Source of the DNA: Clostridia bacterium
Lineage (GTDB): Bacteria; Bacillota; Clostridia; Christensenellales; Borkfalkiaceae
Reading direction: 5' to 3'
Length of the DNA: 64,000 nucleotides
Assembly: GCA_900770945.1 (NCBI GenBank)
Contig: CAAGME010000037.1
Coordinates: 78,336 to 142,335 of the forward strand
Shown: positions 1 through 64,000 of the stretch, one piece after another
Numbering within the stretch: position 1 is the first letter of the stretch
How the letters are laid out: each line of letters begins with the position of its first letter
The notes under the pieces: model-generated
What the model was told of the DNA's origin: nothing
Database searches by the model: none
The model's input: the letters and a program-made list of their open reading frames with translations, nothing else
Program-made: the position numbers and the translations under genes

Positions 1-485
1 AGAACGATTGTTTTTGCAAGCGTGTAAGCAAGTTCGAAAACCGAGCTTCTCGCTATCGTTCCGATTATTCCGCGCAAGAAAGGCAAGCGGGAAATTGAGG
101 ACATATAACCGTTCAAAACGTAAGAAACGACGTAATTGCAAATACCGAGCAAGTACGAACGGATAAACAAAATCACCGCCACAAGCACGAGCGCAAGACG
201 AATTTCGGACATGTGCGCGCCGATGAATTCCATAAGCGCGGTAAAGCATTCTTTTATGTTGCCTGTTTCGGTGAAGTTGCCGGTTATGAAAGCGTGAACG
301 GTATCTTGCAAAGCCTTAAGGAACGCCGAAAAGCTTTGGCTTTTTACGATAACGTCAAGCGGACCTTTGCAGACGGCGACAATCGCGAAAAAGGAAAGCA
401 TAGTTACGACAAGCCTATACATCATGGTTTTAAGCGACAAATTTATATTATTAACGAATAACTTGAATGCGTTTTTCAAAAACAT
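1..485 (-). CDS. Partial polytopic membrane protein of unknown function; the gene runs off the window start
   Basis: Minus-strand frame is open from the ATG at 485 (AGGTGA RBS 7 nt upstream) to position 1. Translation MFLKNAFKLFVNNINLSLKTMMYRLVVTMLSFFAIVAVC...LALVLVAVILFIRSYLLGICNYVV is strongly hydrophobic. Not in the ORF track because it is truncated by the window edge. Confidence 0.4.
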   Translation of the reverse strand, partial: MFLKNAFKLFVNNINLSLKTMMYRLVVTMLSFFAIVAVCKGPLDVIVKSQSFSAFLKALQDTVHAFITGNFTETGNIKECFTALMEFIGAHMSEIRLALVLVAVILFIRSYLLGICNYVVSYVLNGYMSSISRLPFLRGIIGTIARSSVFELAYTLAKTIV

Positions 486-584
486 TGTTGTTCACCTTGT
501 TTCGTTTTGCCCGCAATAACCGAGCTTTATATTATTAAGTATACAATAAAATGCCGAACATTGCAAGCAAACGAGTAATAAAAA

Positions 585-700
585 GAAAATATGCGTGCGC
601 TGCACGCACGATATTTGCGCAAAAGGCGCAAACGATATGCCTTACGGCTCGATATTTGCCTATCGGCAATCGATATTCGCGCAAGCGCGAGAGGTTTTTA
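585..700. repeat. Array of five different perfect mini-palindromes (stems 3-7 bp, loops 3-5 nt) separated by a fixed CGATAT(T) hexamer
   Basis: Plus strand reads tgcgtgc-gct-gcacgca CGATATT ttgcgc-aaaag-gcgcaa ACGATAT gcc-ttac-ggc TCGATATT ttgcc-tatc-ggcaa TCGATATT cgcgc-aag-gcgcg agaggttttt. A near-consensus sigma-70-like promoter (TTGCCC-17-TATTAT, 507-535) points into it on the plus strand. Confidence 0.5.
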
Positions 701-998
701 CAAGGACGAATTGAAAGTTGAAAGATAACCGCCAAAAACTTTTAACTTTAACCTTTCAACTTCCAATTAAAAAAATCCCCTCATCCACCGCCGACGCGAC
801 GGCGGTCCCCCTTCTCCACAAAGCTCGGCAAAGCCGAGCGGGCGAAGGTCGGTATGGGTGACGAACCACCGCGGCGTAACGGTCTGCTTTTACGCAAAGC
901 CTGCCGATTTGTGGCTCTGCGGGCGAAGGTCGGTGTACGATTTCAACTTTTCGGTCACAAAAAAAAAGACCCTTGCGGCTCTTTTTAATCGTATTATT

Positions 999-2360
999 TT
1001 AGTTTTTGGAACCAGATTTTGTTTCAAGCTTGACTTCTTCCTTCGGTTTGATGCACAAAAGCACGATTATCGCGATAAAGCATGCCGCGCTTATGGAAAG
1101 GAAAATAATCGAAGTGGTGTTGTACTTGAAAAATTCTTTTTCCTGCTTAACTCTCGTGAATTGCTTGGTGCAGTCGATGGGTTTGGAAATTACTTTGTCT
1201 TCCATATTGTAAGCGTCCACAACGCGAAGCCCTACGTAATAGTAACCTTTGGTATCGGGCGTAAAGGTGAGCGAGCCGGTTTTGAATTTTGCGTAATCTT
1301 TGTCGTCCTCGGTAAGATTCTTAAAGCCCTTTGCCGCCTTGATTTTAGCAAGGTAAGCTTCCGTCGATTCGCCCTCGGTGTACTCTACTAATTCGGTGGT
1401 AAAGTAAAGGCTGTACTCCGACTTATAATCGGTAGCGGTAATCGTGAAGCAATCGCTTACCTTGGTGTATTCGAGGTTAAGATATGCCTGTTTGGAATTG
1501 TTGACGACAATCTGCGGGTTGGTAGAAGATGCGACGGTGAACTTGAAGGTCGGGATAATAACGTCACCGGTAGCGTTGCCGTCGTCGTCCTTTTTATACC
1601 AGCCGCCCTCGCCTTCGACAAGTTCGTCGGTACTTAGCGTTCCGGAGGGGTTGGGGCAAACGTAAGTAACGTAGAACGAGTAAGTGCCGACCTTGTCGAG
1701 CTTAAAGGAGCTTGACGAGGTGGTGGAATAGGTGGAAGAAGAAGGTACGCAATAGTGGATTGTAGCGTCGAGATCGTCATAAGCAAAGTACTTGCTCGAA
1801 ACGATTGCGGACATACCCTTTTCGTCGTTCAATTCGATATCGGAAACGGAAAAACTGTCGCCCGTTTTTTTGTTCTCGGCGGCTTTTTCTACTGCGGACT
1901 GAAAATCGGCGGTTTTCGCGATATCGTAAGATACGTCGACTTCGTCGACTTGCTCGTAATTTTTAGTTAAAACGTCAACGGTTTTTTCGACCGTTTCACC
2001 CTTTTTTACGGTGAAAGTATAAGTACCCTCGGCAAGGAAAACCACTTTGTCAACGCCCTTGGAAAGGGTTTTTGAGTAAGCTTCCTCGTCTTTTTTATCG
2101 TCGCCGGTGACTTCCGCGACAGCCGCGCCGGACTTATCTTTCGTCCAACGATAAGTTGCCGTTCTGCCGTCGAAGATATCCTTACCCTCTTCCGCAACGA
2201 TTCCGAATTCTTTCATCAAATATTCGGCGGTGTATTCGTAACCCATAATTTTAACAATCGGGTCGCCCTCCGCGTTGGCGGCGGTCGTTACGGGAACGAA
2301 GGTGAAGCAAATTGCAATTATAAGTAAAACTGCAAGGCTGAAAATAGTTTTGCGTTTCAT
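999..2360 (-). CDS. Cell-surface protein: N-terminal signal peptide, C-terminal transmembrane anchor, no recognisable catalytic domain
   Basis: N-terminus MKRKTIFSLAVLLIIAICFTFVPVTTAANA is a signal peptide. C-terminus SIIFLSISAACFIAIIVLLCIKPKEE is a TM helix plus basic tail. Body is Thr/Ser/Tyr-rich and beta-like. Start moved to the ATG at 2360 (AGGAG upstream). Confidence 0.55.
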   Translation of the reverse strand: MKRKTIFSLAVLLIIAICFTFVPVTTAANAEGDPIVKIMGYEYTAEYLMKEFGIVAEEGKDIFDGRTATYRWTKDKSGAAVAEVTGDDKKDEEAYSKTLSKGVDKVVFLAEGTYTFTVKKGETVEKTVDVLTKNYEQVDEVDVSYDIAKTADFQSAVEKAAENKKTGDSFSVSDIELNDEKGMSAIVSSKYFAYDDLDATIHYCVPSSSTYSTTSSSSFKLDKVGTYSFYVTYVCPNPSGTLSTDELVEGEGGWYKKDDDGNATGDVIIPTFKFTVASSTNPQIVVNNSKQAYLNLEYTKVSDCFTITATDYKSEYSLYFTTELVEYTEGESTEAYLAKIKAAKGFKNLTEDDKDYAKFKTGSLTFTPDTKGYYYVGLRVVDAYNMEDKVISKPIDCTKQFTRVKQEKEFFKYNTTSIIFLSISAACFIAIIVLLCIKPKEEVKLETKSGSKN

Positions 2361-2514
2361 GTGAGCCATACTCCTAAGTATGCGGGCATAGTTTCCCGCT
2401 TGTAATCCTCTTAATTTTACTTCTTTACGGGCGTTTTGTCAAGACTTCTTTAACGCCTATAAAGTTTTTTTTTAAAATTTGACGTTATTTTTGCAAAAAT
2501 AATTCTAAAAAAGC

Positions 2515-3225
2515 TTATTTACCGTAAACGAGAACGTCGTCGGTAATATCAAAGTACTTCCAGGGCGTGTTTTCGACGGGCGGAAAAACTTTGAACGTTA
2601 GCCGCTCTTTGGACACGGGGTGGGAAAACGAAAGGGAAGCCGCCCACAAGGCTATGCGACCTTTAACGGCTTTTTCGCCGCCGTAACGCATATCGCCGTA
2701 GACGGGAGTGCCGCGCGACGAGCTTTGAACGCGTATCTGGTGAGTTCTGCCCGTGTGCAGTTCTATCATAACGAGAGATAAGCCCTTCTTTTCGTCTATA
2801 ACGCGATATTCGAGTTCCGCAAGTTTCGCCCCCTCTACCGTGGACGGGCAGACGTAAACCATATTGTTGACGGTGTTCTTTTTCATGTAATCCGTCCATA
2901 TTCCGCGTTTTTCTTTCGGGCTGCCGACAAGTACCGTGAGGTATTTTTTTGAAAAGTCGCCCTCGCGCATTTGCTCGGAAAGCCTTGCCGCCGCTTTGGA
3001 ACTTTTAGCGTACACCATGACTCCGCCCGTAACCCGGTCGAGCCTATGCACCAAGCCGACGTAAACGTTACCGGGCTTATCGTACTTTTCCTTGATGTAC
3101 TCTTTTATCACGGTGAGCAGGTCTTTATCCCCCGTCGCGTCTTCGCAGCACGGAACGTTTTGCGGTTTGAAAACGACGATTATGTGATTGTCCTCGTATA
3201 AAACTACCAAATCTTCTTTAGTCAT
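2515..3225 (-). CDS. RluA-family pseudouridine synthase
   Basis: HRLDRVTGGVMVYAKS catalytic Asp motif and a HQIRVQ-type C-terminal motif; 236 aa. Confidence 0.8.
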   Translation of the reverse strand: MTKEDLVVLYEDNHIIVVFKPQNVPCCEDATGDKDLLTVIKEYIKEKYDKPGNVYVGLVHRLDRVTGGVMVYAKSSKAAARLSEQMREGDFSKKYLTVLVGSPKEKRGIWTDYMKKNTVNNMVYVCPSTVEGAKLAELEYRVIDEKKGLSLVMIELHTGRTHQIRVQSSSRGTPVYGDMRYGGEKAVKGRIALWAASLSFSHPVSKERLTFKVFPPVENTPWKYFDITDDVLVYGK

Positions 3226-4075
3226 TGATGAAAATTCCTCCCGCGCCGCACGGCAGAGCTATGCCCTCTTCCGTCGGCAAACCCACTTCGTAGGCTTCTA
3301 TTCTGCCGCGACCGTTCGCAACGGCGAGCGTAAGCACGTTTTTAAGTACGCACGGTTGAAGCCCCGTGGTGTAGCTGTTTATAAGGAAAAACAACGGATT
3401 GTCGCTTAAAACCTCGGAACAGAGTTTAACGAGGTCGTAAAGCTGGTCTTCGATTTTCCACATTTCGCCGTTAGGTCCTCTGCCGTAGCTCGGCGGGTCC
3501 ATGATAACGGCGTCGTATCTTCTGCCGCGTTTTATTTCGCGCCTGACGAATTTTACGCAATCGTCGATGATAAACCTCACGGGCTTGTCCGAAAGCCCGG
3601 AAAGCCTTACGTTTTCGCCCGCGCGCTCGACCATGCCTTTGCTTGCGTCCACATGGCAGACGGACGCGCCCGCATTAAGGCATGCGCACGTTGCCCCGCC
3701 CGTGTAAGCGAAAAGGTTCAAAACCGAAATAGGTCTGCCGGCGTTTTTGATAAGAGCCGTCATTTTATCCCAGTTTGCGGCTTGCTCCGGGAAAAGCCCG
3801 GTGTGCTTAAAACCCATAGGCTTAACCTTGAATTTAAGCGAGCCGTATGATATAACCCAATCCTCGGGTACTTTTTTGAAGTATTCCCAGCCGCCGCCCC
3901 CTTTGTCGCTGCGAGTGTAGCGCGCGTGGACGGGATAGGAAAACAAATCAATCGAGCTTTTCCAGATAACCTGCGGGTCGGGGCGGAGAAGAATTATATC
4001 CTTCCACCGCTCTAATTTGTACCCGTCGCCCGTGGCTATTACGGAATAATCGTTCCATTTGTCCGCTATAAGCAT
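3218..4075 (-). CDS. Class I SAM-dependent (likely rRNA) methyltransferase, RlmI/RlmK-like
   Basis: DAVIMDPPSYGRG (DPP[FY] motif) and a Rossmann fold GxGxG-like region FAYTGG; overlaps the rluA-like stop by 8 nt. Confidence 0.65.
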   Translation of the reverse strand: MLIADKWNDYSVIATGDGYKLERWKDIILLRPDPQVIWKSSIDLFSYPVHARYTRSDKGGGGWEYFKKVPEDWVISYGSLKFKVKPMGFKHTGLFPEQAANWDKMTALIKNAGRPISVLNLFAYTGGATCACLNAGASVCHVDASKGMVERAGENVRLSGLSDKPVRFIIDDCVKFVRREIKRGRRYDAVIMDPPSYGRGPNGEMWKIEDQLYDLVKLCSEVLSDNPLFFLINSYTTGLQPCVLKNVLTLAVANGRGRIEAYEVGLPTEEGIALPCGAGGIFIND

Positions 4076-4086
4076 AATTTTTACCG

Positions 4087-7000
4087 TTAAATCTTTTTTA
4101 CGCCGACCGTCGCTTTTTCGCCGTTGACGTCAAGTTCCTTGACGAAGCCTTGCGGCTCGGCATTCTCGTAAGTTTCCGCAAGAACGGCTTTCTTTATGCC
4201 GTCTTTACGCGTTTCGAACGTTTTTAAAACTTCGCCGTCCGCCTTATAAGTCACGGCTATTCTGTCGGTCACGACAAAGCCGGCTTCCTTGCGCATGTTC
4301 TGTATTTTGGAGATGATTTCACGCTCTATTCCTTCATAAATAAGTTCGGGCGTGAGCGTTACGTCGAGAACGACGGTGTTGCCGTTTTCGCTTGCCGAAA
4401 CGTAACCTTCCTTGCTTTCGGTGGAAACGAGCAAATCGTCCTCGGTGAGTTCTACTACTTTGTCGTCGAAAGTTATCTTGTAAACTTCGCCTCTTCTGAC
4501 CGTTTTTACGACTTCGGAAGCGTCGCAAGTTTCAAAATACGCTCTTATCTTACCCAAAAGCGCGCCGTACTTGGGTCCGAGCGTTTTGAGCTGCGGCTTT
4601 ATCTTATACGAAATAAAGTCGGTAGCGTCCGTTAAAACTTCAAATTCTTTTACGTTGAGTTCGCCCTGCGCTATCTCGTAAAATTCGCCCGCAAGCGGTT
4701 TGCCGCCGCCCACCGAGAAGTAAAGTTTTTGCAGCGGTTGACGGTTTTTTATCTGCGAAGCGTTTCTCGCCGCTCTGCCGAGGACTACTATATCTTCGAC
4801 TTCTTCCATATCGGATTCAAGCTCGGTATCGATATATTTTTCGTCCGCCGTCGGGAAAGCGCAAAGATGTACCGATTCGGGCGCGTCTTTGAAAAACTCC
4901 GGCACGAGGTTCAGATAAATGCTTTCGGCGATGAACGGCGTGAACGGAGCCGTGAGTTTTGCAAAAGTTACGAGAGTGGTGTAAAGGGTGGTGTAAGCCG
5001 CCTTTTTGTCTTCCGTCATTCCTTCGCCCCAGTATCTCTCGCGCGAACGGCGGATATACCAGTTGGAAAGCTCGTCCACGAAGCTCTGCATAAGCCTTGC
5101 CGCCTCGAAAGTCTTGTACTCGGAAAGATATCCGTCCACCGCCTTAACGAGCGAATTAAGCTTAGACAAAAGCCATTTATCCATAATGGTAAGTTTGCAG
5201 TCGTCAAGCGTGTACTTTGACGGGTCGTATTTGTCTATTTCGGCATAAAGCACGAAGAATGCGTAAGCGTTCCATAGCGTACCCATGTACTTTGCCTGAC
5301 ATTCGCTGACGGCTTTCTCGTAAAATCTCGACGGAAGCCAGGGAGCCGAAGAAGTATAGAAATACCACCTTACGGCGTCCGCGCCCTGTTTGTTCAAAAC
5401 GGTCCACGGGTCGACTACATTGCCGAGGTGTTTTGACATTTTCAAACCTTTTTCGTCGTTGACGTGTCCCAAAACTATGCAGTTTTTGAACGCCGCTTTG
5501 CCGAAAAGCAAGGTGGAAATGGTCAAAAGCACGTAGAACCAGCCCCTCGTCTGGTCGATTGCCTCGCTGATAAAGTCCGCGGGGAAGTGCTTTTCGAAAA
5601 GTTCTTTGTTTTCGAACGGATAGTGGAACTGCGCAAAAGGCATGGAGCCCGAATCGAACCAGCAGTCGATTACTTCCTTTACCCTCTTCATTTTGCCGCC
5701 GCAATGGGGGCAGGTCATAGTCAGATTGTCGAGGAACGGGCGGTGAAGCTCTACGTCCTCTTTTAAGCCGCATTTTTCTTTTAATTCCGCGCGGCTACCG
5801 ACAACGTGGTACTTGCCGCAATCGGGGCAGACCCACACGGGAAGCGGCGTTCCCCAGTATCTCTCGCGCGAAAGACCCCAGTCTACGACGTTTTCGAGGA
5901 AGTTACCCATTCTGCCCGTTTTTATTGTCTCGGGCATCCAGTTGACGGAATCGTTTGATTTTAAGAGTTGTTCTTTTACCGCCGTCGTTTTTACGAACCA
6001 GCTCGAACGCGCGTAGTAGAGGAGCGGAGTGCCGCAACGCCAGCAGTGCGGATAGGAGTGTTCGTAAAGCATATCCTTGAAAAGAACGTTTCTTTCTTTC
6101 AATTCTTTTATAATAAGTTTGTCCGCGTCCTTAACGAACATGCCTTTATAAAGCGTTACTTCGTCCTTAAATCTGCCGCGGTCGTCTACCATCTGAACGA
6201 ACGGAAGATTGTATTTTTGACCGACTCTGCCGTCGTCCACGCCGAACGCCGGGGCGATATGGACTATGCCCGTGCCGTCGGTAAGCGTGACGTAATCGTC
6301 GCAAGTGACGAAAAACGCCTTTTCGCGGAATGAGCCGAGCGCGCAGTCGTACATAGGCTCGTATTCGGTGTACTCGTAGTCCGCGCCTTTCTTTACGCTC
6401 TTTACTTCGTAAGTTCCCTCTTCGAAAAGGGTCGGGATAAGGGCTTGGGCGAGAATGTACGTTTCGCCGCTCGATACTATTTCCGCATAATCCTCTTTTG
6501 CGTTCATACAGAGCGCGACGTTAGAAGGAAGCGTCCAAGGCGTCGTTGTCCAGACAAGAAAATACTTGTCTTCGCCTTTAAGCTTAAACTTGACGAAAAC
6601 AGATTTTTCCTTTACGTCCTTATACCCTTGCGCTACTTCGTGACTTGCGAGCGCGGTGCCGCAACGCGGGCAGTACGGAACGATTTTATAACCCTTATAT
6701 AATAAGCCCTTTTTGTCGATTTCCTTTAAAGCCCACCAGACGGACTCGATATAATCGTCATGGTAGGTAACGTACGGATGTTCCATATCCACCCAGTACG
6801 CGAGCCTTTCGCTCATTTCTTTCCATTCGTTGGAATATTTCCAGACGGATTTTTTGCATTCTTCGATGAACGGTTCTATTCCGTACTTTTCGATATCCTG
6901 CTTGCCGTCAAGTCCGAGTTTCTTTTCGATTTCAAGCTCCACGGGAAGCCCGTGCGTGTCCCAACCGGCTTTGCGGAGAACGTGCATGCCCTTCATCGTT

Positions 7001-7215
7001 TTGTAACGCGGGAAAATGTCCTTCATAACGCGCGTTAAAACGTGACCTATATGCGGCTTGCCGTTCGCCGTAGGCGGTCCGTCGTAGAACGTAAATTCTT
7101 GTCCGCCCTCGGTGTTCTTTATTGACTTTTCAAAAACCTTTTCTTCGTCCCAAAACTTCAAAACCTCTTTTTCGCGGTCTAAAAAGTTAAGAGAAGCGTC
7201 AACCTTTTTATACAT
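4087..7215 (-). CDS. ileS: Isoleucine--tRNA ligase
   Basis: 1042 aa; HIGH motif PPTANGKPHIGHVLTRV; KMSKS motif KMSKHLGN; zinc-binding CPRCG and CPHCGG motifs. Confidence 0.95.
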   Translation of the reverse strand: MYKKVDASLNFLDREKEVLKFWDEEKVFEKSIKNTEGGQEFTFYDGPPTANGKPHIGHVLTRVMKDIFPRYKTMKGMHVLRKAGWDTHGLPVELEIEKKLGLDGKQDIEKYGIEPFIEECKKSVWKYSNEWKEMSERLAYWVDMEHPYVTYHDDYIESVWWALKEIDKKGLLYKGYKIVPYCPRCGTALASHEVAQGYKDVKEKSVFVKFKLKGEDKYFLVWTTTPWTLPSNVALCMNAKEDYAEIVSSGETYILAQALIPTLFEEGTYEVKSVKKGADYEYTEYEPMYDCALGSFREKAFFVTCDDYVTLTDGTGIVHIAPAFGVDDGRVGQKYNLPFVQMVDDRGRFKDEVTLYKGMFVKDADKLIIKELKERNVLFKDMLYEHSYPHCWRCGTPLLYYARSSWFVKTTAVKEQLLKSNDSVNWMPETIKTGRMGNFLENVVDWGLSRERYWGTPLPVWVCPDCGKYHVVGSRAELKEKCGLKEDVELHRPFLDNLTMTCPHCGGKMKRVKEVIDCWFDSGSMPFAQFHYPFENKELFEKHFPADFISEAIDQTRGWFYVLLTISTLLFGKAAFKNCIVLGHVNDEKGLKMSKHLGNVVDPWTVLNKQGADAVRWYFYTSSAPWLPSRFYEKAVSECQAKYMGTLWNAYAFFVLYAEIDKYDPSKYTLDDCKLTIMDKWLLSKLNSLVKAVDGYLSEYKTFEAARLMQSFVDELSNWYIRRSRERYWGEGMTEDKKAAYTTLYTTLVTFAKLTAPFTPFIAESIYLNLVPEFFKDAPESVHLCAFPTADEKYIDTELESDMEEVEDIVVLGRAARNASQIKNRQPLQKLYFSVGGGKPLAGEFYEIAQGELNVKEFEVLTDATDFISYKIKPQLKTLGPKYGALLGKIRAYFETCDASEVVKTVRRGEVYKITFDDKVVELTEDDLLVSTESKEGYVSASENGNTVVLDVTLTPELIYEGIEREIISKIQNMRKEAGFVVTDRIAVTYKADGEVLKTFETRKDGIKKAVLAETYENAEPQGFVKELDVNGEKATVGVKKI

Positions 7216-7620
7216 AAGAGTTCTGCTCCTTTTTCGTTTTTAACGAATTGTTACAAGTTTTTTTTTGCTTTTTTCGGGCGGAACGCTTTTTTTACTATAA
7301 AAAACAAAAAAATCCGCCTCCTTACAGAGACGAAAAAATCCGCGGTACCACTCTGTTTCGGCTTTCCTTTTTCGTAGCTTTTGCGCCTTTAAGTACGGGT
7401 TTTGTACTTTTTGCGTTTTTGTACGGGGAAGCCGCTCTTATCAGCCCTTTTTTGCGGTTAAGGCTCACCTCTTTTTATTCCGCCCGCTTTTCCTTCGCCT
7501 TTTGTTCGCGCGGTTTTCGCCGCCCATGCGAACGCTTGCGGGGTTTTGCCGCAAACGAGAAAGAAAAAGCCACGTCTTGAAAGAAAGCAAACGGAAGGAT
7601 ACCCTTAAAGAATTAGCCTT
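7216..7620 (-). promoter_or_regulatory. T-box riboswitch leader of ileS (antiterminator/terminator)
   Basis: Minus strand at ~7329-7347 reads AACAGAGUGGUACCGCGG, one mismatch from the T-box consensus AAnnnGGGUGGnACCGCG. It is followed by a GC stem and a U-run (…GGAGGCGGAUUUUUUUGUUUUUU) about 100 nt upstream of the ileS ATG. Stem I and the specifier were not resolved by eye. Confidence 0.55.
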
Positions 7621-7829
7621 GCGGACTCCCACCGTAACCGCTCGCTTGAAAGGACTCCTTTAAGAACTTGTTTCCGTTTATGGCTTGACTTGCCCGAAAG
7701 CTCGGTTTGCACCGCTAAAAATTCGGACTATTACTATTTTACCAAACAAAACGAACTCTGTAAAGCGAATAAACGCGAAAACGCGTAAAAAAGAGTTGCT
7801 TTTTTTCTTTTATTATAGTAAAATATCGT

Positions 7830-8152
7830 TACTGCGCTAAGCGGGGAGATAGCGGTGCCCTGTACCAGCAATCCGCTACAGCTGGGCTGAAGGTCCCCCG
7901 AGGCGGCGCGCATGGAAGGCAGGTTTCGGTAAGGAGCGTTGATATTAAGGTCTTATGCAACGGGCGGTCGCGAACCGCGTCAGGATAGGGATATAGCAGC
8001 GCTAAACGATTTTTGCCCGTGTGCCATAAGGAAGCTTTGAAGGAGCCGCCTGTCGGAATATCGCTTCGGTGTTCGCCGTCGACGGGGAATGCGCAGTATT
8101 TTTGAATATTTTTCCGCCGTGGAGGCATTCACCCCCACGGCGGTTTTTTTGT
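7830..8152 (+). ncRNA. ffs: Long (Bacillus-type, Alu-domain-containing) signal recognition particle RNA (scRNA)
   Basis: GCGCUAAGCGGGGAGAUAGCGGUGCCCUGUACCAGCAAUCCGCU aligns almost base-for-base with the 5-prime Alu domain of B. subtilis scRNA (GUGCUAAGCGGGGAGGUAGCGGUGCCCUGUACCUGCAAUCCGCU). Domain-IV-like GUCAGG…AGCAGC is present. Promoter TTGCTT-17-TAAAAT at 7796-7824. Rho-independent terminator ccgccgtgg…ccacggcgg plus T7 at 8118-8152. No downstream plus-strand CDS. Confidence 0.8.
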
Positions 8153-8220
8153 ACTATCAATTTCAGTTGCCGACAAATTGTAATCAACTCGCTTTTTTTG
8201 TTTTCTCCCCTCTTAAAACT

Positions 8221-9462
8221 TTAAAACTGCGCGATTATGCCCGTAAAGATAGGTAAGGAAGAAGAATCGAGTATCATGTAGACGAAAGGTCTATTTAAAA
8301 TTACGGACGGAACGTCCGGAACACTCGTTGCCTTGCCGCCAATCTCCGTAACCGCGCTTGCCTTCGTTTTCTGCTCGTTTACGGTGATATGCGTTTTATG
8401 CACCGCTTCGCCGATATAGAGGTTGCCGCGCGCGGTTTTGCCGAGAGCGGTAAAGTCCGCGTCAGCCGAAAAAGCTTTGTTTACGCCGAGCTTTTTCAGC
8501 GTCGGGATAAGGTCGAAGCGGTTTTCGAAATCGAATTTAGGCAAGCCGATTTTAACGGAAGTATTTTTCGCGCCCGACAAAATTTTCGTCAAGCTTTCGC
8601 CCGTAAGAGAGCTTAAAAAATCGTCGATAGATGTATCTTCGTCCGGCAAAATCGCCGCGAATTTATATTCGCCGCCGACGTACGGCTTGATAAAGCCTTT
8701 CGCCTTTTCCGTTTCGATATAGCTTTGTTCCGTCGCGTACATCATCGTGACCTCGGCTTCGTTTTTCACGCCGTAAAAAGTCCCGCTTCTAACGGAGTTT
8801 TTCTCGAATTTATCTTTCCATTCGGCTTCGAAGTCGAGCGCGTTCAAAAGGTACAAAACGGTGTCGGCGTCGATATCGTCAATGATTTTATCTATGCCGC
8901 CGCGCGTGTTGTTGTATACCCAATTGTTTATATCTTTAACCGTTTCGCCGTCAAAGGAAGCGGAATAAAGCCGAGCGAGATAGTTGTTTTTTACGACGTT
9001 CAAAAAATCGTTTTCTATCGTGACGGCGTTTTTTCTGCTCCAAACGGAGTTTGCGACATGTAACTCTTTGCTTTCCGAGCTTTTTTGCATAAGCCGGGCA
9101 AAGTATGCGTTTATCGTTTGTACGTCCGCACCGAGCAAGGCTTCAAGCTCCGTCTTAGTTTCGCCTTTCGCGCCGTTCGTCACCATGCCGAATGCGGCGG
9201 CAATCGAAAGCGGAGAAATGCAAGCGTTTTCGTTTTTATACAGTGCCTTAGTCATTTTCACGGCGAAGTTATTGTAAATAACCGAAAACTTTTCGTCCGC
9301 GTTTTTGCTTTCGACCGTTTGCGCGGCAACTTTTGCGGTAAGTTCTTCCGCCACTACTTTTTTTGCTCTGAAGCTCCTCGATGCGGGATTACACCCCGCA
9401 AGAGCGCAAAAGCACACGGCGGTAAGCAACAAAAAGCTAACTGTTTTCTTGAAAAATTTCAT
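8221..9462 (-). CDS. Serpin-family serine protease inhibitor, lipoprotein
   Basis: Lipobox LAGC after the signal peptide. Serpin C-terminal signature ILNRPFVYMILD. Hinge-like TVNEQKTKASAVTEIGG precedes the reactive-centre loop. 413 aa. Confidence 0.8.
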   Translation of the reverse strand: MKFFKKTVSFLLLTAVCFCALAGCNPASRSFRAKKVVAEELTAKVAAQTVESKNADEKFSVIYNNFAVKMTKALYKNENACISPLSIAAAFGMVTNGAKGETKTELEALLGADVQTINAYFARLMQKSSESKELHVANSVWSRKNAVTIENDFLNVVKNNYLARLYSASFDGETVKDINNWVYNNTRGGIDKIIDDIDADTVLYLLNALDFEAEWKDKFEKNSVRSGTFYGVKNEAEVTMMYATEQSYIETEKAKGFIKPYVGGEYKFAAILPDEDTSIDDFLSSLTGESLTKILSGAKNTSVKIGLPKFDFENRFDLIPTLKKLGVNKAFSADADFTALGKTARGNLYIGEAVHKTHITVNEQKTKASAVTEIGGKATSVPDVPSVILNRPFVYMILDSSSLPIFTGIIAQF

Positions 9463-9592
9463 AAAATCACCTCACTTGTCTAAAATTTTAAAAAGCTGCG
9501 CTTTTCAATTATAATTATAGACGATTTCAGATAGCTTTGTCAATACTTTTAACAAAATAAAATTCAGATAAAGAATCCCTATACTTATGCTT

Positions 9593-10855
9593 TTACCAAA
9601 TATCTTTTTCGTTTATAAATTTTGCTAAGTTAATAAGGGCTTTTGCGGAATGCGATTTTTTGACGATATAAATAAGCTTGTCTGAATACGGTAAAACGCA
9701 ATATACTTTTACGCCGCTTTCAAAAAGTCTGCGGGTTATTTTTCTTTCGGAAACTTCCGTAAACGAGCCGACGAGCGACAGCGCGAAAAAACCGTCCTCG
9801 GCGGTGACGAAAAAGTCGCCCGAGGAGCGTAATGCTTGGATTGCTTCCGGGATTTTATCGTTGTCCTCGTCGATATAAAAGGCTAAATCGTTTGTTGATA
9901 AATAAAGCGCAAGCGGCTCGCCCAAAACCGTAAAAAGCTTACTTAATGCCGTAAAAGTATTAGAAAAACCGCCGATTTTTAGCTTTACTGAAATTTTCAA
10001 AGTGCATTTGCCCGCAACGGCTTTCGGCTTGTTTTTATTGCAAAAAGCGTTTTCCGAAACGAGCGTGGAACGAGATGACGAAACAAAAGACGAGCAAACG
10101 ACGAGCGGAATATCCTTGCCGACAAGATACTTAACAACCGACGGACAAACAACCTTTGCGCCGAAACGAGAAAGGGCTTCAAGACCCCTGTAATTTAGCC
10201 TTTTGACAGTTTTCGCCTTATCGAAAATGCGCGGGTCCGCCGATAAAACACCCTCTTCGTCCGTAAAGTTTTCATACATATCCGCTCCGAAAGCTTCGCT
10301 TAAAACAGCGCCCGTGATATCCCCGCCGCCGCGCGGAAAAAGCCTTACTTTGCCTTGCTCGTCCGCACCGTAAAACCCGGGGACGACTATTCCGCCGTCA
10401 ATATCCGTTTTTTCGGCGGCGGCACGGCATTTTGCTCTGTCAACTTCGCCGTTATTATCGAAAAATATCAGTTCGAGCGCGTCTTTAAAAACAAAATCGA
10501 GCCTTTTTGCCACTATCGACGCAGTGAGATATTCCCCGCGCGATATAAATGCTTGCTCGTTGTTTGCGCACGCTAAAAGAGCGTTATAAGCAATCTCAAA
10601 AAAGTTTTCGTCCTCAGCATACTCTGCAAATTTTCGCGCTAAAAAATTCAGTGATTGTTCCTTTTCTTTTTCGTCTTTAATTTTAAAAACATTTCTCAAA
10701 AAATCCGTAGTTTTTTCTTCCGAACAAAAGCCTTTACCGGGCGCGGAAACGACCACTATTTTTCGGCTGTTATCCTCTTTCACTATTCTTAAAACGTTGT
10801 TTAGCCTTTCGAGAGTCGCAAGCGAACTGCCGCCGAACTTACTTAACCTTAACAT
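9593..10855 (-). CDS. Aspartate kinase (monofunctional, with C-terminal ACT domains)
   Basis: N-terminal KFGGSS. RGGGDITGAVLSEAFGA matches the aspartokinase RGGSDTTAV motif. GVLSADPRIF motif present. 420 aa. Confidence 0.75.
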   Translation of the reverse strand: MLRLSKFGGSSLATLERLNNVLRIVKEDNSRKIVVVSAPGKGFCSEEKTTDFLRNVFKIKDEKEKEQSLNFLARKFAEYAEDENFFEIAYNALLACANNEQAFISRGEYLTASIVAKRLDFVFKDALELIFFDNNGEVDRAKCRAAAEKTDIDGGIVVPGFYGADEQGKVRLFPRGGGDITGAVLSEAFGADMYENFTDEEGVLSADPRIFDKAKTVKRLNYRGLEALSRFGAKVVCPSVVKYLVGKDIPLVVCSSFVSSSRSTLVSENAFCNKNKPKAVAGKCTLKISVKLKIGGFSNTFTALSKLFTVLGEPLALYLSTNDLAFYIDEDNDKIPEAIQALRSSGDFFVTAEDGFFALSLVGSFTEVSERKITRRLFESGVKVYCVLPYSDKLIYIVKKSHSAKALINLAKFINEKDIW

Positions 10856-10946
10856 ACAAAAAAGGAACGATTTGTTGTCGTTCCCCTACTCCCGATATAT
10901 TATATCGGCAAAAATTTTAATTTATGCGGAAAAACCGCGCAAAAAC

Positions 10947-11378
10947 TTACTCGATTGCCATTATCGAAGCGTTTTTAACGTTTTCAGTATTGCGTATCGC
11001 CTGAACCAAATCGGACACGTCGATGGCTACGTCCGTAACGTCGACGGTGAGCGTAATAAACCCTACTCCCCTCACGCTCATGGCTTGGTTAATCGCAATG
11101 ACGTTCGCGCCGAAGTCGTAAACGATATCGAGAATCGCGCCCAAAACGCCCTTTTTGTCGGCTGTTTTGACGGTGATTATGCTTTTTTTGCCGTACTGCT
11201 CGGTCGCGCGGAAAATTTTGTCTTTATACTTATAAAACGTGGAACGGGAAATATCTACTTCCTTGCAAGCTTCGCAAACGCTCATCTTGCTGTCTTCGAC
11301 CAAACTTTTTGCTTTGAGAACCGATTCAAAATAATCGGGTAATATCGATTTATAAACTATGAGTAATTCGTCTTTCAT
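10947..11378 (-). CDS. ACT-domain protein, UPF0735/PheB-like (N-terminal HTH-like plus C-terminal ACT)
   Basis: 143 aa; the ACT-like stretch ITVKTADKKGVLGAILDIVYDFGANVIAI; lies immediately upstream of the aspartokinase gene with a ~90-nt gap. Confidence 0.55.
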   Translation of the reverse strand: MKDELLIVYKSILPDYFESVLKAKSLVEDSKMSVCEACKEVDISRSTFYKYKDKIFRATEQYGKKSIITVKTADKKGVLGAILDIVYDFGANVIAINQAMSVRGVGFITLTVDVTDVAIDVSDLVQAIRNTENVKNASIMAIE

Positions 11379-11608
11379 TCGGGTAAATTCTAATGCGGAC
11401 CAAATATTTCCGCCCCTTTGCTTTTATATCGTTTATTATATTATGTTTTTCGTTAAAAGACAAGTGTTTTTGAGACAAAAACAAATATAATTAAAAAAAT
11501 CTTAAAAATTTATTGATTAAACGAGAAAAATACTCCGTAGGCATAGTTAAAGGCTAACGAAAACTCGTTAGCCATACTATTATATGAATTTCCGCTGACC
11601 GACTGGCT

Positions 11609-12973
11609 TTACGCGACTTCGGTTAAGCAGTCGGAAGTTACGGCGATGTCTACGGAAAGCGTTTCGCCGCCGCGCATTACTTTTGTAGTGACGGTGTCGC
11701 CCGCTTTTGCGCCCATAACGGTATCGATGAGAACAAAGCTCCTCGTGACATTTTTCTCCCTGCCGTTTACCGCGACGGAGATTATTTTGTCGCCGACTTT
11801 AAGCTTTCCGTCGGCTTTTGAGCCGGAAGTTATCGCTGCGATTTCCACTTCTTCGACAATCTTCAAAAGCCCCGTTTCGCTATCCAAAACGGCGGAAGAG
11901 GAATTGGATTTGACCTGAACGCCGATAAGCGGCTTTTTGAACGTCGTGTCCGACGTGCCGAGGCAATATTCGACTATGTTTTTAACTACCGGCTCGACCT
12001 GAGCGGACGGAAGGGCGTAATACATGCCCTCGGTGTTTTCCTCGATGTTTTTGGCGTTGACGATGCCGAGAAGTTTGCCTTGCGAATTAAAAAGTCCGCC
12101 GCCCGAGTTGCCCGAGTTGATAGCCGCGTCGAAGCGCATTACGCGGTAAGTAGTGGAGTTGCCGCGCGGGTCGTTCATCGTGATGTATTCGCTGTCAACC
12201 GACAAAACGCCGCTTGTGAGCGATATGCCGTTAGCCCTCGAGTTGCCGACGGCGTAAACCGTTTCGCCCACGCTCGCTTCGTCGGAATCGGCAAAACTTA
12301 CGGCTTTGACGGAAGAATTTTTAATAACTTCGCTTCCGCTTACCTTTAAAAGCGCGATATCGTAAGTCGAAGTTCCGCCGACGTATTCGCAATCGATGGC
12401 GTACTCGTCGCTCTGTTTGCCGTAAATATAAACTTTTATTGATTCTGCAATCTTGTCGGATTTTACCGCCGAAGAGTTGTAAACGACGTGGAAGTTTGTC
12501 ATGATGAGCGCGTTGCCGGCTTCCTTATCGACCGAATAGAAAACGCCCGTTCCGGAAGAAGTAGACTTGCCCGTAGTGGTGCCGCCTCCCCAAAAACCGC
12601 CGCCGGTGCTTGTTCTCACGGTAGAAGTAGCAACGACGTCAACGACCGAAAAAAGCGTGTTGTTGGCGACTACTCCGCTACTTGTCGAGCCGAAGTATTC
12701 CTTTACGAAGTCGGCAAAACTGCCCGTATACGAGCCTTTTTCTACCATTTCCGTATACAGCTCGTAAGCGGTGTAATCGACGTTGAAGTTTTCGCCGTCC
12801 TTGCCGTTAGCGCCTTTTAAGCTCGCAAGCCATTCCTGTTCGGTGCCGGTGAAGCCGTTTCTCACGGCGATATCGTATGCGGAAAGCCCGCTAAGAGAGC
12901 ATGCCGAAAACGTTAAGCTCATAGCGATAACGAGAGCCGTAACTACCGTTAAAACGAAATATTTTTTCTTCAT
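11609..12973 (-). CDS. Secreted trypsin-like serine protease (HtrA/S1C-like) with C-terminal PDZ-like domain
   Basis: Signal peptide MKKKYFVLTVVTALVIAMSLTFSAC; catalytic His (TNFHVV), Asp (DIALLKV) and Ser (GNSGGGLF); C-terminal KVGDKIISVAVNG PDZ-like segment. Confidence 0.8.
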   Translation of the reverse strand: MKKKYFVLTVVTALVIAMSLTFSACSLSGLSAYDIAVRNGFTGTEQEWLASLKGANGKDGENFNVDYTAYELYTEMVEKGSYTGSFADFVKEYFGSTSSGVVANNTLFSVVDVVATSTVRTSTGGGFWGGGTTTGKSTSSGTGVFYSVDKEAGNALIMTNFHVVYNSSAVKSDKIAESIKVYIYGKQSDEYAIDCEYVGGTSTYDIALLKVSGSEVIKNSSVKAVSFADSDEASVGETVYAVGNSRANGISLTSGVLSVDSEYITMNDPRGNSTTYRVMRFDAAINSGNSGGGLFNSQGKLLGIVNAKNIEENTEGMYYALPSAQVEPVVKNIVEYCLGTSDTTFKKPLIGVQVKSNSSSAVLDSETGLLKIVEEVEIAAITSGSKADGKLKVGDKIISVAVNGREKNVTRSFVLIDTVMGAKAGDTVTTKVMRGGETLSVDIAVTSDCLTEVA

Positions 12974-13073
12974 AATCGCTCCTTTAAAGGTTAAAACCTT
13001 TTTTGCTTTTATTTTTTATTTTTCCCGAGCCGAAAAGTTGACAAGCCTTGCGGTTCGGTATTATACTTTTTAT

Positions 13074-13760
13074 ATGGTAAACGATGACTTGTTGATAGAA
13101 AACAACGTAAAAACTCTTTTGGCGACGATTCCGAAAGTAAACGATTACGGCGAGAAAATAACGATTGCCGCCGCCTCGAAAACGCGGACGATAGAGGAAA
13201 TGCACCGAGCTTTAAGCTCCGGAATCACCGTTTTCGGCGAAAACAAAGCACAGGAATTCAGAGATAAATACCCGTTTTTCAAGGGCGCAGACTATCGGTT
13301 TTTCGGAAGGCTTCAATCAAACAAGATAAAATATCTTATCGGAAAATGTTCGCTTATAGAATCCGTGGACAGCTTACGCCTCGCCGAGGAAATTTCGGAA
13401 TTATCAAAACGCGCGGGGGTTACTACCGATATTTTAATCGAAGTAAACCAGGGCGAAAAGGAAAAGGGAGGCGTTTGCTTTCAGGGCGTTTTTGAGCTGT
13501 TTTCAAAGGCAAGTTCGCTTGAAAACATTCGCGTGAAAGGCTTGATGACGGTAATGCCCGAGTTAAGTTTTGAGATAATACAAGAAAAATGTTTGCAAAC
13601 GCGCAACTTATATGATATAATTAAGAATGAATTTGACGGCGTTTCCGTTCTTTCGATGGGAATGTCGCACGATTACGAAATCGCCGTAAAGTGCGGTTCT
13701 AACTGCGTTCGCCTCGGCGAAGCGATATTCGGAAAAAGAGATTACAGCAAAATAAACTAA
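13074..13760 (+). CDS. YggS-family pyridoxal phosphate homeostasis protein
   Basis: Start reset to MVNDDLL at 13074 (the upstream in-frame stretch overlaps the protease gene). FGENKAQE and SMGMSHDYEIAV are YggS/alanine-racemase-N motifs. Conserved ylmE-sepF synteny. Confidence 0.85.
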   Translation: MVNDDLLIENNVKTLLATIPKVNDYGEKITIAAASKTRTIEEMHRALSSGITVFGENKAQEFRDKYPFFKGADYRFFGRLQSNKIKYLIGKCSLIESVDSLRLAEEISELSKRAGVTTDILIEVNQGEKEKGGVCFQGVFELFSKASSLENIRVKGLMTVMPELSFEIIQEKCLQTRNLYDIIKNEFDGVSVLSMGMSHDYEIAVKCGSNCVRLGEAIFGKRDYSKIN

Positions 13761-13777
13761 CGAAAAGGAGTTTTACT

Positions 13778-14119
13778 ATGGGAGTATTCGACAGCTTTAT
13801 TAAGCCGGAAAGCGAAAGAAAACCGAAAAAGGACTTAAACAAACCGTTTAATATGTCGGAAATGCCTAAGTCCACCGTCGCGGGGACTTTTGACAGGTAT
13901 TATCCGAGGAGTTTTGCCGACCTTTACCCCATTATCGACGCATTGCGGCTCGGGCGTTCTGTTATCGTTTACTGCACGGAACTCAAAGAAGCGACCGCCG
14001 TGCGCGTACTCGATATCTTAGCCGGCGCAACCTACGCCTTAAAGGGCAGCTGGCAACCTATCGTGAACGAAGTTTTCGTTTTCACTCCTAACGCGGACGA
14101 CGCCGCGCCGAGATTTTAA
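13778..14119 (+). CDS. sepF: Cell division protein SepF
   Basis: PRSFADLYPIIDALRLGRSVIVYCTELKEATAVRVLDILAGATYALKGSWQPIVNEVFVFTP matches the SepF core; directly follows yggS. Confidence 0.85.
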   Translation: MGVFDSFIKPESERKPKKDLNKPFNMSEMPKSTVAGTFDRYYPRSFADLYPIIDALRLGRSVIVYCTELKEATAVRVLDILAGATYALKGSWQPIVNEVFVFTPNADDAAPRF

Positions 14120-14254
14120 GCGAAACTTACTTATCCCTATTTATTCAGCCGTCGCAACAACCTCTTTTCAAGCGTTATTATGCGACTTAAAGCTAAAGTT
14201 TACCTAAACGAGCAATTTATTTTTATAAAATTAGGGATAATGAATGTAAGACCT

Positions 14255-14282
14255 AACGAAAAGAGCGCGTCCCGCGCTCCTT
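14255..14282. terminator. Bidirectional rho-independent terminator between convergent sepF and cpsB-like genes
   Basis: aaaagagcgcg-tccc-gcgctcc-ttttttt: GC stem flanked by an A-run and a T-run. Confidence 0.6.
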
Positions 14283-14285
14283 TTT

Positions 14286-14966
14286 TTATTCGAAAATTTT
14301 GTCGGCGTTCAGTTTGAAAAGCTTTTCGGCTTTCTCCGTGCCGTATCTTTTTTTTATCGCCTCGTAAGCCCTTTTCATATTATACTCACGCGTAAAGTGA
14401 ATATCGCTCGATATAACGTCGATAAAGTCTTTTTCGAGGTATTTATGCGCGCGACGGCGAAACGAAGCGAGCGGAGAAGCGAAAAACGACGAGGCGTTGA
14501 CCTGAATAAGGGCTTCCATCGACCGTATTTCGGCAACGTCTTCCACGGAAAGATATTCGTACCTTTCTATATGCGCTATTATAGGCTTAAACCCCGCAAG
14601 TTTAAGCTCATAAACGGAGCTTGCAACGTCGAAAGGTTTGGTGTAAGGATATTCGCAAAGAACGTACTTACCGCCCGCCATTGTCGAAAGTTCGCCGCTT
14701 TTTAAGGCTTTATACACGCCTTTGTCAATCGTTATTTCTCTGCCTAAAAAAAGCTCGACCCCCGTCGGATTGTTTTCGACGAGGGTGGTAAAAGCTTGTT
14801 CGATATCCGCCCTCGTCGCCTCGTAAACGCCTCTTCGAAAATGGGGAGTGCAAACCAAGCGGCTTATCCCCTCCTTTTCCGCTCTTTTTAAAAGCGAAAT
14901 AGAATCTTCAAGGCTTTTACTGCCGTCGTCAACGTTCGGCACGACGTGAGCATGAATATCCGTCAT
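14286..14966 (-). CDS. PHP-family manganese-dependent protein-tyrosine phosphatase (CpsB/YwqE-like)
   Basis: MTDIHAHVVPNVDDGS…CTPHF, a PHP-domain metal-binding start typical of CpsB/YwqE. Confidence 0.8.
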   Translation of the reverse strand: MTDIHAHVVPNVDDGSKSLEDSISLLKRAEKEGISRLVCTPHFRRGVYEATRADIEQAFTTLVENNPTGVELFLGREITIDKGVYKALKSGELSTMAGGKYVLCEYPYTKPFDVASSVYELKLAGFKPIIAHIERYEYLSVEDVAEIRSMEALIQVNASSFFASPLASFRRRAHKYLEKDFIDVISSDIHFTREYNMKRAYEAIKKRYGTEKAEKLFKLNADKIFE

Positions 14967-14967
14967 T

Positions 14968-15708
14968 TTATTTTTCTTCTCCGTAATAATAATATTTATT
15001 ACCGTAATATCCGCCGGAGCCGGATTTGTAGAAGTTCATTACGCTGCCCAAAACGCGCGCGCCGCTACGTTTTAAAAGTTCGGAAGCTTCGTGGATTTCT
15101 TTTTTCTGAGCTTTGCCGTACGCGACGACAAACAACACCCCGTCCGAAACCTTGGAGATGTGTATGTACTCGGAAACCTGTAAAACGGGAGCGGCATCAA
15201 GGAAAATATAATCGTACTTTTCTCTTAAAGACGAGATAAGCTTAGCGAACTTTTCGCTCGTTAAAAGAAGCGACGGGTTGAAAATTTCAGACCCTCTCGT
15301 TATTATATCAAGACCGGCGTATTCGGTGTGCTTGATAACTTCTTCGATTTTTGCTTTGTCCGACATATAATCGACCAAGCCGACTTCGTTTGAAAGCGAA
15401 AAGAATCTGTTTATGCGCGGACGGCGGAAGTCAAGGTCGATAACGAGAATCCTTTTTTCGTTAAAGGAAAGCGAAACGGCAAGGTTGGCGCAAACGGTCG
15501 TTTTACCCTCGCCCTCGACGGAGGACTCGAACTGAATAACCTGCGGCTTGTTTTCGCCGGACATAAACAAAATGTTGTCTTTTAGTGTGTTGTAGCACTC
15601 GTTAATAGCGTTCATTTCGTCTTTTTTAACGACGATTTCGTCCTTTCTCACTATCTTTGAGTGACGGGTTTTTCCGCCGAAAAGGCGTTTGAAAAAATTA
15701 TCGCTCAT
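14968..15708 (-). CDS. BY-kinase (CpsD/YwqD-like protein-tyrosine kinase)
   Basis: Walker A GEGKTTVCANLA, Walker B ILVIDLD, and a tyrosine-rich C-terminal tail GGYYGNKYYYYGEEK. Confidence 0.85.
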   Translation of the reverse strand: MSDNFFKRLFGGKTRHSKIVRKDEIVVKKDEMNAINECYNTLKDNILFMSGENKPQVIQFESSVEGEGKTTVCANLAVSLSFNEKRILVIDLDFRRPRINRFFSLSNEVGLVDYMSDKAKIEEVIKHTEYAGLDIITRGSEIFNPSLLLTSEKFAKLISSLREKYDYIFLDAAPVLQVSEYIHISKVSDGVLFVVAYGKAQKKEIHEASELLKRSGARVLGSVMNFYKSGSGGYYGNKYYYYGEEK

Positions 15709-15709
15709 A

Positions 15710-16477
15710 TCACTTGCTCCCCTTTGTTTTTACGGAAACGTCCTGCACGTAGGCGATAACGTCGAAGCCCGTAGAGTATTCAATGTCCTTTTTGGAATTA
15801 ACGGTGTCGTCAAGACGAGAAGCGATAAAGAACGCGAGATACGAAAGAACGAGCGCGACGAGAGCCGCTATTATCGTATACGTTTTCCATTTGTTTGTCG
15901 CAACGGCTTTATCCTTAGAAGAATACTGAACAACGAAAACGGTGTTTGCGACCGGATACACGTCGTAACCGTCCATGTTTTTTTCAAGCGAAACGTCTAC
16001 GATTGTATCGGCAATCGCATTGACGGTCGCGGCGGCGTGTTCTTTCGACGATAAAGTGGTGTAAGTTATGGTGACAAGCAACTCTTCTTCCTTATAGGAA
16101 ACGCCGATAGCTTTTTTATTAACCTTCTCGATTTTTTTATCCGCCGATGTTTTCTTGTTAACGGCGTCGCTTACGACGTCCGTTTTTGTAACCATGCTCG
16201 AAAGCACGGGGATTACGTTTTTGCCGAAAGTAATGGCAGCGTTGTCGTAGCTTACGTTAACCCCGCTCGGTTCCTCATAAAGGTGCTTTGCGTTTATGAT
16301 AAGAATAGCCGAAGCCTTGTATTGCGTTTTGACAAAAAGCTTTGATACAACGCCGGCGCAAACCGCAACGACGAGAGTTATCCCTATTATCGCCACAATG
16401 TTTTTGACGAAAACGTTCCAAAGCTCGCCGAGGGTAACGCCGTCGTCGGCATACTCGTTTTTGGTCTTTTCTTCCAT
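15710..16477 (-). CDS. Wzz/CpsC/YwqC-like transmembrane kinase modulator (chain-length determinant family)
   Basis: Two TM helices flank a periplasmic-type domain; start reset to MEEKTKNEY at 16477 (GGAGAA RBS); sits immediately upstream of the BY-kinase. Confidence 0.65.
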   Translation of the reverse strand: MEEKTKNEYADDGVTLGELWNVFVKNIVAIIGITLVVAVCAGVVSKLFVKTQYKASAILIINAKHLYEEPSGVNVSYDNAAITFGKNVIPVLSSMVTKTDVVSDAVNKKTSADKKIEKVNKKAIGVSYKEEELLVTITYTTLSSKEHAAATVNAIADTIVDVSLEKNMDGYDVYPVANTVFVVQYSSKDKAVATNKWKTYTIIAALVALVLSYLAFFIASRLDDTVNSKKDIEYSTGFDVIAYVQDVSVKTKGSK

Positions 16478-16731
16478 TTGTTTCTCCGTTTTTGTGTTTA
16501 GTCGACGAATAAAAACGCTGTTTTTACAACGATTCAAAAAAACCGAAAAAACCTCGCTTTTAATCGTTATGAGTATTTTACCATATTTAGCCGAGATATT
16601 CAACCTTTTTTAATGCAAAACGGAAAATTATTGCGGCGCGTTTTTTTGCTTGTCGCTTGAGAGTGTCGGAATTTGGTTTTTAAGACACAAAAATCCTCAT
16701 TTTTTGATAAGTTTCGACTTTTTCCCCGGAG

Positions 16732-18066
16732 CTAATCGTCAACGCCCTTTTTTTTGCGTATCTTTTTTATTTCCGCTTCATAACCGTTGTTGCCGGGGCG
16801 ATAGAAAACCGAGCCGACGAGCGCGTCCGGCAGATACTGCTGTTTAACGTAGCCGCCGTAATCGTGCGGATAAAGATAGGGCTTTTTAGTTGCAAGTTGC
16901 TCCTTACTCATATACGGCGTGTTTCTTAAATTTGTCGGAACAAAGTCGTCCTTTACGTTTTCGGCGGCTTGTTTTGCCGCGTCGAGAGCAACGACGACGG
17001 AATTTGATTTTTCCGCTTCGCAAACGTAAATTATGGCTTCGGTTAAAGGAATCATTCCCTCGGGATAACCGAGGTTTTGAAACGCCGTGAGCGCGGAAGT
17101 GGCGACGACGAGGGCGCGAGGGTCGGCAAGTCCCACGTCTTCCGCCGAGTGGACTATCAGGCGACGGGCTATAATGAGCGGGTCGCACCCGCCCGAAACA
17201 AGGCGGTTGGCGTAATACAAAGCCGCGTCCGGGCTGCTGCCGCGAAGGGACTTGCAGAACGCGCTGAGTAAGTCGTAAAACATATCCTCGTCATAGGAAA
17301 GAGCCTTTTTCTGAATGGACTGTTCTGCGTCTTTTAGCGTTATATGCACCTTGCCGCTACTATCGGGCGTGGTCGTGAGCGCGGCGAGTTCGAGCGCGTT
17401 GTACGCCACTCTCATATCCCCCGCAGCCATAACGGCGATATGCCTGCAAGCGTCTTCGTCGATTGTTACATCCATATTCGGAAATCCCCTTTTTTTGTCG
17501 TTAATCGCTTTATAGAGGGCTTTTTCGATAATATCGTCCGAAAGTTTTTTAAGCTCGAACACCCGACAGCGAGAAACTATTGCCGGGGTCATTGCGGCAA
17601 AAGGGTTCTCCGTTGTGGAGCCGATAAAGATAATCGTTCCGTTTTCGATTAAAGGAAGCAATGAGTCCGACTGCGTTTTTGAAAAACGGTGACATTCGTC
17701 GAGAAAAAGATATGTCTTTTTTTTGAAAATCCTCAAATCTTCTTTCGCTTTGTCCGCTACCTTTTTAACGTCGGCAACGCCCGCGGAAACGGCGTTAAGC
17801 TTAACGAAGTTAGCTTCCGTAGAGTTTGCTATTATGTTTGCAAGCGTAGTTTTTCCGCACCCGGGGGGTCCCCAGAATATGCAACTGCCGAGCCTGTCCG
17901 TAGAAATCGCGCGGCGAAGAAGCGAACCTTCCTCTGCGATATGCGACTGCCCTAAAAACTCCTTTAACGTAACGGGGCGCATGCGGTCGGCAAGCGGCGC
18001 GGTGTTTTCTTTTTCGCTTTCGTTTAAAACGTCGAATAAATCGTTCATAAAAAAATCCCTCTGCAA
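16732..18066 (-). CDS. rarA: Replication-associated recombination protein A (AAA+ ATPase)
   Basis: FWGPPGCGKTTLANIIA Walker A, DECHRFSK Walker B/sensor, MgsA C-terminal domain. Confidence 0.9.
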   Translation of the reverse strand: MQRDFFMNDLFDVLNESEKENTAPLADRMRPVTLKEFLGQSHIAEEGSLLRRAISTDRLGSCIFWGPPGCGKTTLANIIANSTEANFVKLNAVSAGVADVKKVADKAKEDLRIFKKKTYLFLDECHRFSKTQSDSLLPLIENGTIIFIGSTTENPFAAMTPAIVSRCRVFELKKLSDDIIEKALYKAINDKKRGFPNMDVTIDEDACRHIAVMAAGDMRVAYNALELAALTTTPDSSGKVHITLKDAEQSIQKKALSYDEDMFYDLLSAFCKSLRGSSPDAALYYANRLVSGGCDPLIIARRLIVHSAEDVGLADPRALVVATSALTAFQNLGYPEGMIPLTEAIIYVCEAEKSNSVVVALDAAKQAAENVKDDFVPTNLRNTPYMSKEQLATKKPYLYPHDYGGYVKQQYLPDALVGSVFYRPGNNGYEAEIKKIRKKKGVDD

Positions 18067-18079
18067 TTATATATAGATT

Positions 18080-19102
18080 ATGCAAGAACGTTGTGTATGT
18101 AAAAATAAAAGTTTAAGCGCGGGCAAAAAAAGGTTACGCTCGATTGAAAAAGGGTTAAGCGACGGCGCGAAAATACTTTTCGGGGTTTTACTGTTCTTTA
18201 TAGCCGCGTATATAGCCGCAAACGCAAAAAGATACTCGAAAATCGCATTAGACGGCGTAAAGCTGTGGGCTTTGTCCGTTCTGCCGCCTCTTTTTCCTTT
18301 CTTTTTTCTATCGTCTTTAATTACCGGAACGGGACTGACCGAAAAGCTTGCGAATGTTTTTTCGCCGTTTACGCGCTTTTTTTATAAAACGGGCGGCGTT
18401 TCGGCATATCCGCGCATTATGAGCCTGATTTCCGGCTATCCCGTAGGCGTCAGAGTGATAAGCGATTTGTATCTTTCAGGGGCGATAACAAGCGACGAGG
18501 CTTCCGATTATGCCGTAATTTGCTCTACTTCGGGACCTAATTTTATAGTAGGGTGCGTCGGAACTTGCTTCGGCGGCTACGGGCTTACGCTGTTTTTCGT
18601 CCATCTTTTTTCGTCCTTTTTAACGGGCGTTATATTCGGATTTTTCGTAAAAACAAAACCGAAAAGCAAAGCCGTAATCGGTAAAAAGACAAATCTTTCG
18701 CTCGGGGACTCCGTATACTCCGCCGTTGTTTCCGTGCTAACGCTCGGCGGGTTTGTGACGATTTTTTACATGCTTACGCATATTTTTTCGGACTTAAAAG
18801 TCTTTTATCCGCTCGTCAAAATTTTAACGCCCGTTCTCGGCGCGGCAAAAGCCGACGGACTTGTCACGGGCTTAATCGAATGTACTTTCGGGTGTAAAAA
18901 GCTTGCGGAAAGCGGGGTTGACGCCATGTCTTTCTCGCTCGCCTCGCTCGTGATTTCTTTCGGCGGACTGTCCGTCTGGGCGCAGAGCAAAACGTACTTA
19001 AAACGCGCAAACGCAAGTTTTTTGAAGTTTGCCGCCGCCAAAACCGTACAAAGCCTTGTTTCCTTTCTTGTCGCTTTCGTCGTGTTTTCGATTATTTTAT
19101 AA
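18080..19102 (+). CDS. YlbJ-like sporulation integral membrane protein (nucleoside-recognition-domain family)
   Basis: Polytopic membrane protein positioned divergently next to coaD-rsmD, as ylbJ is in Bacillus; the true start may lie downstream of 18080. Confidence 0.55.
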   Translation: MQERCVCKNKSLSAGKKRLRSIEKGLSDGAKILFGVLLFFIAAYIAANAKRYSKIALDGVKLWALSVLPPLFPFFFLSSLITGTGLTEKLANVFSPFTRFFYKTGGVSAYPRIMSLISGYPVGVRVISDLYLSGAITSDEASDYAVICSTSGPNFIVGCVGTCFGGYGLTLFFVHLFSSFLTGVIFGFFVKTKPKSKAVIGKKTNLSLGDSVYSAVVSVLTLGGFVTIFYMLTHIFSDLKVFYPLVKILTPVLGAAKADGLVTGLIECTFGCKKLAESGVDAMSFSLASLVISFGGLSVWAQSKTYLKRANASFLKFAAAKTVQSLVSFLVAFVVFSIIL

Positions 19103-19574
19103 ACTCTTTTAAAAGGGGCAAAGCTTCGCGCGGAATGTATTTTTCGAAAGGCTTACCGTCCTTTATAAGCTGTTTTACGAGTGTGGAACTTACGTTTTTC
19201 GTTTCCTTCGAGCAATTGACGAAAAGCGTTTCCATTTCGGGAAAAAGCTTAACACTGAACTCGAAAGACTTTTCTTCGTAATCCATATCCTTGCCGTCGC
19301 GTATGCCGCGGACGTAATACTTTGTGTTTTCCTCTTTCAAAAAATCGGCAACGTACCCGTCGAACGACTTAACTGTGACGGACGAGTACTTTTCGCAAGC
19401 GGCACGGAGCATTCCGAGCCGAACTTCGAGCGGAAAAACATATTTTTTTTGATTGTTGACGCCTATCGCGACGACTACCTCTTTAAACATCATGGCGCAC
19501 TTTCCGATTATGTCCATGTGTCCCGTCGTCACGGGGTCGAACGACCCGGCAAAAACGCATTTTTCGTTAAACAT
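19092..19574 (-). CDS. coaD: Phosphopantetheine adenylyltransferase
   Basis: AGSFDPVTTGHMDII nucleotidyltransferase H-x-G-H motif; 160 aa. Confidence 0.9.
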   Translation of the reverse strand: MFNEKCVFAGSFDPVTTGHMDIIGKCAMMFKEVVVAIGVNNQKKYVFPLEVRLGMLRAACEKYSSVTVKSFDGYVADFLKEENTKYYVRGIRDGKDMDYEEKSFEFSVKLFPEMETLFVNCSKETKNVSSTLVKQLIKDGKPFEKYIPREALPLLKEFIK

Positions 19575-20100
19575 TTTTCTTTTTGTAAAAGGTAAAGACA
19601 GCCTTACCGTATTTTTTTATTTTTTGCTTGTCTAATCCGCATATATCAACGCCCTCTCTGTCCTTTTCAAGCACGGCAAAGCCCTCTTTCGAGAGAATAT
19701 CGCGCTCGGCGATTATTTTAAGAGCAAGTTCGCCGTCATCCTTTTTATAGGGCGGGTCGAGAAAAATTATATCGAATTTTTCGTCCGTCGAACTTAAAAA
19801 CGAAACGCAGTCCACGTTTAAAATAGTCGGGGTTTCCTTTAAAAGCGCGGCGTTGGCTTTTGTAAGCTTCACGCTTTCGCTTGAAACGTCCGTCAAAACC
19901 ACCTTTTTTGCGCCGCGGGACAAAGCTTCCAAGCCCACCGCGCCGCTGCCCGCAAAACCGTCGTAAAAAACGCTGTCGCAAATCTCGTTTTGCAAAACGT
20001 TGAACAACGCTTCGCGCGCTCTGTCGGAAGTCGGTCTTACCGCTTCTCCCTCAAAGGTTTTTAATACTCTGCCGCGGTGTTTGCCGCCTATTATCCTCAT
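19567..20100 (-). CDS. rsmD: 16S rRNA (guanine966-N2)-methyltransferase
   Basis: DGFAGSGAVGLEALSRGA SAM-binding motif, LDPPY motif; overlaps coaD. Confidence 0.85.
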   Translation of the reverse strand: MRIIGGKHRGRVLKTFEGEAVRPTSDRAREALFNVLQNEICDSVFYDGFAGSGAVGLEALSRGAKKVVLTDVSSESVKLTKANAALLKETPTILNVDCVSFLSSTDEKFDIIFLDPPYKKDDGELALKIIAERDILSKEGFAVLEKDREGVDICGLDKQKIKKYGKAVFTFYKKKNV

Positions 20101-21980
20101 TCTTCGTCCTCGCTTTCGCCTGTTTCGTCTTTTGTTTGCTCGTCTGTTGCTTGCTCGTCTTTATTAGTATGGAAAAAATTATAAAGCGTTTCGGCTCGTT
20201 TTTCTCCGAAGCCCTCTATTCTTAAAAAATCCTGCTTTTCGGCGCGAGCCATGTTCTCCACGCTGCCGAAAGCCTCTAACAAAAGTTTTTTGTATTTTTT
20301 GCCTATTCCGGGTATTTCGTCGAGCGCGGAAGCAATGTTGCGCTTGTTGTGCAGACTCCGAAAATACGTTATCGCAAAGCGGTGCGCCTCGTCGCGGATA
20401 CGCTGCATAAGCCTTAAAACGTAGTCGCTGTGCGGCAAAACTACGGGTTCCAAAGAGTGTACGGTGAAAATTTCTTCCTCTCTTTTTGCAAGAGATACAA
20501 GGTCGATATCGGTTACGCCCATCTCGTCGAAAACTTCCTTGACGGACGAAAGCTGACCTTTACCGCCGTCGATTATGATGAGGTCGGGCTTGGGGAATTT
20601 TTCTTCTTCGTCGGTACCGAGCTTACTTAGTCGCCTTGTCAAGGCTTCTTTAAGCGATGCGAAGTCGTTTGCGTCCTCTACGGTTTTTATCATAAAGCGG
20701 CGGTATTCTTTTGCATCCTTTTCGCCGTCCGTGAAAACAACCATGGAAGCGACTTTGTCCACGCCGCTGACGTTGGAGATATCGTAACATTCCATTCGGC
20801 GCGGATATCGCGAAAGAGAGAGTATTTTTTGAAGCCTTTCGCAAGCCACGGTCGTCATGTCTTCCTTATGTTCGATTTTTTGTACGGTTTTTTCGAGATA
20901 GTCCTCGGCGTTCTTCTCCGCCATCTCGGAAAGCCTTTTTTTAACGCCCTTTTCGGGCAGCACGATATTGACGGCTTTATTGAAGTTTTTACGGAAAAAC
21001 CCCTCTATAACTTCTTTATCGTCGATTTTTTTATTTACGACAATCTCGTGCGGCAACAACTTTCCTTCGCCGTAACAAGCGCGGATAAACTCCGAAAGAG
21101 CTTCCGATATATCGCCCGTGGGGGCGGAAACGGAATAGTTTTTTCCGCCCTGCATTCTGCCGTTTCTCAGTATCAACATCGAAACGGTATAATAAATGCC
21201 GTCGGTAACTATTGAGATTACGTCAAGGTCGATAAAGCGGTTGAGGTCCGTTATCTTGCGTTCTTTTATCTTTTCGAGCATTTTGAGCTTGTCGCGAAAG
21301 TCGATTGCAAGCTCGAATTTACCCTCATCCGCAAGGCTCCTCATGCGCTCGGTTAAAATTTCTTCTGCGGCTAAGTCGTTGCCGGACAAAAAATCAATGG
21401 CTTTTTCGACTTGCTCGCGGTAATCCTCTCTGCCGATTTTGCCCGTGCAAGGCGCGCTGCATCTGCCGATATGGTAGTTTAGGCATTCGCGTTTTATTTT
21501 GGAATTAGGCAAAACCTGTGTGCATGTGCGCAAAAGGTAACATTCGTTGATTATTTCCGCAACGTCCTTTACACTCACCCCGCCCATGAACGGACCGAAG
21601 TATCTTGCGCCGTCGCTTTTGGGCTTACGCGTTACTTCAAACCGAGGGAAAGGGTCTTTGAGCTTAACCTTTAAGTAAGGGTAGGTCTTGTCGTCCTTTA
21701 AAAGAATGTTGTATCTCGGCTTGTACTTTTTGATAAGGTTGTTTTCAAGGGACAGCGCGTCGATTTCGCTATCGGTCATAATATAGTAAAAATCGGCTAT
21801 ATTCATAACCATTGCGGCGACTTTTTCAGTCTTAAACCCGGAGTAAAAGTATTGTTTTACGCGGTTTTTAAGTACTTTTGCCTTGCCGACGTAAATGACT
21901 TGCCCGTCCGAGCCGAGCATTACGTACACGCCCGGGGAAGAGGGAAGCATTTTTATTTTTTGTTCTATAATCTCGTTCAA
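20097..21980 (-). CDS. uvrC: Excinuclease ABC subunit C
   Basis: GIY-YIG N-terminus (PGVYVMLGSDGQVIYVGKAKVLKNRV), UvrBC-interaction region, C-terminal HhH; 627 aa with an acidic tail. Confidence 0.9.
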   Translation of the reverse strand: MNEIIEQKIKMLPSSPGVYVMLGSDGQVIYVGKAKVLKNRVKQYFYSGFKTEKVAAMVMNIADFYYIMTDSEIDALSLENNLIKKYKPRYNILLKDDKTYPYLKVKLKDPFPRFEVTRKPKSDGARYFGPFMGGVSVKDVAEIINECYLLRTCTQVLPNSKIKRECLNYHIGRCSAPCTGKIGREDYREQVEKAIDFLSGNDLAAEEILTERMRSLADEGKFELAIDFRDKLKMLEKIKERKITDLNRFIDLDVISIVTDGIYYTVSMLILRNGRMQGGKNYSVSAPTGDISEALSEFIRACYGEGKLLPHEIVVNKKIDDKEVIEGFFRKNFNKAVNIVLPEKGVKKRLSEMAEKNAEDYLEKTVQKIEHKEDMTTVACERLQKILSLSRYPRRMECYDISNVSGVDKVASMVVFTDGEKDAKEYRRFMIKTVEDANDFASLKEALTRRLSKLGTDEEEKFPKPDLIIIDGGKGQLSSVKEVFDEMGVTDIDLVSLAKREEEIFTVHSLEPVVLPHSDYVLRLMQRIRDEAHRFAITYFRSLHNKRNIASALDEIPGIGKKYKKLLLEAFGSVENMARAEKQDFLRIEGFGEKRAETLYNFFHTNKDEQATDEQTKDETGESEDEE

Positions 21981-22076
21981 ACGCCGTCACCTCCCGTCGA
22001 GCTTTCTTAAAGACAATGTTTGGTAAAACTTGATAAAAAAGGCGGCAAACCCTTAAAAAGGTCGTCGCCTTTGTAA

Positions 22077-23681
22077 TTATTTTGCGTATTCGACTGCTCT
22101 CCATTCCCTGATGACGTTTACTTTAATCTGCCCCGGGTATTCGAGTTCCGATTCTATCTTCTTCGCGATGTCTTTTGCGAGGAACATAGCCTGGCTGTCG
22201 TCTATCTGTTCGGGCTTGACCATTACGCGGATTTCTCTTCCCGCCTGAATGGCATAGCTCTTTTCGACGCCCTTAAAGCTCGTGGCGATGTTTTCAAGCT
22301 GTTCGAGCCTCTTGACGTAGTTAGTAGTCGTTTCTCTTCTCGCGCCCGGTCTTGCGCCCGAAATGGCGTCCGCGGCTTGTACGAGAACAGCTTCGATTGT
22401 TTTCGGTTCCACGTCGCCGTGGTGAGCCTGAATGCAGTTAATGACGTTCTTGCTCTCTTTGAACTTTTTGGCGAGGTCTACGCCGATAGAAACGTGCGTA
22501 CCCTCCACTTCGTGGTCGACGGCTTTACCGATATCGTGCAAAAGCCCGCCGCGCTTTGCGAGGTTAACGTCCACGCCGAGCTCCTGAGCCATAAGACCCG
22601 CAAGGAAAGCGACTTCTATGGAGTGTTGCAAAACGTTCTGACCGTAGCTCGTTCTGTACTTTAATCTGCCGAGGAGCTTGATAAGCTCGGGGTGAATGCC
22701 GAAAAGACCGACTTCGAACATAGCTTCCTCGCCGTTCTGCTTAATCTGAGCGTCAAGTTCTTTTTTGACTTTTTCAACCGTTTCTTCTATTCTTGCCGGG
22801 TGAATTCTTCCGTCGGCGATAAGCTTTTCGAGCGCGATACGCGCGACTTCTCTTCTCACCGGGTCAAAACCCGAAGCGATAACGACTTCCGGCGTATCGT
22901 CGATGATGAGTTCTATGCCCGTTGCGTTTTCGAGCGCGCGAATGTTCCTGCCCTCTCTGCCGATTATACGAGCCTTCATATCGTCGTTGGGGAGCGCGAT
23001 AGTGGTAACGGTTATTTCCGAAGCGTGGTCGGTGCAACAACGCTGAATGGCAAGGCTGATGATGTCTTTCGCCTTTTTGTTGGCTTCTTCTTTTGCCTCC
23101 TGTTCGATGTTTCTTACCGTAACGGCGGCGTCTTTACGCGCGTCGTCGAGAATGGCTTCGGTTATTTGCTGTTTTGCTTCTTCTTTGGTCAGTTGCGCTA
23201 CTTTTTCAAGCTCGGCGAGCATAAGCTCCGTCTGACGGTCGAGTTTTTCTTTTGTCTTGCGGATTTCCTCGTTCTTTTTTTCGAGGTCTTTTTTCATCTG
23301 CTCGACTTCTTCGTTTTTCTTTAAAAGGTTGGAGTCTTTTTTGCTTAAAACTTCGTCCTTTTGGTTGAGGCGTTGCTCCATTTTTTGAAGTTCTACGCGT
23401 TTTTCTTTCGATTCGCGCTCGAATTCGTTACGGATTTTAAGATTTTCTTCCTTCGCCTCTAAGATTGCTACTTTTTTGAGTTCTTTACTCTCCTGTTCGG
23501 CTTTATCTTTCATTTTTTTGATTTCTTCTTCGGCAGAGCCTAACTTTTTGTTTCTTGCCTTAGAAGATATCACGCTACCGACGAATCCGCCGATAATCGC
23601 GAAAACCACCGCAGCCGCGGCTATAAGACCTATGGACAAAGCGTCCACAGCCAAGAACAGGGAGCTTAATAAGTTGGACAT
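22077..23681 (-). CDS. rny: Ribonuclease Y
   Basis: N-terminal TM helix, long coiled coil, KH domain, HD domain (LLHDIGK); 534 aa. Confidence 0.9.
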
Positions 23682-23837
23682 ATAAGCCTCCCGGAATTAT
23701 GATTTATAAAAATATATATTCGACGGTGATATGCCTGCGCCTATGCGCTCTGTCCGCATACCCTCCGAACACTTTATATAGTTTTATACTCTATTATTTT
23801 ATACTATATATCGTAGTTTGTCAATAGTAATTTTAAA

Positions 23838-23868
23838 AAAACGAAAAAAAGCCGTAAAAAAACGGCTC
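23838..23868 (-). terminator. Rho-independent terminator downstream of the cysE-like gene
   Basis: agccgt-aaaaaaa-acggct stem-loop with a U-run on the minus strand. Confidence 0.55.
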
Positions 23869-23928
23869 TCCGCTTGTTTTTAAGCGCGGAAAACCTTTTT
23901 TTACGGTTCGATTCAAGCCGATTCGTAT

Positions 23929-24819
23929 TTATTTTTTTCTTTTGATGAGTTTAAGCGCGGGTTTTTCGAGAAGCACGCTCGTATAAGGAGGAACGCTTTC
24001 AGTTAAAAACACGCTGCTGCCGATAACAGACCCTTTGCCGATAACCGTTTCGCCGCCTAAAACCGTCGCGCCGGCGTACACGGTAACGTCGTCCTCGATG
24101 GTCGGGTGACGCTTTTTACCGACGAGCGAACGAGCGTTTTTGAGCGATATCGCGCCGAGCGTTACGCCTTGATAAATATTGACTCTTTTGCCTATTTTTG
24201 TAGTTTCGCCTATTACTATGCCCGTGCCGTGGTCGATAACGAAGCTTTCTCCTATCTTTGCACCCGGGTTAATGTCTATACCCGTCTTTGAGTGAGCGAT
24301 TTCCGTCATCATGCGCGGAATAAGCGGAACGGATTGCTCGTAAAGAACGTGAGCGAGCCTGTACGTAAAAGTCGCTTCTATCCCGGGGTAAGTCAAAATT
24401 ATAAGGTCGGGGTCGGTTGCGGCGGGGGCGCCGGCAAGCGTTGCCATAACGTCCTTTTTGAAAACTTCGAAAACAAACTGCAGAGCGGAGAAAAATTCGT
24501 CGGATATTCTTTCGGCTTTTTCTATAGCCTTTTTGCAGTCGCTTTTTTCGCCTTTTGCCTCGCACAGATACGAGAAAGCCGAGGCTATAAGTCGTTTAAG
24601 CCGCTCTTTTATGCTTTCGGCTTGTCTTACGCAAGCGTCGTTATCCGCTTCGCATGAAAAACAAAAAGGATAAATCAGCTTTTTTAGCTCGTCTAAAAGG
24701 GCTTTTACCTCGTCTTTATCGGGAAGGTCGAAAATACGCGCCTTGGAGAGCTTTTCTTTGCTTTTATCGATAAGTCCCTCTATACATTCGTTAACGACGC
24801 TTTTTTCCTTCTTTTCCAT
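23929..24819 (-). CDS. cysE: Serine O-acetyltransferase (left-handed beta-helix hexapeptide-repeat acyltransferase)
   Basis: Hexapeptide repeats GTGIVIGETTKIGKRVNIYQGVTLG plus a SATase-like N-terminal helical domain; 296 aa. Confidence 0.7.
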   Translation of the reverse strand: MEKKEKSVVNECIEGLIDKSKEKLSKARIFDLPDKDEVKALLDELKKLIYPFCFSCEADNDACVRQAESIKERLKRLIASAFSYLCEAKGEKSDCKKAIEKAERISDEFFSALQFVFEVFKKDVMATLAGAPAATDPDLIILTYPGIEATFTYRLAHVLYEQSVPLIPRMMTEIAHSKTGIDINPGAKIGESFVIDHGTGIVIGETTKIGKRVNIYQGVTLGAISLKNARSLVGKKRHPTIEDDVTVYAGATVLGGETVIGKGSVIGSSVFLTESVPPYTSVLLEKPALKLIKRKK

Positions 24820-24836
24820 GAAAAAACTTCCTTTGA

Positions 24837-25856
24837 TTATTCTTGCGGTTTTACTTCTTCGTTGTTTTCCGGCATCAGTTTTTCTCTGATTTCTTTGTCA
24901 AGGCGTTCGAAAACTTCCGGGTTGGAAGCAAGATATTCTTTCGCCTTATCTCTGCCTTGCGCAATCTTGTCGCCGTTAATCGCGAACCACGAGCCGCTCT
25001 TGTCGATAAGCCCGAGTTCCACGCCCAAATCAAGCACGCAACCGGTGTTGGATATACCGCGACCGTAGATAATGTCGAATTCGGCGGTACGGAACGGAGG
25101 GGCAAGCTTGTTCTTGACGATTTTTGCTTTCGTTCTGTTACCTATCATGCCCGAAGAATCTTTGATGGCGTCGGCTTTTCTGACGTCTATACGAATGCTC
25201 GAATAGAATTTTAACGCTTTTCCGCCCGTCGTCGTTTCGGGGTTGCCGAACATAACGCCGACTTTTTCGCGAAGCTGGTTAATGAATATCACGCAAGTTT
25301 TACTCTTGTTTGTGATTGCCGTGAGCTTTCTTAAAGCCTGGCTCATAAGGCGGGCTTGCAAACCGACGTGATTGTCGCCCATATCGCCCTCTATTTCCGC
25401 CTTAGGCGTGAGAGCCGCTACCGAGTCGATAACGATAAGGTCAACCGCGCCGCTGCGGACTAAGCTGTCGGTGATATCGAGAGCTTGTTCGCCCGTGTCC
25501 GGCTGGGAAACGTAGAGATTGTCGAGGTCGACGCCGAGGTTTGCGGCATAAGAAGGGTCGAGCGCGTGTTCCGCGTCTATAAACGCAGCAATACCGCCCG
25601 CTTTTTGCGTTTCGGCTATAACGTGAAGCGCGACCGTGGTTTTACCGGAAGATTCCGGTCCGTAAATTTCGATAATTCTGCCGCGGGGCAAGCCGCCGAT
25701 ACCGAGCGCAGCGTCGAGAGTAATACAGCCCGTGGAGATAACTTCCACGCCCATATCTTTCGCTTCGTCGCCGAGCTTCATGATTGCGCCCTTACCGTAC
25801 TGTTTTTCTATCTGACCGAGTACCTGGTCAAGAGCTTTTTTCTTGTTTTCTTCCAT
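24837..25856 (-). CDS. recA: Recombinase A
   Basis: GPESSGKTT Walker A and RecA L1/L2 loop regions; 339 aa. Confidence 0.97.
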
Positions 25857-25926
25857 TGTTCCCTCCGAAGTATGGTTTTGTTATTGTTTTATGTTTTCGG
25901 TTTGTTATCGTTTGCGTTTTAACGCG

Positions 25927-26312
25927 AATATCGATTGCTCGCTAATGAGTTGAAAATTGAAAATTACGGTCGAAATAAATATATAAAAAGTCAAATCCAA
26001 ATCTTTCAACTTTCATCTTTCAACTTTAATCTACGGCACTGCCGTAGCGGCGCAGGCGCGTTGTTTGCCCCGAAGCCGTAGAGTGCGTGCATGCGGCGCA
26101 ACAGGGCGATGAGTGTCGACGGGCGCATACTAAGCGTATGTAACCGAGACCGAAGAGCCACGTAGCGACGCAGGCGCGTAGCTTTTTCCGAAGCCGTAGA
26201 GTGCGTGCATGCGGCGCAACAGGGCGATGAGTGTCGACGGGCGCATACTATGCGTATGTAACCGAGACCGAAGAGCCGCGTAGCGGCGCAGGCGCACGCT
26301 ATACGGCTTCGA
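25927..26312. repeat. Intergenic repeat element in the recA leader: AT-rich TTGAAA inverted-repeat module plus a 118-bp GC-rich unit in 2.2 tandem copies
   Basis: Tandem units begin at 26044, 26162 and 26280 (period 118 bp, ~95% identical). Core …agagtgcgtgcatgcggcgcaacagggcgatgagtgtcgacgggcgcatacta… Distal end gcacgctatacggc. Proximal module gagttgaaaattgaaaatt…ctttcaactttcatctttcaacttt. Confidence 0.8.
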
Positions 26313-27344
26313 CTAAGCGGACTCTAAAATATCCTTTAACGCTACGAAAATCGCCGTATTCGCCGCTTTCTTGATTACATCTTCTCGGTCTCCCGAAAAT
26401 TTGTATTTGTAAACTTTTACGTTTTTATCCACGGAAACGCCGATGAAGCATAAGCCGTCCGTATCCGCCTTTTCCTTGCCGCCCGCGTAACCGGTTATGG
26501 TTATCGCAACGTTTGCAAAGCCGAAGTCGGTAATGCCCTTTGCCATTTCGTACGCTACGGGCGCGCTGACTACGCCGTTTTCCTTAATTGTTTGCTCGCT
26601 CACGGAAAGCCTGCCGATTTTCGAGCGCGTATCGTAAGTAATAAAGCCCTCGTAAAATATTTCGCTTGCGCCTTTTACGCTCACGATGTTTGCGGCTATT
26701 CTTCCGCCCGTCATCGATTCGGCGGTGGAAACGATTTTTCCGCGGAGCTTTGCCGCCTGGTAAAATCTTTCGTAAAGCGATGTGTCGTCTTCGGCGTAAA
26801 GCTCTTGTCTAAAAGCCCTTATAAAGTTTTTCACTGCGTCGTCCACAATCATTTTAGGCGTTGAATCGCTGTAAAAAACCGTTACTTTAACGTCGTCGTC
26901 AATTACTATATAATCGAAGAAAACCCCGCTATAAAGCGATGTAATGGCTTTTATGGTTTCTTTGAGCCGACTTTCGTTCGCGCCGAAAAGCTTAAACGTA
27001 AGCGTGCCGACGTTCTTTTTCAAAACATTTTTTACTTCCGAGGCAATGTCCGTGTTTTCGCCGAGAACGACGAGCGGATATTTGCCCTTGAAAAGGTTTT
27101 CGTCCGTCTGCTTGAAACCGTTATCGACAAGCGTTTTTACAAAATCTTTTTCCTTGTCGAATCCCGAAAGAAAACATATATCGCATTTTTCGCTTAAAAC
27201 GGACGGAAGCTCTTTAGTAGAAGTAACTATCGAAACGCGGTCTGCAAACAAGCCCGTGGCGCGTATCTTTTCGATTATGTTTTCCACCGCTTTAAGATCC
27301 GAGCTTTTGCGCCTTTCCGAAAGGTATGCAAGATGCGTTTTCAT
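26313..27344 (-). CDS. cinA: CinA-family protein (C-terminal CinA/PncC-like domain; divergent N-terminal domain)
   Basis: C-terminal half TAESMTGGRIAANI…GASEIFYEGFITYD…ANVAITITGYAGG matches CinA_C. The cinA-recA arrangement is the Bacillus-type operon. The N-terminal 170 aa lack the canonical MocF GGLGPT motif. Confidence 0.7.
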   Translation of the reverse strand: MKTHLAYLSERRKSSDLKAVENIIEKIRATGLFADRVSIVTSTKELPSVLSEKCDICFLSGFDKEKDFVKTLVDNGFKQTDENLFKGKYPLVVLGENTDIASEVKNVLKKNVGTLTFKLFGANESRLKETIKAITSLYSGVFFDYIVIDDDVKVTVFYSDSTPKMIVDDAVKNFIRAFRQELYAEDDTSLYERFYQAAKLRGKIVSTAESMTGGRIAANIVSVKGASEIFYEGFITYDTRSKIGRLSVSEQTIKENGVVSAPVAYEMAKGITDFGFANVAITITGYAGGKEKADTDGLCFIGVSVDKNVKVYKYKFSGDREDVIKKAANTAIFVALKDILESA

Positions 27345-28003
27345 TCCTCGATCGCCTCGTTTTCGATTTTTTCTTCGCCGACGGAAGAATCTTCCTTATG
27401 TTCGACCTTGCTGACCGCTTTGCTTTCGTCAAGAGCATGAGCGTTGATGTAGAAGTAATGAACGGCGGAAACGATCGCCATTATTATCGAAAGAGCAAAG
27501 ATTATAAGCCCTGCGTAATAAACCACGCGGAGCGTGTGTTCGCCCCAGATACCTTCGAAGCCTTCGTAGATTATGAGAATAAAAATCGATATATCCTGGA
27601 GCATCGTCTTTGTTTTGCCGAGCTTATCCGCCGCCATGACGTAACCTTTAGCCGCGGCGACCATTCTTAAACATGATATAAGGATTTCCCTTGCGATGAC
27701 GACTATCGTACAGATACCGCCCAACATGGAATACGGCGAAAAAACGCCCGTATCAACCATTAAAACGAGTGCAGAAAGGACCAGAACCTTATCGGCGGTC
27801 GAATCGAGGAATTTGCCTAAGTCCGTAACGAGATTATACTTTCTCGCAATGTAACCGTCGAGAAAATCCGTGAACGCCGCAAATGCGAATATAGCGGCGG
27901 CAACGATAAAATGCGCGGGGAATTCCCAATAGAATGCCGCAACGAAAAACGGAATAAGCGCAAGTCTTAAAATAGAGAGTTTGTTCGGTAAGTTAAGTTT
28001 CAT
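27341..28003 (-). CDS. pgsA: CDP-diacylglycerol--glycerol-3-phosphate 3-phosphatidyltransferase
   Basis: CDP-alcohol phosphatidyltransferase motif region DFLDGYIARK…TDLGKFLDSTADK; multiple TM helices. Confidence 0.85.
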   Translation of the reverse strand: MKLNLPNKLSILRLALIPFFVAAFYWEFPAHFIVAAAIFAFAAFTDFLDGYIARKYNLVTDLGKFLDSTADKVLVLSALVLMVDTGVFSPYSMLGGICTIVVIAREILISCLRMVAAAKGYVMAADKLGKTKTMLQDISIFILIIYEGFEGIWGEHTLRVVYYAGLIIFALSIIMAIVSAVHYFYINAHALDESKAVSKVEHKEDSSVGEEKIENEAIEE

Positions 28004-29321
28004 TTTCTATTTCTCCGTACAAGTCGTAAGAGGTAGCGGAAATTATTTTTACTTTATACGTTTCGCCTTCGTTTATAACGCCGTCGGATCTCAAATAAAC
28101 TTTTCCGTCTATATCCGGCGCGTTGAAGTAGGCTCGCCCGTAAAATAATTGTTTGTCGTAATCCAAGCCGTCGCACACGACGTCGAAAGTCTTGCCGACG
28201 AGAGAAGAAGTTATTTCTTCGACGATTGCTTGCTGAACGGCGTAAAGTCGTTTTACGCGCTGTTTTTTAACCGATTCCTTTATCTGCCCTTCTATCTTGT
28301 ATGCGGGCGTGTCCTTTTCCCGCGAATAGGCGAAAAAACCGGCGTTCATAAGCTTTGCTTCTCTTAAAAAGTTTTCAAGAGTGATAACGTCCTCTTCCGT
28401 TTCGGTCGGAAAGCCTGCGATAAAGGTCGAGCGAATGACAAGCGACGGAATTTCCTCTTTTAGCTTATTCACGAGCGCGACGTAACTTGCATAACTTCCT
28501 TTTCTGTTCATCAGTTTTAAAATTCTGTCGGAAGCGTGTTGAAGCGGAATGTCAAGGTATTTTATAACTTTTTCGTTATCCCTTATCTCCGCGATAAGCT
28601 TATCGTCGATAAGCTCGGGATAACAGTACATTAAGCGAATATGTTTGACCGTTTCGAGCGCGGAAAGCGCGCGGATAAGCTCAACGAGCCTTATTTCTCC
28701 GTACAAATCCTCGCCGTAACGAGTGGTATCCTGCGCAACGAGAATAAGCTCTTCCACCTCGCCCAAACCCTTTGCCTCTTCTACTAAGCTCTCTATCGGG
28801 CGGGAAACGAATTTTCCTCGAATTTTAGGGATAAGGCAGTATGTACAGTGGTTGTTGCAACCGTCGGAAATTTTAAGATAAGCAAAATGCCCGGGGGTGG
28901 TGACTATTCTCGAACAGCCGAGTTCTTTGCCTTTGCCGACGAGGTTTAGTCTTTTGCCTTTGTAAACTTCGTCGATAGCCTGCGTGATGAGCGAGCCGTC
29001 CTTAGTGCCTAAAAACGCGTCCACCTCGGTAAAATCGTCGAACATGTCGGCGACGAATTTTTGCGGAAGGCAACCCGTCATTATTATTTTTTCAAGGTTG
29101 CCGTCTTGCTTGTACGGCAAATACTCGAAAACGGTGTTTATCGCCTCTTTTCGTGCGGAGCCTAAAAACGCGCAGGTGTTCACTATCAGCACGTTTGCGT
29201 CCTCTATCGAAGAAGTTATGTCGTAGTGCTTTGCGACCTCGTATAAAAGTTTTTCGCCGTCAACTCTGTTCTTGTCGCAACCGAGCGACACGAGTCCGAC
29301 CTTTTTTCTGTGTGTAGTCAT
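27993..29321 (-). CDS. rimO: Ribosomal protein S12 methylthiotransferase (MiaB-like radical SAM)
   Basis: Start reset to MTTHRKKVGLVSLGCDKN at 29321. Radical SAM CNNHCTYC motif; TRAM C-terminal domain. The track's N-terminal 29 aa (FQFSIFNFQF) are translation of the AT-rich repeat. Confidence 0.85.
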   Translation of the reverse strand: MTTHRKKVGLVSLGCDKNRVDGEKLLYEVAKHYDITSSIEDANVLIVNTCAFLGSARKEAINTVFEYLPYKQDGNLEKIIMTGCLPQKFVADMFDDFTEVDAFLGTKDGSLITQAIDEVYKGKRLNLVGKGKELGCSRIVTTPGHFAYLKISDGCNNHCTYCLIPKIRGKFVSRPIESLVEEAKGLGEVEELILVAQDTTRYGEDLYGEIRLVELIRALSALETVKHIRLMYCYPELIDDKLIAEIRDNEKVIKYLDIPLQHASDRILKLMNRKGSYASYVALVNKLKEEIPSLVIRSTFIAGFPTETEEDVITLENFLREAKLMNAGFFAYSREKDTPAYKIEGQIKESVKKQRVKRLYAVQQAIVEEITSSLVGKTFDVVCDGLDYDKQLFYGRAYFNAPDIDGKVYLRSDGVINEGETYKVKIISATSYDLYGEIENET

Positions 29322-29324
29322 ATG

Positions 29325-29734
29325 TTTGAATTGAAAATTGAAAATGGAAAATTGAAAGATGTGGATATAAAAATATATCTTACAATATTTCTCGTCCTTA
29401 ATTTTCACCTTTTAACTTATAGTTGCAAGCCTTTTTAGGCTTCAGAGTGCGTAGCATTGCCGCAACAAGGGCTGTGAGTGTCGAAGGGCGCAATAAAAGC
29501 TGCAAGCTTTTTGCCCTTGCAAGCCTTTTTAGGCTTCAGAGTGCGTAGCATTGCCGCAACAGGGCTGTGAGCTATCAAGCTGTCGGTTTGCTATACTTGC
29601 AAGCCTTTTTAAGGCGGAGAGTGGTGCAGTTTGGCACAGCTGGTGACGGCGACCGACAGGCGCGTACTCTAACGTACGTAACTGAGGGCGCCGGCGCACG
29701 CAGTGGCAAAATGCGCCGCTATACGCCTTAAAAA
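29325..29734. repeat. Second copy of the intergenic repeat family (rimO leader): TTGAAA module plus ~90-bp GC-rich subrepeats
   Basis: ttgaattgaaaattgaaaatggaaaattgaaag…ttcaccttttaactt, followed by gcaagcctttttaggcttcagagtgcgtagcattgccgcaacagggctgtgag at 29427 and 29518, ending …gcgccgctatacgcc. Confidence 0.8.
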
Positions 29735-32700
29735 TCAAAAATCTTCGGTGAAGTCGCCGTAAAGCTCCTCATATTGTTCGCGAGTTATTAAGACGGTGCG
29801 GTCTTTATTGTCTAAGGAAGCGGAAACGTACTTCATTTTCGCCATCCATTCGACGATAGTCGCGGCGCGGTTGTAACCGATAGCGAGCTTAGTTCTTAAT
29901 GCGGAGTTGGAAACGCGGCGTTGGTCGATTACTATGCGCAAAGCCTTTTTCATAACCTCGTCAACTTCGCCGCCGGGGGCTTGCGGCGCGGAATCTTCGT
30001 CGTCGCCGCCCTCGTCCGCCGTAGCGTAAGCGTTGATAAGTTCGAGAACCTTATTGTCATAGTAACTCTTGTTGTTCTTTCTTATATAGTCGAGAACGGA
30101 ACGGATTTCGAGGTTGTCGACAAACGCGCCCTGAGCGCGCTGTAAAAAGCCCTCGTCGCTCGTTTTGTAGAAGCAATCGCCCTTGCAAACGAGCTTTTCC
30201 GCGCCGTTTTCATCGATAACGACTCGGCTGTCCATAGCGGTTGCCGTTTTAAAGCAGATACGCGACGGAACGTTGGTTTTGATAGAACCGGAGATGACGT
30301 TGACCGACGGGCGTTGGGTGGCAAGTATAAGCGAAATACCCGCGGCACGCGCCTTTTGCGCGATTCTGCCGATATAGTTTTCAATCTTCTTTTTGTTCTT
30401 TTCGTCCGCCATTATAAGGTCGGCAAACTCGTCTATCAGGATAACGATATACGGCACGCGCTTAACCTTGGTCGTGTCTATCATGGCGTTGTATTCTCCG
30501 ATATCCTTGCAACCGTTTTCGGCGAGGAACTGATATCTTGTTTCCATTTCGCCAACCGCCCATTCGAGAACGGCGAGCGCGCGCTTGTCTATACCGATTA
30601 TGTCGTTGAACACAAGGTGCGGTATGCCCTTGTACATATTGAATTCAACGACCTTAGGGTCGATGATGATAAGGCGCATTTCCTCGGGAGAATAGCGGTA
30701 CAAAAGGCTGATTAAAAGCGAGCTTAAACATACGGACTTACCCATACCGGTTGCGCCGCTCACCAAAAGGTGCGGCATTCTGGCGAGGTCCAAAACAACC
30801 GATTTGCCGAGAATGTTTTTGCCTAAAACGAACTGCAAGCCTTTCTTCTTTAAAGTCTTGTATTCGGGGGAAGAAAGCACGGACTTTAAGCCGACGATTG
30901 AAACGACTTTGTTTGCAACTTCTATACCGATAAGCGATTCGTTGGGAACGTTGTACATTCTAAGGTCCGAAACCTTTAAACGGAACGCCAAATCGCCTTT
31001 TGCGTGGAATACATCCTTCGGGCTTACGTCGTCCGGGATAGCAATGTCGTAACGAGTAACGGAAGGTCCCGCGATTATGTTTTCGACTGTGACGTCAATG
31101 CCCGTAGACTGTTTGATAACCCTGACAATCGTTTCGGCGTTGGCTTTGCGTTTTTCGTTTTCGACAAGCAAAGCCTGTTGGTCTGCGCCGTATTCTTTCA
31201 ACAAGTCGAGCGGCGGAGCCTTGTACCTATAGTTGACGGGCATGTCATCTATGGAAAGCGAGCCGTCGTCCGGGATTGTATATTTAGGTTTAGCCGAAGC
31301 AGCGACGCCGTTTGCGACGTTCGTTGCCGCCGGGCGCGACACAGCACCGGGTTGAACGGGTCTTGCGGGAGAAGCCGAAGCAGCCGTCCCCATCGGCGAA
31401 GTTTCCACTCTCGGCGTAAAAGCCGGTTCCTTTTTTTCTTCCGTCGGCGCGCTTTCCGTGAAAGAAGCTCTGCTTGTCGCGACATGCGTATCCGCCCTTA
31501 AAGCGGAAGTATCGCGAGCAGACGAAGAAAAGCTCGGCGTGACGGGCTTTCTCGTAGAAGAAAAATCGTCCTCCGTCGTTTTAATTTCCGTGGTTTCGCG
31601 CTCAACGGTGCGAGCCGTTCTCGTTTCGCCTGCTCTCTCGTCCGCTGCGGGGCGAGTGAAATCGCGACGAGTATCGGTATCGAAAGAAGATGTGCGGGAA
31701 TACGAGGAAGCTTCGGGCGTTCTTTTCGCCGCACCCTCTCTCGTTCTGTCGTAAACGCCGTAATCGGCGGAACGCGCGTCGGACTCTTTTCCGTAATTAT
31801 CTCGCGCCGTTCTGTCCACTACGGGTACCCCGCGGGAAGTTTCGTTGACGACGTAAGCCGAGCGGCGTGAAAAATCGATATCTTCGCTCTCTCGCGAACG
31901 GTCCTTGGTCGTGTCGCCGAAAATGGGAGAAACGCCTATGTTGTCAAGGTTGACTTTACCGACGGGCTTGCCGTCGCGAATAACGTCCGAAACACCCGCG
32001 CCGCTCCTGTCCAATGCCGATTTAGGCGGCGTGTAAGACGAAGCTTCGCCTTTTTTGCCCGTGTAATCTTCGGAATAACTCCTTTTCACGTCCGGGCGAA
32101 CGGGTTCGCGGCTCGACAAACCGTTTTGCGACGGATTCTTAAATTCAAATCTGCCGTCGAAAACGCTGAGCCTCGACGGAACGCCGCTTGCGGCTTCCCT
32201 CTTGGTTTTAAACGTAAACGGGGATTCCTCGTCTAAAAAGTAGCCGTGAGGAGGAACTTCTTTCTCCTCGTTTTTCGTGGTTTTTGCGACCTTTTCGCCT
32301 TTGGCTTCCTCTGCGGCGTATTTTCCCGTAAACGAGTCTTTATCGGCTTTTTGCTTTTCGGGCGCGGGGATTTTGGGCTTGGTTTCCTTTTTTTCGAAAT
32401 TGAATTTGCCTCTGAACAAAATCGCGACGACAACGAGTAAAGCTATCGAAAATATAACGAACGCACCGGCGTACGAAGCGATTTTCGCAACGGGAGCGGT
32501 AAGCAGAGTAGCTATCGCGCCGCCCGGGGTAGTCGTCGAAAAACCGCCTTCGCCCTTTGCAAAGGAGGACGACATATGTTCGCCGACGGACAAGGAATTG
32601 TCAAAGCCGACGGCAAGATGGACTATGAGAAAAATAATGGCGACGGCAAGCGAGATTAAAAACGACGTGAGCCGTTTATCTTCGGGAATCGCGCTGCGCC

Positions 32701-32935
32701 CCGATACGAGAGCAAAACCGAAAAGCCCCGTATGCAGAAGAAAAATAAAAGAGTACACGCCGAAAGAGCCGAGCAGAAACGACTGAACGCCGCCGCCCAG
32801 CGGATACACGAGAGCGTTGCCCGTGACAAGGCACAAAAATGCCAGCACGGCAAACAATATGAGAGCCATTCCGAAAACTTCTTTCGCAAACGAACCCGCT
32901 TTTTTCCCGTTTTTAGAGCTTACCCCTTTACCCAA
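29735..32935 (-). CDS. ftsK: DNA translocase FtsK/SpoIIIE
   Basis: N-terminal TM helices, long low-complexity linker, motor domain with GATGMGKSV Walker A, C-terminal gamma winged-helix; 1066 aa. Confidence 0.9.
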   Translation of the reverse strand: MGKGVSSKNGKKAGSFAKEVFGMALILFAVLAFLCLVTGNALVYPLGGGVQSFLLGSFGVYSFIFLLHTGLFGFALVSGRSAIPEDKRLTSFLISLAVAIIFLIVHLAVGFDNSLSVGEHMSSSFAKGEGGFSTTTPGGAIATLLTAPVAKIASYAGAFVIFSIALLVVVAILFRGKFNFEKKETKPKIPAPEKQKADKDSFTGKYAAEEAKGEKVAKTTKNEEKEVPPHGYFLDEESPFTFKTKREAASGVPSRLSVFDGRFEFKNPSQNGLSSREPVRPDVKRSYSEDYTGKKGEASSYTPPKSALDRSGAGVSDVIRDGKPVGKVNLDNIGVSPIFGDTTKDRSRESEDIDFSRRSAYVVNETSRGVPVVDRTARDNYGKESDARSADYGVYDRTREGAAKRTPEASSYSRTSSFDTDTRRDFTRPAADERAGETRTARTVERETTEIKTTEDDFSSTRKPVTPSFSSSARDTSALRADTHVATSRASFTESAPTEEKKEPAFTPRVETSPMGTAASASPARPVQPGAVSRPAATNVANGVAASAKPKYTIPDDGSLSIDDMPVNYRYKAPPLDLLKEYGADQQALLVENEKRKANAETIVRVIKQSTGIDVTVENIIAGPSVTRYDIAIPDDVSPKDVFHAKGDLAFRLKVSDLRMYNVPNESLIGIEVANKVVSIVGLKSVLSSPEYKTLKKKGLQFVLGKNILGKSVVLDLARMPHLLVSGATGMGKSVCLSSLLISLLYRYSPEEMRLIIIDPKVVEFNMYKGIPHLVFNDIIGIDKRALAVLEWAVGEMETRYQFLAENGCKDIGEYNAMIDTTKVKRVPYIVILIDEFADLIMADEKNKKKIENYIGRIAQKARAAGISLILATQRPSVNVISGSIKTNVPSRICFKTATAMDSRVVIDENGAEKLVCKGDCFYKTSDEGFLQRAQGAFVDNLEIRSVLDYIRKNNKSYYDNKVLELINAYATADEGGDDEDSAPQAPGGEVDEVMKKALRIVIDQRRVSNSALRTKLAIGYNRAATIVEWMAKMKYVSASLDNKDRTVLITREQYEELYGDFTEDF

Positions 32936-33079
32936 GATTACATTCCGCCTTATATAGATTTATATTCCGTATAAGTATAACATGTTAAGAGTTATAACGC
33001 AACTTTTTTAACGGCACACGGCGTAGACTTTTTATTAAAATTTTGTGAGAATTTTGCGTTGTTGTCAGAAATCGAACCG

Positions 33080-33118
33080 AGAAAAAAAGCGACGGAACAA
33101 AACCGTCGCTTTTTTGGA
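33080..33118. terminator. Bidirectional rho-independent terminator downstream of acpP
   Basis: aaaaaaagcgacgg-aacaaaa-ccgtcgct-ttttt. Confidence 0.55.
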
Positions 33119-33159
33119 AAAACAAGAATTAAGTTTCTTTAATCGAATTTAATCGAAAT

Positions 33160-33390
33160 TCAGCCGACCTTCTTTTGAAGAACCTTGAAAACGTCGCCCA
33201 CGGTGGACATTTTAGCGGCTTCGGCATCGGAAATCGATACGCCGTATTCTTCCTCGATGTTCATGATGAGTTCGACAACGTCGAGAGAATCGGCTCCGAG
33301 GTCCTCTATAATGCGGCTGTTTGCGGTAATCTTTTCACGCGGGATACCGAGCTGCTCGGAAAGCGCGTCGATTATTTTATCAATAGTCAT
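33160..33390 (-). CDS. acpP: Acyl carrier protein
   Basis: LGADSLDVVELIMNIEEEYG, including the phosphopantetheine-attachment DSL serine; 76 aa. Confidence 0.9.
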   Translation of the reverse strand: MTIDKIIDALSEQLGIPREKITANSRIIEDLGADSLDVVELIMNIEEEYGVSISDAEAAKMSTVGDVFKVLQKKVG

Positions 33391-33539
33391 TTTTTAATCC
33401 TCCATACCCGCCGTAAACGGCGAAACGTTTATACGATTATACATTAAATTATTCGCTTTGTCAACGAAATTTTAAGTCTTTGAAATATTTCGGTCGCCTC
33501 TTACCCCCTCTTAAAGGGGCAAAGCTTCACTCTTTTTCG

Positions 33540-35720
33540 TCAGGAAGCCGAAAGCTTGGGGTTTTTGCGCAGAGAAAGAGAGATTCTGTTCTTTTTAACG
33601 TCTACGCCGATAACCGTTACGGTGACGATTTGCCCCACCTTCAACGCCTCGTTGGGGTGACGGATATAGTTGTCGGAAATTTCCGAGATATGCACAAGCC
33701 CGTCCTGATGAACGCCGATATCGACGAACGCGCCGAAGTCTATAACGTTCCTTACCGTTCCGGTAATCTTCATTCCCGGTTTAAGGTCCTTTATGTCCAT
33801 GATGTCGGAGCGGAGCATGGGCTTGGGCAAGCTGTCGCGAACGTCTCTGCCCGGTTTTAAAAGTTCCGAAACGATGTCGCGCATCGTAAGAACGCCAAGT
33901 CCCGTATCCTTTGCTGCTTTTTCCTCGCCGTAAGCTTTGATTTTAACGGGTAACTCCTTGATTTTTCCGTTTGCGACGTCCTCTTCGGTATACCCGAAAA
34001 GTTTTAAAAGTTTTTCGGTCGCGTCATAGCTTTCGGGGTGAACGCCCGTGTTGTCGAGGACGTTTTTGCCGTCCGCGATGCGCAAAAATCCCGCGCACTG
34101 TTCAAAGGCTTTCTCGCCGAGCTTGCTAACCTTTAAAAGTTCTTTTCTCGTCTTGAATTTGCCGTTGTCTTCCCTATACTTTACAATATTTTTGACAATT
34201 GCGGCGTTAAGCCCCGAAACGTAAGAAAGGAGGGACGCGGAAGCCGTGTTTAAGTTGACGCCGACTTTGTTTACGCAATCTTCGAGAACGCCTTTTAAAA
34301 CTTCGTCAAGCCGTTTTTCGGGCATGTCGTGCTGGTACTGACCTACGCCTATCGATTTGGGGTCGATTTTTATAAGCTCCGCAAGCGGGTCTTGCAAACG
34401 CCTTGCGATTGACACGGCGGAGCGCTCGGAAACGTCGTAATCGGGGAATTCTTCCGCGCCGAGCTTGGATGCGGAATAAACGGACGCGCCCGCTTCGCTC
34501 ACGACTATATAGCTTACTTTATGGTCTAATCTCGCGTCTTTTATAAGCTCGGAAACGAAAATTTCCGACTCCTTGGAAGCCGTGCCGTTACCGATGGAGA
34601 TAACGGCTACTTTATGCTTGTTTATGAGTTCGATGAGCTTTGTTTTAGCCTCTTCGACTTTGGACTGAGGGGGCGTCGGGTAAACGACGGTTTTGTCGAG
34701 AACTTTGCCCGTTTCGTCAACGACGGCTATCTTGCAGCCGGTGCGGTATGCGGGGTCAAAACCCATTGTTACTTTGTCCTTGACGGGCGGTTGCATTAAA
34801 AGCGGCTCTAAGTTGACTTCGAACATTTTTATGGCTTGCTCGTCGGCGATATCGGTTAAGTACGAACGGATTTCACGCTCGATGGACGGGTAAATCAAGC
34901 GTTCGTAGGCGTCGTCGCAAGCTTCCTTTACGGCTTGGGTCGTCACCGAGCCTTCTTTAACGTACGGCGCGGCGCAAACGCGTTGAGCAAACTCCTTATC
35001 AAGCGATACTTTTACCTTTAAATATCCTTCCTTTTCGCCGCGGTTCAAGGCTAAAACTCTGTGGCTTTTAATCTCGGAAACGGGTTCCGCATAGTCGGCG
35101 TAAGTTTCGTACGTTTTTGCTCCTTCGTCCTCGGTCTTTGCCATTTTGGAAGAGATTTCGCCGTTGCGAAGGAATATTCTGCGAAGTTTTTTTCTGAGTT
35201 CCGCGTCGTCGCTTACGCGCTCGGCGATGATGTCCTTTGCGCCGGCTATCGCTTCGGCTATCGTTTTTACTTCCTTTTCCTCGTCTACGTACGGCGCGGC
35301 TAAATCTTCGATAGTACCCGTTTTTTCTTCCTGCGCGAGAATGATATCGGCAAGCGGAGAAAGACCTTTCGCTATCGCGACGGTCGCTCTCGTTTTCTTT
35401 TTCTGCTTATACGGTCTATATATGTCCTCGACCTCGGTAAGCGTTTCGGCGGCGGAAAGAGCGGCGACTATTTCGTCGGTTAATTTGCCCTGTTCCTCTA
35501 TCGCGGCTTTAACGTCTTCCTTTCTCTTTTCAAGGTTCCTTAGATACGTCAGTCTGTCGGCGAATTCGCGTAAAAGCTGATCGTCGATGTGTCCCGTCAT
35601 TTCCTTGCGATACCTCGCGATGAAAGGTATAGTGTTGCCTTCGTCGAGAAGTTCGACGACGTTCTTTGCGTGTGTCGGATTGAGTTTGAACTCTTCCGTC
35701 ACTCTCTGTAAAATGTCCAT
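33540..35720 (-). CDS. tex: Tex-family transcription accessory protein (YqgF/RNase H-like, HhH, S1 domains)
   Basis: 726 aa; C-terminal S1 domain GMKITGTVRNVIDFGAFVDIGVHQDGLVHISE; Tex N-terminal helical and YqgF domains. Confidence 0.9.
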   Translation of the reverse strand: MDILQRVTEEFKLNPTHAKNVVELLDEGNTIPFIARYRKEMTGHIDDQLLREFADRLTYLRNLEKRKEDVKAAIEEQGKLTDEIVAALSAAETLTEVEDIYRPYKQKKKTRATVAIAKGLSPLADIILAQEEKTGTIEDLAAPYVDEEKEVKTIAEAIAGAKDIIAERVSDDAELRKKLRRIFLRNGEISSKMAKTEDEGAKTYETYADYAEPVSEIKSHRVLALNRGEKEGYLKVKVSLDKEFAQRVCAAPYVKEGSVTTQAVKEACDDAYERLIYPSIEREIRSYLTDIADEQAIKMFEVNLEPLLMQPPVKDKVTMGFDPAYRTGCKIAVVDETGKVLDKTVVYPTPPQSKVEEAKTKLIELINKHKVAVISIGNGTASKESEIFVSELIKDARLDHKVSYIVVSEAGASVYSASKLGAEEFPDYDVSERSAVSIARRLQDPLAELIKIDPKSIGVGQYQHDMPEKRLDEVLKGVLEDCVNKVGVNLNTASASLLSYVSGLNAAIVKNIVKYREDNGKFKTRKELLKVSKLGEKAFEQCAGFLRIADGKNVLDNTGVHPESYDATEKLLKLFGYTEEDVANGKIKELPVKIKAYGEEKAAKDTGLGVLTMRDIVSELLKPGRDVRDSLPKPMLRSDIMDIKDLKPGMKITGTVRNVIDFGAFVDIGVHQDGLVHISEISDNYIRHPNEALKVGQIVTVTVIGVDVKKNRISLSLRKNPKLSAS

Positions 35721-35778
35721 ATTTTCCTCTTTTTAAAATTATAATATCTCGGGCTATAATGCGATTATCGCCCGTTAT

Positions 35779-37560
35779 TTACTCAAAAAAAATCTCTGCG
35801 GAGTCGCTTTTCAAAACGTGAATATCGCTCTTTTTTCCGCCGGCAAGCATTGCCGTTAAGGGACGGGAAAATTTGAGCTTTACGTCCGCGTTTTCCCTCG
35901 AAGCGGCAACTACAACCGACTTATTATTAAGCTTTCTTTCGAAAATCACAATCTTTTCATCGGTGTGAATAAATCGGAAAGTCCCCGCCGTAAAGACTTC
36001 GTTTTTACGGATTTTGCCTAACTTGCGGAAAAACTCCAAAAGCTCGTTATCTTCCTTGCCCCACGGATAGCAAAGGCGGTTATACGGGTCCAAATCTCCG
36101 AAAACGCCCGCTTCGTCGCCGTAATATAAGGACGGCGTACCGTAGACGGTATAGACTAAAACGTAAGCGATTTTAGCAAGATTTTTGCCCTTTTCGTACT
36201 CTTCCTCGTCAAGTGTTTCTTCTCTCATCAAATCCTTGTCGACTACAACTCGACTTCTGCCTAAAACCGTTATAATGCGCGAAGTGTCGTGAGTGGACAA
36301 AACGTTCATCAAAACGTCGAGAGAAGCTTTGGGGTAATTGTTTATCTGTTCGCGCGCGACCTTGACGAAAGAAGAGGAGTCGGCGTGAAGCAAAAAGTCG
36401 ATAACGGCGTTTTTGAGCGGGTAATTCATTACGGAATCAAGCTCTTCGCCCAAAAAATATTTTCGCCTTACGCCGTAAGCGATTTTGTTCGTGGCGTCCT
36501 CCCACACTTCGCCTATCACGGCTCCGTCCTCGTCCGCTTCTTTTACGGTTTTTCTGATATCCTTGACGAACTCGTCGGGGATTTCGTCCACCACGTCGAG
36601 CCGTACGCCCGAAAAGCCGAGGCTCATATACTTGGGGATAACCTCTTTTAAAACGAATTTACGAAAAGAAGAATAAGGATTGAGCTTAGGCAAGCATTTA
36701 AAACCCCACCAGCACTCGTAATCGTCGGGGTAATTATCGAAGTAATACCAGCCGAGATACGGGCTTAAAGGGGAATTGTACGCCCCGCAGGAGGGATACG
36801 TTCCGTACTTGTTGAAGTACGTACTGTCCGCGCCCGTGTGGTTGTAAACGCCGTCGAAAATTACTTTTATGCCCGCTTTTTTAAGTTCCGAAAGCATTGT
36901 TTTAAGCTCTTCTTCCGTGCCGAGCTGCATATCGGGCGTTAAGTAATCGCCCGTGTCGTAACGATGCGAAGAGTACGCTTCCGCAATGGGGTTTAAGTAG
37001 ACAGCGGTAACCCCGAGCGATTTTAAGTAAGGTATTTTGGAACGTATTCCGTCGAAGTTTCCGCCGAAAAATTCGTTGTTCAAAACCTCGCCCTTTTCGT
37101 TTTTATAGGTCGGTAATCCGCCCCAATCCTCGCGCTTTATTTTTCCGCTTTTTATCGGCTTTTCGCCGACTTTACAGAATCTGTCGGGGAATATCTGATA
37201 AATAAGCCCGCCCTTTAAAAACTCCGGCGTTTTATAATCGCTATCATAAACGCTTAGTTGAAAATTTTTAAGAGAACCTTTAACAAGCCTCAAACAGTCG
37301 CTCGCGCCGTAGCGTTCGCCGTCGATTATAAAGTAATAAAAGAAAAGCCCCGTTTTTTTTGTATCGAGCGACACGCAAAAACCCCCCGAGGATTTTTCCA
37401 TAGGGTAAGTTTTTTTCTCGCCGCCGTCCGACTCCGTAGCGAGAAAAGCCTCGTTAAAGGAATCGGATGCGGCAACGAAAATATTAAGCGCGGAATTTTG
37501 TTGCACTGCGCCCGTTACGGACTTAAAGCGCGTATCGAGCGGGTCGAAATAAGGTTGCAT
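35779..37560 (-). CDS. GH13 alpha-glycosidase, neopullulanase/cyclomaltodextrinase-like
   Basis: QIFPDRF, YLNPIAEAYSSHRYDTGDY, GFSGVRLDVVDEI (catalytic Asp region II), GEVWE (region III), LSTHDTSR (region IV), and an N-terminal beta domain. Confidence 0.8.
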   Translation of the reverse strand: MQPYFDPLDTRFKSVTGAVQQNSALNIFVAASDSFNEAFLATESDGGEKKTYPMEKSSGGFCVSLDTKKTGLFFYYFIIDGERYGASDCLRLVKGSLKNFQLSVYDSDYKTPEFLKGGLIYQIFPDRFCKVGEKPIKSGKIKREDWGGLPTYKNEKGEVLNNEFFGGNFDGIRSKIPYLKSLGVTAVYLNPIAEAYSSHRYDTGDYLTPDMQLGTEEELKTMLSELKKAGIKVIFDGVYNHTGADSTYFNKYGTYPSCGAYNSPLSPYLGWYYFDNYPDDYECWWGFKCLPKLNPYSSFRKFVLKEVIPKYMSLGFSGVRLDVVDEIPDEFVKDIRKTVKEADEDGAVIGEVWEDATNKIAYGVRRKYFLGEELDSVMNYPLKNAVIDFLLHADSSSFVKVAREQINNYPKASLDVLMNVLSTHDTSRIITVLGRSRVVVDKDLMREETLDEEEYEKGKNLAKIAYVLVYTVYGTPSLYYGDEAGVFGDLDPYNRLCYPWGKEDNELLEFFRKLGKIRKNEVFTAGTFRFIHTDEKIVIFERKLNNKSVVVAASRENADVKLKFSRPLTAMLAGGKKSDIHVLKSDSAEIFFE

Positions 37561-37965
37561 TCGTTTAAAATTTTTGTTGTGGTAATTTTGTTTATCGAGC
37601 TGAAAATATAAGGGTTTCCATTCGTCATCTACTTAATATTTTTGCGGGAATAAATGAGTTTTTGCGAAGCCATAAAGGGACCGAGCTCGTTGTTGTTTGT
37701 GCGGCGCAAAATCGGTTACTTAGGCGTTAAACAACCTTCAACGTATGTCATACTGTTTCGGTTGTTTGCCTTGCAAAAACTAAGCCTCAAGACGGCGATT
37801 TCTTCTCCGCAAAAATGCGAAGCACCTAAAAGAGCGTATTTTTAGATGATTTTTCGCGAGCGCGAGGCAGCCGTACTCTCGTCGTACGGCAATCGAGCGG
37901 TCACGGAAAAGGGGTAAAAAGACGCCTTTTCGGTATTGAGTAGATAAGGAATGGAATCCCTACCT

Positions 37966-40395
37966 TTACTTGACCGATTTTAAGTGCCAGATTTTGTCTA
38001 CGTATTCGCCTATCGCCCTGTCGGCGGAGAAGTATCCGCTTGCGGCAATGTTTCTTAAAGCCATAACGTTCCACTTCTTTTTGTCTTGATAATCGGCGTC
38101 GATTCTGTCCTTTGTTTCCTTGTAAGAATGGAAGTCCGCCATGCACATATAGGGGTCCGCAACGGGCGAGTTGGTCGTGAGATATTGTGCGAACAACTCA
38201 AAGCTTACGCCGTTAAAGCCGCGGCGCATGCTGTCGATAACGCGGTGAATGCGATAGTTGTTGTTATAGTACGACGACGCGTCGTAACCGTTCTTCCAGA
38301 TGTCCTCGACCTCGTTTGCGCGCAAGCCGAAAATGTAAATGTTATCCATTCCGACTTTTTCGCTCATCTCGACGTTTGCGCCGTCCATAGTGCCGACGGT
38401 AAGCGCGCCGTTTATCATGAACTTCATGTTGCCCGTGCCGCTTGCTTCTTTACCGGCGAGAGAAATCTGCTCTGAAAGCTCGGTTGCGGGCATCAAAAGC
38501 TCGGCGACCGTGACGGAATAGTTTTCAAGATACACTACCTTTATTTTGTCCCTTATCCTCTTGTCGGGATAATTGTCTATCTCGGCGGCAAGGCAGCAAA
38601 TAAGCTTGATGACCTGCTTTGCGAGAATGTAGCCGGGCGCGGCTTTCGCGCCGAAAATAAAGGTCTTGGGCTGCATTTCCATGTTCGGGTTGGCTTTTAA
38701 CTCTTCAAAGAGGTCGATTATATACATGGCGAACAAAAGCTGACGCTTGTATTCGTGCATACGCTTAGCCTGAACGTCGAACATAGAGGACGGGTCGATG
38801 ACGATATCGTTGTGTTTTTTGATGTATTCGGCGAGCTGCGTTTTCTTCTTTTTCTTTATCGCCTCTAACTTTTTAAGCACTGCGGCGTCGGTTTCGAAAG
38901 CCTTGAACTTTGCAAGCTCCTCGGAATTTTTAACAAAGCCGTCGCCTATGCACTCGGTCAAAAGCGAAGTGAGTTCCGGGTTAGCCTGGCACAGCCAGCG
39001 GCGGTGCGCGATGCCGTTGGTGACGTTAAGGAATTTGTCGGGAGTAAGCTCCGCAAAGTCCTTAAAGATACTCGTTTTGATTATGTCGGTGTGGAGCGCG
39101 GAAACGCCGTTTACCTTATGGCTGCCCAAAACGCTCAGATTAGCCATTCTTACTCTGCCGTAGCTTATTATCGACATGTGTTCGATTTTATCCCAATTGC
39201 CGGGGTATTTTTGCCAGAGTTCGGCGCAGAATCTCTGATTGATTTCTCTTATTATCGAATAAATTCTCGGCAATCTTCTCTGGATTAAGTCCTCGTTCCA
39301 TTCTTCCAAAGCTTCCGCCATAACCGTGTGGTTGGTGTAAGCTATCGTTCTCGAAGTCAAATCCCAAGCCTTTTCCCACGAATAGCCGTGTTCGTCCATA
39401 AGTAGGCGCATAAGTTCCGGCACGGAAAGCGCGGGGTGCGTGTCGTTGATGTGAATGGCGACTTTTTCCGGGAGATTATCGAACGTCTGATACCTGTTAT
39501 AATGATCTGCAAGAATGTTTTGCAAGGACGCCGAAACGAGCAAATACTGCTGTTTGAGCCTCAAAGACTTGCCCTCGAAGTGGTTATCCGACGGGTAAAG
39601 AACCTTGCTCAAAAGCTCGGCTTCGTTGTTTTCCTGCATGCAGCGCGCGTAATCGCCTTGCGAGAACCTATGCATATCGAATGTTTTAGTAGAGCGAGCC
39701 GCCCATAGCCTCAACACGGAAACGGCTTCGCTGTCTTTGCCGGAAATCATCATGTCATACGGCACGGCTTCGACTTCCGTTGCGTCTACGTGGTTAATTT
39801 TTACGCCTTTATCAGTCCAATTTTCTTCTATTCTGCCGTCGAATTTGACTTTGAAGGTTTTATCCGTTCTCTGTGTTAACCAGACTTCGCCGCCCGGGAG
39901 CCATTCGTCCGGAAGTTCCGTCTGCCAGCCGTCTACGATTTTCTGCTTGAAAAGCCCGTATTCGTATCTTATGGAGAAACCGTAAGTAGGATAGTTGCCC
40001 GTTGCGAGCGCGTCCATATAGCAAGCGGCAAGTCTGCCTAATCCGCCGTTTCCGAGACCCGCGTCCGGCTCCATTTCGTAAAGGTCGTCGAGCGTTACGC
40101 CGAAGCTCTTTAATGCCCCCGTAACAGCCGCCTCGATGCCGAGGTTGTATACGTTGTTTTTAAGCGATCTGCCGAGCAAAAACTCCATGCAGAGATAGTA
40201 TACCTTTTTGGATTTGTTCTTTTTTGTAATGTTGTGATAATTGTTGCGTTTTTCGAGGAGAATGTCTCTCACCGTCATAACGACGGCTTTGTAGAGTTGT
40301 TCCTTTGTACATTCCGCGGGAGCTACTCCGAAGTATCTCGTGAGCTTGCCCGTTATCGCTTCTTTGGCTTCCTTTTTAGTAAAATTTTCGTACAT
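37966..40395 (-). CDS. glgP: Glycogen/alpha-glucan phosphorylase
   Basis: EASGTGNMKFMINGALTVGTMDGANVEM PLP-binding signature; 809 aa. Confidence 0.95.
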   Translation of the reverse strand: MYENFTKKEAKEAITGKLTRYFGVAPAECTKEQLYKAVVMTVRDILLEKRNNYHNITKKNKSKKVYYLCMEFLLGRSLKNNVYNLGIEAAVTGALKSFGVTLDDLYEMEPDAGLGNGGLGRLAACYMDALATGNYPTYGFSIRYEYGLFKQKIVDGWQTELPDEWLPGGEVWLTQRTDKTFKVKFDGRIEENWTDKGVKINHVDATEVEAVPYDMMISGKDSEAVSVLRLWAARSTKTFDMHRFSQGDYARCMQENNEAELLSKVLYPSDNHFEGKSLRLKQQYLLVSASLQNILADHYNRYQTFDNLPEKVAIHINDTHPALSVPELMRLLMDEHGYSWEKAWDLTSRTIAYTNHTVMAEALEEWNEDLIQRRLPRIYSIIREINQRFCAELWQKYPGNWDKIEHMSIISYGRVRMANLSVLGSHKVNGVSALHTDIIKTSIFKDFAELTPDKFLNVTNGIAHRRWLCQANPELTSLLTECIGDGFVKNSEELAKFKAFETDAAVLKKLEAIKKKKKTQLAEYIKKHNDIVIDPSSMFDVQAKRMHEYKRQLLFAMYIIDLFEELKANPNMEMQPKTFIFGAKAAPGYILAKQVIKLICCLAAEIDNYPDKRIRDKIKVVYLENYSVTVAELLMPATELSEQISLAGKEASGTGNMKFMINGALTVGTMDGANVEMSEKVGMDNIYIFGLRANEVEDIWKNGYDASSYYNNNYRIHRVIDSMRRGFNGVSFELFAQYLTTNSPVADPYMCMADFHSYKETKDRIDADYQDKKKWNVMALRNIAASGYFSADRAIGEYVDKIWHLKSVK

Positions 40396-40539
40396 ACAAA
40401 CTTTTGATACCCTTGAATACGGGCAAGATTAAAGCGCGCGCAAACAGGCTTTTTAAAAAGCCCGATTGTTCGTCTTCATTCTTGCCCCTAATCTTTCCTT
40501 ATATCCTGATTCAAATATTCTAAAACTTAATTTTTTAAC

Positions 40540-42555
40540 TTACTTAAATAAATCGTATAATTTTTCGTATTCCGCGGCGGATTTTTTCCAGCTGAAATCG
40601 GTCGTCATGGCACATTTTACGATTTTGTTCCATTCTTCCTTGTTGCCGTAAGTATAAATGGCGTCTTTCAAAACGTAAAGCATTTCATGCGCGTTGTAGT
40701 TTGAAAAAGCAAACCCGTTGCCGCCTTTTCTGTCGGTATTGTAAGCGGTTATACTGTCGTTCAAACCGCCCGTTCTTCTGACAACAGGAACGGTGCCGTA
40801 ACGGCAAGCTATCATCTGCGAAAGCCCGCAAGGCTCTTGCTTTGACGGCATTAAGAATATATCCGCGCCCGAGTAAATTTTAGACGAAAGGTCCTTGTTG
40901 TAAGCTATTATCGTCTTGCATTTTCCTCTGTAATTATCGGCGATATAACCAAAATAACCTTCGTAATAAGCTTCGCCCTTACCGAGTATAACGACCTGAA
41001 CGTTTTCCGCCAAAAGTTCTTCGAGAATGCATTTTACGAGGTCAAGCCCCTTGTGCGCGACGAGGCGGGAAATTATCGCGATGACGGGAACGTCCGCCCT
41101 TTCCGGGAGACCGAGCATTTTTTGAAGTTCGGCTTTGCAGACGGCTTTGCCGCTCATATCGCTCACCGAGTAGTTTTTAAAAAGAGCTTTATCCGTTTCG
41201 GGGTTGTAAACTTCTTCGCTTATGCCGTTCAAAATACCTATTATCTTGCCCGCGTTGTCGTTAATCGCGTACTGAAGTCCGTGCGCAAAATATTCGTTTT
41301 TAATCTCTTCCGCATAAGTTTTAGAAACCGTGGTGACGTAATCGGAAAGCTGAATCGCACCCTTCATGAGGTTCAAACAGCCGTCGTAATCGAGCGCGGG
41401 TTCGACGTCATAGGGAAGCCCGAACAAATCTTCCAAAATTTCCTTGCCGTACTTTCCCTGATATTCTATATTATGAATAGTGAAAATCGCTCTGATATGG
41501 TCGAAGCCCCAACGGTTAGCGTATATGGTTTTAAGGTATATAACGGCGAGCGCGGTCTGCCAATCGTGGCAATGCATGACGTCCGGATACCAATTCATAT
41601 ACTGCATAGCTTCAAGCACCGCGCGCGAGAAGAAAGCAAACCTTTCGCCGTCGTCATAGTGACCGTAAAGAGTCGGGCGACGGAAGTAATATTCGTTGTC
41701 GATGAAAAGATATGTTACGCCCTTTCTCTTATAAGAGAAAAGCCCGCAATACTGATTTCTCCAACCGACGGGAACGTTGAAGTTGCCGATATACGTAAGG
41801 TGATTTCTGTACCCCTCGTCCATTGTTCCGTAAAGGGGCAAAATAACCCTGACGTCGTAGTTGCCGCGTTCGGAAATGGCTAAGGGGAGAGACCCGATAA
41901 CGTCCGCAAGTCCGCCGGTGCCGACAAAGGGATTACATTCGGAAGCTACAAACAAAAGCGAACGCTTGCGAACAACTTCCACCTCTATATCCTTTTGTTG
42001 ACTTTCGGCTTGTTCTTTATTCTCTTCGGGAACGATTTTTTCCGCTTCCTCTTCTTTTAATTGCTTTTCGGCAAGCTTTTCTTCTATCTTTTCGTTTTCC
42101 TTTTCGGCTTTTTCAACGGCTTTTTCTTCGAGTTTTACCTCTTCCTTATCCGTCTTTTCAAGCTTCTTTTGAACCTTTTTCGCTACCTTTTCGGCTGCTT
42201 TTTTCTGTTTTTCGTCCGTCTTTTCAACAGTCTTTTTCTGCTTTTCGGGCGCAAGAACGACCGTGGCTTCTTCCTTTTTTGCCGCTTCTTTCTTTTGAAC
42301 TTTTTCTTCGGTTTTTACCTTAACTTCAGCCGCTTTTTCAATCTTTTTTTCTTCCTTTTTAACGGCAGCCGCTTCTGAATTCTTTGCTTTTTTGACTTCT
42401 TCTTTAACTTCTTCTACCGCTTTCTCTGTTGCCTTTTCGACCGCTTTAACGGTCTTTTCTGCCTGTTTTTCGTCCTTTTTGACTTGTTTTGCTTTTTTAA
42501 TAGACATTTTTTTACCTCTCTTTGGCTTTTTTGGAGCCGTATTTTTTTTATGCAA
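40540..42555 (-). CDS. glgA: Glycogen synthase with a ~190-aa Lys/Glu-rich low-complexity N-terminal extension
   Basis: Core begins RSLLFVASECNPFVGTGGLADV (the GlgA KTGGL motif). In-frame upstream are 190 aa of K/E/A/V low complexity starting at ATG 42555. An alternative GTG at ~41988 preceded by AAGGA would give a canonical-length GlgA. Confidence 0.85.
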   Translation of the reverse strand: MHKKNTAPKKPKRGKKMSIKKAKQVKKDEKQAEKTVKAVEKATEKAVEEVKEEVKKAKNSEAAAVKKEEKKIEKAAEVKVKTEEKVQKKEAAKKEEATVVLAPEKQKKTVEKTDEKQKKAAEKVAKKVQKKLEKTDKEEVKLEEKAVEKAEKENEKIEEKLAEKQLKEEEAEKIVPEENKEQAESQQKDIEVEVVRKRSLLFVASECNPFVGTGGLADVIGSLPLAISERGNYDVRVILPLYGTMDEGYRNHLTYIGNFNVPVGWRNQYCGLFSYKRKGVTYLFIDNEYYFRRPTLYGHYDDGERFAFFSRAVLEAMQYMNWYPDVMHCHDWQTALAVIYLKTIYANRWGFDHIRAIFTIHNIEYQGKYGKEILEDLFGLPYDVEPALDYDGCLNLMKGAIQLSDYVTTVSKTYAEEIKNEYFAHGLQYAINDNAGKIIGILNGISEEVYNPETDKALFKNYSVSDMSGKAVCKAELQKMLGLPERADVPVIAIISRLVAHKGLDLVKCILEELLAENVQVVILGKGEAYYEGYFGYIADNYRGKCKTIIAYNKDLSSKIYSGADIFLMPSKQEPCGLSQMIACRYGTVPVVRRTGGLNDSITAYNTDRKGGNGFAFSNYNAHEMLYVLKDAIYTYGNKEEWNKIVKCAMTTDFSWKKSAAEYEKLYDLFK

Positions 42556-42605
42556 CCGGCTAAGACTTTTTTAGCCTTAGCCGAATGTAAACGTGTTAAA
42601 ATGTA

Positions 42606-43718
42606 CTAAATTATAGTATCTTTGGATATGTAGAACGGGTGAGTGTCCGCGCCAGAAAGCACGCGCTTATCTCTCACGACTACGTTTTTGTCCGTAACCA
42701 CGCAGTTAAGCGTAACGTTTTCGCCCGTAAAGGTGTTCTTCATTATAACGCTGTCGCGTATAACCGTTCCTCTGCCTACTTTTACGCCGCGGTATAAAAC
42801 GCTGTTGTAAACTTCGCCCTCGATGACGCAACCGTCGGATATGAGCGAGTTTTTAACGATGGCGTTTTCGCCGTAAACGGTAGGCGCGGAATCTTTAACC
42901 TTAGTGTAAATCCCCGCTCCGCCGAAAAGCTTTTGCATGACTTTTCTGTCCAAAAGCCCCAAGTTGACCTTGTAAAACCTTGTGAGCGACGAGATTTCTT
43001 CAAAGTAACCGTCGTGGCGATAACCCATGATTTTGAGTTCGCCGAGCTGATTGACTATCATATCCTTAATAAAGTGCCTTTGCCCGTGCGCTATTGCGTC
43101 GCTGACGATAGAAACGAGCAAATCCTTTTTCATGAGTATTATGTTGCCGTAAAGGTTGACCGTGCCTTGCATTCTCGGGTCGGTCAAAATCTCTTTTACG
43201 TTGTCTTCCCTGTCGAGCTTTAAGACAACGTTGTTTGTCCCCGAAATATCCGCGCTCTGCTTTTTGCAATAAAGCATGGTAATATCCGCGCCGGAAAGTT
43301 CGTGCTGACGGAACATCGGCGTGTAATCTACGGAATAAACCGCGTTGGAATCGGACAAAAGTATGTACTTTTCTTCGCAACGCATGATGAAACCGAGAAC
43401 GGTTTTCAATGCTTCCAATCTCGTTCCGTAAAGGGAAGTGGATTCCTTTTCGCCGAACGGAGGAAGGAGAACGAAGCCGCCGTTTCTGCGCGCTAAGTCC
43501 CAATCCTTACCGCTGCCTACATGGTCCATCAGCGAACGATAGTTGCGCTTAGTGATAACGCCGACATGCGTTATTCCCGAGTTGACCATTGCGGAAAGCG
43601 GAAAGTCTATAAGGCGGTATCTGCCGCCGAACGGTATTGCCGCAACAGTTCTGTTCATCGTTAGTTCCGGCACGTTGTTATCGTGTATGTTTGAAAAAAT
43701 CAATCCTAATGCGTTCAT
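42606..43718 (-). CDS. glgD: Glucose-1-phosphate adenylyltransferase, GlgD regulatory subunit
   Basis: Homologous to GlgC but lacks the catalytic N-terminal GGxGxRL motif; C-terminal left-handed beta-helix; sits between glgC and glgA as in Bacillus. Confidence 0.85.
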   Translation of the reverse strand: MNALGLIFSNIHDNNVPELTMNRTVAAIPFGGRYRLIDFPLSAMVNSGITHVGVITKRNYRSLMDHVGSGKDWDLARRNGGFVLLPPFGEKESTSLYGTRLEALKTVLGFIMRCEEKYILLSDSNAVYSVDYTPMFRQHELSGADITMLYCKKQSADISGTNNVVLKLDREDNVKEILTDPRMQGTVNLYGNIILMKKDLLVSIVSDAIAHGQRHFIKDMIVNQLGELKIMGYRHDGYFEEISSLTRFYKVNLGLLDRKVMQKLFGGAGIYTKVKDSAPTVYGENAIVKNSLISDGCVIEGEVYNSVLYRGVKVGRGTVIRDSVIMKNTFTGENVTLNCVVTDKNVVVRDKRVLSGADTHPFYISKDTII

Positions 43719-43789
43719 ATATTTTTACTCCCTGATTTTTTAGGTGGGCTATTTTGAGAATACTCTTAACAAGCAAGCAGAGCCGTGCG

Positions 43790-43934
43790 GCAAGCGAGTT
43801 GAAAATTGAAAATGGAAAATTGAAAATTGCGGATACAAATATTATATAAAAAATTCGTCCTTAATTTTTAACTTTCAACTTTCACCTTTCAACTTACGCC
43901 GCGTAAGCGCATTGCCGCTATACGCACTCAAAGC
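43790..43934. repeat. Third copy of the intergenic repeat family (glgD leader), AT-rich TTGAAA inverted-repeat module
   Basis: gagttgaaaattgaaaatggaaaattgaaaattgcgg…tatataaaaaattcgtccttaatttttaactttcaactttcacctttcaactt, then …ttgccgctatacgcact. Confidence 0.75.
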
Positions 43935-45113
43935 TCAAAGTTCTACCATTTCGCCTTTTTCGATGACCGCGTTGTCTTCCACTTTGTATTCGCGCCCGAC
44001 AACGGCGATATCCTTTTCGTCGTTTAAGCTTCCGACTACTGCCTTTTTGCCGACCGAAACCTGTTCGTCGATAATGGCGCATTCTATTCTCGCATCCTCT
44101 TCGATAACGGTATCGCTGAAAATAACGCTGTTTTTGACTACCGCGCCTTTCTTTATCACCACGTTATTGGAAAGCACGGAATTTTCCACTTCGCCCTCGA
44201 TGACGCAGCCGAGCGAAACTATGCTGTTTATGACCTTGCCGTTTTCGCCGATGTAATGCGGAGGCGCGATAGGATTGCGGGAATGAAGTCTCCAACCGGT
44301 ATCCGTAATGTCAAATTCCGGTCTTTCGCCCAAAAGGTCCATGTTCGCGTCGTAAAGCGAAGCGATTGTACCTACGTCCTTCCAGTATCCCGAAAAACTG
44401 TACGCAAACATCTTTTCGCCGGCGTTGAGCATTGCGGGAAGCACGTTTTTGCCGAAATCGTTCTGCGAAGCGGGGTTTTCGTCGTCCTCTTCGAGATACT
44501 TATAAAGTTTTTCGGCGGTGAATATGTATATGCCCATAGAAGCAAGAGTACTCTTCGGCTTTTTGGGCTTTTCTTCGAATTCGTAAATACTGCCGTCCGC
44601 ATTAGTGTTTAAGATGCCGAAGCGGGAAGCGTCCGCAAGAGGAACTTCGTATGCGGCGATGGTGCAAGCCGCGCCCGTTCTTATATGCTCGGCAAGCATT
44701 TTGGAATAATTCATTTTATAAATGTGGTCGCCCGAAAGGATAAGCACGAATTCCGGGTTATACATTTTTATGAAGGGCAAGTTCTGATAAATGGCGTTTG
44801 CCGTGCCTTTATACCAATCGCTTCCCCTTTTTGCCTGGTACGGCGAGAGAATATGCACGCCGCCGAAAGAGCGGTCGAGATCCCACGGCTGACCGTTACC
44901 AATGTACTCGTTTAAAACGAGCGGCTGATACTGCGTAAGCACGCCTACCGTATCTATGCCGGAATTGATGCAGTTTGAAAGAGGAAAATCGATAATTCTG
45001 TACTTTCCGCCAAACGGCACCGCCGGCTTTGCTATACGGCTTGTAAGCGCGTAAAGTCTGGAACCTTGCCCACCGGCAAGGAGCATTGCTACACATTCTT
45101 TTTTCATTGACAT
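43935..45113 (-). CDS. glgC: Glucose-1-phosphate adenylyltransferase
   Basis: [13 protein letters not shown] nucleotide-binding motif; [14 protein letters not shown]. Confidence 0.95.
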
Positions 45114-45149
45114 AAAATATCACTCCGATTTATTTTATCATATATTTTA

Positions 45150-45295
45150 TCTTTGCATTTCTCGTAGCTTGCTGTCAGAGCCTTGAGCGCGGAGAGTGGT
45201 GCATAGACGGGCAACAGGTGACAGCGAACGACAGGCGCGTACTAAAACGTACGTAACTAAAGCGGCGTTTAAGCACGTAGCCCGTATATGGGCCG
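45150..45295. repeat. Fourth copy of the intergenic repeat family (glgC leader), GC-rich module only
   Basis: gcggagagtggtgcatagacgggcaacaggtgacagcgaacgacaggcgcgtactaaaacgtacgtaact…gggccgctatacacg is near-identical to 29619-29727. Confidence 0.75.
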
Positions 45296-47200
45296 CTATA
45301 CACGTTCAAGATACATGAAAGATAAGGGTACGAGGTTAACTTTTATACTTTTCTTTTTGCCGTGCATAGGTTTGCGGTTGGCTACAAATTCCTTTTTGCG
45401 GAAGGTGCCGTCGCCGCCGTAAAACTTGGAGTCGGAACTGAATCTGACGACATATTGTCTGCCGTCCACGCCTACGCGGTAATCGCGCAAGGTAAGCCCC
45501 GAAAAGTTGATTATGCACAAAAGTTCTTTTCCGCTTACGCCCCTGCGGACGAAAGCCAAAACGTTGTTGGTCGAATCGTCGGCGATAGTCCATTCGAACC
45601 CGTCCCACGATTTTTCTATCGACCAAAGCTCGTCGTTATCGCGATAAAACGCATTGAGTTCTCTGAAAAATCTATTGGCGAGCGCGTTTTCTTTACGTTT
45701 TAAAAGCTCGAATTCAAGACCTTTTGCAAAATTCCATTCGTTGTACTGGTCGAATTCCTGCCCCATGAACATAAGTTTTTTGCCGGGGTGAGCCATCATA
45801 TATCCCATGAACGCGCGTACGCCCGCATGCTGCATTTTTTCGTCGCCCGGCATTTTGTTGAAAAGCGAACGTTTGCCGTAAACAACTTCGTCATGCGAAA
45901 CGGGGAGAATAAAGTTTTCGCTGAAAGCATACATCATGGAAAAAGTGAGCTTATTGTGGCAACCGCCTCTGAACAGGGGGTCGGTGGAAACGTAAGAAAG
46001 TACGTCGTTCATCCAACCCATGTTCCATTTAAAGTTGAAGCCCAAGCCGCCGATTGAAGCGGGCATCGTAACCATCGGGAAAGCCGTGGATTCTTCGGCA
46101 ATCATTAGCGCGTACGGATACTGAGCGAAAACCGCGCTGTTCAACTGTTGCAAAAACTCAACCGCTTCGAGGTTGATGTTCGTACCCTTTTCGTTGGGCT
46201 TCCATTCGCCATTTTTTCTGTCGTAATCGAGATAGAGCATGGAAGCGACCGCGTCCACCCTTATGCCGTCGATGCCGTAAACGTCGAAGTAGAAAAGCGC
46301 AGACGAAATAAGGAAAGACCTTACTTCCTTTTTCCCGAAGTCGAAAACACGCGTACCCCACGATTTGTGTTCCTTTTTAAACTCATCGGCATACTCGTAC
46401 AAACAGGTCCCGTCAAACTCGTAAAGACCGTGTTCGTCTTTCGGGAAGTGCGCGGGTACCCAATCGAGAATAACGCCTATTCCGCTGTTATGGAAAGCGT
46501 CTATAAGGCTTTTAAAGTCCTCGGGAGTGCCGAATCGCGAAGTCACGCCGAAGTACCCCGTCACCTGATAACCCCACGAGCCGTCGTAAGGATATTCCGA
46601 AACGGGCATAAATTCGACATGCGTATAGTTCATGCGCTTAACGTAAGGAACAAGTTCTCTTTCGAGTTCTTTATACGAAAGATACGAGCCGTCCTCTTTC
46701 CTTTTCCAGGAAGCGAGGTTGACTTCGTAAATATTGACGGGCGAAGCGTAAGGGGTGTAATTTTTGCGCTGTTCCTCGTACCAGACCGCCTTGCTCGTAA
46801 GCTTTTCTACGTCGTAAAGTTTTGAAGCCGTTGCGGGCGCGGTTTCCGCATGGTATGCGTAAGGGTCAGCTTTAAGGACCGTCTTTTTGCCGCAAGTGAC
46901 GGCGTACTTATAGTTGTCATACTTGCGCAAGCCTTTAACGGATATTTCCCAGGTTTCCCCGTCCTCCGTTTTGTGAAGCGGGTTCTTTCCGACACCCCAG
47001 TCGTTAAAGTCCCCGACTAAGCTTACGGCGTCGGCATGCGGCGCCCAAACCCTGAAAACGACGCAACTTTCCTTGCGGTCGAAGTGCGCGCCGAAATACT
47101 TATAAGCGCGATAGTTTGTACCCTGATGAAAAAGGTAAAGCGGCAAATCGGGACTTTCCGCGGAGGGATTATTCATTTTGAGAGTGCGCTTTGAAGCCAT
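45296..47200 (-). CDS. glgB: 1,4-alpha-glucan branching enzyme
   Basis: GH13 regions ILDWVPAHF, GIDGIRVDAVASMLY, AEESTA. Start set to MASKR at 47200 (GGAG RBS, 5-nt spacer). Confidence 0.9.
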   Translation of the reverse strand: MASKRTLKMNNPSAESPDLPLYLFHQGTNYRAYKYFGAHFDRKESCVVFRVWAPHADAVSLVGDFNDWGVGKNPLHKTEDGETWEISVKGLRKYDNYKYAVTCGKKTVLKADPYAYHAETAPATASKLYDVEKLTSKAVWYEEQRKNYTPYASPVNIYEVNLASWKRKEDGSYLSYKELERELVPYVKRMNYTHVEFMPVSEYPYDGSWGYQVTGYFGVTSRFGTPEDFKSLIDAFHNSGIGVILDWVPAHFPKDEHGLYEFDGTCLYEYADEFKKEHKSWGTRVFDFGKKEVRSFLISSALFYFDVYGIDGIRVDAVASMLYLDYDRKNGEWKPNEKGTNINLEAVEFLQQLNSAVFAQYPYALMIAEESTAFPMVTMPASIGGLGFNFKWNMGWMNDVLSYVSTDPLFRGGCHNKLTFSMMYAFSENFILPVSHDEVVYGKRSLFNKMPGDEKMQHAGVRAFMGYMMAHPGKKLMFMGQEFDQYNEWNFAKGLEFELLKRKENALANRFFRELNAFYRDNDELWSIEKSWDGFEWTIADDSTNNVLAFVRRGVSGKELLCIINFSGLTLRDYRVGVDGRQYVVRFSSDSKFYGGDGTFRKKEFVANRKPMHGKKKSIKVNLVPLSFMYLERV

Positions 47201-47407
47201 ATCTTCTCCAGTAAGCGTCCGACCGGGGTTGCCGGGCAAACGCATTGTAATTTAGTAATCTTTTTTTGTTTTTTGTGTTTATTTTTTTAGCCGTTACTGT
47301 GTACTTAAGTATACACGAAACGGCGGAAAAATTCAAGACGTTTTGCGAGATTTAACAGCCGAAAAGCGAATTTTTGGTTATTTTACACATAAAATCCGCC
47401 GTTAATT

Positions 47408-48115
47408 TTACATGCCGCCGTCAACCGAGAGTATCTGCCCCGTGACGTACGCGTTTTCGAGCAGAAACAACACTGCGGAAGCGACTTCCTCCGCCGTGCC
47501 GACGCGCGGAATGCTAAGACCTTCGCAAAATTCTTTCACGTCATTTTCGGAAAGATGAGCGTTCATCTTTGTGTCGATAAACCCGGGAGCAACGGCGTTG
47601 ACGGTAACGTTCGACAAGCCGACTTCCCTCGAAAGGGCTTTCGTCAAGGCGTTAATCGCGCCCTTCGTTGCCGAATAAGCAACCTCGCACGAGCCGCCTA
47701 CGACTCCCCACACGGAGGAAACGTTGACTATGCGCCCGCGCTTTTCGCTTATCATATCGGGCAGGGCTTGCTTTATGCAATTGAACGTCCCCGTGACGTT
47801 GACAGCGAAAAGGTTTTCAAGCTCTTCCGTTTTTACGTCGGTTATGACCTTTTGCGGCAAGGCTATCCCGGCGCAGTTTATAAGCGCGTAAATTTTGCCG
47901 AATTTTTTACGAACGGTATCGAAAGCTTCTTTCACGCTCTGCTCGCTTTTAACGTCGCAATAAACAGCGAAAAACCCGAAGTCTTTTTCAAGTTCTTCGG
48001 CGGCGGTTTTATTTGAAAAGTATGTGATAACGACGTTATAGCCCGACTTTTGCAAAACTTTTGCTATCGCCGAGCCCAAGCCGCCGTTGCCGCCCGTAAC
48101 AATTACGTTCTTCAT
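47408..48115 (-). CDS. SDR-family oxidoreductase, FabG-like 3-oxoacyl-ACP reductase
   Basis: Start reset to MKNVIVTGGNGGLGSAIA at 48115 (AAGGGG RBS). TGGxxGxG, NAAG, YxxxK (YSATKGAI) motifs. The 86-aa Arg-rich N-extension in the track is antisense of the efp terminator region. Confidence 0.8.
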   Translation of the reverse strand: MKNVIVTGGNGGLGSAIAKVLQKSGYNVVITYFSNKTAAEELEKDFGFFAVYCDVKSEQSVKEAFDTVRKKFGKIYALINCAGIALPQKVITDVKTEELENLFAVNVTGTFNCIKQALPDMISEKRGRIVNVSSVWGVVGGSCEVAYSATKGAINALTKALSREVGLSNVTVNAVAPGFIDTKMNAHLSENDVKEFCEGLSIPRVGTAEEVASAVLFLLENAYVTGQILSVDGGM

Positions 48116-48132
48116 TTCGTAAGCCCCTTTCG

Positions 48133-48172
48133 AGTTTTTAAAAAAGGCAAAAGCCCGACGCAAAAGTCGGGC
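48133..48172 (-). terminator. Rho-independent terminator downstream of efp
   Basis: gcccgac-ttttgcg-tcgggc followed by a U-run on the minus strand. Confidence 0.6.
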
Positions 48173-48180
48173 GTATAAAC

Positions 48181-48741
48181 TTACTTTTTGACGCGTTCCA
48201 TGTATTCGCCGGTACGGGTATCGATTCTGATAACGTCGCCTTCGTTGACGAACATCGGCACCTGAATGGTAACGCCCGTTTCGAGAGTTGCGTTCTTGGT
48301 GGCGTTGGTTGCGGTGTTGCCCGCTACGCCCGGTTCGGATTCGGTAACTAAAAGTTCGACGAAATTTTCGCAATCTACGGAGAAAGCTTTACCCTTGTAG
48401 AATTTGACGGTAACGGGGTCGTTTTCCTTAATCCACTGCAAAGCGTCTTCCACCTGTTCGTAGCTAAGCGGCTCCATGTTATATTCTTCGTCCATAAAAT
48501 AGTAAAGACCGCCGTCGTTATAGGAATAAGTCATCTTTTTGGTTTCGATAACCGCATTTTCGACTTTTTCGGTCGGGTTGAAAGTTTTTTCCAAAACGGC
48601 GCCCGTAATGATGTTTTTGAGCCTTGTTCTTACGAAAGCCGCGCCCTTGCCCGGTTTAACGTGCTGGAAGTCTACTATAACGTAGATGTTGCCTTCGTAT
48701 TCGATGGTGACGCCTTTTCTGAAATCGCCTGCTTGTACCAT
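48181..48741 (-). CDS. efp: Elongation factor P
   Basis: [43 protein letters not shown]; 186 aa. Confidence 0.95.
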
Positions 48742-48820
48742 AATTTATCTCCTGATAAGTAAAATGTTTTTATTTTTGCGGCGCGGCGCGCCGACTTTTT
48801 AATAGTTTTTAGTGTAAAAA

Positions 48821-49843
48821 TCAAAGGGTAACGAGTTTTTTCGTCGTCTTCATGAACGGAACGACTTTGCCGCCTCTTAGCGTAACGGTGTTTTCGATTC
48901 TTATACCGAACTTACCGTCGAGATAAACGCCCGGTTCAATCGAGAAAACCATTCTGTTTTCGAGCGTTCCTTTGCCCTTGGGCGAAAGCGCGGGCGGTTC
49001 GTGGATATTGACGCCGATGCCGTGACCTAAGGAATGAGTGAAGTATTTTCCGTAACCCCTCTCTTCGAGAATATCGCGCGCTATCTTGTCGGCGGCGACG
49101 CATTCTATGCCGGCGTAAATGCCCTTTTCGGCGGCAAGATGAGCTTCAAGCACGGCTTCGTACGCCTTTTTGAATTGCTTATCCGGCTTTCCGTAAAAGA
49201 AAGTCCTTGTCATATCCGAGCAGTAGCCCTTATACAAACAACCGAAGTCTATAAGCACGCATTCGTTGTTTTTGAGCCTCGTACTCCCCGTTTCGTGGTG
49301 CGGGACGGCGGCGTTTTTGCCGAAAGCGACGATTGTTTCGAAAGACGGATTGCTCGCGCCGTGCTTTTTGAATTCGGCTTCTAAGGCGGCGGCAAGCTCC
49401 AATTCGCTTATCCCCTCTTTTATGAGCGGCAAAACGCATTTGAGCGAAGCTTCCGCTATGGCACAGGCTTTTTTGATGTTTTTAAGCTCTTCGTCCGACT
49501 TTATCTTCATCGAAGCGACCATGTCCTTAGAACAGTCTTTGAGCGAAAAACCCAGCTCTCCGTACTCTTCCGCTTCGGAAATACTCGTCTTGGTGTAGTC
49601 GATATAAAGGTCCTTTTTGCCCGTGGACTTCAAAAATTCAAACGCCTCGTTTTTAAAGCCTTTCACTACCGTAACGTCGGAATTTTTCAATGCTTTTTGA
49701 GCGGCGTAAAAATACCTCGGGTCAACGAAAAGGAACTTCTTTCCGTCCGACACGACAACGTACCCGTCGGTTGCGAAAAAGCCGGTCAGGTACAATCTTT
49801 GCTTTTCATTCGTCAACAAATAAAGGTTGTTTTCGTTAAGCAT
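48821..49843 (-). CDS. M24-family Xaa-Pro aminopeptidase (YqhT-like)
   Basis: HSLGHGIGVNIHEPP metal-binding motif; conserved position upstream of efp. Confidence 0.8.
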   Translation of the reverse strand: MLNENNLYLLTNEKQRLYLTGFFATDGYVVVSDGKKFLFVDPRYFYAAQKALKNSDVTVVKGFKNEAFEFLKSTGKKDLYIDYTKTSISEAEEYGELGFSLKDCSKDMVASMKIKSDEELKNIKKACAIAEASLKCVLPLIKEGISELELAAALEAEFKKHGASNPSFETIVAFGKNAAVPHHETGSTRLKNNECVLIDFGCLYKGYCSDMTRTFFYGKPDKQFKKAYEAVLEAHLAAEKGIYAGIECVAADKIARDILEERGYGKYFTHSLGHGIGVNIHEPPALSPKGKGTLENRMVFSIEPGVYLDGKFGIRIENTVTLRGGKVVPFMKTTKKLVTL

Positions 49844-50012
49844 AATTTCACCTTCTTATTTACCCTAAATATAATAGCACACTTCGACTGCAAAAGTCAA
49901 TACAAATCAAAAGATTTTTCGTCTATTTTTACCGTTTTCGCCATTATAAGCCCCCTAATTTTACCCGATTAAAAAAATTACGGACAAATTTACGCTAATT
50001 GCGAACATACGT

Positions 50013-50041
50013 TTGACATACGAAAAAGAGCGGTGTATAAT
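50013..50041 (+). promoter_or_regulatory. Consensus sigma-A promoter for the radical SAM / DNA-metabolism gene pair
   Basis: TTGACA - 17 nt - TATAAT, a perfect match to the consensus, ~35 nt upstream of the RBS AAAGGAG and the ATG at 50074. Confidence 0.65.
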
Positions 50042-50073
50042 ATACGAGCAATAAAAAACGTTGCCGAAAGATT

Positions 50074-51348
50074 ATGCGGGCGGCAAAAAGGAGCGTAAAT
50101 ATGATTGACGAAAGAAAACTCGAAATCTTAACGGAAAGCGCGAAGTACGACGTTTCGTGTTCGTCGTCCGGCTCTTCGAGAAAAAACGTTAAGGGCGGGG
50201 TCGGCAACGCAAGCTACGGCGGAATTTGCCATTCGTTTACGCAGGACGGGCGGTGCATATCGCTACTTAAAATCCTTTCGTCGAACAAATGCGTGTACGA
50301 CTGCTTATATTGCGTAAACCGCCGCAGCAACGACGTTCCGCGCGAGTCCGCCTCGCCCGAGGAGATTTGCGAGCTTGTCATGAATTTTTACAGGCGAAAC
50401 TACATAGAAGGGCTTTTCTTGTCCTCCGCGGTGGAACGCAGCCCCGACTACACTATGGAACGGCTTTTAGAAGTCGTAATGCGGCTAAGAAAGCTTTACT
50501 GTTTTCACGGGTACATTCACTTAAAAGGCATACCCGGGGCGAGTAAATATCTCTTAAACAAAGCCGCAAAATACGTTGACAGAATGAGTTGCAACATAGA
50601 GCTTCCGAGCGAGAAAAGCCTTAAACTTTTAGCTCCGCAAAAGTCAAAAACCGCGCTTATCGAGCCGATGGGAATGTTAGCGGAAAATTTGCGGCAAGCA
50701 AAAACGGAGCGCAACAAAAAGTTTTTGCCGGCAGGACAGACAACGCAAATGATTGTCGGGGCATCGCGCGAGACGGATGGGCAGATAATAAGGCTTACGC
50801 AGGCTTTATACAAAAAATTCGATATGAAGCGAGTGTATTTTTCATCGTATATCCCGACTAATTTTACTTCAAACCTCCTGCCCGCCCGCCCCGCCGGGCT
50901 TTTGCGCGAACACCGCCTTTATCAAGCCGACTGGTTAATGCGGTTTTACGGGTTCAGAGCCGACGAAATTTCCGACGAGAACGAAGACCTCGATTTAACG
51001 ATGGACCCCAAGTGCCGCTGGGCTTTGCGCCACCCCGAGTTTTTCCCGGTGGAAGTAAACGCCGCCCCGCCGGAAGTTTTGCTACGCGTTCCCGGGATAG
51101 GGTTCAAAAGCGCGTACAAGATAGTTTCCGCGCGGAGGTATTCCAAGCTTGATTTTTGCGACCTTGTCAAGCTCCGCGTGGTTTTAAAGCGAGCGGCGCA
51201 TTTTGTCACTTGCGGCGGCAAGTTCATCGGCGACGAAAAAAACGCTCAACGGCTTTTGCTTCTACCCGAAGCCGAGCAAAAATACGAACAACTGTCTCTC
51301 TTTTCTTCGCCGGAAATAAGCTTAAGCGCGTTAACGGGGCAGTTATGA
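50074..51348 (+). CDS. Putative DNA modification/repair radical SAM protein (TIGR03916-like)
   Basis: CVYDCLYC (Cx3Cx2C) radical SAM cluster motif; 424 aa; stop overlaps the start of the partner gene (ATGA). Confidence 0.75.
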   Translation: MRAAKRSVNMIDERKLEILTESAKYDVSCSSSGSSRKNVKGGVGNASYGGICHSFTQDGRCISLLKILSSNKCVYDCLYCVNRRSNDVPRESASPEEICELVMNFYRRNYIEGLFLSSAVERSPDYTMERLLEVVMRLRKLYCFHGYIHLKGIPGASKYLLNKAAKYVDRMSCNIELPSEKSLKLLAPQKSKTALIEPMGMLAENLRQAKTERNKKFLPAGQTTQMIVGASRETDGQIIRLTQALYKKFDMKRVYFSSYIPTNFTSNLLPARPAGLLREHRLYQADWLMRFYGFRADEISDENEDLDLTMDPKCRWALRHPEFFPVEVNAAPPEVLLRVPGIGFKSAYKIVSARRYSKLDFCDLVKLRVVLKRAAHFVTCGGKFIGDEKNAQRLLLLPEAEQKYEQLSLFSSPEISLSALTGQL

Positions 51349-52091
51349 TTTATTTCACAAAAAGCGGGCGCGACGGAATTTTGTGCGCTCTATACGAAAG
51401 CTTCACTCAAAAAGAATCCCCTTCCGCCGTGTATTCGTCAAGCTTTGCTCCCGTTATCGGTGAAGAGGTAAAAGAGATAGTTTTTGACAAAGAAAACGCC
51501 GTCAGAGTAAAAAAAGGCATTATCAAACACGGGGGTATAAGCCTGTTATCGGCACTTTTTTATCCTTTGCGTTCATATTCGGACGATAAAGAAACGGTGG
51601 TTTTCAAAGCCGCCGAGCGGTGCCTTGACATGCGGAAAAACGTCCTCGATAATTTTTCCGATAGGTTCGTTTTAAGGCATTACGAGCTTACAAAGCAAAT
51701 AAGTTACGAGGTTCACAGAATGGAAGGTTTTTTGCGTTTTGAAGAAGCCGAGGGCGGATATTATGCGCGCTTTACTCCCGACAACGACATTATAGACCTT
51801 GTCGCCCCGCACTTTAAAAGAAGATTTTCCGACGAAAAATTCATCATTCACGACATAAAGCGCAACAAGCTTTGCTTTTTCGACGGCGAAGCCCTGCATT
51901 TTTTAAAACCCGATAAGCCCGTCACGGTGTATTTGACGGCAAACGAGCAAGCTTATTCTTCGCTTTGGAAAAAATATTTTAAGGCGGTAAGCATAGCGGA
52001 GCGCAAAAACGAACGCTTACAAGACAATTGGCTTCCTCGCCGCTACCGCGCCACCATGTTGGAATTCTCCCCTCCCGAAAACTTTAACTAA
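51345..52091 (+). CDS. Probable DNA metabolism protein, uracil-DNA-glycosylase-superfamily (TIGR03915-like) partner of the radical SAM protein
   Basis: Start reset to MIYFTKSG at 51345 (4-nt overlap with the upstream stop); 248 aa; conserved pairing with the TIGR03916 radical SAM. Confidence 0.65.
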   Translation: MIYFTKSGRDGILCALYESFTQKESPSAVYSSSFAPVIGEEVKEIVFDKENAVRVKKGIIKHGGISLLSALFYPLRSYSDDKETVVFKAAERCLDMRKNVLDNFSDRFVLRHYELTKQISYEVHRMEGFLRFEEAEGGYYARFTPDNDIIDLVAPHFKRRFSDEKFIIHDIKRNKLCFFDGEALHFLKPDKPVTVYLTANEQAYSSLWKKYFKAVSIAERKNERLQDNWLPRRYRATMLEFSPPENFN

Positions 52092-52524
52092 AAAAATTTT
52101 CGGTCGATGTTTTTTTAGAGCCGGCTTTCGCCCCTCCACTCAAAAACAATCGACCGATTTTTTTTGGTTTTTAATCGTTCGCCCTTTGTCCGCTTATAAG
52201 CAACTCCGGCATAATGGTAGCATTTAAAATTACTTAGACCTAAAACCTCAAATCCGAGATTTCGGTAACGGAAAATAGCGATTCCGATAACTTTAAACAC
52301 TTAAAAGGTATAACCACAAGTATATTTTATCGTTAATTTTGTTGTTTAACAAGCAAACCGATTTAAAAACATATTCAAAAAAAATCTTCATCAACGCACA
52401 AGAGCGTTTCGTCCGAGATTTTTTCTTTTGTGACGATGTTATCGACAAGCACCATCGAAACACCGATTTATCTTGCGAATCGATTTATGGTTCACAACCA
52501 TTTTTTCTCTATCAACAAATATTA

Positions 52525-52620
52525 ACGTAAGATATGCAGGAATCGTTTGGCAAACGCCTCCTGCGTAATGTCTATCGGGTTATCGTCCCACATTGTATCA
52601 AGTATCTTATTTTTGCTCAT
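52525..52620 (-). CDS. Candidate 32-aa small ORF downstream of the ASCH gene
   Basis: MSKNKILDTMWDDNPIDITQEAFAKRFLHILR, preceded by a strong RBS AGGAGAG with an 8-nt spacer, 44 nt downstream of the ASCH stop; no homology recognised. Confidence 0.25.
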
Positions 52621-52664
52621 TTATAAAACTCTCCTGATGATTTTTCTACTTTCAATTGATGTTT

Positions 52665-53036
52665 TTAAATGTATACGAAGGATTGCGGCGCGGATTTAAT
52701 GCCGTATTCCAATAAAGTTTTAGGCTCATCATAAACTTTAATTTTGCCTAATTTATAAGCGTAGGCAATTTCTTTTCCCTCAAAATACTCATCGAAAAAT
52801 GCTTTGCTGATGCCGGATTCTTCTTTTGTAAGTTTCCACAATTCTTCAGGCGAATACATTAAAACGTCTATAATTTCTGCTTCTGCAACAATTCTTTTTA
52901 CGGGAGTGGTTTCGTAAATAACGATGGAAGTAATATCTTGTTTTGCTGCAATTTTTCTATATTCGTATTTCTTGATGCCTTTAATAATATTTTGCACGTG
53001 CTCAGGGTTGATGGATATTAATATTTTCTTTTTCAT
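52665..53036 (-). CDS. Standalone ASCH (PUA-like) domain protein, YqfB-like
   Basis: 123 aa. ILISINPEHVQNIIKGIKKYEYRK matches the ASCH N-terminal G-x-K-x-x-E-x-R signature. Start codon sits 3 nt after the stop of the 618-aa gene, with its GGAGG RBS inside that gene's end. Confidence 0.7.
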   Translation of the reverse strand: MKKKILISINPEHVQNIIKGIKKYEYRKIAAKQDITSIVIYETTPVKRIVAEAEIIDVLMYSPEELWKLTKEESGISKAFFDEYFEGKEIAYAYKLGKIKVYDEPKTLLEYGIKSAPQSFVYI

Positions 53037-53039
53037 TTT

Positions 53040-54896
53040 TTATTCCTCCATTCCTAATTTATAAATAGTGTCAAATTGCTCTTGGGTTATAAACGTAAAC
53101 GGGCGCGGTCCTGAATACTTATCTAAAACACCGTAATCTCTTAATTCGTTTAATGTAACCTTATGATTAAATGGTTTGTAATCTAAAATCGTTACTACGG
53201 TAGAATATTTACTATATACAGCTCGGATATCTTTTTCATTGAAAATTGATTTATCCTTACAAATACTTATACACTCTTCGACGTTCTTAGTTTTTATGAC
53301 TTCTTGAACAATCGCCATACCGGTAACCACCGAAGAGTAATTTTTGTACAACCCTTCTCCCATTCTATAAATTAAAACCATGTCTCCCACTTTTGCCGGA
53401 ATATTAAACGCTCCCGTTAAATATATCTTCTCGATTGCATATCTATGAGCAAGGTTATCTTCATATAAATGCATATCTTCGTTCTTCAAAATATTATCAG
53501 GAAATAAATCCGTATGATATTTAGCATAAATAGGAAGAAAGTAATGATTTCGATCCTTTTTCAAAATAGGATAATTGAACTTTGGCGTTTCAGCATCGTT
53601 ATACTGTTTCATATCTTTTACAAGCACTAATTCGCCGTTCGATTTCTTATAGCCGTGCTTAACAAAACCCCATTGTTCCATTATACTTTTTAATGCGCAA
53701 ACTTCCTGCCTTTTATCTTCAAAAAGCGTTACATACGCTTCATCAACATTCCACTTGACAGCATTCTCAAAAATAATCTTTAAGAAACGTTCTCCCAAAC
53801 GGAAACCTGTGCGCTCGATCTTAAAAGTTCCAACTTTTAATCTTCTTTTCGGAGATAATATGGGCTCTATATCAGAATAGTTTTCGTTTTCATCTTCTAT
53901 TTTAAGATATAAAAAGCCTTTTAATTTTTCGTCATTATCTTCAAAAACGTATGCTTTTTCATTGCCTTTTTTCTTAAACCAATCATCAAACTTTTTTCCT
54001 TCATAATCTTCTCTTAGAGTATCAAAGAAAGAGCTGTTTATATCCACCTCGTCGAATCGTTTTAATTTAACCGCAAGCATTTTGTATTCAATGTTTTTTG
54101 GATACGTCCTTTCAAAATACTCTAACAGTTCAGCAGATGTAACGACTTTATCTCTGATAAACAAATCTTTTGCTTTTTTCAAGATTGCGTTATCATCGGT
54201 AAGCAGAATACCAACATTATCATTATATACTTCTAAAAGTAAAGCATTATCAATTTTGCTATTTGCATCTTGCGAATATTGATTCACAATATGTTCAAAG
54301 TAATCATCTTTTTCTGAAGTGAACGAAGGCAAGATGTCATAAGAACTTGCTTTAGCAAGCATTGCATTTTTTACTTTCTCGTCTTTATGCGATTCCAATT
54401 CCCCTATAGTGCTTTTATGTAGATATTTCTTTAATTGTTTTTTATCGAACCATTTAAACAAGTTGCTTATCTCGAACGAAACATTATTACTGCTTTCTCT
54501 TTTAATAAAAATATTTGTATCAAGCAAAATACTTGATTTTGAATAGTCAATATATAACGGCTCTATTTCAAATGCGACGATTCCGTAACGGTCAACTTCA
54601 TCTTTAGAATAAAATTTATAACACTCTTTTAAAGTAGCGTCTAATGAAGTGAAAATGTTTTTAAAATCTTGTTCCCAATTTTCAATTAAAGCTTCATTCC
54701 ACGAACTATAAACTTTAATTCCTTTTATAGTTGCTCTAACGAAGTAATCTTTATTTTGATTTGATATCAAAACGAAAGTGTCGCCCACTTTTGCCTGCAT
54801 CCTTTCAGGCGACGCTAACCGATATTCGTGTTTTTTTACTCTGTTTTTAATGTCGCTTATAAATTTATCTCTAATTTTTAAATAATATGTTTTCAT
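53040..54896 (-). CDS. Multidomain fusion protein: ASCH (aa 1-115), PIN nuclease (~120-265), GNAT acetyltransferase (~305-430), C-terminal PUA-like/EVE-like beta-barrel (~440-618)
   Basis: N-terminus LKIRDKFISDIKNRVKKHEYRL (ASCH-like). SILLDTNIFI…GELES…GILLTDDNAIL (PIN acidic quartet). VGTFKIERTGFRLGERFLKIIFENA and ALKSIMEQWGFVKHGY (GNAT motifs A and B). C-terminal KVGDMVLIYRMGEG…VVTGMAIVQEV (EVE/PUA-like). AT-rich codon usage unlike the neighbours. Confidence 0.6.
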   Translation of the reverse strand: MKTYYLKIRDKFISDIKNRVKKHEYRLASPERMQAKVGDTFVLISNQNKDYFVRATIKGIKVYSSWNEALIENWEQDFKNIFTSLDATLKECYKFYSKDEVDRYGIVAFEIEPLYIDYSKSSILLDTNIFIKRESSNNVSFEISNLFKWFDKKQLKKYLHKSTIGELESHKDEKVKNAMLAKASSYDILPSFTSEKDDYFEHIVNQYSQDANSKIDNALLLEVYNDNVGILLTDDNAILKKAKDLFIRDKVVTSAELLEYFERTYPKNIEYKMLAVKLKRFDEVDINSSFFDTLREDYEGKKFDDWFKKKGNEKAYVFEDNDEKLKGFLYLKIEDENENYSDIEPILSPKRRLKVGTFKIERTGFRLGERFLKIIFENAVKWNVDEAYVTLFEDKRQEVCALKSIMEQWGFVKHGYKKSNGELVLVKDMKQYNDAETPKFNYPILKKDRNHYFLPIYAKYHTDLFPDNILKNEDMHLYEDNLAHRYAIEKIYLTGAFNIPAKVGDMVLIYRMGEGLYKNYSSVVTGMAIVQEVIKTKNVEECISICKDKSIFNEKDIRAVYSKYSTVVTILDYKPFNHKVTLNELRDYGVLDKYSGPRPFTFITQEQFDTIYKLGMEE

Positions 54897-54973
54897 TTAT
54901 TATTCTCTCAATTTATCCTAAAAAGTATAAGTTTCTTTTTCTTCTCTAAGTTCTTTCAATATAAGCATATTTT

Positions 54974-55192
54974 TTAAACTTTAAAATAATCGTCAAGCCC
55001 TAAAAGGTAATCCGCGCTTTCGTTGAGCAATTTGCATAGGTTAAACAACACTTCGACCGACGGCAAGTTTTCACCGTTTTTCCAATTCGTAATATTGCTT
55101 TCGGAAATATTCAACTTTTCGGCGATTTCCTTTTGAGAAAGCCCGCTGCTTTTTATCGCTTCTGCAATTCTTTCGCTAAACTTCATAATCAC
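54974..55192 (-). CDS. XRE-family helix-turn-helix transcriptional regulator
   Basis: 72 aa; LSQKEIAEKLNISESNITNWKNGENLPSVEVLFNLCKLL is a canonical HTH_XRE. Confidence 0.8.
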   Translation of the reverse strand: MIMKFSERIAEAIKSSGLSQKEIAEKLNISESNITNWKNGENLPSVEVLFNLCKLLNESADYLLGLDDYFKV

Positions 55193-55293
55193 AATTACAC
55201 CTCATTTTTAATTCAGTTTAACAGAATTAAATGCGAAATTGTTGACATTTCAGTCTTACTGAAGTATAATTAACACACACAGGGAGATTTATT

Positions 55294-55650
55294 ATGTTTT
55301 GTAAAAATTGCGGAAAGGAAGTTGACGAAAAGGCTTACGTTTGCATACATTGCGGGTGCAAGATAGAGAGCAAAGAAGAAAAAACGGAAAATAACGTTTT
55401 TGAGAGTTTATCGCAAGCGTTTTCGGTTATCGCGCTTGTAGGGATTTTAGTTTATATTATTTTTTCCGACGCAAAAAACGCCTTGCTTGTTTTAAAAATA
55501 GCGAGCTTGGGCGGCACTATTGCGGCTTTTATCGGCGCGGTTTTCGGGAAAATAAAAAACGACGACGATAGCAATTTTTTCCACAATATCGTTGAATTTC
55601 TTATTTGCATAGCTTTGATTTTTAAAACTTTAATAAATTTTTCGGAATAA
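55294..55650 (+). CDS. Zinc-ribbon membrane protein (N-terminal CxxC…CxxC, then 2-3 TM helices)
   Basis: MFCKNCGKEVDEKAYVCIHCGC followed by hydrophobic helices; divergent from the HTH gene; terminator ctcggg…cccgag plus a T-run at 55654-55700. Confidence 0.55.
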   Translation: MFCKNCGKEVDEKAYVCIHCGCKIESKEEKTENNVFESLSQAFSVIALVGILVYIIFSDAKNALLVLKIASLGGTIAAFIGAVFGKIKNDDDSNFFHNIVEFLICIALIFKTLINFSE

Positions 55651-55701
55651 AAAACTCGGGAATCATTAGCGACGAAACCCGAGTAAATTATTTTTTTCTT
55701 T

Positions 55702-56829
55702 TTACTTTTTCAAGTGCGAAAGGTGCGTGTAGTAAAAGCATTCTATGCGACCGTTGTAGACTTTGCGCTTTTTGTCGGCTTTTCTGCCGAAGAGCCGCTC
55801 GAAGTCGGTAACGGGGGTGAGCGTGTAAAAACACCAATCTTCGTTGCGGCGGGCGACCTTGCCGAGGAGCGAATACAACCGCTCTATATCGGCGCGTTCG
55901 CTCAATCTTTCGCCGTACGGCGGGTTGGAAATTACTACGCCGCGCTTTAAGTCGGAGTTGAAGTCTGCCATATCCGCGCAGGAAATTTTCAAAAAGTCGG
56001 CAACCCCTGCGGCTTTGGCGTGGCGGCGGCAAAGGGAAAGCTGCTTTTCGTCAATGTCCGAAGCAAAAATCGGGGTAGTTACCTTTTCAACGCGCTTAGC
56101 CATCGCTTCGGCTCGGCTTTGCTCAAAAACCTTTTTGTCGAAGTACTTATGAAAAGTAAAATCGAATTCGCGTTGAAGCCCGGGCGCAATACCGGCGGCT
56201 TTGCGCGCGGCCTCGATGGCAATTGTCCCCGTGCCGCAGAAAATGTCGGCGAAAGGTCTGTCCTTATTCCAGACCGACAAATCGATTAGCGCGGCGGCGA
56301 GAGTCTCTTTTATCTGCGCCTCGCCCGCAAGCGTTCTGTATCCGCGCTTATGAAGCCCTTCGCCCGAAGTATCGAGTGAAACGGTGGCAAAATCCTTGTG
56401 AACGGAAATTTCTATTCTGTATCTTTCGCCGCTTTCGGGGAGCGAAGAAAGCTTGTACGCCTTACAAAGTCGTTTTACAATCGCCTTTTTCGCTACCGAC
56501 TGAACGGCTGTGAGTGCGTGAAGCTTGCTTTCGAAAAGCTTGATATCGAAGAACAGCTTGCAGTCCGCGGAAAGATAGTTTTCCCACGGGATAGCGGAAA
56601 CACCGTCGAAAATCGAATCGAAGTCGGGTGCTTTGAATTCGGCAAGTTTTATGTAAACTCTTCCCGCGGTGGAAAGGTTGATATTGCAATCGGCAATGGT
56701 TTTTAAGTCGCCCTCGAAAGAAATTCTGCCGTTGATTGCGGGAACGTTGTCTTTTGTAATTCCTAAGTCGAAAAGCTCTCTTTTTGTTACGGCTTCAAGC
56801 CCCGCCGCAGCGGAAACTGTTATTATCAT
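55702..56829 (-). CDS. THUMP-domain class I SAM-dependent RNA methyltransferase (RlmL/YpsC-like)
   Basis: N-terminal THUMP; methylase motifs DIFCGTGTIAIEA and ISNPPYGERL (NPPY). Confidence 0.8.
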   Translation of the reverse strand: MIITVSAAAGLEAVTKRELFDLGITKDNVPAINGRISFEGDLKTIADCNINLSTAGRVYIKLAEFKAPDFDSIFDGVSAIPWENYLSADCKLFFDIKLFESKLHALTAVQSVAKKAIVKRLCKAYKLSSLPESGERYRIEISVHKDFATVSLDTSGEGLHKRGYRTLAGEAQIKETLAAALIDLSVWNKDRPFADIFCGTGTIAIEAARKAAGIAPGLQREFDFTFHKYFDKKVFEQSRAEAMAKRVEKVTTPIFASDIDEKQLSLCRRHAKAAGVADFLKISCADMADFNSDLKRGVVISNPPYGERLSERADIERLYSLLGKVARRNEDWCFYTLTPVTDFERLFGRKADKKRKVYNGRIECFYYTHLSHLKK

Positions 56830-56881
56830 AATTGAAAAAGTCCTTATATAAGTCGATTATCGCGTGTTTTTTTGAAAAAAA

Positions 56882-57499
56882 TCACACGAAGTTTTTGATG
56901 AAGGTTTTACGGTGAATCGGGCAAGGACCGTATTTTTTTATAGCGTCTATATGCGCTTTCGTACCGTAACCTTTATGTTTTTCAAAACCGTATTCGGGGT
57001 ATTCTAAGGCGTAACGTTCCATAAGCGTATCCCTGTACACTTTTGCGATTATCGAAGCCGCGCCCACGTTGTAGCTTTTTGCGTCGCCTTTTATGACGGA
57101 CAGCGACGGAACGCAAAATTCCGTTTTAACCGCGTCAACGATAACCGAGTCGCACTTTTCAAGTCCCTTTACGGCGTCTTGCATGCACTTTATCGTGGCG
57201 TTTAAAATGTTGAGTTCGTCTATTTCGTCGGCTTCTACTTGGCAAATCTTATAAGAAACGGCGCGTTTTTTTATTTCTTCGGCAAGAATTTTACGCTTTT
57301 TTTCGGAAACTTTTTTGCTGTCGTCAATGCCATCGATTAAAATATTTTCGTCAAGCGGCATAACGACCGCCGCACACACGACGGGACCGGCAAGCGGACC
57401 TCTGCCCACTTCGTCCACGCCCGCTATTAGCTTATAGCCCTGCTCTTTAAGTTCGTTTTCGTATAAAAGTTTTTCGTGAATATCAATTATTTTTTTCAT
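56882..57499 (-). CDS. rnhB: Ribonuclease HII
   Basis: AGVDEVGRGPLAGPVV catalytic DEVGRG motif; 205 aa. Confidence 0.9.
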   Translation of the reverse strand: MKKIIDIHEKLLYENELKEQGYKLIAGVDEVGRGPLAGPVVCAAVVMPLDENILIDGIDDSKKVSEKKRKILAEEIKKRAVSYKICQVEADEIDELNILNATIKCMQDAVKGLEKCDSVIVDAVKTEFCVPSLSVIKGDAKSYNVGAASIIAKVYRDTLMERYALEYPEYGFEKHKGYGTKAHIDAIKKYGPCPIHRKTFIKNFV

Positions 57500-58335
57500 A
57501 TTTTCTCTCTTTCAAGGCAGATAAGCCCTAAGCGTTGTTTGCGGAAATCGTCGAAAACGGCTTTGGCGCAACGGGAATAATCGTATTCGCCGCCGCGGAT
57601 TAAAAACCCGCGTTTTTTGCAAATATTTTCGTAAACTTCAATCGGCGTTCCTCGTTCGACTCCGTATTTTTGAGTTAAAACTTCGGGATAAAGCGAAGAA
57701 AGTTCTTCGATAAAGTCAAGGCAAAGCGTTTCCTTGTCTAAAATATCGTCGTTTATCGCGCCGATATATGCTAAGTGGTGCGCGTAAGTCTGGTTTTCAA
57801 AGCTCGGCGGCATCGTTCCCGGGGTGTCGAGAAGTTCTATGTTTTCAAGCTTTATCCATTGCTTCCCCTTGGTAACGCCCGCCTTGTCCCCCGTGGCGGC
57901 TTGCTTTTTGCCCGACAGCGAGTTTATAACCGAGGACTTGCCCGTGTTAGGTATTCCGCAGACCATAACCCGCAAAGTTTTTTTGATTCCCCTTGCGGCT
58001 TTCGATTCGATTTTATCCTTAAACATATCGATAATCGCCTTATAGACGGCTTTTCCGTCCTTTTGGCTCGTGCCGACGGTAGTTAAAACTCGCTTGCCGT
58101 CACTGATAAACGCCGAACGAAGTTTGTCCGCGTCGCGAGCTTCTATCGTGTCGATTTTATTCAAAAGGTATAAAACGGGCTTGTTGTTGAAAAGCTCGTT
58201 AAGCTTGAAGTTTATGCACGCAAACGGAGCGCGCGCATCGAGAACGTATATAATGCCGTCGCACAGTTTTATGTTTTCTTCCATCATTCTCAGGGCTTTT
58301 GTCATATGCCCGGGGAACCACTGTATCGGCTGCAT
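57496..58335 (-). CDS. rbgA: Ribosome biogenesis GTPase A (YlqF)
   Basis: Start reset to MQPIQWFPGHMTKA at 58335 (1-nt overlap with the trmD stop). Circularly permuted GTPase motifs NKIDT…GIPNTGKSS…DTPG. Confidence 0.85.
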   Translation of the reverse strand: MQPIQWFPGHMTKALRMMEENIKLCDGIIYVLDARAPFACINFKLNELFNNKPVLYLLNKIDTIEARDADKLRSAFISDGKRVLTTVGTSQKDGKAVYKAIIDMFKDKIESKAARGIKKTLRVMVCGIPNTGKSSVINSLSGKKQAATGDKAGVTKGKQWIKLENIELLDTPGTMPPSFENQTYAHHLAYIGAINDDILDKETLCLDFIEELSSLYPEVLTQKYGVERGTPIEVYENICKKRGFLIRGGEYDYSRCAKAVFDDFRKQRLGLICLEREKI

Positions 58336-59015
58336 TATTCGTTTTCTCCTTTCTTTATTAGGTCCGGGCGCATCTTCTTTGTGAGAGCGAGGCTCTCCTT
58401 TTTGCGCCATTTGTCTATTTCCGCATGGTTGCCGCTTAAAAGAACTTCCGGGACGGTAAGCCCCATAAATTCGCGCGGGCGGGTGTACTGCGGATATTCG
58501 AGCGTATCGCCCGTAAAAGTTTCGTCGGTTAAAGAATCGTTGCTCAAAACACCGTCGATATAACGGCAAACGGCATCGGAAACGACCATTGCGGGCAGTT
58601 CGCCGCCCGTTAAAACGTAATCGCCGATTGAGATTTCTTCGTCGATATAGAGGTCTATTACGCGTTGGTCAACTCCCTCGTAATGTCCGCACAAAAGGAG
58701 CAGACGCTCGTATGAAAGCAACTCAGGCACCATTTTTTGAGTGAACGTTTTGCCTTTAGGGGACATGTAGATGCGGCGGGCTTTATGTTCGGGGTCAATC
58801 GCCTCGATTGCAGACGCCACGGGCTGGGGCATAAGCACCATTCCCGCGCCGCCGCCGAAAGTGTAATCGTCGCATTTTTTGTGTTTGTCAAGCGTGTAGT
58901 CGCGGATATCCGTCACGCGGATTTCCACCTTTTCAGCCTTGACCGCTCGCCCGATAACGCTTTCTTTAAGCGGAGTGAACATATCCGGAAAAAGCGTCAA
59001 TATGTCGATTATCAT
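58335..59015 (-). CDS. trmD: tRNA (guanine37-N1)-methyltransferase
   Basis: MIIDILTLFPDMF N-terminus; SPOUT-fold motifs. Confidence 0.9.
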   Translation of the reverse strand: MIIDILTLFPDMFTPLKESVIGRAVKAEKVEIRVTDIRDYTLDKHKKCDDYTFGGGAGMVLMPQPVASAIEAIDPEHKARRIYMSPKGKTFTQKMVPELLSYERLLLLCGHYEGVDQRVIDLYIDEEISIGDYVLTGGELPAMVVSDAVCRYIDGVLSNDSLTDETFTGDTLEYPQYTRPREFMGLTVPEVLLSGNHAEIDKWRKKESLALTKKMRPDLIKKGENE

Positions 59016-59518
59016 TAGTTTTTCTCCCTGTATGATATTACTTCGGTAAAGCGCGACGCGTCTACCGTTACCCTCTTTTCTTCTAAGTCTACTTTAGCGT
59101 TAAGGTCTTTTAGAAACGGCAAATACGCTTCGCCCTCGGACGTTTCGAGAGTGAAAATATCGACGTTCGAAGAAAAAACGTCTACAATTTTGCCTATCAT
59201 TTTACCGCTTGAAAGATACAAATCCGAACCGACTATATCCTCTATAAAATAGCTGTCGTCACTCTTTAAAATCTCTTCCTTTTCGCAATAAACTTCCTTT
59301 CCGCGCAAACATTCCGCGGCGTTTCTGTCAAAAATTCCGCCAAGACGCAAAAAGAGCGCGTTATCTCGCCCGGAAAGATTTAAAAGCGGATATTCGTTGC
59401 CGCCGATGTAGACTTTGTTTATGTTTTTAAGCGATTTTTCGCCGTCGGTATAGTCGGAGATTTTAACTTCTCCGTTTATGCCTTGCGGGCGTAAAACAAT
59501 TCCTATAAGAATTTTCAT
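59015..59518 (-). CDS. rimM: Ribosome maturation factor RimM
   Basis: IVLRPQGINGEVKI N-terminal motif and PRC barrel; conserved position between the KH protein gene and trmD. Confidence 0.85.
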   Translation of the reverse strand: MKILIGIVLRPQGINGEVKISDYTDGEKSLKNINKVYIGGNEYPLLNLSGRDNALFLRLGGIFDRNAAECLRGKEVYCEKEEILKSDDSYFIEDIVGSDLYLSSGKMIGKIVDVFSSNVDIFTLETSEGEAYLPFLKDLNAKVDLEEKRVTVDASRFTEVISYREKN

Positions 59519-59547
59519 AAGCCTTTTTAGGGGGAAAAAGGAGAAAT

Positions 59548-59793
59548 TTATGCAATTTCTCCCCTTTCCTTAATTTCGATATTGTACTTTTTGCCGCTTC
59601 TCGCGCTCGCGGATTTGACGATTGTTCTCAGTGCCTTTGCGATTTTGCCCTGGCGACCGATAACTTTGCCCATATCCTCGGGGTCGAGAGTAACGGTGAT
59701 GGTGGTAACGTTACCCTTTTCCGTTTCGACGAATTCAATCGCGTCCTTTTTTTCGGCGAATTGAAGTACGACGTATTTAACAAGATCTAACAT
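59548..59793 (-). CDS. KH-domain RNA-binding protein (YlqC-like)
   Basis: 81 aa; GKVIGRQGKIAKALR KH GxxG loop. Confidence 0.8.
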   Translation of the reverse strand: MLDLVKYVVLQFAEKKDAIEFVETEKGNVTTITVTLDPEDMGKVIGRQGKIAKALRTIVKSASARSGKKYNIEIKERGEIA

Positions 59794-59811
59794 TTAAGCC
59801 TCCCTTAAAAG

Positions 59812-60108
59812 TTAACCCTTCTTCTTTTTGGGGTTGGTTTTAGCGGGCGAAAGCTTTGCGGGTTTTTCGATGATACCCTGGTTCAAAAGCAAAGCTCTTA
59901 CCGTTTCGGTCGGCTGAACGCCTTTCGCAAGCCAATCTTTAGCTTTCGCTTCGTCGATTACGACCTCGGCGGGGTTAGAGATAGGATTGTAGTGACCGAT
60001 TTTATCGATGTACTTACCGTCGCGAGCAACCCTCGAATCAACGATAACGATACGATAGAAAGGAGATTTTTTGTCGCCCATTCTGGTCAATCTCATTTTT
60101 ACTGCCAT
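59812..60108 (-). CDS. rpsP: 30S ribosomal protein bS16
   Basis: [42 protein letters not shown]. Confidence 0.95.
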
Positions 60109-60188
60109 TTGTATTTACCTCCGTAAAATATTGTCTTTTAATTGTTTTTTATGCGATAACCGCCTTATAGGCGGACTTATCTTTAATT

Positions 60189-61505
60189 TTAAAATTTGAA
60201 AGGCATCTTTTTGCCGTTCTTCATTTGCTTCATCATCTGCTTGGATTGTTCAAAGCCTTTTAGAAGCTTGTTTATTTCCTGCAAAGAAGTTCCGCTGCCT
60301 TTTGCTATGCGCATTTTGCGCGAATAGTTCAATATCGACGGGTTTTTGCGTTCCTTTTCCGTCATCGACTGTATGATTGCCTTGGTGCGGTACAGCGCCT
60401 TTTCGTCGATATCGCTTTCCTTTATTTTTAGCTTACCCATACCGGGGAGCATACCGAGTATTCCGCCCGCGCCGCCCATCTTTTTAACCATATCGATTTG
60501 CTCGATATAGTCGTTCAAATCAAAGCTGTTTTCGCGGAGCTTTTTCTCCATTTTTTTGGCTTGTTCTTCGGTGACGGCTTCTTGCGCCTTTTCGATAAGC
60601 GAAAGCACGTCCCCCATACCGAGTATTCGGTTAGCCATTCTGTCGGGGTAGAACGGTTCAAGGTCGGTGAGTTTTTCGCCCACGCCGCAGAACTTAATGG
60701 GTTTGCCCGTTACGGCTTTTACCGAAAGGCACGCGCCGCCCCTCGTGTCGCCGTCAAGCTTGGTTAAGATAACGCCCGTAATTTCAAGGCGGCGGTTGAA
60801 TTCTTCCGCAACGTTTACCGCGACCTGACCGGTCATGGAGTCAATCGTGAGCAAAATTTCCGTCGGCTCGACTGCGGCTTTGATGTTTTCAAGCTCCTGC
60901 ATGAGTGCGTCGTCGATTTCAAGTCTGCCCGCGGTATCGATTATAACCGTATCGAAGCCGAATTTTTTTGCGTGTTCGATAGCGGCTTTCGCGGTGATAA
61001 CGGGGTTTTGCGTACCCATTTCAAAAACTTCCGCGCCCGCGTTTTTGCCAACGACTTGCAGCTGTTTTATCGCTGCAGGGCGGTATATATCGCCCGCAAC
61101 CAAAAGCGGCTTTTTGCCTTGCTTTTTGAGATAGACGGCGAGCTTTCCGCAAAGCGTCGTTTTGCCCGCGCCCTGAAGCCCGCACATCATAATGACCGTC
61201 GGTAGCTTAGGCGAAACTTCTAACTTCGCATTCGTGCCGCCCATAAGCGCGACAAGTTCGTCGTTTACTATTTTGATAACTTGTTGAGCGGGGCTTAAAC
61301 TTTTTAAAATTTCTTGCCCCTTAGCCTTTTCGGAAACGGTGTTCACAAAGTCCTTTACGACCTTGATGTTGACATCCGCCTCTAAGAGCGCGATACGGAT
61401 TTCGCGCATTGCTTGCTTTATTTCAAGCTCGGTAAGCTTGCCGCGGTTGGTAAGCTTTGAAAAGGCGTGATTGATTTTTTCGCCGAGTGATGAAAAAAAT
61501 GCCAT
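60189..61505 (-). CDS. ffh: Signal recognition particle protein Ffh
   Basis: NG domain GLQGAGKTT, DTAGR, and a Met-rich M domain; 438 aa. Confidence 0.95.
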   Translation of the reverse strand: MAFFSSLGEKINHAFSKLTNRGKLTELEIKQAMREIRIALLEADVNIKVVKDFVNTVSEKAKGQEILKSLSPAQQVIKIVNDELVALMGGTNAKLEVSPKLPTVIMMCGLQGAGKTTLCGKLAVYLKKQGKKPLLVAGDIYRPAAIKQLQVVGKNAGAEVFEMGTQNPVITAKAAIEHAKKFGFDTVIIDTAGRLEIDDALMQELENIKAAVEPTEILLTIDSMTGQVAVNVAEEFNRRLEITGVILTKLDGDTRGGACLSVKAVTGKPIKFCGVGEKLTDLEPFYPDRMANRILGMGDVLSLIEKAQEAVTEEQAKKMEKKLRENSFDLNDYIEQIDMVKKMGGAGGILGMLPGMGKLKIKESDIDEKALYRTKAIIQSMTEKERKNPSILNYSRKMRIAKGSGTSLQEINKLLKGFEQSKQMMKQMKNGKKMPFKF

Positions 61506-61514
61506 TTTCCTATT

Positions 61515-61805
61515 TTACTCCAGAATTTCGATAAGACCCTTCCTTTCTCCTTCGGGAAGCGTTTGGGCAAAATCCGCAATAGCTTTTTTGAGCTTTAAAA
61601 CGCCGATTATGCTTTCGAACTTATCCATTTGCGCGCGCGCCTTTTTCAACGCGTCAGCCACAGCCTGACGGGTAACGCCCTTTTCCGCGGCGATTTCCGA
61701 AAGGCTCAAATCAAGCCCGTAATAGCTTTCCGTTATATCCGCCTGCGAATCGGTAAGCAAGCCGCCGTACACGGCGTAAAGATTAGCGTAATATAAATCT
61801 TTCAT
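61515..61805 (-). CDS. ylxM: YlxM/UPF0122 putative DNA-binding protein (sigma-70 region-4-like HTH)
   Basis: 96 aa; conserved position immediately upstream of ffh; LSLSEIAAEKGVTRQAVADALKKA HTH. Confidence 0.8.
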   Translation of the reverse strand: MKDLYYANLYAVYGGLLTDSQADITESYYGLDLSLSEIAAEKGVTRQAVADALKKARAQMDKFESIIGVLKLKKAIADFAQTLPEGERKGLIEILE

Positions 61806-61910
61806 TACAACACCACGCTGTCAAGCAAAAATGTTTTACACCTAATATTATACATAAATAAAAAACTTCGTCAAGCGTTTTTCAAGCCTTTAAAGAAAAA
61901 AGCCCGCGTT

Positions 61911-62471
61911 TTAAACGGGTTTTCGCTTTTTTGTTTGATTTTTGGAACTTGAAAGGCTTTCCAACTCGTCGGGAGTCGGGTCGACTTTAAAATGCGCTGA
62001 GAATATATATAATCTTTGCGATTGATAAATCATTCTTGCAACTCTTACCCTGGTTACCAACTCATCCATAGGCACGCGAAGTCCTTTTTGATACCATTCA
62101 TAAGGCTCGCTTAGATTGTAAAGATATTTAGAATCGATAGGACTGTATCCGTCAAAACTCACTGCTTTTCTATCATTTACGGCACTTTCAAAGTCGTCGC
62201 TTTTCGTGGCAGAAAAGTCCTCAAAAAACTCATCGTCACGTTCGGTTGTTTGGAAAACATAGTATTCCGTGCCGTCACCGTCAAACCCGACTGTTGTTCC
62301 TCTATTATGATATATGCATTCCCATTCTTCCGGAATATTTATTTTTAATTCTTTATTAGCTTTCGAGCGATAATCTATATTTCGATGACTACAACGATAA
62401 GAACAAAAGCCACAAAGAGAGCAAACGGCAACAACTAATACAATAATAGTTACTATCTTACCTTTTTTCAT
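61911..62471 (-). CDS. Membrane-anchored hypothetical protein, paralog A (signal-anchor with Cys-rich juxtamembrane segment)
   Basis: MKKGKIVTIIVLVVAVCSLCGFCSYRCSH… start at the ATG at 62471 with AAAGGAGAGG RBS. Shares N- and C-termini (…HFKVDPTPDELESLSSS) with the adjacent paralog. Confidence 0.6.
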   Translation of the reverse strand: MKKGKIVTIIVLVVAVCSLCGFCSYRCSHRNIDYRSKANKELKINIPEEWECIYHNRGTTVGFDGDGTEYYVFQTTERDDEFFEDFSATKSDDFESAVNDRKAVSFDGYSPIDSKYLYNLSEPYEWYQKGLRVPMDELVTRVRVARMIYQSQRLYIFSAHFKVDPTPDELESLSSSKNQTKKRKPV

Positions 62472-62553
62472 TATCACACCTCTCCTTTTGTAAACAGTCG
62501 TTTTAGGCAGTTATCCGAAAATCAACGGATAACTGCCGTCAACTGTTGCGTGT

Positions 62554-63120
62554 TTAGTAAATTTTTCTATACGGCAATTTTCTTTCGGAACTTGAAAGGC
62601 TTTCCAACTCGTCGGGAGTCGGGTCGACTTTAAAATGATCCGCAAATATATACAATCTTTCCGATTGATAAATCATATATACTTTTCTTAAGCACGTTAC
62701 GAGTTCGTGTTTTGGTACACGCACATCTTTTTGATACCATTCGTAAGGTTCGCTAAAATCAAAAAGGTATTCCGAATCTATGTACATATGTTTATCAAGG
62801 TGAATACCTTCATCAAAGTTGATTCTCTTTTCTTCGATGACTTCTTCTTCAAAGTCCGTATCCGGTATCGCTGAAAAATCTTTGAAAAATTCTTCATCAC
62901 GCTCGGTTGTTTGAAAAACATAGTATTCCGTACCTTCGCCGTTAAAATAAGTACCACCATTATAATACGGGCATTCCCATTCTTCGGGTATATTTAATTT
63001 AAACTCCATATTAGCCAGTGAGCGATAGTCCGTATGGCTACAGCGATAAGAACAAAACCCGCAAAAAGCGCAAACAGCAACAACTAATACAATAATAGTT
63101 ACTATCTTACCTTTTTTCAT
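62554..63120 (-). CDS. Membrane-anchored hypothetical protein, paralog B
   Basis: Identical RBS and leader to paralog A; MKKGKIVTIIVLVVAVCAFCGFCSYRCSH…EWECPYYNGG…YEWYQKDVRVP. Confidence 0.6.
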   Translation of the reverse strand: MKKGKIVTIIVLVVAVCAFCGFCSYRCSHTDYRSLANMEFKLNIPEEWECPYYNGGTYFNGEGTEYYVFQTTERDEEFFKDFSAIPDTDFEEEVIEEKRINFDEGIHLDKHMYIDSEYLFDFSEPYEWYQKDVRVPKHELVTCLRKVYMIYQSERLYIFADHFKVDPTPDELESLSSSERKLPYRKIY

Positions 63121-63217
63121 TATCACACCTCTCCTTTTGTAAACAGCCGCCTTAGGCGGTTATCCAAAAATCACGAATAGCAAGCCTAAGACGGTTCCGT
63201 TAAAAACTTATGAAAAA

Positions 63218-63922
63218 TTATTCCTTTATAAAGATAAGGCGGCGGCAGTTTTCACACTCTATCATTTTGTCCTTTTGGAGTTGCGAAACTTGCAATTTGG
63301 AAAGCTCCGTGCCGCAAGCCGAACAGTGCGTGTCCTTGGCTATAACGACCTCGTAGACAATCGGGAATTTGTTATCCTTGCGTTTTTCCTTGTATTTTGC
63401 CATATATTCGGGCGGAACGTCCTTGGCGATATCGTCAAGCTTTTTTGTGATTGCAGACTTTTCCGCTTCCTTGGATTTTAAAAGTTCCTCGTACTTTTTC
63501 TTGTTCTCGTCGCGAACAGCCATCATTTCCTTGGTGTTTGCGGAGAGCTTTTTGTATTGGCGCAAAAGCTCGTCCATGTTCTTTTTGAGCGAATCGAGTT
63601 CCGATTCGAGCGAGGAAAACTGCGCGGCAAGTTCCTGCGATTTTTTCTTCAAAAACGCAACCGTGCTTTCTTCTTCGGCGTTGGTTGCCTCGTCGAATTC
63701 GCCCTTTTCCTCAACGAGCTTGTTGTATTTTTCGGTTAAATCGTCCATAGCGGACAACAAGGACTTAGCCCTGTCCTCTATCTGAGCCTTTGACTCGTTC
63801 ACAGTTTTTAAAAATTTGGTGGCTTTCGCATATTTTTTGAATTCCTCGCTGCCGCGGAGTTCGTCCTCTATTGCTTTAAGCTTTCTGTCCTCGGACTGGT
63901 ATTCCATCAATTTTTCAAACAT
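63218..63922 (-). CDS. Coiled-coil protein with C-terminal C4 zinc ribbon (COG1579/DUF164-like)
   Basis: Long heptad-repeat region, then HCSACGTELSKLQ…CENCRRLIF (two CxxC pairs). Confidence 0.65.
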   Translation of the reverse strand: MFEKLMEYQSEDRKLKAIEDELRGSEEFKKYAKATKFLKTVNESKAQIEDRAKSLLSAMDDLTEKYNKLVEEKGEFDEATNAEEESTVAFLKKKSQELAAQFSSLESELDSLKKNMDELLRQYKKLSANTKEMMAVRDENKKKYEELLKSKEAEKSAITKKLDDIAKDVPPEYMAKYKEKRKDNKFPIVYEVVIAKDTHCSACGTELSKLQVSQLQKDKMIECENCRRLIFIKE

Positions 63923-64000
63923 CGTCTGCTCCTTTTTTCGTTCGTTTCCGCGTTAAATAAAACGCGGGTCGTCGAAATAATATATTTTGATATTTTGCGC

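Follow-up and report, generated by a model that had tools for sequence, protein, structure and literature searches.

We analyzed a 64-kb window from the genome of a gut Clostridia bacterium that is Christensenella-like, in which the initial annotation had described a novel, modular, multi-copy intergenic repeat family at five places (25927-26312, 29325-29734, 43790-43934, 45150-45295, and 700-810). Repeats were found at all five, and self-BLAST together with a repeat search of the window linked the loci to one another. The gene names given earlier (recA, cinA, pgsA, rimO, ftsK, glgD, glgC, and glgB) agree with their NCBIfam names, and all of these genes lie on the minus strand. We distinguish GC-rich units, referred to here as G units, from AT-rich heptad inverted repeats, referred to here as AT modules. 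The window contains four full G units (two between cinA and recA, one between ftsK and rimO, and one between glgB and glgC), two half units, one stub, and four AT modules. All share one orientation and lie between co-directional minus-strand genes. The earlier remark that they always precede genes of this strand says little, given that almost all genes of the window are encoded on it. They had also been called leaders but are more safely described as intergenic spacers between co-directional genes, in which the GC-rich part adjoins the upstream stop codon. G units are imperfect palindromes of 125-131 bp that start 0-15 nt from that stop codon. The terminal motif GCCGCTATAC, thought to be shared by every copy, is exact only at 29715, 43914, and 45292, and the recA copy has the variant GCACGCTATAC; searched alone with one mismatch, this 10-mer was found 6 times with 3.5 expected, which is not above chance.

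Between cinA and recA, Tandem Repeats Finder detected a 118-bp unit repeated 2.1 times at 26043-26295 with 93% matching. The first tandem copy (G unit a, 26070-26187, minus strand, period 118) has its central hairpin at 26108-26158, matches the central-hairpin pattern at 26122-26148, and scores 47.8 bits (E 4.8e-12) with our covariance model R1. The second copy (G unit b, 26188-26312, minus strand, 47.3 bits) is a complete 125-bp imperfect palindrome, CCGAAGCCGTAGAGTG...CGCTATACGGCTTCGA, terminating 1 nt from the cinA stop codon (26313-26315). A small hairpin, CTACGGCACTGCCGTAG, and a junction repeat, CGTAGCGGCGCAGGCGC, occupy 26031-26059, with 26043-26059 matching 26279-26295. The junction repeat was found at every unit boundary and is likely the substrate for unit gain and loss; alleles of the recA array with zero units (strains L006 and L010) retain just the small hairpin and the junction repeat. 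In the AT module at recA (25949-26030), TTGAAAA-heptad and TTTCAAC-heptad arms flank a TATATA centre. Beside the recA ribosome-binding region lies CGCGAATATCGATTGC (25923-25938), a fragment of a CGATAT-hairpin module (R) that is identical at 16 of 16 positions to 666-681 on the opposite strand and is swapped for a different sequence in L005 and L007.

The full G unit between ftsK and rimO (29604-29734, minus strand; CCTTTTTAAGGCGGAGAGTGG...CCGCTATACGCCTTAAAAA; 48.9 bits with R1, with a pattern match) ends at the base adjoining the ftsK stop codon (TGA, 29735-29737) and carries a GTATAG motif 11 nt from that stop. Two stretches at 29423-29516 and 29517-29596 (minus strand), previously counted as 90-bp units, belong to the repeat family (98% identity over 56 nt) and proved to be half units lacking the apex, that is, the central hairpin. 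Each contains one G-unit arm plus small AAGCC-TTTTT-AGGCTT hairpins, and an R1 search over 29423-29596 returned no match. The AT module at rimO (29325-29420) is identical to 43799-43825 over 27 of 27 nt and stops 4 nt short of the rimO start codon (29319-29321). The glgB/glgC spacer of this strain contains a full G unit (45180-45310, minus strand; 43.9 bits with R1, with a pattern match) and no AT module. Here the outer arm of the unit provides the last four glgB codons (CTT GAA CGT GTA, L-E-R-V) and the stop TAG (45296-45298), and the stop falls within the terminal motif. At glgD, the AT module (43796-43895) is the most complete copy, with four heptads per arm and a fold of z -5.8 on both strands, and the G unit is represented by a stub, ACGCCGCGTAAGCGCATTGCCGCTATACGC (43896-43927, minus strand), that holds the terminal motif only. 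The site of this stub holds a full G unit in strains L012, L015, and L017.

A short AT module with two heptads per arm and no TATA centre lies at 707-765 and shares a 26-nt match with 43870-43895. Around it, a cluster of other modules spans 590-950, and the 600-950 region contains three more repeat modules: R (600-690, a series of CGATAT hairpins), Q (GGACCGCCGTCGCGTCGGCGGTGGATGAGGGGAT, 775-815, minus strand), and P (GGGCGAAGGTCGGT repeats at 838-853 and 919-934). The P, Q, and R modules recur in the recA and glgC spacers of strains L008, L012, and L014 and constitute a third repeat set in other strains.

The GC-rich part had been described as 90-118-bp subrepeats; tandem copies do exist, but the unit is chiefly one long palindrome. 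Its tip hairpin reads, on the plus strand, CGAG-GG-GC-GCGYAC-(5-6 nt loop)-GURCGY-AA-CC-GAG, with two purine-rich internal loops, a tandem GA/GA loop and a GC/AA loop. The central-hairpin pattern gave four matches in the window compared to 0.00 expected in shuffles, and no copies beyond these four were found in the window with up to three mismatches. R1 scored the four copies at 43.9-48.9 bits, every one on the plus strand. Arm sequences are lineage specific while their complementarity is kept. Indeed, RNAalifold predicted 39 pairs across 12 Christensenellales-type units, 28 of them with changes on both sides, and in the tip model 84.6% of cells are paired compared to 74.2% in shuffles, a value that 0 of 500 shuffles reached. 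Tip pair 14-39, whose column 14 lay outside the search pattern, is GC in 13 sequences and AU in 7, with none broken.

The plus strand of the window's G units folds 12-17 kcal/mol better than the mRNA-sense strand. For G unit b, the predicted values are -69.7 kcal/mol (z -6.20) on the plus strand and -57.5 kcal/mol (z -4.23) on the minus strand; for the ftsK/rimO unit, -73.2 kcal/mol (z -7.05) and -56.0 kcal/mol (z -4.67); and for the glgB/glgC unit, z -5.26 and z -0.89. Better folding of this antisense strand was also found in six of seven lineages. On the plus strand, purine-purine mismatches outnumber pyrimidine-pyrimidine mismatches by 112 to 27. G.U pairs in alignment A1 number 56 on the plus strand and 6 on the other, a count that is biased because structure was predicted on the plus strand; across families the numbers are 46 and 27 (p = 0.03).

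These properties raise the question of whether the G unit has a function as a structured, strand-specific nucleic acid (RNA, or single-stranded DNA in folded form) whose purine-rich tip is bound by a conserved host protein, a reading we regard as possible though unlikely. Conservation and covariation of the tip across approximately 20 arm families in metagenomes of gut, termite gut, and peat, the better folding of the plus strand, and the excess of purine-purine mismatches and G.U pairs on that strand all speak for it, whereas selection against an over-stable mRNA hairpin could also give the strand asymmetry, and the G.U count in A1 carries the bias noted above. In one version, the unit would act as an antisense RNA from the plus strand, and the promoter-like site of the AT module faces the G units here; against this, such an RNA has no defined promoter or terminator at glgC and in other lineages, and the AT module is missing outside Christensenella-like loci. 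In another version, it would act in cis where the preceding cistron ends, on the 3' side. More broadly, the G unit might belong to a class of strand-specific structured elements, antisense RNA or folded single-stranded DNA, spread over habitats as different as human gut, termite gut, and peat soil, in which the GA-rich tip docks a widely conserved putative protein and repeat behavior is secondary, which in our estimate is rather unlikely. If true, hosts would retain G units directly after stop codons in core operons for some useful effect.

We found that the tip extends far beyond this genome. A tip-hairpin scan of metagenomes returned at least 120 loci in approximately 20 families with unrelated yet compensating arms, from gut, termite-gut, and peat-soil habitats; the family is not private to this genome. 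These loci lie in unrelated housekeeping operons (e.g., rpsL|rpsG, rpoA|rplQ, and dnaK|dnaJ). A taxon was assigned only for the window species and L023 (Christensenella), and the gut hosts are Firmicutes-type by their flanking genes. Peat-family units are sharply bounded and 165 bp long (CTAG...CTAG), and their three terminal-repeat subtypes carry compensatory changes; 20 of the 21 copies with full ends have unrelated flanks, and L058 and L128 look like one peat locus when their flanks are compared by reading. Gut-family units are 128-129 bp long (TA-AAA...TTT-TA), and the chimeric, non-complementary ends seen among them argue against a host function for the folded unit. Of 47 loci in the Firmicutes-type families, 44 have one orientation relative to the upstream gene and 3 have the other. 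Sense-strand GC skew is positive in 49 of 55 Firmicutes-type loci, but it cannot separate replication-linked from transcription-linked orientation because the coding and leading strands coincide. The near-fixed orientation relative to the upstream gene and the position of the elements within conserved operons are, conversely, consistent with a functional structured element.

The related genome L057 contains related G units at other loci. A scan of genome contigs with GCACSCACTCT, which is one base too long for rimO-, glgC-, and glgD-type units (3 of 5 full unit types), returned the recA locus of Christensenella sp. UBA4636 and one chance match. Rfam at gathering score found only SRP RNA in the window and nothing in 12 other loci, and at a permissive threshold (E <= 5) nothing overlapped the elements. 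Neither a BLAST search of plasmids, queried with a complete unit of the gut family and with the window rimO unit, nor a tip-pattern scan of IMG/VR viral contigs gave a match. A literature search for the motif as text brought up unrelated papers only, and a keyword search returned no description of the family. The G-unit family is therefore uncatalogued in every catalogue searched here.

We next consider variation among strains. In strains with identical RecA protein, the cinA|recA spacer measures 209, 318, 325, 332, 338, 389, or 456 bp and contains zero, one, or two units, a second unit type, or Q and R in exchange for the AT module. Where the GlgC protein is identical, strains likewise differ in spacer length, with values of 182, 555, or 668 bp for one spacer and 202, 216, 223, or 304 bp for another. 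The glgB/glgC spacer of 555 or 668 bp in other strains carries added modules, and the heptad count at glgD differs among strains (spacer of 202, 216, or 223 bp). In L014, P, Q, and R modules are nested within an AT module, and L013 shows a block swap between unit types. Arms of the glgC type are close to the glgD type in L012, and those of the rimO type are close to L057a. Strains with identical flanking proteins in which the unit is missing, doubled, or replaced argue against a host function, under which copy-number variation would amount to tuning rather than parasitism.

Such variation would also be expected of purely local duplications or minisatellites (VNTR) with no wider family and no meaningful structure. 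The 118-bp tandem array with its 17-18-bp junction repeats, and spacer lengths that differ among strains in steps of 7-bp heptads, fit this account. We nonetheless consider it extremely improbable, given units common to unlinked loci 3-19 kb apart, related units at other L057 genes and in at least 120 metagenome loci, and strong compensatory changes. Local duplication was also the outcome that the initial annotation had named as fatal to a repeat family; units elsewhere in L057 and the tip core in at least 120 metagenome loci show otherwise, and a multi-copy modular intergenic repeat family is borne out.

The recA-locus G unit is also present in a species with 90% identical recA, where it has diverged approximately 9% while fourfold sites of recA have diverged 34.6%. 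In the AT core of this locus, two of approximately 62 nt (approximately 3%) differ from Christensenella sp. UBA4636, again with 34.6% at the fourfold sites. The recA-locus unit is thus old and constrained, a pattern at least as compatible with a host function as with selfish DNA, and the low divergence of both parts counts in favor of the functional structured element considered above.

The AT module consists of TTGAAAR-heptad inverted repeats about a TATAAT-like centre and is confined to Christensenella-like loci. GC-rich and AT-rich parts had been treated as one element; their different distributions show two separable families, although at two other loci of L057 a G unit is again followed by an AT module. 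The AT centre in L057 reads TTGAAA-18 nt-TATAAT on both strands, while a promoter consensus scan flagged only one weak site in an AT module (29352-29381). AT modules sit 4-90 nt upstream of start codons, and we propose that they most likely are portable promoter-like cassettes placed before the downstream gene. The same placement, heptad direct repeats that look like iterated operator sites, and the almost invariant AT core at recA between species could instead point to a 5' leader common to recA, rimO, glgC, and glgD, or to a binding platform through which a single regulator controls all four genes, as had been offered as an alternative. We judge this improbable. G units adjoin the upstream stop rather than the downstream start, the neighboring genes share no function and the same architecture precedes other genes in relatives, in this strain glgC has a G unit without an AT module while glgD has an AT module and a stub only, and the content varies among strains. 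Stop-codon placement, presence and absence among strains, and the unrelated neighbors in other lineages are likewise at odds with a shared 5' UTR or regulator platform.

On balance, we favor the view that small non-coding interspersed repeats of two or more unrelated families form a mosaic at these loci, namely a REP/BOX/MITE-like foldback (the G unit) and the promoter-like AT cassette; a REP/BOX-like miniature element, as suggested initially, is the best available reading. The data show palindromes with compensation, discrete-ended multicopy sister families, strain polymorphism, mosaicism, orientation bias, and sequence constraint. We hypothesize that the G unit is a non-autonomous element spread in trans by a putative enzyme that would recognize the conserved tip as a folded hairpin. 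Slippage, unequal recombination, and gene conversion among the copies might then shuffle the units locally, which would yield the 118-bp tandem array and the strain differences. The G unit is probably co-transcribed because it lies directly after a stop codon inside gene strings, and it may, as REP or BOX elements do, place a hairpin at the 3' end of the preceding cistron and so influence how the mRNA is degraded or processed.

The conserved part of the family is the tip and not the ends, the reverse of ordinary MITEs and REPINs. No target-site duplication is visible at the window's copies. Searches with tblastn (RayT, IS200, and IS608 TnpA) detected no Y1 transposase (tyrosine HUH, RAYT/IS200-type) in 1.03 Mb of fetched loci and the window, no transposase Pfam families occur in 10 scanned window ORFs of unknown function, and none of the 10 NCBIfam-named flanking genes bears a transposase name. 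The tip hairpin was not found beside seven sampled RayT loci of other lineages. The idea that the outer arms are duplicated palindromic targets was rejected, as outer arms of one type turn up at more than one locus and in more than one species.

G units resemble REP/BIME and REPIN-RAYT systems in being imperfect palindromes outside genes, located at 3' ends or between the genes of an operon, in their BIME-like mosaic combinations of motifs, and in being long-lived and vertically inherited. Hairpins of E. coli REPs contain a conserved AA/GC mismatch needed by the transposase, which is strand specific and acts on single-stranded DNA (PMC8266576). A conserved 2x2 mismatch is shared (AA/GC in E. 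coli REP and GC/AA in the G unit), and strand-specific recognition in REP systems parallels the strand asymmetry of G units. REPINs conserve two inverted 25-40-nt REPs in the arms (PMC3116915), and a variable spacer forms their tip; G units instead conserve the tip of a 110-165-nt hairpin and vary in the arms. REPIN-RAYT genomes have a single-copy RAYT (Y1 transposase) gene flanked by the repeats, whereas no RAYT gene was found near any copy in the fetched loci. G units further differ in their hosts, which are Firmicutes-type gut organisms plus termite-gut and peat-soil organisms. The foot of the G-unit hairpin lacks the GTAG of REPs and reads CGAG, CGAA, or ACAG on the plus strand and CTC on the other. 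GTAG occurs in some G-unit arms, away from the hairpin foot.

The G unit is also similar to BOX (boxA-boxB(n)-boxC, S. pneumoniae, alongside RUP and SPRITE) in that a composite repeat has an internal module in variable tandem number; between fixed recA flanks we found zero, one, or two tandem 118-bp units. This likeness is architectural only, and to our knowledge the G-unit sequence is not BOX-like. Both have a predicted stem-loop when transcribed, clustered or nested insertions of different repeat families, and strain-variable copy number. BOX elements have a modular build in which the tandem number of an internal module varies, and they can add codons or stop codons to neighboring genes (PMC3049150), as G units do. 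BOX orientation merely mirrors coding bias (approximately 61%), and BOX-type repeats are reported only in streptococci (PMC3049150). Here, by contrast, 44 of 47 cases have a co-oriented upstream gene, and the tip motif occurs in very different habitats.

Similarities to IS630/Tc1-type MITEs (RUP and Correia) include a size of 100-170 bp and terminal inverted repeats; unit length is 125-131 bp in the window, 165 bp in peat, and 128-129 bp in gut, the peat and gut families being sharply bounded. IS630 inserts at CTAG and duplicates TA, and the sister families are bounded by TA or CTAG, although these bases may belong to the palindrome itself and not be duplications. Promoters are found in Correia elements, as we propose for the AT module. 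MITEs conserve their ends and not their centre, and for the window units no TA duplication or partner IS is seen. MIRU-VNTR loci likewise consist of tandem units in operon spacers with fixed orientation relative to transcription, ends that overlap stop or start codons, and strain-variable copy number. MIRUs are 46-101-bp direct repeats with small ORFs and are restricted to mycobacteria, whereas the repeats here are long palindromes.

Several other classes were rejected. The 118-bp tandem copies are contiguous and no cas gene occurs among 20 window ORFs scanned with NCBIfam or Pfam, in agreement with the earlier exclusion of CRISPR. Integron attC sites (RYYYAAC...GTTRRRY) do not match the ends (GTATAGCG...CACTCT, TAAAA...TTTTA, or CTAG...CTAG) or the housekeeping flanks. 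Intrinsic terminators are not indicated, with no minus-strand terminator-like site at the units in 25800-29800 and no T run after the units. By eye, neither spacing nor partner sequence fits hammerhead or hairpin ribozymes, k-turns, group II domain V, CIRCE, CtsR, LexA, or CodY boxes, or ssoA CS-6.

If the family is real, one 30-nt hairpin motif unites repeats of human-gut Clostridia with those of termite-gut and peat-soil bacteria. R1 and the pattern GGCGCRTACN{4,5}YGTAYGYAACYRAR provide handles for finding a recognizing enzyme or binding protein, and the family makes it possible to ask why essential operons tolerate palindromic repeats in a single orientation only. Unit numbers at recA and glgC could serve as a strain-typing marker for uncultured Christensenella-like gut bacteria. 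Short-read assemblies may collapse G-unit arrays; the difference in unit number between L001 and the window (one versus two units) may be such a collapse and is unsafe because their recA DNA is 100% identical. For annotation, the repeat supplies C-terminal and stop codons of cinA and glgB.

The initial annotation described modular sequence shared among spacers upstream of several minus-strand genes. Inspection of the sequence found these repeats in the window, NCBIfam searches confirmed the minus-strand gene strings ftsK-rimO-pgsA-cinA-recA and glgB-glgC-glgD, and self-BLAST together with repeat finding tied the spacers to one another. TRF identified a 118-bp unit in 2.1 copies (26043-26295) and heptad runs (TTGAAAA/TTTCAAC) in the recA, rimO, and glgD spacers. 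We found that the window contains exactly four full copies of the GC-rich foldback module, referred to here as the G unit. Two lie in the cinA-recA spacer (26070-26187 and 26188-26312), one between ftsK and rimO (29604-29734), and one between glgB and glgC (45180-45310). The two half units at 29423-29596 lack the central hairpin, and a stub is located at 43896-43927. The basis of the count is a pattern search, a mismatch search, and R1, a covariance model of the conserved hairpin tip. At the Rfam gathering score, the sole match in the whole window was SRP RNA (7832-8096), of the large bacterial type at 172.6 bits; ffh (SRP54) is located at 60189-61505.

In gene direction, a full G unit starts with GTATAGCG, contains GTTACRTACG-loop-GTAYGCGCC, and ends with GCAC(C/GC)ACTCT. 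The entire unit, plus 8-11 nt beyond these start and end motifs, forms a single long imperfect palindrome whose outer arms are locus-specific in sequence and keep their complementarity (TTTTTAAGGCG/CGCCTTAAAAA at rimO, CGAAGCCG/CGGCTTCG at recA, and CTTGAACGTG/CGCGCTCAAG at glgC). On the plus strand, the tip consists of a variable stem, a GA/GA 2x2 loop, GG/CC, a GC/AA 2x2 loop, and a terminal stem-loop with a 6-bp stem (GCGYAC/GURCGY) and a loop of 5-6 nt. The upstream stop codon lies 0-15 nt from the G unit. The glgB stop is the TAG of GTATAG, with the final four glgB codons inside the G-unit arm, and cinA ends likewise in Christensenella sp. UBA4636 as well as in other strains. G units probably lie on the transcripts of their neighbours, where they would serve as intercistronic hairpins.

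A genome scan recovered a G-unit-bearing recA locus in Christensenella sp. UBA4636. The central-hairpin pattern matches every full unit collected, and copies exist far beyond the window, at no fewer than 120 loci in the metagenome collection. These loci group into about 20 families with an identical tip architecture and arms that are unrelated in sequence. They include a 165-bp element with CTAG borders from peat, on soil contigs of 64% G+C (47 hits in 46 distinct flank groups among the at least 120 listed loci, with 21 full-length copies extracted), a 128-129-bp human-gut element with borders TA-AAA...TTT-TA, a termite-gut type, and others. In a 20-family alignment of the tip, 84.6% of cells are paired versus 74.2% in shuffles (0 of 500 shuffles), and pair 14-39, whose column 14 lies outside the search pattern, is GC in 13 sequences, AU in 7, and broken in none. 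In 12 units of the Christensenellales type, both sides have changed at 28 of the 39 predicted pairs. R1 gave 111 matches in 748 kb, and since nearly all exceed 40 bits, copies either carry the tip or lack it. Flanking genes, with names read off translated ORFs rather than from family searches, are ordinary: rpoA-rplQ, rpsL-rpsG, dnaK-dnaJ, ruvA-ruvB, the spacer that separates an MreB-like gene from minD, and a position next to metG. No Rfam family matched the elements at the loci searched, at gathering or permissive scores; plasmid BLAST with two whole units as queries and the tip pattern in IMG/VR viral contigs also gave no match. The literature searched held no earlier description of the tip-motif family, and a tip common to such different habitats would surprise a specialist.

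We lean modestly toward reading the G units as non-autonomous foldback repeats of the REP/BOX/MITE kind because sister families are discrete multi-copy units with sharp ends, because copies are mosaic, chimeric, nested, and tandemly expanded, because units are present in some strains and absent in others, and because the neighboring genes are unrelated. They share a variable tandem inner module with BOX (PMC3049150); mosaic make-up, 3'-end placement, and a mismatch-bearing hairpin with BIME/REP; and operon spacers, stop-codon overlap, and variable number with MIRU. They lack the sequence hallmarks of REP/REPIN, attC, and intrinsic terminators, and also those of CRISPR, which had been excluded at the outset. 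In the gut family, some 128-129-bp elements (contigs L129 and L038) have left and right ends of different subtypes, so the outermost stem cannot pair; judged from these sequences, the arms evidently recombine as modules. Another gut lineage (L056, 6160-6560) carries clustered partial elements whose conserved tip is replaced by a different hairpin (CTGTAGGGGCGGATGATATCCGCCCCTACAG) with GTAG...CTAC borders, like those of REP sequences.

Among contigs with a RecA protein identical to that of the window, cinA-recA spacers measure 209, 318, 325, 332, 338, 389, or 456 bp and hold zero, one, or two units or another type of unit. In contigs with identical GlgC, the glgB-glgC spacer measures 182, 555, or 668 bp and the glgC-glgD spacer 202, 216, 223, or 304 bp. 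Copies are probably gained and lost at a 17-18-bp junction repeat (CGCGCCTGCGCCGCTACG), strain locus L012 has a full G unit at the position of the stub, and L013 shows block exchange between unit types. The MAG contig CABQEU010000008.1 (L001) has one 118-bp unit versus two in the window (26043-26312). Because its recA DNA is 100% identical to that of the window, this could be a very recent change or short-read collapse of the tandem repeat; in the remaining strains recA is only 98.3-98.6% identical, so their differences are not assembly collapse.

A functional strand-specific element is a less probable reading, which we hold tentatively. The near-fixed orientation, slow divergence, and conserved tip with variable ends misfit an ordinary MITE or REPIN. 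In Firmicutes-type families, 44 of 47 scorable upstream genes run with the GTATAG/TAAAA end, as do 23 of 32 downstream genes; the peat family follows no clear rule. The better-folding strand is antisense to the genes, with RNA z values of -7.05 on the plus strand and -4.67 in mRNA sense for the ftsK-rimO unit (29604-29734), -5.26 and -0.89 for glgB-glgC (45180-45310), and -6.20 and -4.23 for the second cinA-recA unit (26188-26312). DNA parameters gave the same trend, as did six of seven lineages. Across 18 families, mismatches on the antisense strand are purine-purine in 112 cases versus pyrimidine-pyrimidine in 27. G.U pairs favor this strand by 46 to 27 across families and by 56 to 6 within alignment A1, where the structure was predicted on that strand itself. 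The asymmetry fits either an antisense strand that must fold, as RNA or single-stranded DNA, or selection for a weaker mRNA-sense hairpin; GC skew does not separate replication from transcription for these loci. A precedent is the E. coli REP hairpin with its conserved 2x2 mismatch, which a Y1 transposase recognises in a strand-specific manner (PMC8266576); Clostridia are among the hosts of group 1 RAYTs (PMC5581495). No Y1/RAYT gene was found near any copy in the fetched loci, and sampled RayT loci were without the hairpin. IS630 elements prefer CTAG/TA targets, and only the CTAG/TA borders of the sister families hint at a possible IS630-type mobilisation.

At the recA locus, fourfold-degenerate sites differ by 34.6% between L003, from the species of the window, and UBA4636 (L023). 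The orthologous G unit differs by about 9% (counted on the alignment), the core of the AT-rich module at 2 of approximately 62 positions, and the stretch from this AT module to the recA ribosome-binding site shows no relationship. The units at this locus thus predate the split and have been preserved since, through selection or through conversion from conserved master copies.

Inverted arms of TTGAAAR heptads flank the conserved centre of the AT module (rimO/glgD type: AAGGACGAA...TATATAAT...TGTATCCGC). Its two strands fold equally well (z about -5.8), and its heptad number varies among strains in 7-bp steps. In the related organism L057, a G unit and an AT module precede two other genes in the same order, and the AT centre reads TTGAAA-18 nt-TATAAT on both strands. 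The module would serve as a portable, promoter-like cassette, and among the fetched loci compared it was not found outside Christensenella-like loci. In L014, approximately 440 bp of other modules sit between the two arms, so the AT-rich centre has served as an insertion site. At rimO, which has no recognisable Shine-Dalgarno sequence (29319-29330), the last heptad ends 4 nt ahead of the ATG (…TTTTCAATTCAAACATATG).

Three other modules, P (CCAACCTTCGCCC...GGCTTTGCCGAGC), Q (GGACCGCCGTCGCGTCGGCGGTGGATGAGGGGAT), and R (a series of ATCGATAT-stem-loop hairpins), accompany the AT and G modules and come and go from strain to strain. They occur at window 590-950, in the cinA-recA spacer of L008, and between glgB and glgC in L012 and L014; in L008, Q and two R modules, both also present at 590-950, take the place of the AT module. 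In most strains an R fragment (window 25923-25938; compare 666-681) fills the gap from the AT module to the recA ribosome-binding site. Since unrelated TTGACTTTGTTCGTGCTTTTCTTAAGCAG replaces it in L005, L007, and UBA4636, the recA upstream control region is polymorphic; a clear LexA (Cheo) box was not seen there. The CinA C-terminus is also variable (window 26313-26330; L003, L005, L006, L023). In some strains the cinA ORF extends into the repeat, with a C-terminus of ...LEAV* and the TAG of GTATAG as its stop, the window stop lies 14 nt earlier, and L003 has a tandem duplicate of the 14-nt CGAAGCCGTATAGC at the cinA end.

Elsewhere in the window, the ORF at 40540-42555, downstream of glgD, is probably glgA (Glyco_transf_5 and Glycos_transf_1 domains in L011) and contains a CTTTTTC-rich low-complexity repeat on the plus strand (42075-42480) that would encode Lys/Glu-rich repeats on the coding strand. 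The 456-aa ORF at 999-2369 had no NCBIfam or Pfam match; after it, on the minus strand, comes a terminator-like hairpin and its T run (961-990). Tandem paralogous ORFs at 61911-62477 and 62554-63126 (188 and 190 aa), neither with a Pfam family, share 75-91% DNA identity in several blocks, upstream spacers included.

Follow-up and report, generated by a model that had tools for sequence, protein, structure and literature searches.

A candidate toxin/antitoxin-like gene pair of the (PIN)-GNAT-EVE plus ASCH family in a mosaic genomic island of a Clostridia bacterium

Operons that combine a (PIN)-GNAT-EVE protein with an ASCH protein were described computationally by Iyer et al. (2013; summarised in both PMC7641849 and PMC5499597), and later by Matelska et al. 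(2017), who describe their PIN_15/PIN_17 members and suggest that the GNAT domain may be catalytically dead (PMC5499597), and by Bell, Wolf and Koonin (2020; PMC7641849). PADLOC catalogues the family as phage-defence candidate PDC-M11, and a 2025 GenBank phage record (PV340567.1, Escherichia phage PhiR47_2) names a homologous pair, encoded next to cI, GevT toxin and GevA antitoxin. A first-pass annotation of the 64,000-nucleotide stretch of Clostridia DNA analysed here (the window) had presented a locus with these domains as a system not described before, a claim that these earlier descriptions overturn. The family is known and catalogued but poorly understood experimentally; PDC entries are guilt-by-association candidates only, not validated systems.

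The two core genes of the locus, A and B (Table 1), almost certainly belong to this family. The PDC-M11 HMMs match both proteins nearly full length and in the same order and adjacency: the A model begins at residue 123, without the N-terminal ASCH domain of the window protein, and covers residues 123–615 (E = 5.3e-152, PADLOC), and B matches PADLOC model PDLC04425 at 5.9e-40. [quoted passage not shown] Unlike them, the window has no AAA_17 ATPase, its partner ASCH is not fused to an HTH domain (a separate, non-orthologous HTH gene lies upstream), and A carries an extra ASCH domain at its N terminus. The domain string first read for the 618-residue protein, ASCH-PIN-GNAT-PUA/EVE, is correct, as is the separate ASCH protein, and A-B is the longest form of the family; among the 63 diverse representatives aligned, only about 13 carry the PH0355-like N-terminal ASCH. 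GevT (357 aa), which has neither an ASCH nor a PIN domain, is a homologue of the GNAT-EVE half of A (residues 269–615; 36% identity, E = 5e-52), and B is a homologue of GevA (41% identity, E = 4e-33). The toxin-then-antitoxin order and tight coupling are the same, whereas the phage pair lies in a lambdoid prophage immunity region and A-B in a chromosomal hotspot.

Table 1. Features of the island and its borders (window coordinates; domain rows refer to gene A)
Feature	Position	Strand	Basis or remark
Long hairpin with A-run and T-run flanks	52088..52170	.	inverted repeat I2; MFE -28.4 kcal/mol
Orphan type II-A CRISPR repeat, single	52210..52246	-	GTTTTAGGTCTAAGTAATTTTAAATGCTACCATTATG; occurs once in window
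CRISPR leader relic	52247..52374	-	collinear alignment with L011 17737-17862, downstream of csn2
csn2 3'-end relic (type II-A CRISPR-Cas)	52375..52465	-	DNA identity to relative
89-bp junction DNA	52466..52554	.	separates hsdM stump from csn2 relic
Truncated type I R-M hsdM stump ("32-aa ORF")	52522..52620	-	N-terminal match to HsdM
Gene B, stand-alone ASCH protein, 123 aa	52665..53036	-	PADLOC PDC-M11B; homologous to phage "GevA antitoxin"
Gene A, ASCH-PIN-GNAT-EVE/PUA-like fusion, 618 aa	53040..54896	-	PADLOC PDC-M11A
A, ASCH domain (aa 1-118)	54543-54896		
A, PIN domain (aa 121-266)	54099-54536		
A, GNAT domain (aa 275-432)	53601-54074		
A, EVE-like domain (aa 445-618)	53043-53564		
XRE-family HTH gene, 72 aa	54974..55192	-	Pfam HTH_3 1.8e-14; upstream of A
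Perfect sigma-70 consensus promoter (TTGACA-17-TATAAT), for Zn-ribbon gene	55242..55270	+	12/12 match
Zn-ribbon and predicted membrane protein, 118 aa	55294..55650	+	divergent from HTH gene; Pfam Zn_Ribbon_1 5.1e-5
Hairpin	55645..55700	.	between convergent Zn-ribbon and RlmL genes; terminator-like; MFE -12.8

Fold and catalytic-type residues are conserved in every domain of A and B. Conservation within the A family is highest in the GNAT domain, where ten residues are invariant in all 63 aligned sequences (27–66% identity); K332, E334, K354, Y388, T390 and E422 are kept in all of them. In Naa50, Y388-x-T390 has its aligned counterpart in Y-L-H, a segment that holds the catalytic His of that enzyme, and the acetyl-CoA loop of the A family is non-canonical (T-G-F-(R/K)-L-G vs R/Q-x-x-G-x-G/A). 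In full-length comparisons, B (73–91%) and the GNAT domain (68–95%) evolve more slowly than the PIN and EVE domains (53–94%). Across the 63 aligned sequences the GNAT segment looks to be under strong purifying selection, which argues against the degenerate-GNAT view of Matelska et al. In the PIN domain, which has a VapC-like, RNase-type fold, D126, E134 and D235 are kept in 40–42 of 44 sequences, D216 in 39 and E/D166 in 38; K21, E/D24 and R26 of the N-terminal ASCH are kept in 12 of 13. Because the PIN domain is missing from much of the family, including the ~350-aa GNAT-EVE class, it cannot be the core effector.

The AF2 model of B (pLDDT 88.3) matches ZmASCH (Foldseek TMq 0.88; 1e-7 by sequence), TthASCH (9e-7) and YqfB (TMt 0.70), as well as TRIP4 and EOLA1. 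The octapeptide G20-K22-E25-R27 of B is invariant in seven diverse partners (40–56% identity), and G-x-K-x-x-E-x-R also occurs in a Rhizobium HTH-ASCH partner; since the K/E/R motif is a general ASCH family signature, its conservation is no proof of catalysis. The B gene starts within -4 to +27 bp of the end of A in all 10 distinct contexts sampled (3 nt past the A stop codon in the window), and in five phage records a ~125-aa gene overlaps the 3' end of the GNAT-EVE gene. A plausible ribosome-binding site and the 3-nt spacing can be read in the window copy.

The best explanation of these features, and one that we consider probable with some reserve, is that A-B is a toxin/antitoxin-like phage-defence module of the (PIN)-GNAT-EVE plus ASCH family. 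A role of this kind had been proposed at the outset, and it is still the reading towards which the evidence leans, given the PDC-M11 match, recurrent neighbourhoods with type I R-M, Thoeris, HNH and recombinase genes, and CRISPR-Cas at the same site in a relative. In this reading A, the effector or toxin, probably combines RNA-directed acetyltransferase and RNase activities. The EVE domain, which is PUA-like, would (with the N-terminal ASCH) anchor A to a modified nucleotide, most likely one carried by tRNA or another single-stranded RNA; the GNAT domain, which evolves most slowly, would acetylate the target, either by base N-acetylation such as ac4C or on the amine of an aminoacyl-tRNA; and the PIN domain, where present, would cleave RNA, such that together these activities would stop translation, as in abortive infection. 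B would neutralise A, and the balance would shift towards A upon phage infection or when the type I R-M system that usually adjoins the pair is interfered with. Like the TacT, AtaT and KacT toxins and the VapC toxins, A has a GNAT fold, a VapC-like PIN fold and plausible tRNA/translation targets, but the window module has neither an RHH/DUF1778 nor a VapB antitoxin, its acetyl-CoA loop is non-canonical, and both toxin-type domains are fused in A with PUA-like readers.

DarT/DarG is a writer/eraser toxin pair that acts in phage defence. In the version of the module that we favour, B would hydrolyse the acetyl mark like the ASCH ac4C amidohydrolases, making A-B an analogue of DarT/DarG in proposed logic (a toxin writes a covalent nucleic-acid mark and its partner erases it) with unrelated folds and chemistry, no homology, and acetylation in place of ADP-ribosylation of ssDNA. 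ZmASCH, TthASCH, TRIP4, EOLA1 and YqfB remove ac4C from tRNA in vitro, and the Lys and Glu of the ASCH motif are essential for this activity (preprint 10.64898/2026.02.27.708502). An enzymatic eraser role for B nevertheless remains a tentative proposal. An "eraser" ASCH domain within the toxin polypeptide fits poorly with a simple writer/eraser scheme. RNA is slightly favoured over DNA as the target, because ZmASCH binds and cleaves ssRNA only (PMC5615036) and the PIN domain is VapC-like. On the other side, TRIP4 ASCH has been crystallised with dsDNA, and Bell et al. (2020) thought it more likely that the ASCH partner binds DNA (PMC7641849).

Alternatively, A-B could be a type IV-like, modification-dependent restriction system in which the EVE and ASCH domains read modified bases in phage DNA, the PIN domain destroys it and the GNAT domain is a degenerate scaffold, an analogy also drawn in the first-pass annotation. 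EVE, ASCH, SRA and YTH are established modified-base readers fused to type IV nucleases (PMC7641849), the weaker structural hits of B include the N-terminal domains of VcaM4I and McrB, motif A of the GNAT domain departs from the canonical form, and the tight association with type I R-M would make sense if A-B complemented it by covering modified phage DNA. We nevertheless regard this as quite unlikely. A-B shares PUA-like readers in a defence context with type IV enzymes (EVE-HNH, SRA-HNH, EVE-McrB) but contains no DNA endonuclease domain (PD-(D/E)xK, HNH, PLD or GIY-YIG): its sole nuclease is an RNase-type PIN that the family can dispense with, while the domain cast as a scaffold is the most conserved. 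Moreover, the ASCH gene is always present, although a type IV enzyme does not require a partner; the closest characterised ASCH protein, ZmASCH, acts on ssRNA and not on DNA; and the phage record labels the pair toxin and antitoxin.

PrrC sits in EcoprrI, a type I R-M system, and A-B might similarly be an R-M accessory or guard that is kept latent by, or monitors, the neighbouring Hsd complex and attacks RNA when a phage inhibits restriction. In 7/9 other contexts the gene immediately downstream, in the same orientation, is the methyltransferase gene of a type I or IIG R-M system, and the window keeps the hsdM stump. Thoeris, HNH_5, integrase and serine recombinase genes also lie nearby. In the two closest relatives (L023 and L024, 94% DNA identity) the order is HTH-A-B-HsdM-KAP NTPase-HsdS-HsdR, and this association, together with an ASCH-HsdS fusion in Methanohalophilus, was also noted by Bell et al. 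(2020; PMC7641849). However, contexts L002–5 and L013–15 and the prophage GNAT-EVE/ASCH pairs have no R-M neighbour, and we consider a guard role unlikely. The corollary that the window copy, severed from hsdMSR, is an orphan, inert or constitutively silenced by B, appears similarly doubtful; neither ORF is truncated, no conserved residue is missing, and the identical arrangement occurs in four contigs. The guard reading is compatible with the toxin/antitoxin-like one, as it concerns the trigger and not the effector chemistry.

Bell, Wolf and Koonin (2020) proposed that phage GNAT-EVE proteins harm the host by acetylating aminoacyl-tRNAs and that host PIN-GNAT-EVE proteins recognise and degrade the acetylated tRNAs as a counter-measure (PMC7641849). 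The split distribution of the two forms speaks for this: phages and prophages carry GNAT-EVE (16 phage records), and PIN-containing forms adjoin host defence genes. The idea is purely speculative in its source, leaves the shared ASCH partner and the invariant GNAT residues of both forms unexplained, and is at odds with the annotation of the prophage pair as a self-contained toxin and antitoxin; we consider it highly improbable.

The low-GC island reported earlier is real, and the genes listed in it are present: the GC content of 52466–55698 is 0.323, compared with 0.468±0.017 elsewhere in the window (z = -8.7). It was also rightly called inserted, being horizontally acquired and strain-variable; an intact type II-A CRISPR-Cas locus occupies its site in a 96%-identical relative. 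The structure is mosaic, with the wreckage of type I restriction and CRISPR-Cas9 around the core two-gene module. The DNA block shared with L023/L024 is limited to 54898–52555, and the A-B cassette derives from an element of the HTH-A-B-hsdM-KAP-hsdS-hsdR type, from which it was excised with the hsdM stump still attached. The "32-aa ORF" of the first-pass annotation is present but is not an independent gene: its first 22 codons (52555–52620) are hsdM proper, the remainder reads through into the junction DNA, and MSKNKILDTMWDDNPIDITQEA aligns with the HsdM N terminus MSENKILDTMWDDNPIDITQEA of L023/L024. The junction DNA had no significant match in L011, L023 or L024 and only a weak alignment in A2.

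Likewise, the ~430 bp described as non-coding include a csn2 3' fragment, a CRISPR leader and one orphan repeat, which are what remains of the CRISPR-Cas locus that a close relative keeps where the cassette now lies. At the DNA level, the csn2 relic is about 79% identical to the 3' end of csn2 in Christensenella sp. UBA4636, and the relative's gene was confirmed as Csn2 (Pfam 2.1e-18, PADLOC 2e-36). The contig of the relative, L011, ends within sequence homologous to the orphan repeat, and a tracrRNA-like anti-repeat directly upstream of its cas9 (~11665–11612, minus strand) pairs with 34 nt of that repeat (dG -22.2 vs a locus-wide mean of -8.7, sd 2.6).

Two adjacent relics and the replacement of the native upstream region of A could mean that the island has collected broken defence loci and that A-B is a non-functional passenger among them. 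This seems very unlikely given the intact ORFs, the retained spacing and plausible ribosome-binding site, and the identical arrangement in four contigs. With both the R-M neighbour and the native upstream region lost, the window copy may, however, have lost its activity or be under different control.

Neither the HTH gene, earlier counted in the module, nor the Zn-ribbon gene, earlier listed in the island, is a conserved partner of A-B. The window HTH gene lies outside the 94% block, and upstream HTH genes in other contexts are non-orthologous (19–33% identity) or absent; it is a probable local regulator. The Zn-ribbon gene is in the variable block but outside the cassette: a PADLOC search gave no match for its product, which shares only 19–25% identity with the small membrane ORFs that relatives carry at this site. 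Just upstream of its promoter lies a palindrome, TTAATTC-N9-GAATTAA (7-bp arms, 55208–55230). Homology to relatives stops at 55693–55699 (BLASTN), placing the right junction of the variable block at the hairpin that follows this gene, and the long hairpin at the opposite end is likely a bidirectional terminator after the DUF4130 gene.

Genes A (618-aa ASCH-PIN-GNAT-EVE fusion) and B (123-aa stand-alone ASCH protein; its start codon lies 3 nt past the A stop codon) have close counterparts in existing catalogues of defence genes. A matches PDC-M11A, a component of a PADLOC phage-defence candidate (PDLC04422), over residues 123–615 (E = 5.3e-152; profile positions 3–492 of 501), and five more PDC-M11A models match it with E values from 1e-99 to 6.5e-45, while B, which adjoins A on the same strand, matches the second component, PDC-M11B (PDLC04425; 5.9e-40). 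[quoted passage not shown] (2013). A tblastn search of phage genomes returned 16 records with GNAT-EVE homologues. In one of these, Escherichia phage PhiR47_2 (PV340567.1), a gene pair immediately after cI is annotated as "GevT toxin" and "GevA antitoxin"; A residues 269–615 are 36% identical to GevT (E = 5e-52), and B is 41% identical to GevA (E = 4e-33). GevT consists of GNAT-EVE only, whereas A adds an ASCH domain (aa 1–118) and a PIN domain (aa 121–266), and A is therefore an extended relative of GevT and not its orthologue. The toxicity of GevT and its neutralisation by GevA are as annotated by the depositors. The GevT/GevA pair (2243–4429 of the PhiR47_2 locus) is placed between cI and kil/gam; at the corresponding position lambda carries rexAB, a position typical of lysogen-expressed exclusion genes. 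The first-pass annotation had considered the module not to be a described system, a view that does not survive the PDC-M11A/B matches, the published operon and the phage record: A-B belongs to a known, catalogued and experimentally little-studied family, here in its four-domain, ASCH-extended form. Our literature searches found no experimental report of PDC-M11 anti-phage activity (the sole paper found that names PDC-M11 lists PADLOC output), no paper describing a GevT/GevA system and, in the accessible literature, no mechanism for the (PIN)-GNAT-EVE plus ASCH family.

Because a profile search with A against PDB sequences returned almost nothing (Naa50, 0.07; PIN, 0.9), fold searches were needed. 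Pfam detects ASCH at aa 6–114 (2e-8), with PIN_12 (0.0019) and EVE (0.008) below threshold and GNAT not detected, and NCBIfam has no family for A. Residues 278–418 match the PHROGs "acetyltransferase" family (1.2e-19), an AlphaFold model built with 36 homologues (mean pLDDT 81.8) matches PH0355 ASCH, ZmASCH and many GNATs in Foldseek, and Pfam searches over 63 diverse family members recover PIN_3 in 14, EVE in 11, ASCH in 10 and Acetyltransf_1 in 7. The order ASCH-PIN-GNAT-EVE, proposed in the first pass from the sequence alone, is supported by these results. A has the GNAT-like domain fused to a C-terminal EVE/PUA-like domain that is a feature of PDC-M11, as well as a PIN domain with conserved acidic residues, which is optional in that family. 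B is an ASCH protein by Pfam (1.6e-5) and by sequence similarity to ZmASCH (1e-7); its model (pLDDT 88.3) has the predicted ASCH beta-barrel fold, superposes on ZmASCH with a TMq of 0.88 and also matches TthASCH, TRIP4-ASCH, EOLA1 and YqfB. The N-terminal ASCH domain of A and that of B share similarity only in the octapeptide region (E = 0.022), and they therefore belong to different ASCH subfamilies.

Searched exhaustively, a set of 1.84 billion representatives yielded 1,587 clusters at E ≤ 1e-3 (261 at E ≤ 1e-30), from gut Firmicutes, proteobacterial prophages, plasmids and archaeal viruses. They fall into length classes of about 615 aa, aligned from query residue 1 (ASCH-PIN-GNAT-EVE), about 500 aa, from residue ~123 (PIN-GNAT-EVE), and about 350 aa, from residue ~275 (GNAT-EVE). 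The four-domain form is in the minority (13 of 63 aligned representatives) and is abundant in gut metagenomes, with >120 clusters at ≥62% identity. In an alignment of 63 diverse members with 27–66% identity, the GNAT segment has ten invariant residues, including K332, E334, K354, Y388, T390 and E422, and the acetyl-CoA loop T-G-F-(R/K)-L-G is well kept (G364 in 57, R/K366 in 56 and G368 in 60 of the 63). The loop aligns with R-G-I-G-I-G of Naa50, and Y388-x-T390 with the Naa50 Y-L-H segment, which we take to hold the catalytic His. Judged from the alignment, this pattern fits an enzyme under purifying selection and not a decayed domain, with a loop that is non-canonical, as noted by Matelska et al. 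(2017; PMC5499597), who argued that the GNAT lacks motif A and classed the PIN domains as PIN_15/PIN_17. Among the acidic residues of the PIN domain, D126, E134 and D235 are present in 40–42 of 44 sequences, D216 in 39 and E/D166 in 38, and in the N-terminal ASCH domain K21, E24 (E/D) and R26 are kept in 12 of 13. The octapeptide of B, G-x-K-x-x-E-x-R (G20, K22, E25, R27), is invariant in seven partners with 40–56% identity from bacteria, phages and an archaeal virus, and also occurs in the HTH-ASCH partner on a Rhizobium plasmid (32% identity, E = 1e-18). In full-length pairwise comparisons, B (73–91%) and the GNAT segment (68–95%) are slower-evolving than PIN and EVE (53–94%).

The two genes keep company in the contexts sampled. 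In all ten distinct contexts A is followed by a 122–125-aa ASCH gene at −4 to +27 bp, and in the five phage records inspected a gene of ~125 aa comes after GNAT-EVE and overlaps its 3′ end. Seven of the nine non-window contexts have, directly downstream, a type I or type IIG-like R-M methyltransferase gene; an HNH_5 gene stands between A-B and hsdM in L020–22 and also follows A-B in the L002–5 context, which lacks R-M. Nearby genes include Thoeris ThsA/ThsB, integrases, serine recombinases and relaxases, and the defence association typical of PDC-M11 holds in the window, where an hsdM stump and a CRISPR-Cas relic lie beside the pair. We considered the HTH and Zn-ribbon membrane genes as core components and rejected this: an HTH gene often lies upstream elsewhere but is not orthologous, and in some contexts it is missing; the Zn-ribbon gene was not seen in the other contexts sampled, and identity to same-site or upstream-of-A counterparts is 19–33%. 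The intergenic region between these two divergent genes contains a palindrome, TTAATTC-N9-GAATTAA, followed by a perfect TTGACA-17-TATAAT promoter, a candidate operator–promoter pair. On Rhizobium etli plasmid pRetIE4771b (L031, 2124–5108), an HTH-ASCH fusion (301 aa) is followed by PIN-GNAT-EVE (512 aa) and a small AAA ATPase, an alpha-proteobacterial version with a different gene order that matches the literature description.

Sequence features of the island and its surroundings (window positions)
Feature	Position	Strand	Identification
DUF4130 ORF, 311 aa, TTG start	51156–52091	+	mechanical ORF call
Single orphan CRISPR repeat, GTTTTAGGTCTAAGTAATTTTAAATGCTACCATTATG	52210–52246	−	comparison with UBA4636
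CRISPR leader	52247–52374	−	comparison with UBA4636
csn2 3′ end, about 30 codons	52375–52465	−	comparison with UBA4636
hsdM stump (32-aa ORF)	52522–52620	−	comparison with 94%-identical relatives only
Gene B, ASCH, 123 aa	52665–53036	−	
Gene A, ASCH-PIN-GNAT-EVE, 618 aa	53040–54896	−	
XRE-family HTH gene, 72 aa	54974–55192	−	
Palindrome and promoter (candidate operator–promoter pair)	55208–55270	+	
Zn-ribbon membrane gene, 118 aa	55294–55650	+	
Low-GC patch gene, ~187 aa	61911–62471	−	
Low-GC patch gene, ~187 aa	62554–63120	−	

The gene order of the window matches that of NCBI assembly GCA_902463295.1 (contig CABQEU010000008.1) throughout, and it is most closely related to an uncultured Clostridia MAG and to Christensenella sp. 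UBA4636. Within the island, all ORFs reported by the first-pass annotation are present and there are no others, and Pfam bears out the housekeeping flanks: to the left lie paired radical-SAM and DUF4130 genes, to the right an RlmL-like THUMP methyltransferase gene. The low GC content reported earlier was likewise borne out: sliding windows range from 0.27 to 0.36 against about 0.47, and block 52466–55698 has a GC content of 0.323, compared with 0.468 ± 0.017 (minimum 0.425; z = −8.7) in 270 windows of equal size from the rest of the window; GC3 is 0.29 in A versus 0.58–0.60 in the neighbouring housekeeping genes. The DUF4130 ORF and the radical-SAM gene share an overlap of about 190 bp, and a shorter start is more likely, as the NCBI annotation gives a 248-aa product. 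In a second low-GC patch (0.36–0.39), two genes without a Pfam or PADLOC match lie between a Zn_ribbon_9 gene and UPF0122/ffh genes.

A comparison with UBA4636, whose RlmL is 96% identical, reveals what lies to the left of the cassette. The two genomes are collinear up to the RlmL stop codon (window position 55699), UBA4636 then has about 7.5 kb of different DNA, and homology resumes at window positions 52465–52225. The UBA4636 insert, between the RlmL and DUF4130 genes (L011), comprises a small ORF, an HTH gene and a complete type II-A locus (Cas9, Cas1, Cas2, Csn2). The stretch that had been read as non-coding AT-rich sequence is hence the remainder of a type II-A CRISPR-Cas locus. The orphan repeat occurs once in the window, which has no cas9, cas1, cas2, full csn2 or repeat-spacer array; 52210–52465 is a relic and not a CRISPR-Cas system. 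The repeat is validated by a tracrRNA-like anti-repeat (…UUAGCAUUUAAAUUACAUAGCAGUUAAAAUAA…) in L011 at about 11612–11665 (−), to which it is complementary over 34 nt; the anti-repeat lies just upstream of cas9 (at 11689), on the opposite strand, and the duplex has an energy of −22.2 kcal/mol versus a locus-wide mean of −8.7 (sd 2.6). A search allowing three mismatches missed this anti-repeat, and an Rfam search of the L011 CRISPR locus gave nothing significant and detected no tracrRNA there. The sole metagenome-contig match found for a putative CRISPR repeat was dismissed as chance, as it falls inside an unrelated ORF. As to whether related genomes carry other defence genes at this site, UBA4636 does, with its CRISPR-Cas locus, and in a third genome (L010) the region following RlmL is arranged differently again; the site is a defence hotspot.

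The origin of the cassette can be read from the closest homologues of A (94%), which are found in two metagenome contigs (L023, L024) in elements ordered HTH-A-B-HsdM-KAP NTPase-HsdS-HsdR. The stretch of 94% DNA identity begins at window position 54898, 2 bp before the A start codon, and ends at 52555, 66 bp into hsdM. In keeping with this, the 32-aa ORF opens with a 22-residue stretch that agrees with the HsdM N-terminus at all but one position (21 of 22) and then continues as read-through; the ORF and the junction DNA gave no match to the genes after B in five other contexts (HNH_5, DUF4268, methyltransferases). The stump marks the point at which A-B was cut off from an hsdM-KAP NTPase-hsdS-hsdR element. 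Together, the comparisons with UBA4636 and with the two contigs identify the island, whose boundaries were set by comparison with relatives, as a mosaic, in the order Zn-ribbon gene and HTH gene, A-B and hsdM stump, an 89-bp junction, the csn2/leader/repeat relic, a terminator hairpin and DUF4130. A search of the island borders for direct or inverted repeats, tRNA genes and integrases found none that were convincing, and so gave no evidence for a discrete integrative element; an Rfam search of the island had no significant match. The locus is a clean case of defence-hotspot turnover, in which a cassette broken out of a type I R-M element took the place of a CRISPR-Cas9 locus, and the scars of both events are still present. 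The observation behind the first-pass annotation is confirmed and its interpretation partly supported: for the family the locus holds nothing fundamentally new, and its main value lies in this example of turnover and in a testable biochemical hypothesis for GNAT-EVE/ASCH pairs.

In our favoured reading, A would be the effector, its PUA-like domains docking it on a modified nucleotide, its GNAT domain acetylating the target and its VapC-like PIN domain cleaving RNA, and B would neutralise A. Type IV modification-dependent restriction systems share the PUA-like modified-base readers (ASCH, EVE-like) with A and B, but their DNA endonuclease domain (PD-(D/E)xK, HNH, PLD or GIY-YIG) is absent from A-B. 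As a target, RNA (tRNA) is favoured over DNA because the PIN domain is VapC-like, because ZmASCH, the closest characterised relative of B, binds and cleaves only single-stranded RNA (PMC5615036), and because GNAT toxins of toxin-antitoxin systems act on aminoacyl-tRNA (as cited in PMC7641849). A shares the GNAT fold with such toxins (TacT/AtaT class); in place of their canonical motif A (R/Q-x-x-G-x-G/A) it has a loop that is non-canonical but conserved, and in place of their RHH/DUF1778 antitoxin its partner is an ASCH protein. A housekeeping role in tRNA modification was considered and rejected, since the island is low in GC and varies between strains, its context is that of mobile elements and its distribution is patchy.

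B shares its fold and the octapeptide G-x-K-x-x-E/T-x-R with ASCH N4-acetylcytidine (ac4C) amidohydrolases of the YqfB/TthASCH type. In a 2026 preprint (10.64898/2026.02.27.708502), 19 of 19 tested ASCH proteins, including ZmASCH, TthASCH, TRIP4-ASCH, EOLA1, YqfB and several Pyrococcus proteins, stripped ac4C from tRNA in vitro, with the octapeptide Lys and Glu/Thr essential for ac4C removal; the Lys and Glu are invariant in B and its partners. This report makes the GNAT and ASCH pairing a directly testable writer/eraser hypothesis: the GNAT-EVE core would N-acetylate a nucleobase (e.g., cytidine N4) in tRNA or other RNA, and the ASCH partner, here together with the ASCH domain fused to A, would be a dedicated deacetylase that protects the cell until infection. 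The constant pairing suggests a logic like that of DarT/DarG, a non-homologous system of which A-B would, if this reading is true, be the acetyl counterpart. Against it, the acetyl-CoA loop is non-canonical, the ASCH domain possibly just binds (TRIP4-ASCH binds dsDNA), and an eraser fused to the toxin is awkward; we consider an acetylation-based writer/eraser toxin-antitoxin defence system a tentative and rather unlikely reading of A-B. If true, it would give the newly reported ASCH ac4C-eraser activity a biological rationale, in a large family (about 1,590 representative clusters) that recurs beside type I R-M systems. Given how strong that R-M linkage is, the Hsd complex may take part in the trigger, with A-B acting as a PrrC-like guard, in which case the severed copy in the window could behave differently. 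In Lactobacillus prophage Lj965 (L028, 804–2899), four phage tRNA genes (Ser, Glu, Tyr, Phe) immediately precede a GNAT-EVE/ASCH pair, an adjacency that may be a coincidence or a hint of a tRNA connection.

What the first reader, a model, noticed from the sequence alone, without database searches (positions are those of the whole stretch)
52665..53036. Translationally coupled standalone ASCH protein: possible eraser or antidote for the GNAT activity
A 123-aa YqfB-like ASCH protein starts 3 nt after the fusion gene's stop, with its GGAGG RBS embedded in that gene's last codons, so the two are made together. Small YqfB-type ASCH proteins are N4-acylcytidine amidohydrolases. A writer (GNAT) plus eraser (ASCH) arrangement would parallel GNAT toxin-antitoxin pairs (AtaT/TacT), but with enzymatic reversal rather than sequestration.
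Basis: inference. Interest (0 to 1): 0.65.

Follow-up and report, generated by a model that had tools for sequence, protein, structure and literature searches.

The report
ASCH partner of PIN-GNAT-EVE defence module

Summary
A 123-aa ASCH ORF (52665..53036, minus strand) starts 3 nt after the stop of a 618-aa ORF, and a GGAGG lies in that ORF's last codons. This tight junction (-4 to +5 nt) is kept in all 29 close genome relatives where an upstream ORF could be called. From the other side, 78 of 78 informative phage contigs carrying a GNAT-EVE gene also carry this ASCH.

The protein is not YqfB-like: it has Glu where YqfB has its nucleophilic Thr. Its closest structure is Zymomonas ZmASCH (TM 0.88), while YqfB ranks 24th.

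The pair matches PADLOC candidate defence system PDC-M11 (A: E 5e-152; B: E 6e-40). This is the "(PIN)-GNAT-EVE + ASCH" operon described computationally in 2013 and 2020. A lambdoid phage record annotates its homologues as GevT toxin and GevA antitoxin.

The antidote idea is therefore plausible but not new. Enzymatic erasure remains an open hypothesis. In its favour, Lys22/Glu25/Arg27 are invariant, and ZmASCH deacetylates tRNA ac4C in vitro. Against it, this ASCH domain is fused elsewhere to nucleases, P-loop NTPases and GNATs, which also fits a reader or adaptor role.

This is a new member of a known, uncharacterised kind. Interest is moderate.

The parts
52665..53036 (-). Gene B: a 123-aa stand-alone ASCH protein of the ZmASCH / PDC-M11B / GevA-like family. 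The octapeptide is G20-x-K22-x-x-E25-x-R27. Y41, K47 and S119 correspond to ZmASCH Y47, K53 and S128.
   Evidence: PDC-M11B E 6e-40; pLDDT 90.9; ZmASCH TM 0.88.
53037..53049 (-). Coupling junction. GGAGG (53049..53045) lies inside the last codons of gene A, followed by stop TAA (53042..53040) and a 3-nt spacer before the ATG of gene B.
   Evidence: Read directly from the sequence. The junction is conserved in related loci, with gaps of -4 to +5 nt.
53040..54896 (-). Gene A: a 618-aa multi-domain effector (PDC-M11A) with the architecture ASCH - PIN - GNAT-like - EVE.
   Evidence: (PDC-M11A E 5e-152 over residues 123-615).
54543..54896 (-). Gene A residues 1-118: an N-terminal ASCH domain of a different subfamily, like PH0355/PF0455. 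K21, E24 and R26 are invariant. It is not covered by the PADLOC models.
   Evidence: Pfam ASCH E 2e-8; 2z0t, 33% identity, TMt 0.88; YqfB TMt 0.76; (no meaningful similarity to gene B).
54111..54536 (-). Gene A residues 121-262: a PIN-like nuclease domain. The acidic residues D126, E166, D216 and D234 are invariant.
   Evidence: PIN_12 E 4.8e-5, below the gathering score.
53577..54074 (-). Gene A residues 275-440: a GNAT-like acyltransferase fold. K354, T357, F358, K359, G368, Y388, T390, G410 and F411 are invariant across the family. The acetyl-CoA loop is only partly canonical.
   Evidence: no Pfam hit; Foldseek hits to GNATs; (profile hit to PaiA E 7e-4, Naa50 E 0.011).
53043..53444 (-). 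Gene A residues 485-618: an EVE (PUA-like) domain.
   Evidence: EVE E 7e-4, below the gathering score; THYN1 5j3e.
54974..55192 (-). A 72-aa XRE-type HTH gene lying 77 nt upstream of gene A on the same strand. It is the probable transcriptional regulator of the module.
   Evidence: HTH_3 E 1.8e-14. Relatives carry a different 127-155 aa HTH gene at this position.
52522..52620 (-). A 32-codon stub of a type I R-M hsdM gene. This is a deletion scar directly downstream of gene B.
   Evidence: The first 22 codons are 91% identical to the start of the intact hsdM that follows gene B in L003.
52100..55690 (.). An AT-rich islet (GC 0.27-0.38, against 0.44-0.54 in the flanks) that carries the module, inserted between housekeeping genes.

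Best explanation
The 123-aa gene encodes the obligate ASCH partner (PDC-M11B, GevA-like) of a toxin-antidote-type anti-phage module. Its first gene is a 618-aa ASCH-PIN-GNAT-like-EVE effector (PDC-M11A, GevT-like). Shown: the two genes are real and translationally coupled, they co-occur invariably, and they lie in a horizontally acquired AT-rich islet beside the remnant of a type I R-M system. The ASCH protein belongs to the Glu-type ZmASCH family, and its Lys22-Glu25-Arg27 pocket is invariant. Inferred: an XRE regulator controls the operon. The large protein is the harmful effector. Its PUA-like EVE and N-terminal ASCH domains dock it on (modified) nucleic acid, most likely RNA or tRNA. Its GNAT-like domain transfers an acyl group to a base or aminoacyl moiety, and its PIN domain cleaves RNA. 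The small ASCH protein, made in fixed proportion from the same mRNA, is the antidote. It most likely acts catalytically through the Lys/Glu dyad that other ASCH proteins use to hydrolyse N4-acetylcytidine. In that case it removes the acyl mark (a DarT/DarG-like writer-eraser logic) rather than only sequestering the effector. Phage infection would tip this balance and release the effector. My estimates: membership of this module type about 0.9; gene B as the neutralising partner about 0.6; neutralisation by enzymatic deacylation about 0.35-0.4.
For: Family membership: PADLOC PDC-M11A E 5e-152 and PDC-M11B E 6e-40. The literature describes (PIN)-GNAT-EVE operons that 'almost all' encode an ASCH protein, and predicts them to be TA or defence systems.

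Obligate pairing: gene A lies directly upstream of every close gene B homologue that has sequence upstream, with junctions of -4 to +5 nt. In addition, 78 of 80 phage contigs with a GNAT-EVE gene have a B-family ORF; the other two are cut at the contig end.

Toxin/antitoxin labels: phage PhiR47_2 annotates its GNAT-EVE gene as 'GevT toxin' and the overlapping ASCH gene as 'GevA antitoxin', at the rexAB position next to cI. GevA is 41% identical to gene B.

Catalytic pocket: K22, E25, R27 and Y84 are 100% conserved in 96 family sequences that share only 39-64% identity with gene B. The Lys/Glu dyad is essential for tRNA ac4C removal in TthASCH, EOLA1 and TRIP4, and ZmASCH removed tRNA ac4C in vitro. 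ZmASCH is a family member (PDC-M11B E 1e-24; profile E 3e-23; TM 0.88). ZmASCH-like genes lie next to PIN-GNAT-EVE genes on plasmids.

Conservation pattern: gene B is the most conserved module in 25 of 26 loci (mean 81%), followed by the GNAT domain (71%), while PIN, EVE and the N-terminal ASCH vary more. In the mosaic locus L003, gene B is 93% identical but gene A only 54-71%. This fits an enzyme acting on a conserved substrate better than a co-evolving sequestration interface.

Link to GNATs: the B-type ASCH domain is linked to two different GNAT lineages, adjacent to GNAT-EVE and fused to canonical GNATs in P0248 and P0324.

Defence-island context: AT-rich islet, hsdM stub, and type I R-M and HNH genes in related loci.
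Against: No experiment on this module was found in the searchable literature. The GevT/GevA names come from a GenBank record only, and no paper in the library holds GevT together with 'antitoxin'.

The GNAT assignment rests on fold and weak profile matches. Only the last Gly of the acetyl-CoA loop is kept, so acyl transfer is not demonstrated.

ZmASCH did not hydrolyse free ac4C and did not lower tRNA ac4C in vivo. It was earlier reported as an ssRNA ribonuclease.

The B-type ASCH domain is fused to HNH and pPIWI-associated nucleases, to AAA_17 P-loop proteins, to canonical GNATs and to the C-terminus of a PIN-GNAT-EVE protein. A writer and its eraser in one polypeptide look futile. Sensor-nuclease fusions are the hallmark of modified-base readers, which is how Bell et al. 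read this ASCH.

Gene A here carries its own N-terminal ASCH with the same Lys/Glu/Arg motif, so 'ASCH equals antidote' cannot hold for every ASCH domain in the system.
Confidence: 0.4

Rival explanations
1. Reader or adaptor. The ASCH protein is a non-neutralising specificity subunit. Its pocket flips out and recognises a modified base, either a phage modification or the mark written by the GNAT domain. It then recruits or licenses nucleases (the PIN domain of gene A, or the HNH protein in relatives), following type IV restriction logic.
For: The B-type ASCH domain is fused to HNH_5 (P0327), to a pPIWI-associated nuclease (P0368) and to AAA_17 P-loop proteins (10 of 20 long family members examined). 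About half of the related loci have an HNH_5 gene abutting gene B. Bell et al. report HsdS-ASCH and HTH-ASCH fusions and conclude that this ASCH binds modified DNA. The module lies next to type I R-M genes. Gene A and gene B are naturally fused in P0319. TRIP4 ASCH structures bound to dsDNA appear among the fold hits.
Against: PUA-like readers normally use aromatic cages. Here the invariant residues are the Lys/Glu/Arg set that is catalytic in ASCH hydrolases. The window's module has no HNH gene yet keeps gene B intact. The phage homologue is labelled antitoxin.
Confidence: 0.3
2. Classical protein antitoxin or regulator. The ASCH protein neutralises the effector by direct binding, or represses the operon together with the XRE protein. 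The conserved pocket would serve only for nucleic-acid or operator binding.
For: Tight translational coupling and fixed stoichiometry are typical of type II TA pairs. HTH-ASCH fusions occur in alpha-proteobacteria, for example a 301-aa HTH protein upstream of PIN-GNAT-EVE on the Rhizobium plasmid pRetIE4771b. The phage homologue carries the GevA antitoxin label.
Against: Gene B is more conserved than every domain of gene A (25 of 26 loci), and it pairs with a strongly diverged gene A in L003. This is the opposite of what fast co-evolving antitoxin interfaces would show. The invariance of the catalytic dyad would be left unexplained.
Confidence: 0.15
3. Second effector. The ASCH protein is itself a Mg-dependent single-stranded RNA ribonuclease, as reported for ZmASCH, and adds to the RNA damage done by the PIN domain.
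For: ZmASCH degrades ssRNA, and Y47, K53 and S128 contribute to this activity. The equivalent residues Y41, K47 and S119 are present in gene B.
Against: The ZmASCH authors noted that there are no acidic metal ligands in the cleft and that the mechanism is unclear. K47 is variable across the family (41 of 96 sequences). The role conflicts with the antitoxin label.
Confidence: 0.07
4. Unrelated housekeeping enzyme. The protein is a YqfB-like N4-acetylcytidine nucleoside amidohydrolase for pyrimidine salvage that merely happens to lie next to the large gene.
For: It has an ASCH fold, and Lys and Arg of the octapeptide are present.
Against: YqfB's Thr is replaced by Glu. YqfB is a remote fold hit. 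ZmASCH, the nearest characterised relative, is inactive on free ac4C. The linkage to GNAT-EVE genes across phyla and phages is obligate. The gene lies in a mobile AT-rich islet.
Confidence: 0.02

Closest known systems
PADLOC candidate system PDC-M11, which is the '(PIN)-GNAT-EVE + ASCH' operon of Iyer et al. 2013 and Bell, Wolf & Koonin 2020
   Same: Both proteins hit the PDC-M11A and PDC-M11B models very strongly. The architecture is PIN-GNAT-like-EVE followed by a small ASCH gene. The module is associated with type I R-M and an HTH regulator.
   Different: Gene A here has an extra N-terminal ASCH domain that lies outside the PADLOC models (the match starts at residue 123). This domain is not mentioned in the passages of Bell et al. 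that I read. The AAA_17 gene is absent here, and many relatives carry an HNH_5 gene instead. The system remains a candidate with no published function.
GevT toxin / GevA antitoxin of lambdoid Escherichia phages (GenBank PV340567.1, phage PhiR47_2)
   Same: GevT aligns to residues 269-615 of gene A (GNAT-like plus EVE, 35% identity, E 1e-40). GevA is 41% identical to gene B over its full length. The gene order is the same and the genes overlap.
   Different: GevT lacks the PIN and N-terminal ASCH domains. The phage genes overlap by 23 nt instead of having a 3-nt gap. The pair is prophage-borne, next to cI. I found no paper behind the names.
ZmASCH (Zymomonas mobilis; PDB 5GUS, 5GUQ, 5Y6B, 5Y6C)
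   Same: It is the best structural and sequence match (TM 0.88, rmsd 1.8 A; profile E 3e-23). It has the same GxKxxExR motif, and the Y47, K53 and S128 equivalents are present. It is a PDC-M11B family member.
   Different: Identity is only 26-27%. ZmASCH is annotated as an HTH-domain protein. Its reported activities do not yet agree with each other: ssRNA cleavage in 2017, tRNA ac4C removal in vitro in 2026, and no activity on free ac4C or in vivo.
E. coli YqfB (N4-acylcytidine amidohydrolase)
   Same: It shares the ASCH beta-barrel and the Lys and Arg of the octapeptide.
   Different: YqfB's nucleophile Thr24 is Glu25 here. Identity is 12% and TM is 0.61 (rank 24). YqfB does not hit PDC-M11B. 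It is a solitary housekeeping gene acting on free nucleosides.
GNAT toxin-antitoxin pairs (AtaT/AtaR, TacT/TacA, KacT/KacA, ItaT/ItaR); comparison from general knowledge
   Same: The proposed logic is shared: an acyltransferase toxin acting on the translation apparatus plus a co-transcribed antidote.
   Different: Those toxins are small canonical GNATs, and their antitoxins are RHH/DUF1778 proteins that sequester the toxin. Here the GNAT-like domain matches no Pfam GNAT model, it is embedded in a four-domain protein, and the partner is an ASCH protein.
DarT/DarG (writer-eraser toxin-antitoxin; from general knowledge)
   Same: This is the best mechanistic analogy for the favoured model: the toxin writes a covalent mark on nucleic acid and the antitoxin is a hydrolase domain that removes it.
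   Different: There is no homology (ADP-ribosyltransferase and macrodomain versus GNAT-like and ASCH). Erasure is demonstrated for DarG but is only hypothesised here.

Membership tests
PDC-M11 / (PIN)-GNAT-EVE + ASCH operon | The large protein matches the PDC-M11A profile (PIN-GNAT-like-EVE). | tested here: met
   E 5.3e-152 over residues 123-615. Searches support the individual domains.
PDC-M11 / (PIN)-GNAT-EVE + ASCH operon | The small protein matches the PDC-M11B profile (ASCH). | tested here: met
   E 5.9e-40 over residues 4-123.
PDC-M11 / (PIN)-GNAT-EVE + ASCH operon | The two genes are adjacent and co-oriented, and they co-occur consistently. | tested here: met
   every close genome locus with sequence upstream, and 78 of 78 informative viral loci.
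PDC-M11 / (PIN)-GNAT-EVE + ASCH operon | The module protects against phage. | not testable with these tools
   It is only a 'candidate' in PADLOC, and no experimental paper was found.
Toxin-antitoxin system (GevT/GevA-like) | The large protein is toxic alone and is neutralised by the ASCH protein. | not testable with these tools
   The only support is the product names in GenBank PV340567.1 and the prediction of Bell et al..
YqfB-type N4-acylcytidine amidohydrolases | A Thr nucleophile in the octapeptide (GxKTxTxR; YqfB Thr24). | tested here: not met
   Glu25 occupies this position in gene B and in 96 of 96 family sequences.
YqfB-type N4-acylcytidine amidohydrolases | Equivalents of Lys21 and Arg26. 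| tested here: met
   K22 and R27 are invariant.
YqfB-type N4-acylcytidine amidohydrolases | An equivalent of the acid residue Glu74. | tested here: inconclusive
YqfB-type N4-acylcytidine amidohydrolases | Close overall similarity to YqfB. | tested here: not met
   Foldseek rank 24, TM 0.61, 12% identity. YqfB does not appear in the sequence searches.
Glu-type ('GKER') ASCH proteins, ZmASCH subfamily | The octapeptide GxKxxExR, containing the Lys/Glu dyad. | tested here: met
   G20, K22, E25 and R27.
Glu-type ('GKER') ASCH proteins, ZmASCH subfamily | The ZmASCH cleft residues Y47, K53 and S128. | tested here: met
   Y41, K47 and S119. The correspondence is fixed by the alignments to the Y47F and S128A mutant entries. 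Across the family, Y41 is kept in 99%, S119 in 90%, and K47 is variable.
Glu-type ('GKER') ASCH proteins, ZmASCH subfamily | The same fold. | tested here: met
   TM 0.88 and rmsd 1.8 A, with a model of pLDDT 90.9.
Glu-type ('GKER') ASCH proteins, ZmASCH subfamily | Deacylase (ac4C-removing) activity. | not testable with these tools
   It has been reported for ZmASCH in vitro only.
GNAT toxin-antitoxin pairs (AtaT/TacT type) | A small canonical GNAT toxin with an intact acetyl-CoA loop. | tested here: not met
   There is no Pfam GNAT hit. The domain is embedded in a 618-aa protein. Only the last Gly of the Q/RxxGxG/A loop is conserved.
GNAT toxin-antitoxin pairs (AtaT/TacT type) | An RHH/DUF1778 antitoxin. 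| tested here: not met
   The partner is an ASCH protein.
Modification-dependent (type IV) restriction enzymes | A PUA-superfamily sensor combined with a DNA nuclease. | tested here: inconclusive
   EVE and ASCH sensors are present, but the only nuclease here is a PIN-like (typically RNA) domain. Relatives carry HNH_5 as a neighbouring gene or as a fusion.

The most novel reading that the evidence does not exclude
The pair may be a nucleic-acid acylation writer-eraser immune switch. In this reading the GNAT-like domain of the large protein, steered by its EVE and ASCH reader domains, N-acylates cytidines (or another base or aminoacyl group) in tRNA, RNA or DNA. The co-translated Glu-type ASCH protein is a dedicated RNA deacylase that continuously reverses this until phage infection breaks the balance. 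If so, it would be the first toxin-antitoxin or defence system based on reversible base acetylation. It would also give a physiological role to the large ZmASCH-type ASCH family (3,846 cluster representatives). The three-PUA-domain variant in this window, with its extra PH0355/YqfB-like ASCH on the effector, would then combine a cis and a trans eraser or reader.
Probability: 0.3. Interest if true: 0.75.

Novelty: new member of a known kind. Interest (0 to 1): 0.42.

Why it matters
The (PIN)-GNAT-EVE + ASCH module is widespread in gut Firmicutes, proteobacterial prophages, plasmids and archaea. It has been listed as a candidate defence or TA system for over a decade without a mechanism. It combines three modified-base 'reader' folds with a putative acyltransferase and a nuclease. 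Recent evidence that ASCH proteins deacetylate ac4C in tRNA makes a concrete writer-eraser hypothesis testable. Two points sharpen that test. First, the only structurally and biochemically studied bacterial Glu-type ASCH (ZmASCH) belongs to this partner family. Second, the Lys/Glu/Arg pocket is invariant across the family. For genome annotation, the practical result is that this ORF should be labelled a PDC-M11B / GevA-like ASCH protein, not a YqfB-like amidohydrolase.

Tried and rejected
1. Pfam and NCBIfam searches for a GNAT in gene A found nothing, either on the full protein or on the excised middle domain. The GNAT assignment had to come from the structure model and a family profile.

2. 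I tested whether gene B is a duplicate of gene A's N-terminal ASCH. They share only a 21-residue motif match (E 0.021), and they have different best structural neighbours, so this was rejected.

3. I tested whether the 72-aa XRE gene is conserved. It is not. Relatives carry an unrelated 127-155 aa HTH gene at that position, so only 'an HTH gene upstream' is conserved.

4. Literature searches for PDC-M11, GNAT-EVE, GevT/GevA and PhiR47 found no experimental paper. The only PDC-M11 mention is a defence-system inventory. PhiR47 phages are mentioned once, in a preprint about a different defence nuclease (SNIPE). Iyer et al. 2013 is not held in the library.

5. The promoter and terminator scan found no more sites than shuffled sequence gives, so it was uninformative.

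6. The 'E. coli' locus L039 turned out to be a 37% GC contig carrying only a C-terminal fragment of gene B. I treated it as a mis-binned remnant, not an E. coli instance.

7. The equivalent of YqfB Glu74 could not be settled by sequence alignment.

Full report
**1. Observation.** The ORF at 52665..53036 (minus strand) encodes 123 aa, and the ORF at 53040..54896 (minus strand) encodes 618 aa. On the minus strand the junction reads GGA ATG GAG GAA TAA AAA ATG. There are 3 nt between the stop and the ATG. GGAGG (53049..53045) lies 8 nt before the ATG, inside the last codons of the upstream gene. No terminator-like site separates the two genes. Pfam calls the small protein ASCH (E 1.6e-5). In the large protein it finds ASCH (residues 6-114), PIN_12 (123-236, sub-threshold) and EVE (502-613, sub-threshold), but no GNAT. 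The whole stretch from about 52100 to 55690 is AT-rich (GC 0.27-0.38, against 0.44-0.54 in the flanks). It sits between housekeeping genes in a gut MAG contig, GCA_902463295.1.

**2. The coupling is conserved, not accidental.** A scan of one genome per species found 79 loci.
- In every locus with a close homologue (68-93% identity) and sequence upstream, the same 617-633 aa multi-domain gene lies directly upstream. These are Christensenellaceae, Oscillospiraceae, Ruminococcaceae, Bacilli and Mollicutes MAGs.
- In the 29 of 32 loci where an upstream ORF could be called, the stop-to-ATG distance is -4 to +5 nt, with an upstream G-rich Shine-Dalgarno-like motif (GGAGG in most).
- Three distant homologues (40-50% identity; Carboxydothermus, a cyanobacterium, Bacteroides) follow a shorter 351-355 aa GNAT-like-EVE gene, with a 23-26 nt overlap.
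- From the opposite direction, 80 viral contigs found with the GNAT-like-EVE profile were checked. Of these, 78 carry a B-family ASCH ORF, nearly always immediately downstream. The other two are cut at the contig end.

**3. What the two proteins are.** PADLOC models identify the pair as candidate defence system PDC-M11. Gene A scores E 5e-152 over residues 123-615, and gene B scores E 6e-40.
- The AlphaFold model of gene A (pLDDT 83) gives Foldseek hits for each domain. The N-terminal ASCH matches PH0355 (33% identity, TMt 0.88) and also YqfB (TMt 0.76). The middle domain matches GNAT acetyltransferases (2oh1, SbzI, NatA, NatD and PaiA; E 4e-5 to 1e-3). The C-terminal EVE matches THYN1.
- A profile of distant family members hits PaiA at E 7e-4 and Naa50 at E 0.011, across the beta4-alpha3-beta5-alpha4 core. 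Only the last Gly (G368) of the acetyl-CoA loop is conserved.
- The PIN acidic residues D126, E166, D216 and D234 are invariant.
- The model of gene B (pLDDT 90.9) superposes on Zymomonas ZmASCH at TM 0.88 and rmsd 1.8 A. YqfB ranks 24th, with TM 0.61 and 12% identity.

**4. The YqfB test.** YqfB uses Lys21, Thr24 and Glu74, with Arg26 as the oxyanion hole. Gene B has G20-x-K22-x-x-E25-x-R27. Lys and Arg are kept, but the Thr nucleophile is replaced by Glu.
- This is the 'GKER' octapeptide type that a 2026 preprint contrasts with the YqfB 'GKTR' type.
- In 96 family sequences sharing only 39-64% identity with gene B, K22, E25, R27 and Y84 are 100% conserved. Y41, P45, G20, W67, T70, G75, P117, Q118 and Y122 are at least 94% conserved.
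- The family profile hits ZmASCH at E 3e-23 over the full length. The mutant PDB entries fix Y41 as ZmASCH Y47 and S119 as ZmASCH S128, and K47 corresponds to K53.
- ZmASCH itself hits PDC-M11B (E 1e-24), whereas YqfB and gene A's N-terminal ASCH hit nothing in PADLOC.
- ZmASCH-like genes lie adjacent to PIN-GNAT-EVE genes on plasmids.

'YqfB-like' is therefore wrong at the family level. However, the same preprint reports that all 19 ASCH proteins it tested, ZmASCH included, removed ac4C from tRNA in vitro, and that the Lys/Glu dyad was essential in the Glu-type proteins that were mutated. ZmASCH was inactive on free ac4C and in vivo. An earlier paper reported ZmASCH as an ssRNA ribonuclease.

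**5. What is already known.** Bell, Wolf and Koonin (2020) describe the '(PIN)-GNAT-EVE' proteins, citing Iyer et al. 2013. They note that almost all such operons encode an ASCH protein, often an AAA_17 ATPase, and sometimes an HTH-ASCH fusion. They report an association with type I R-M and with prophages, and they predict TA or defence function. They also state that none of the modules had been characterised.

A tblastn search against phage records found the GNAT-like-EVE part in lambdoid coliphages. Record PV340567.1 annotates it as 'GevT toxin' and annotates the overlapping 125-aa gene as 'GevA antitoxin'. The pair lies between cI and kil. GevA is 41% identical to gene B (E 4e-33). I could not find a paper behind these names.

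**6. Context in relatives.**
- Most relatives carry a 127-155 aa XRE-HTH gene before gene A. About half carry a 271-292 aa HNH_5 gene abutting gene B. The window instead has an unrelated 72-aa XRE gene and no HNH gene.
- Directly after gene B the window keeps only the first 22 codons (91% identity) of the type I R-M hsdM gene that follows gene B in L003. L006, L007 and L008 also carry hsdM nearby. The neighbouring R-M system has therefore been deleted here.

**7. Evidence bearing on mechanism.**
- Gene B is the most conserved module in 25 of 26 loci. Mean identities are gene B 81%, GNAT 71%, N-terminal ASCH 67%, PIN 62% and EVE 61%. L003 is mosaic, with gene B at 93% and gene A at 54-71%.
- I examined 20 long family members for fusions of the B-type ASCH domain. 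Ten are fused to AAA_17 P-loop proteins and two to canonical GNATs. One each is fused to HNH_5, to a pPIWI-associated nuclease, and to the C-terminus of a PIN-GNAT-EVE protein.
- The repeated link to GNATs supports a chemical connection between acyl transfer and this ASCH. The nuclease fusions, and the single-chain fusion of gene A with gene B, fit a reader or adaptor role equally well.
- Gene A's own N-terminal ASCH keeps K21, E24 and R26. 'ASCH equals antidote' therefore cannot be general within the system.

**8. Verdict.** The gene pair is a new member of a known but mechanistically uncharacterised kind (PDC-M11; (PIN)-GNAT-EVE + ASCH; GevT/GevA-like). It carries a clade-specific extra N-terminal ASCH domain.

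The 'YqfB-like' label and the implied novelty are not supported. My ranking of the mechanisms is:
- enzymatic antidote (deacylase): about 0.4
- reader or adaptor subunit: about 0.3
- sequestering antitoxin or regulator: about 0.15
- RNase co-effector: about 0.07
- unrelated salvage enzyme: about 0.02

None of these can be decided without experiments. The decisive experiments are listed under next steps.

Noticed in passing
window 52522..52620 (-): A 32-codon ORF whose first 22 codons are 91% identical to the start of the type I R-M hsdM gene that follows the ASCH gene in L003. The R-M system next to the module has been deleted here. The rest of 52100..52520 has no ORF longer than 63 aa.
   Followed up: yes
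L001 7373..8251, L013 7369..8190 and about 14 other related loci: A 271-292 aa HNH_5 endonuclease gene abuts or overlaps the end of the ASCH gene in about half of the close relatives. It is also found fused to a B-type ASCH domain (P0327). It has no PADLOC model and is absent from the window, so it may be an unlisted third component of PDC-M11 in gut Firmicutes.
   Followed up: partly
window 54543..54896 (-), residues 1-118 of the 618-aa protein: An extra N-terminal ASCH domain, like PH0355, with K21, E24 and R26 invariant. It lies outside the PADLOC PDC-M11A models and is structurally closer to YqfB (TMt 0.76) than the stand-alone ASCH is. The effector therefore carries three PUA-like domains in cis or in trans.
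   Followed up: partly
L003 2999..5229: A mosaic locus. The ASCH gene and the 110 nt after it are 89-93% identical to the window, but the upstream multi-domain gene is only 54-71% identical. This suggests recombination that swaps the effector while keeping the ASCH partner.
   Followed up: partly
L082 (Lactobacillus prophage Lj965) 1804..3899: Four phage tRNA genes (Ser, Glu, Tyr, Phe) lie immediately upstream of the GNAT-EVE and ASCH pair. This may hint at tRNA as the target, or at tRNA replacement as a counter-measure.
   Followed up: no
P0292, P0294, P0300, P0326, P0336 and others (cluster representatives): The commonest fusion partner of the B-type ASCH domain is an AAA_17/AAA_18/AAA_33 P-loop (kinase-like) domain, in either order. 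Canonical GNAT-ASCH fusions (P0248, P0324) and an ASCH fusion to a pPIWI-associated nuclease (P0368) also exist. Their genomic contexts were not examined.
   Followed up: partly
window 55294..55650 (+): A 118-aa protein with an N-terminal zinc ribbon, a weak hit to a two-transmembrane-segment family and no PADLOC hit. It is divergently oriented from the XRE gene inside the AT-rich islet, preceded by a perfect TTGACA-17-TATAAT promoter-like site at 55242..55270. Whether it belongs to the module is unknown.
   Followed up: no
window 50074..52091 (+): A radical-SAM protein (424 aa) followed, with a start that overlaps its stop, by a DUF4130 protein. This conserved gene pair directly flanks the islet.
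   Followed up: no
L039 6944..7168: A contig labelled E. coli (MAG bin) has 37% GC and carries only a C-terminal fragment (residues 70-122, 70% identity) of the ASCH gene, with no partner gene. It is probably a mis-binned Firmicutes contig carrying a decayed remnant.
   Followed up: yes
L081 (Rhizobium etli plasmid pRetIE4771b) 2124..5108: In alpha-proteobacteria the gene order is different: an HTH-domain protein (301 aa), then PIN-GNAT-EVE (512 aa), then an AAA ATPase, with overlapping genes. The ASCH content of the HTH protein is inferred from Bell et al. and from hits on sister plasmids; I did not test it directly in this record.
   Followed up: partly
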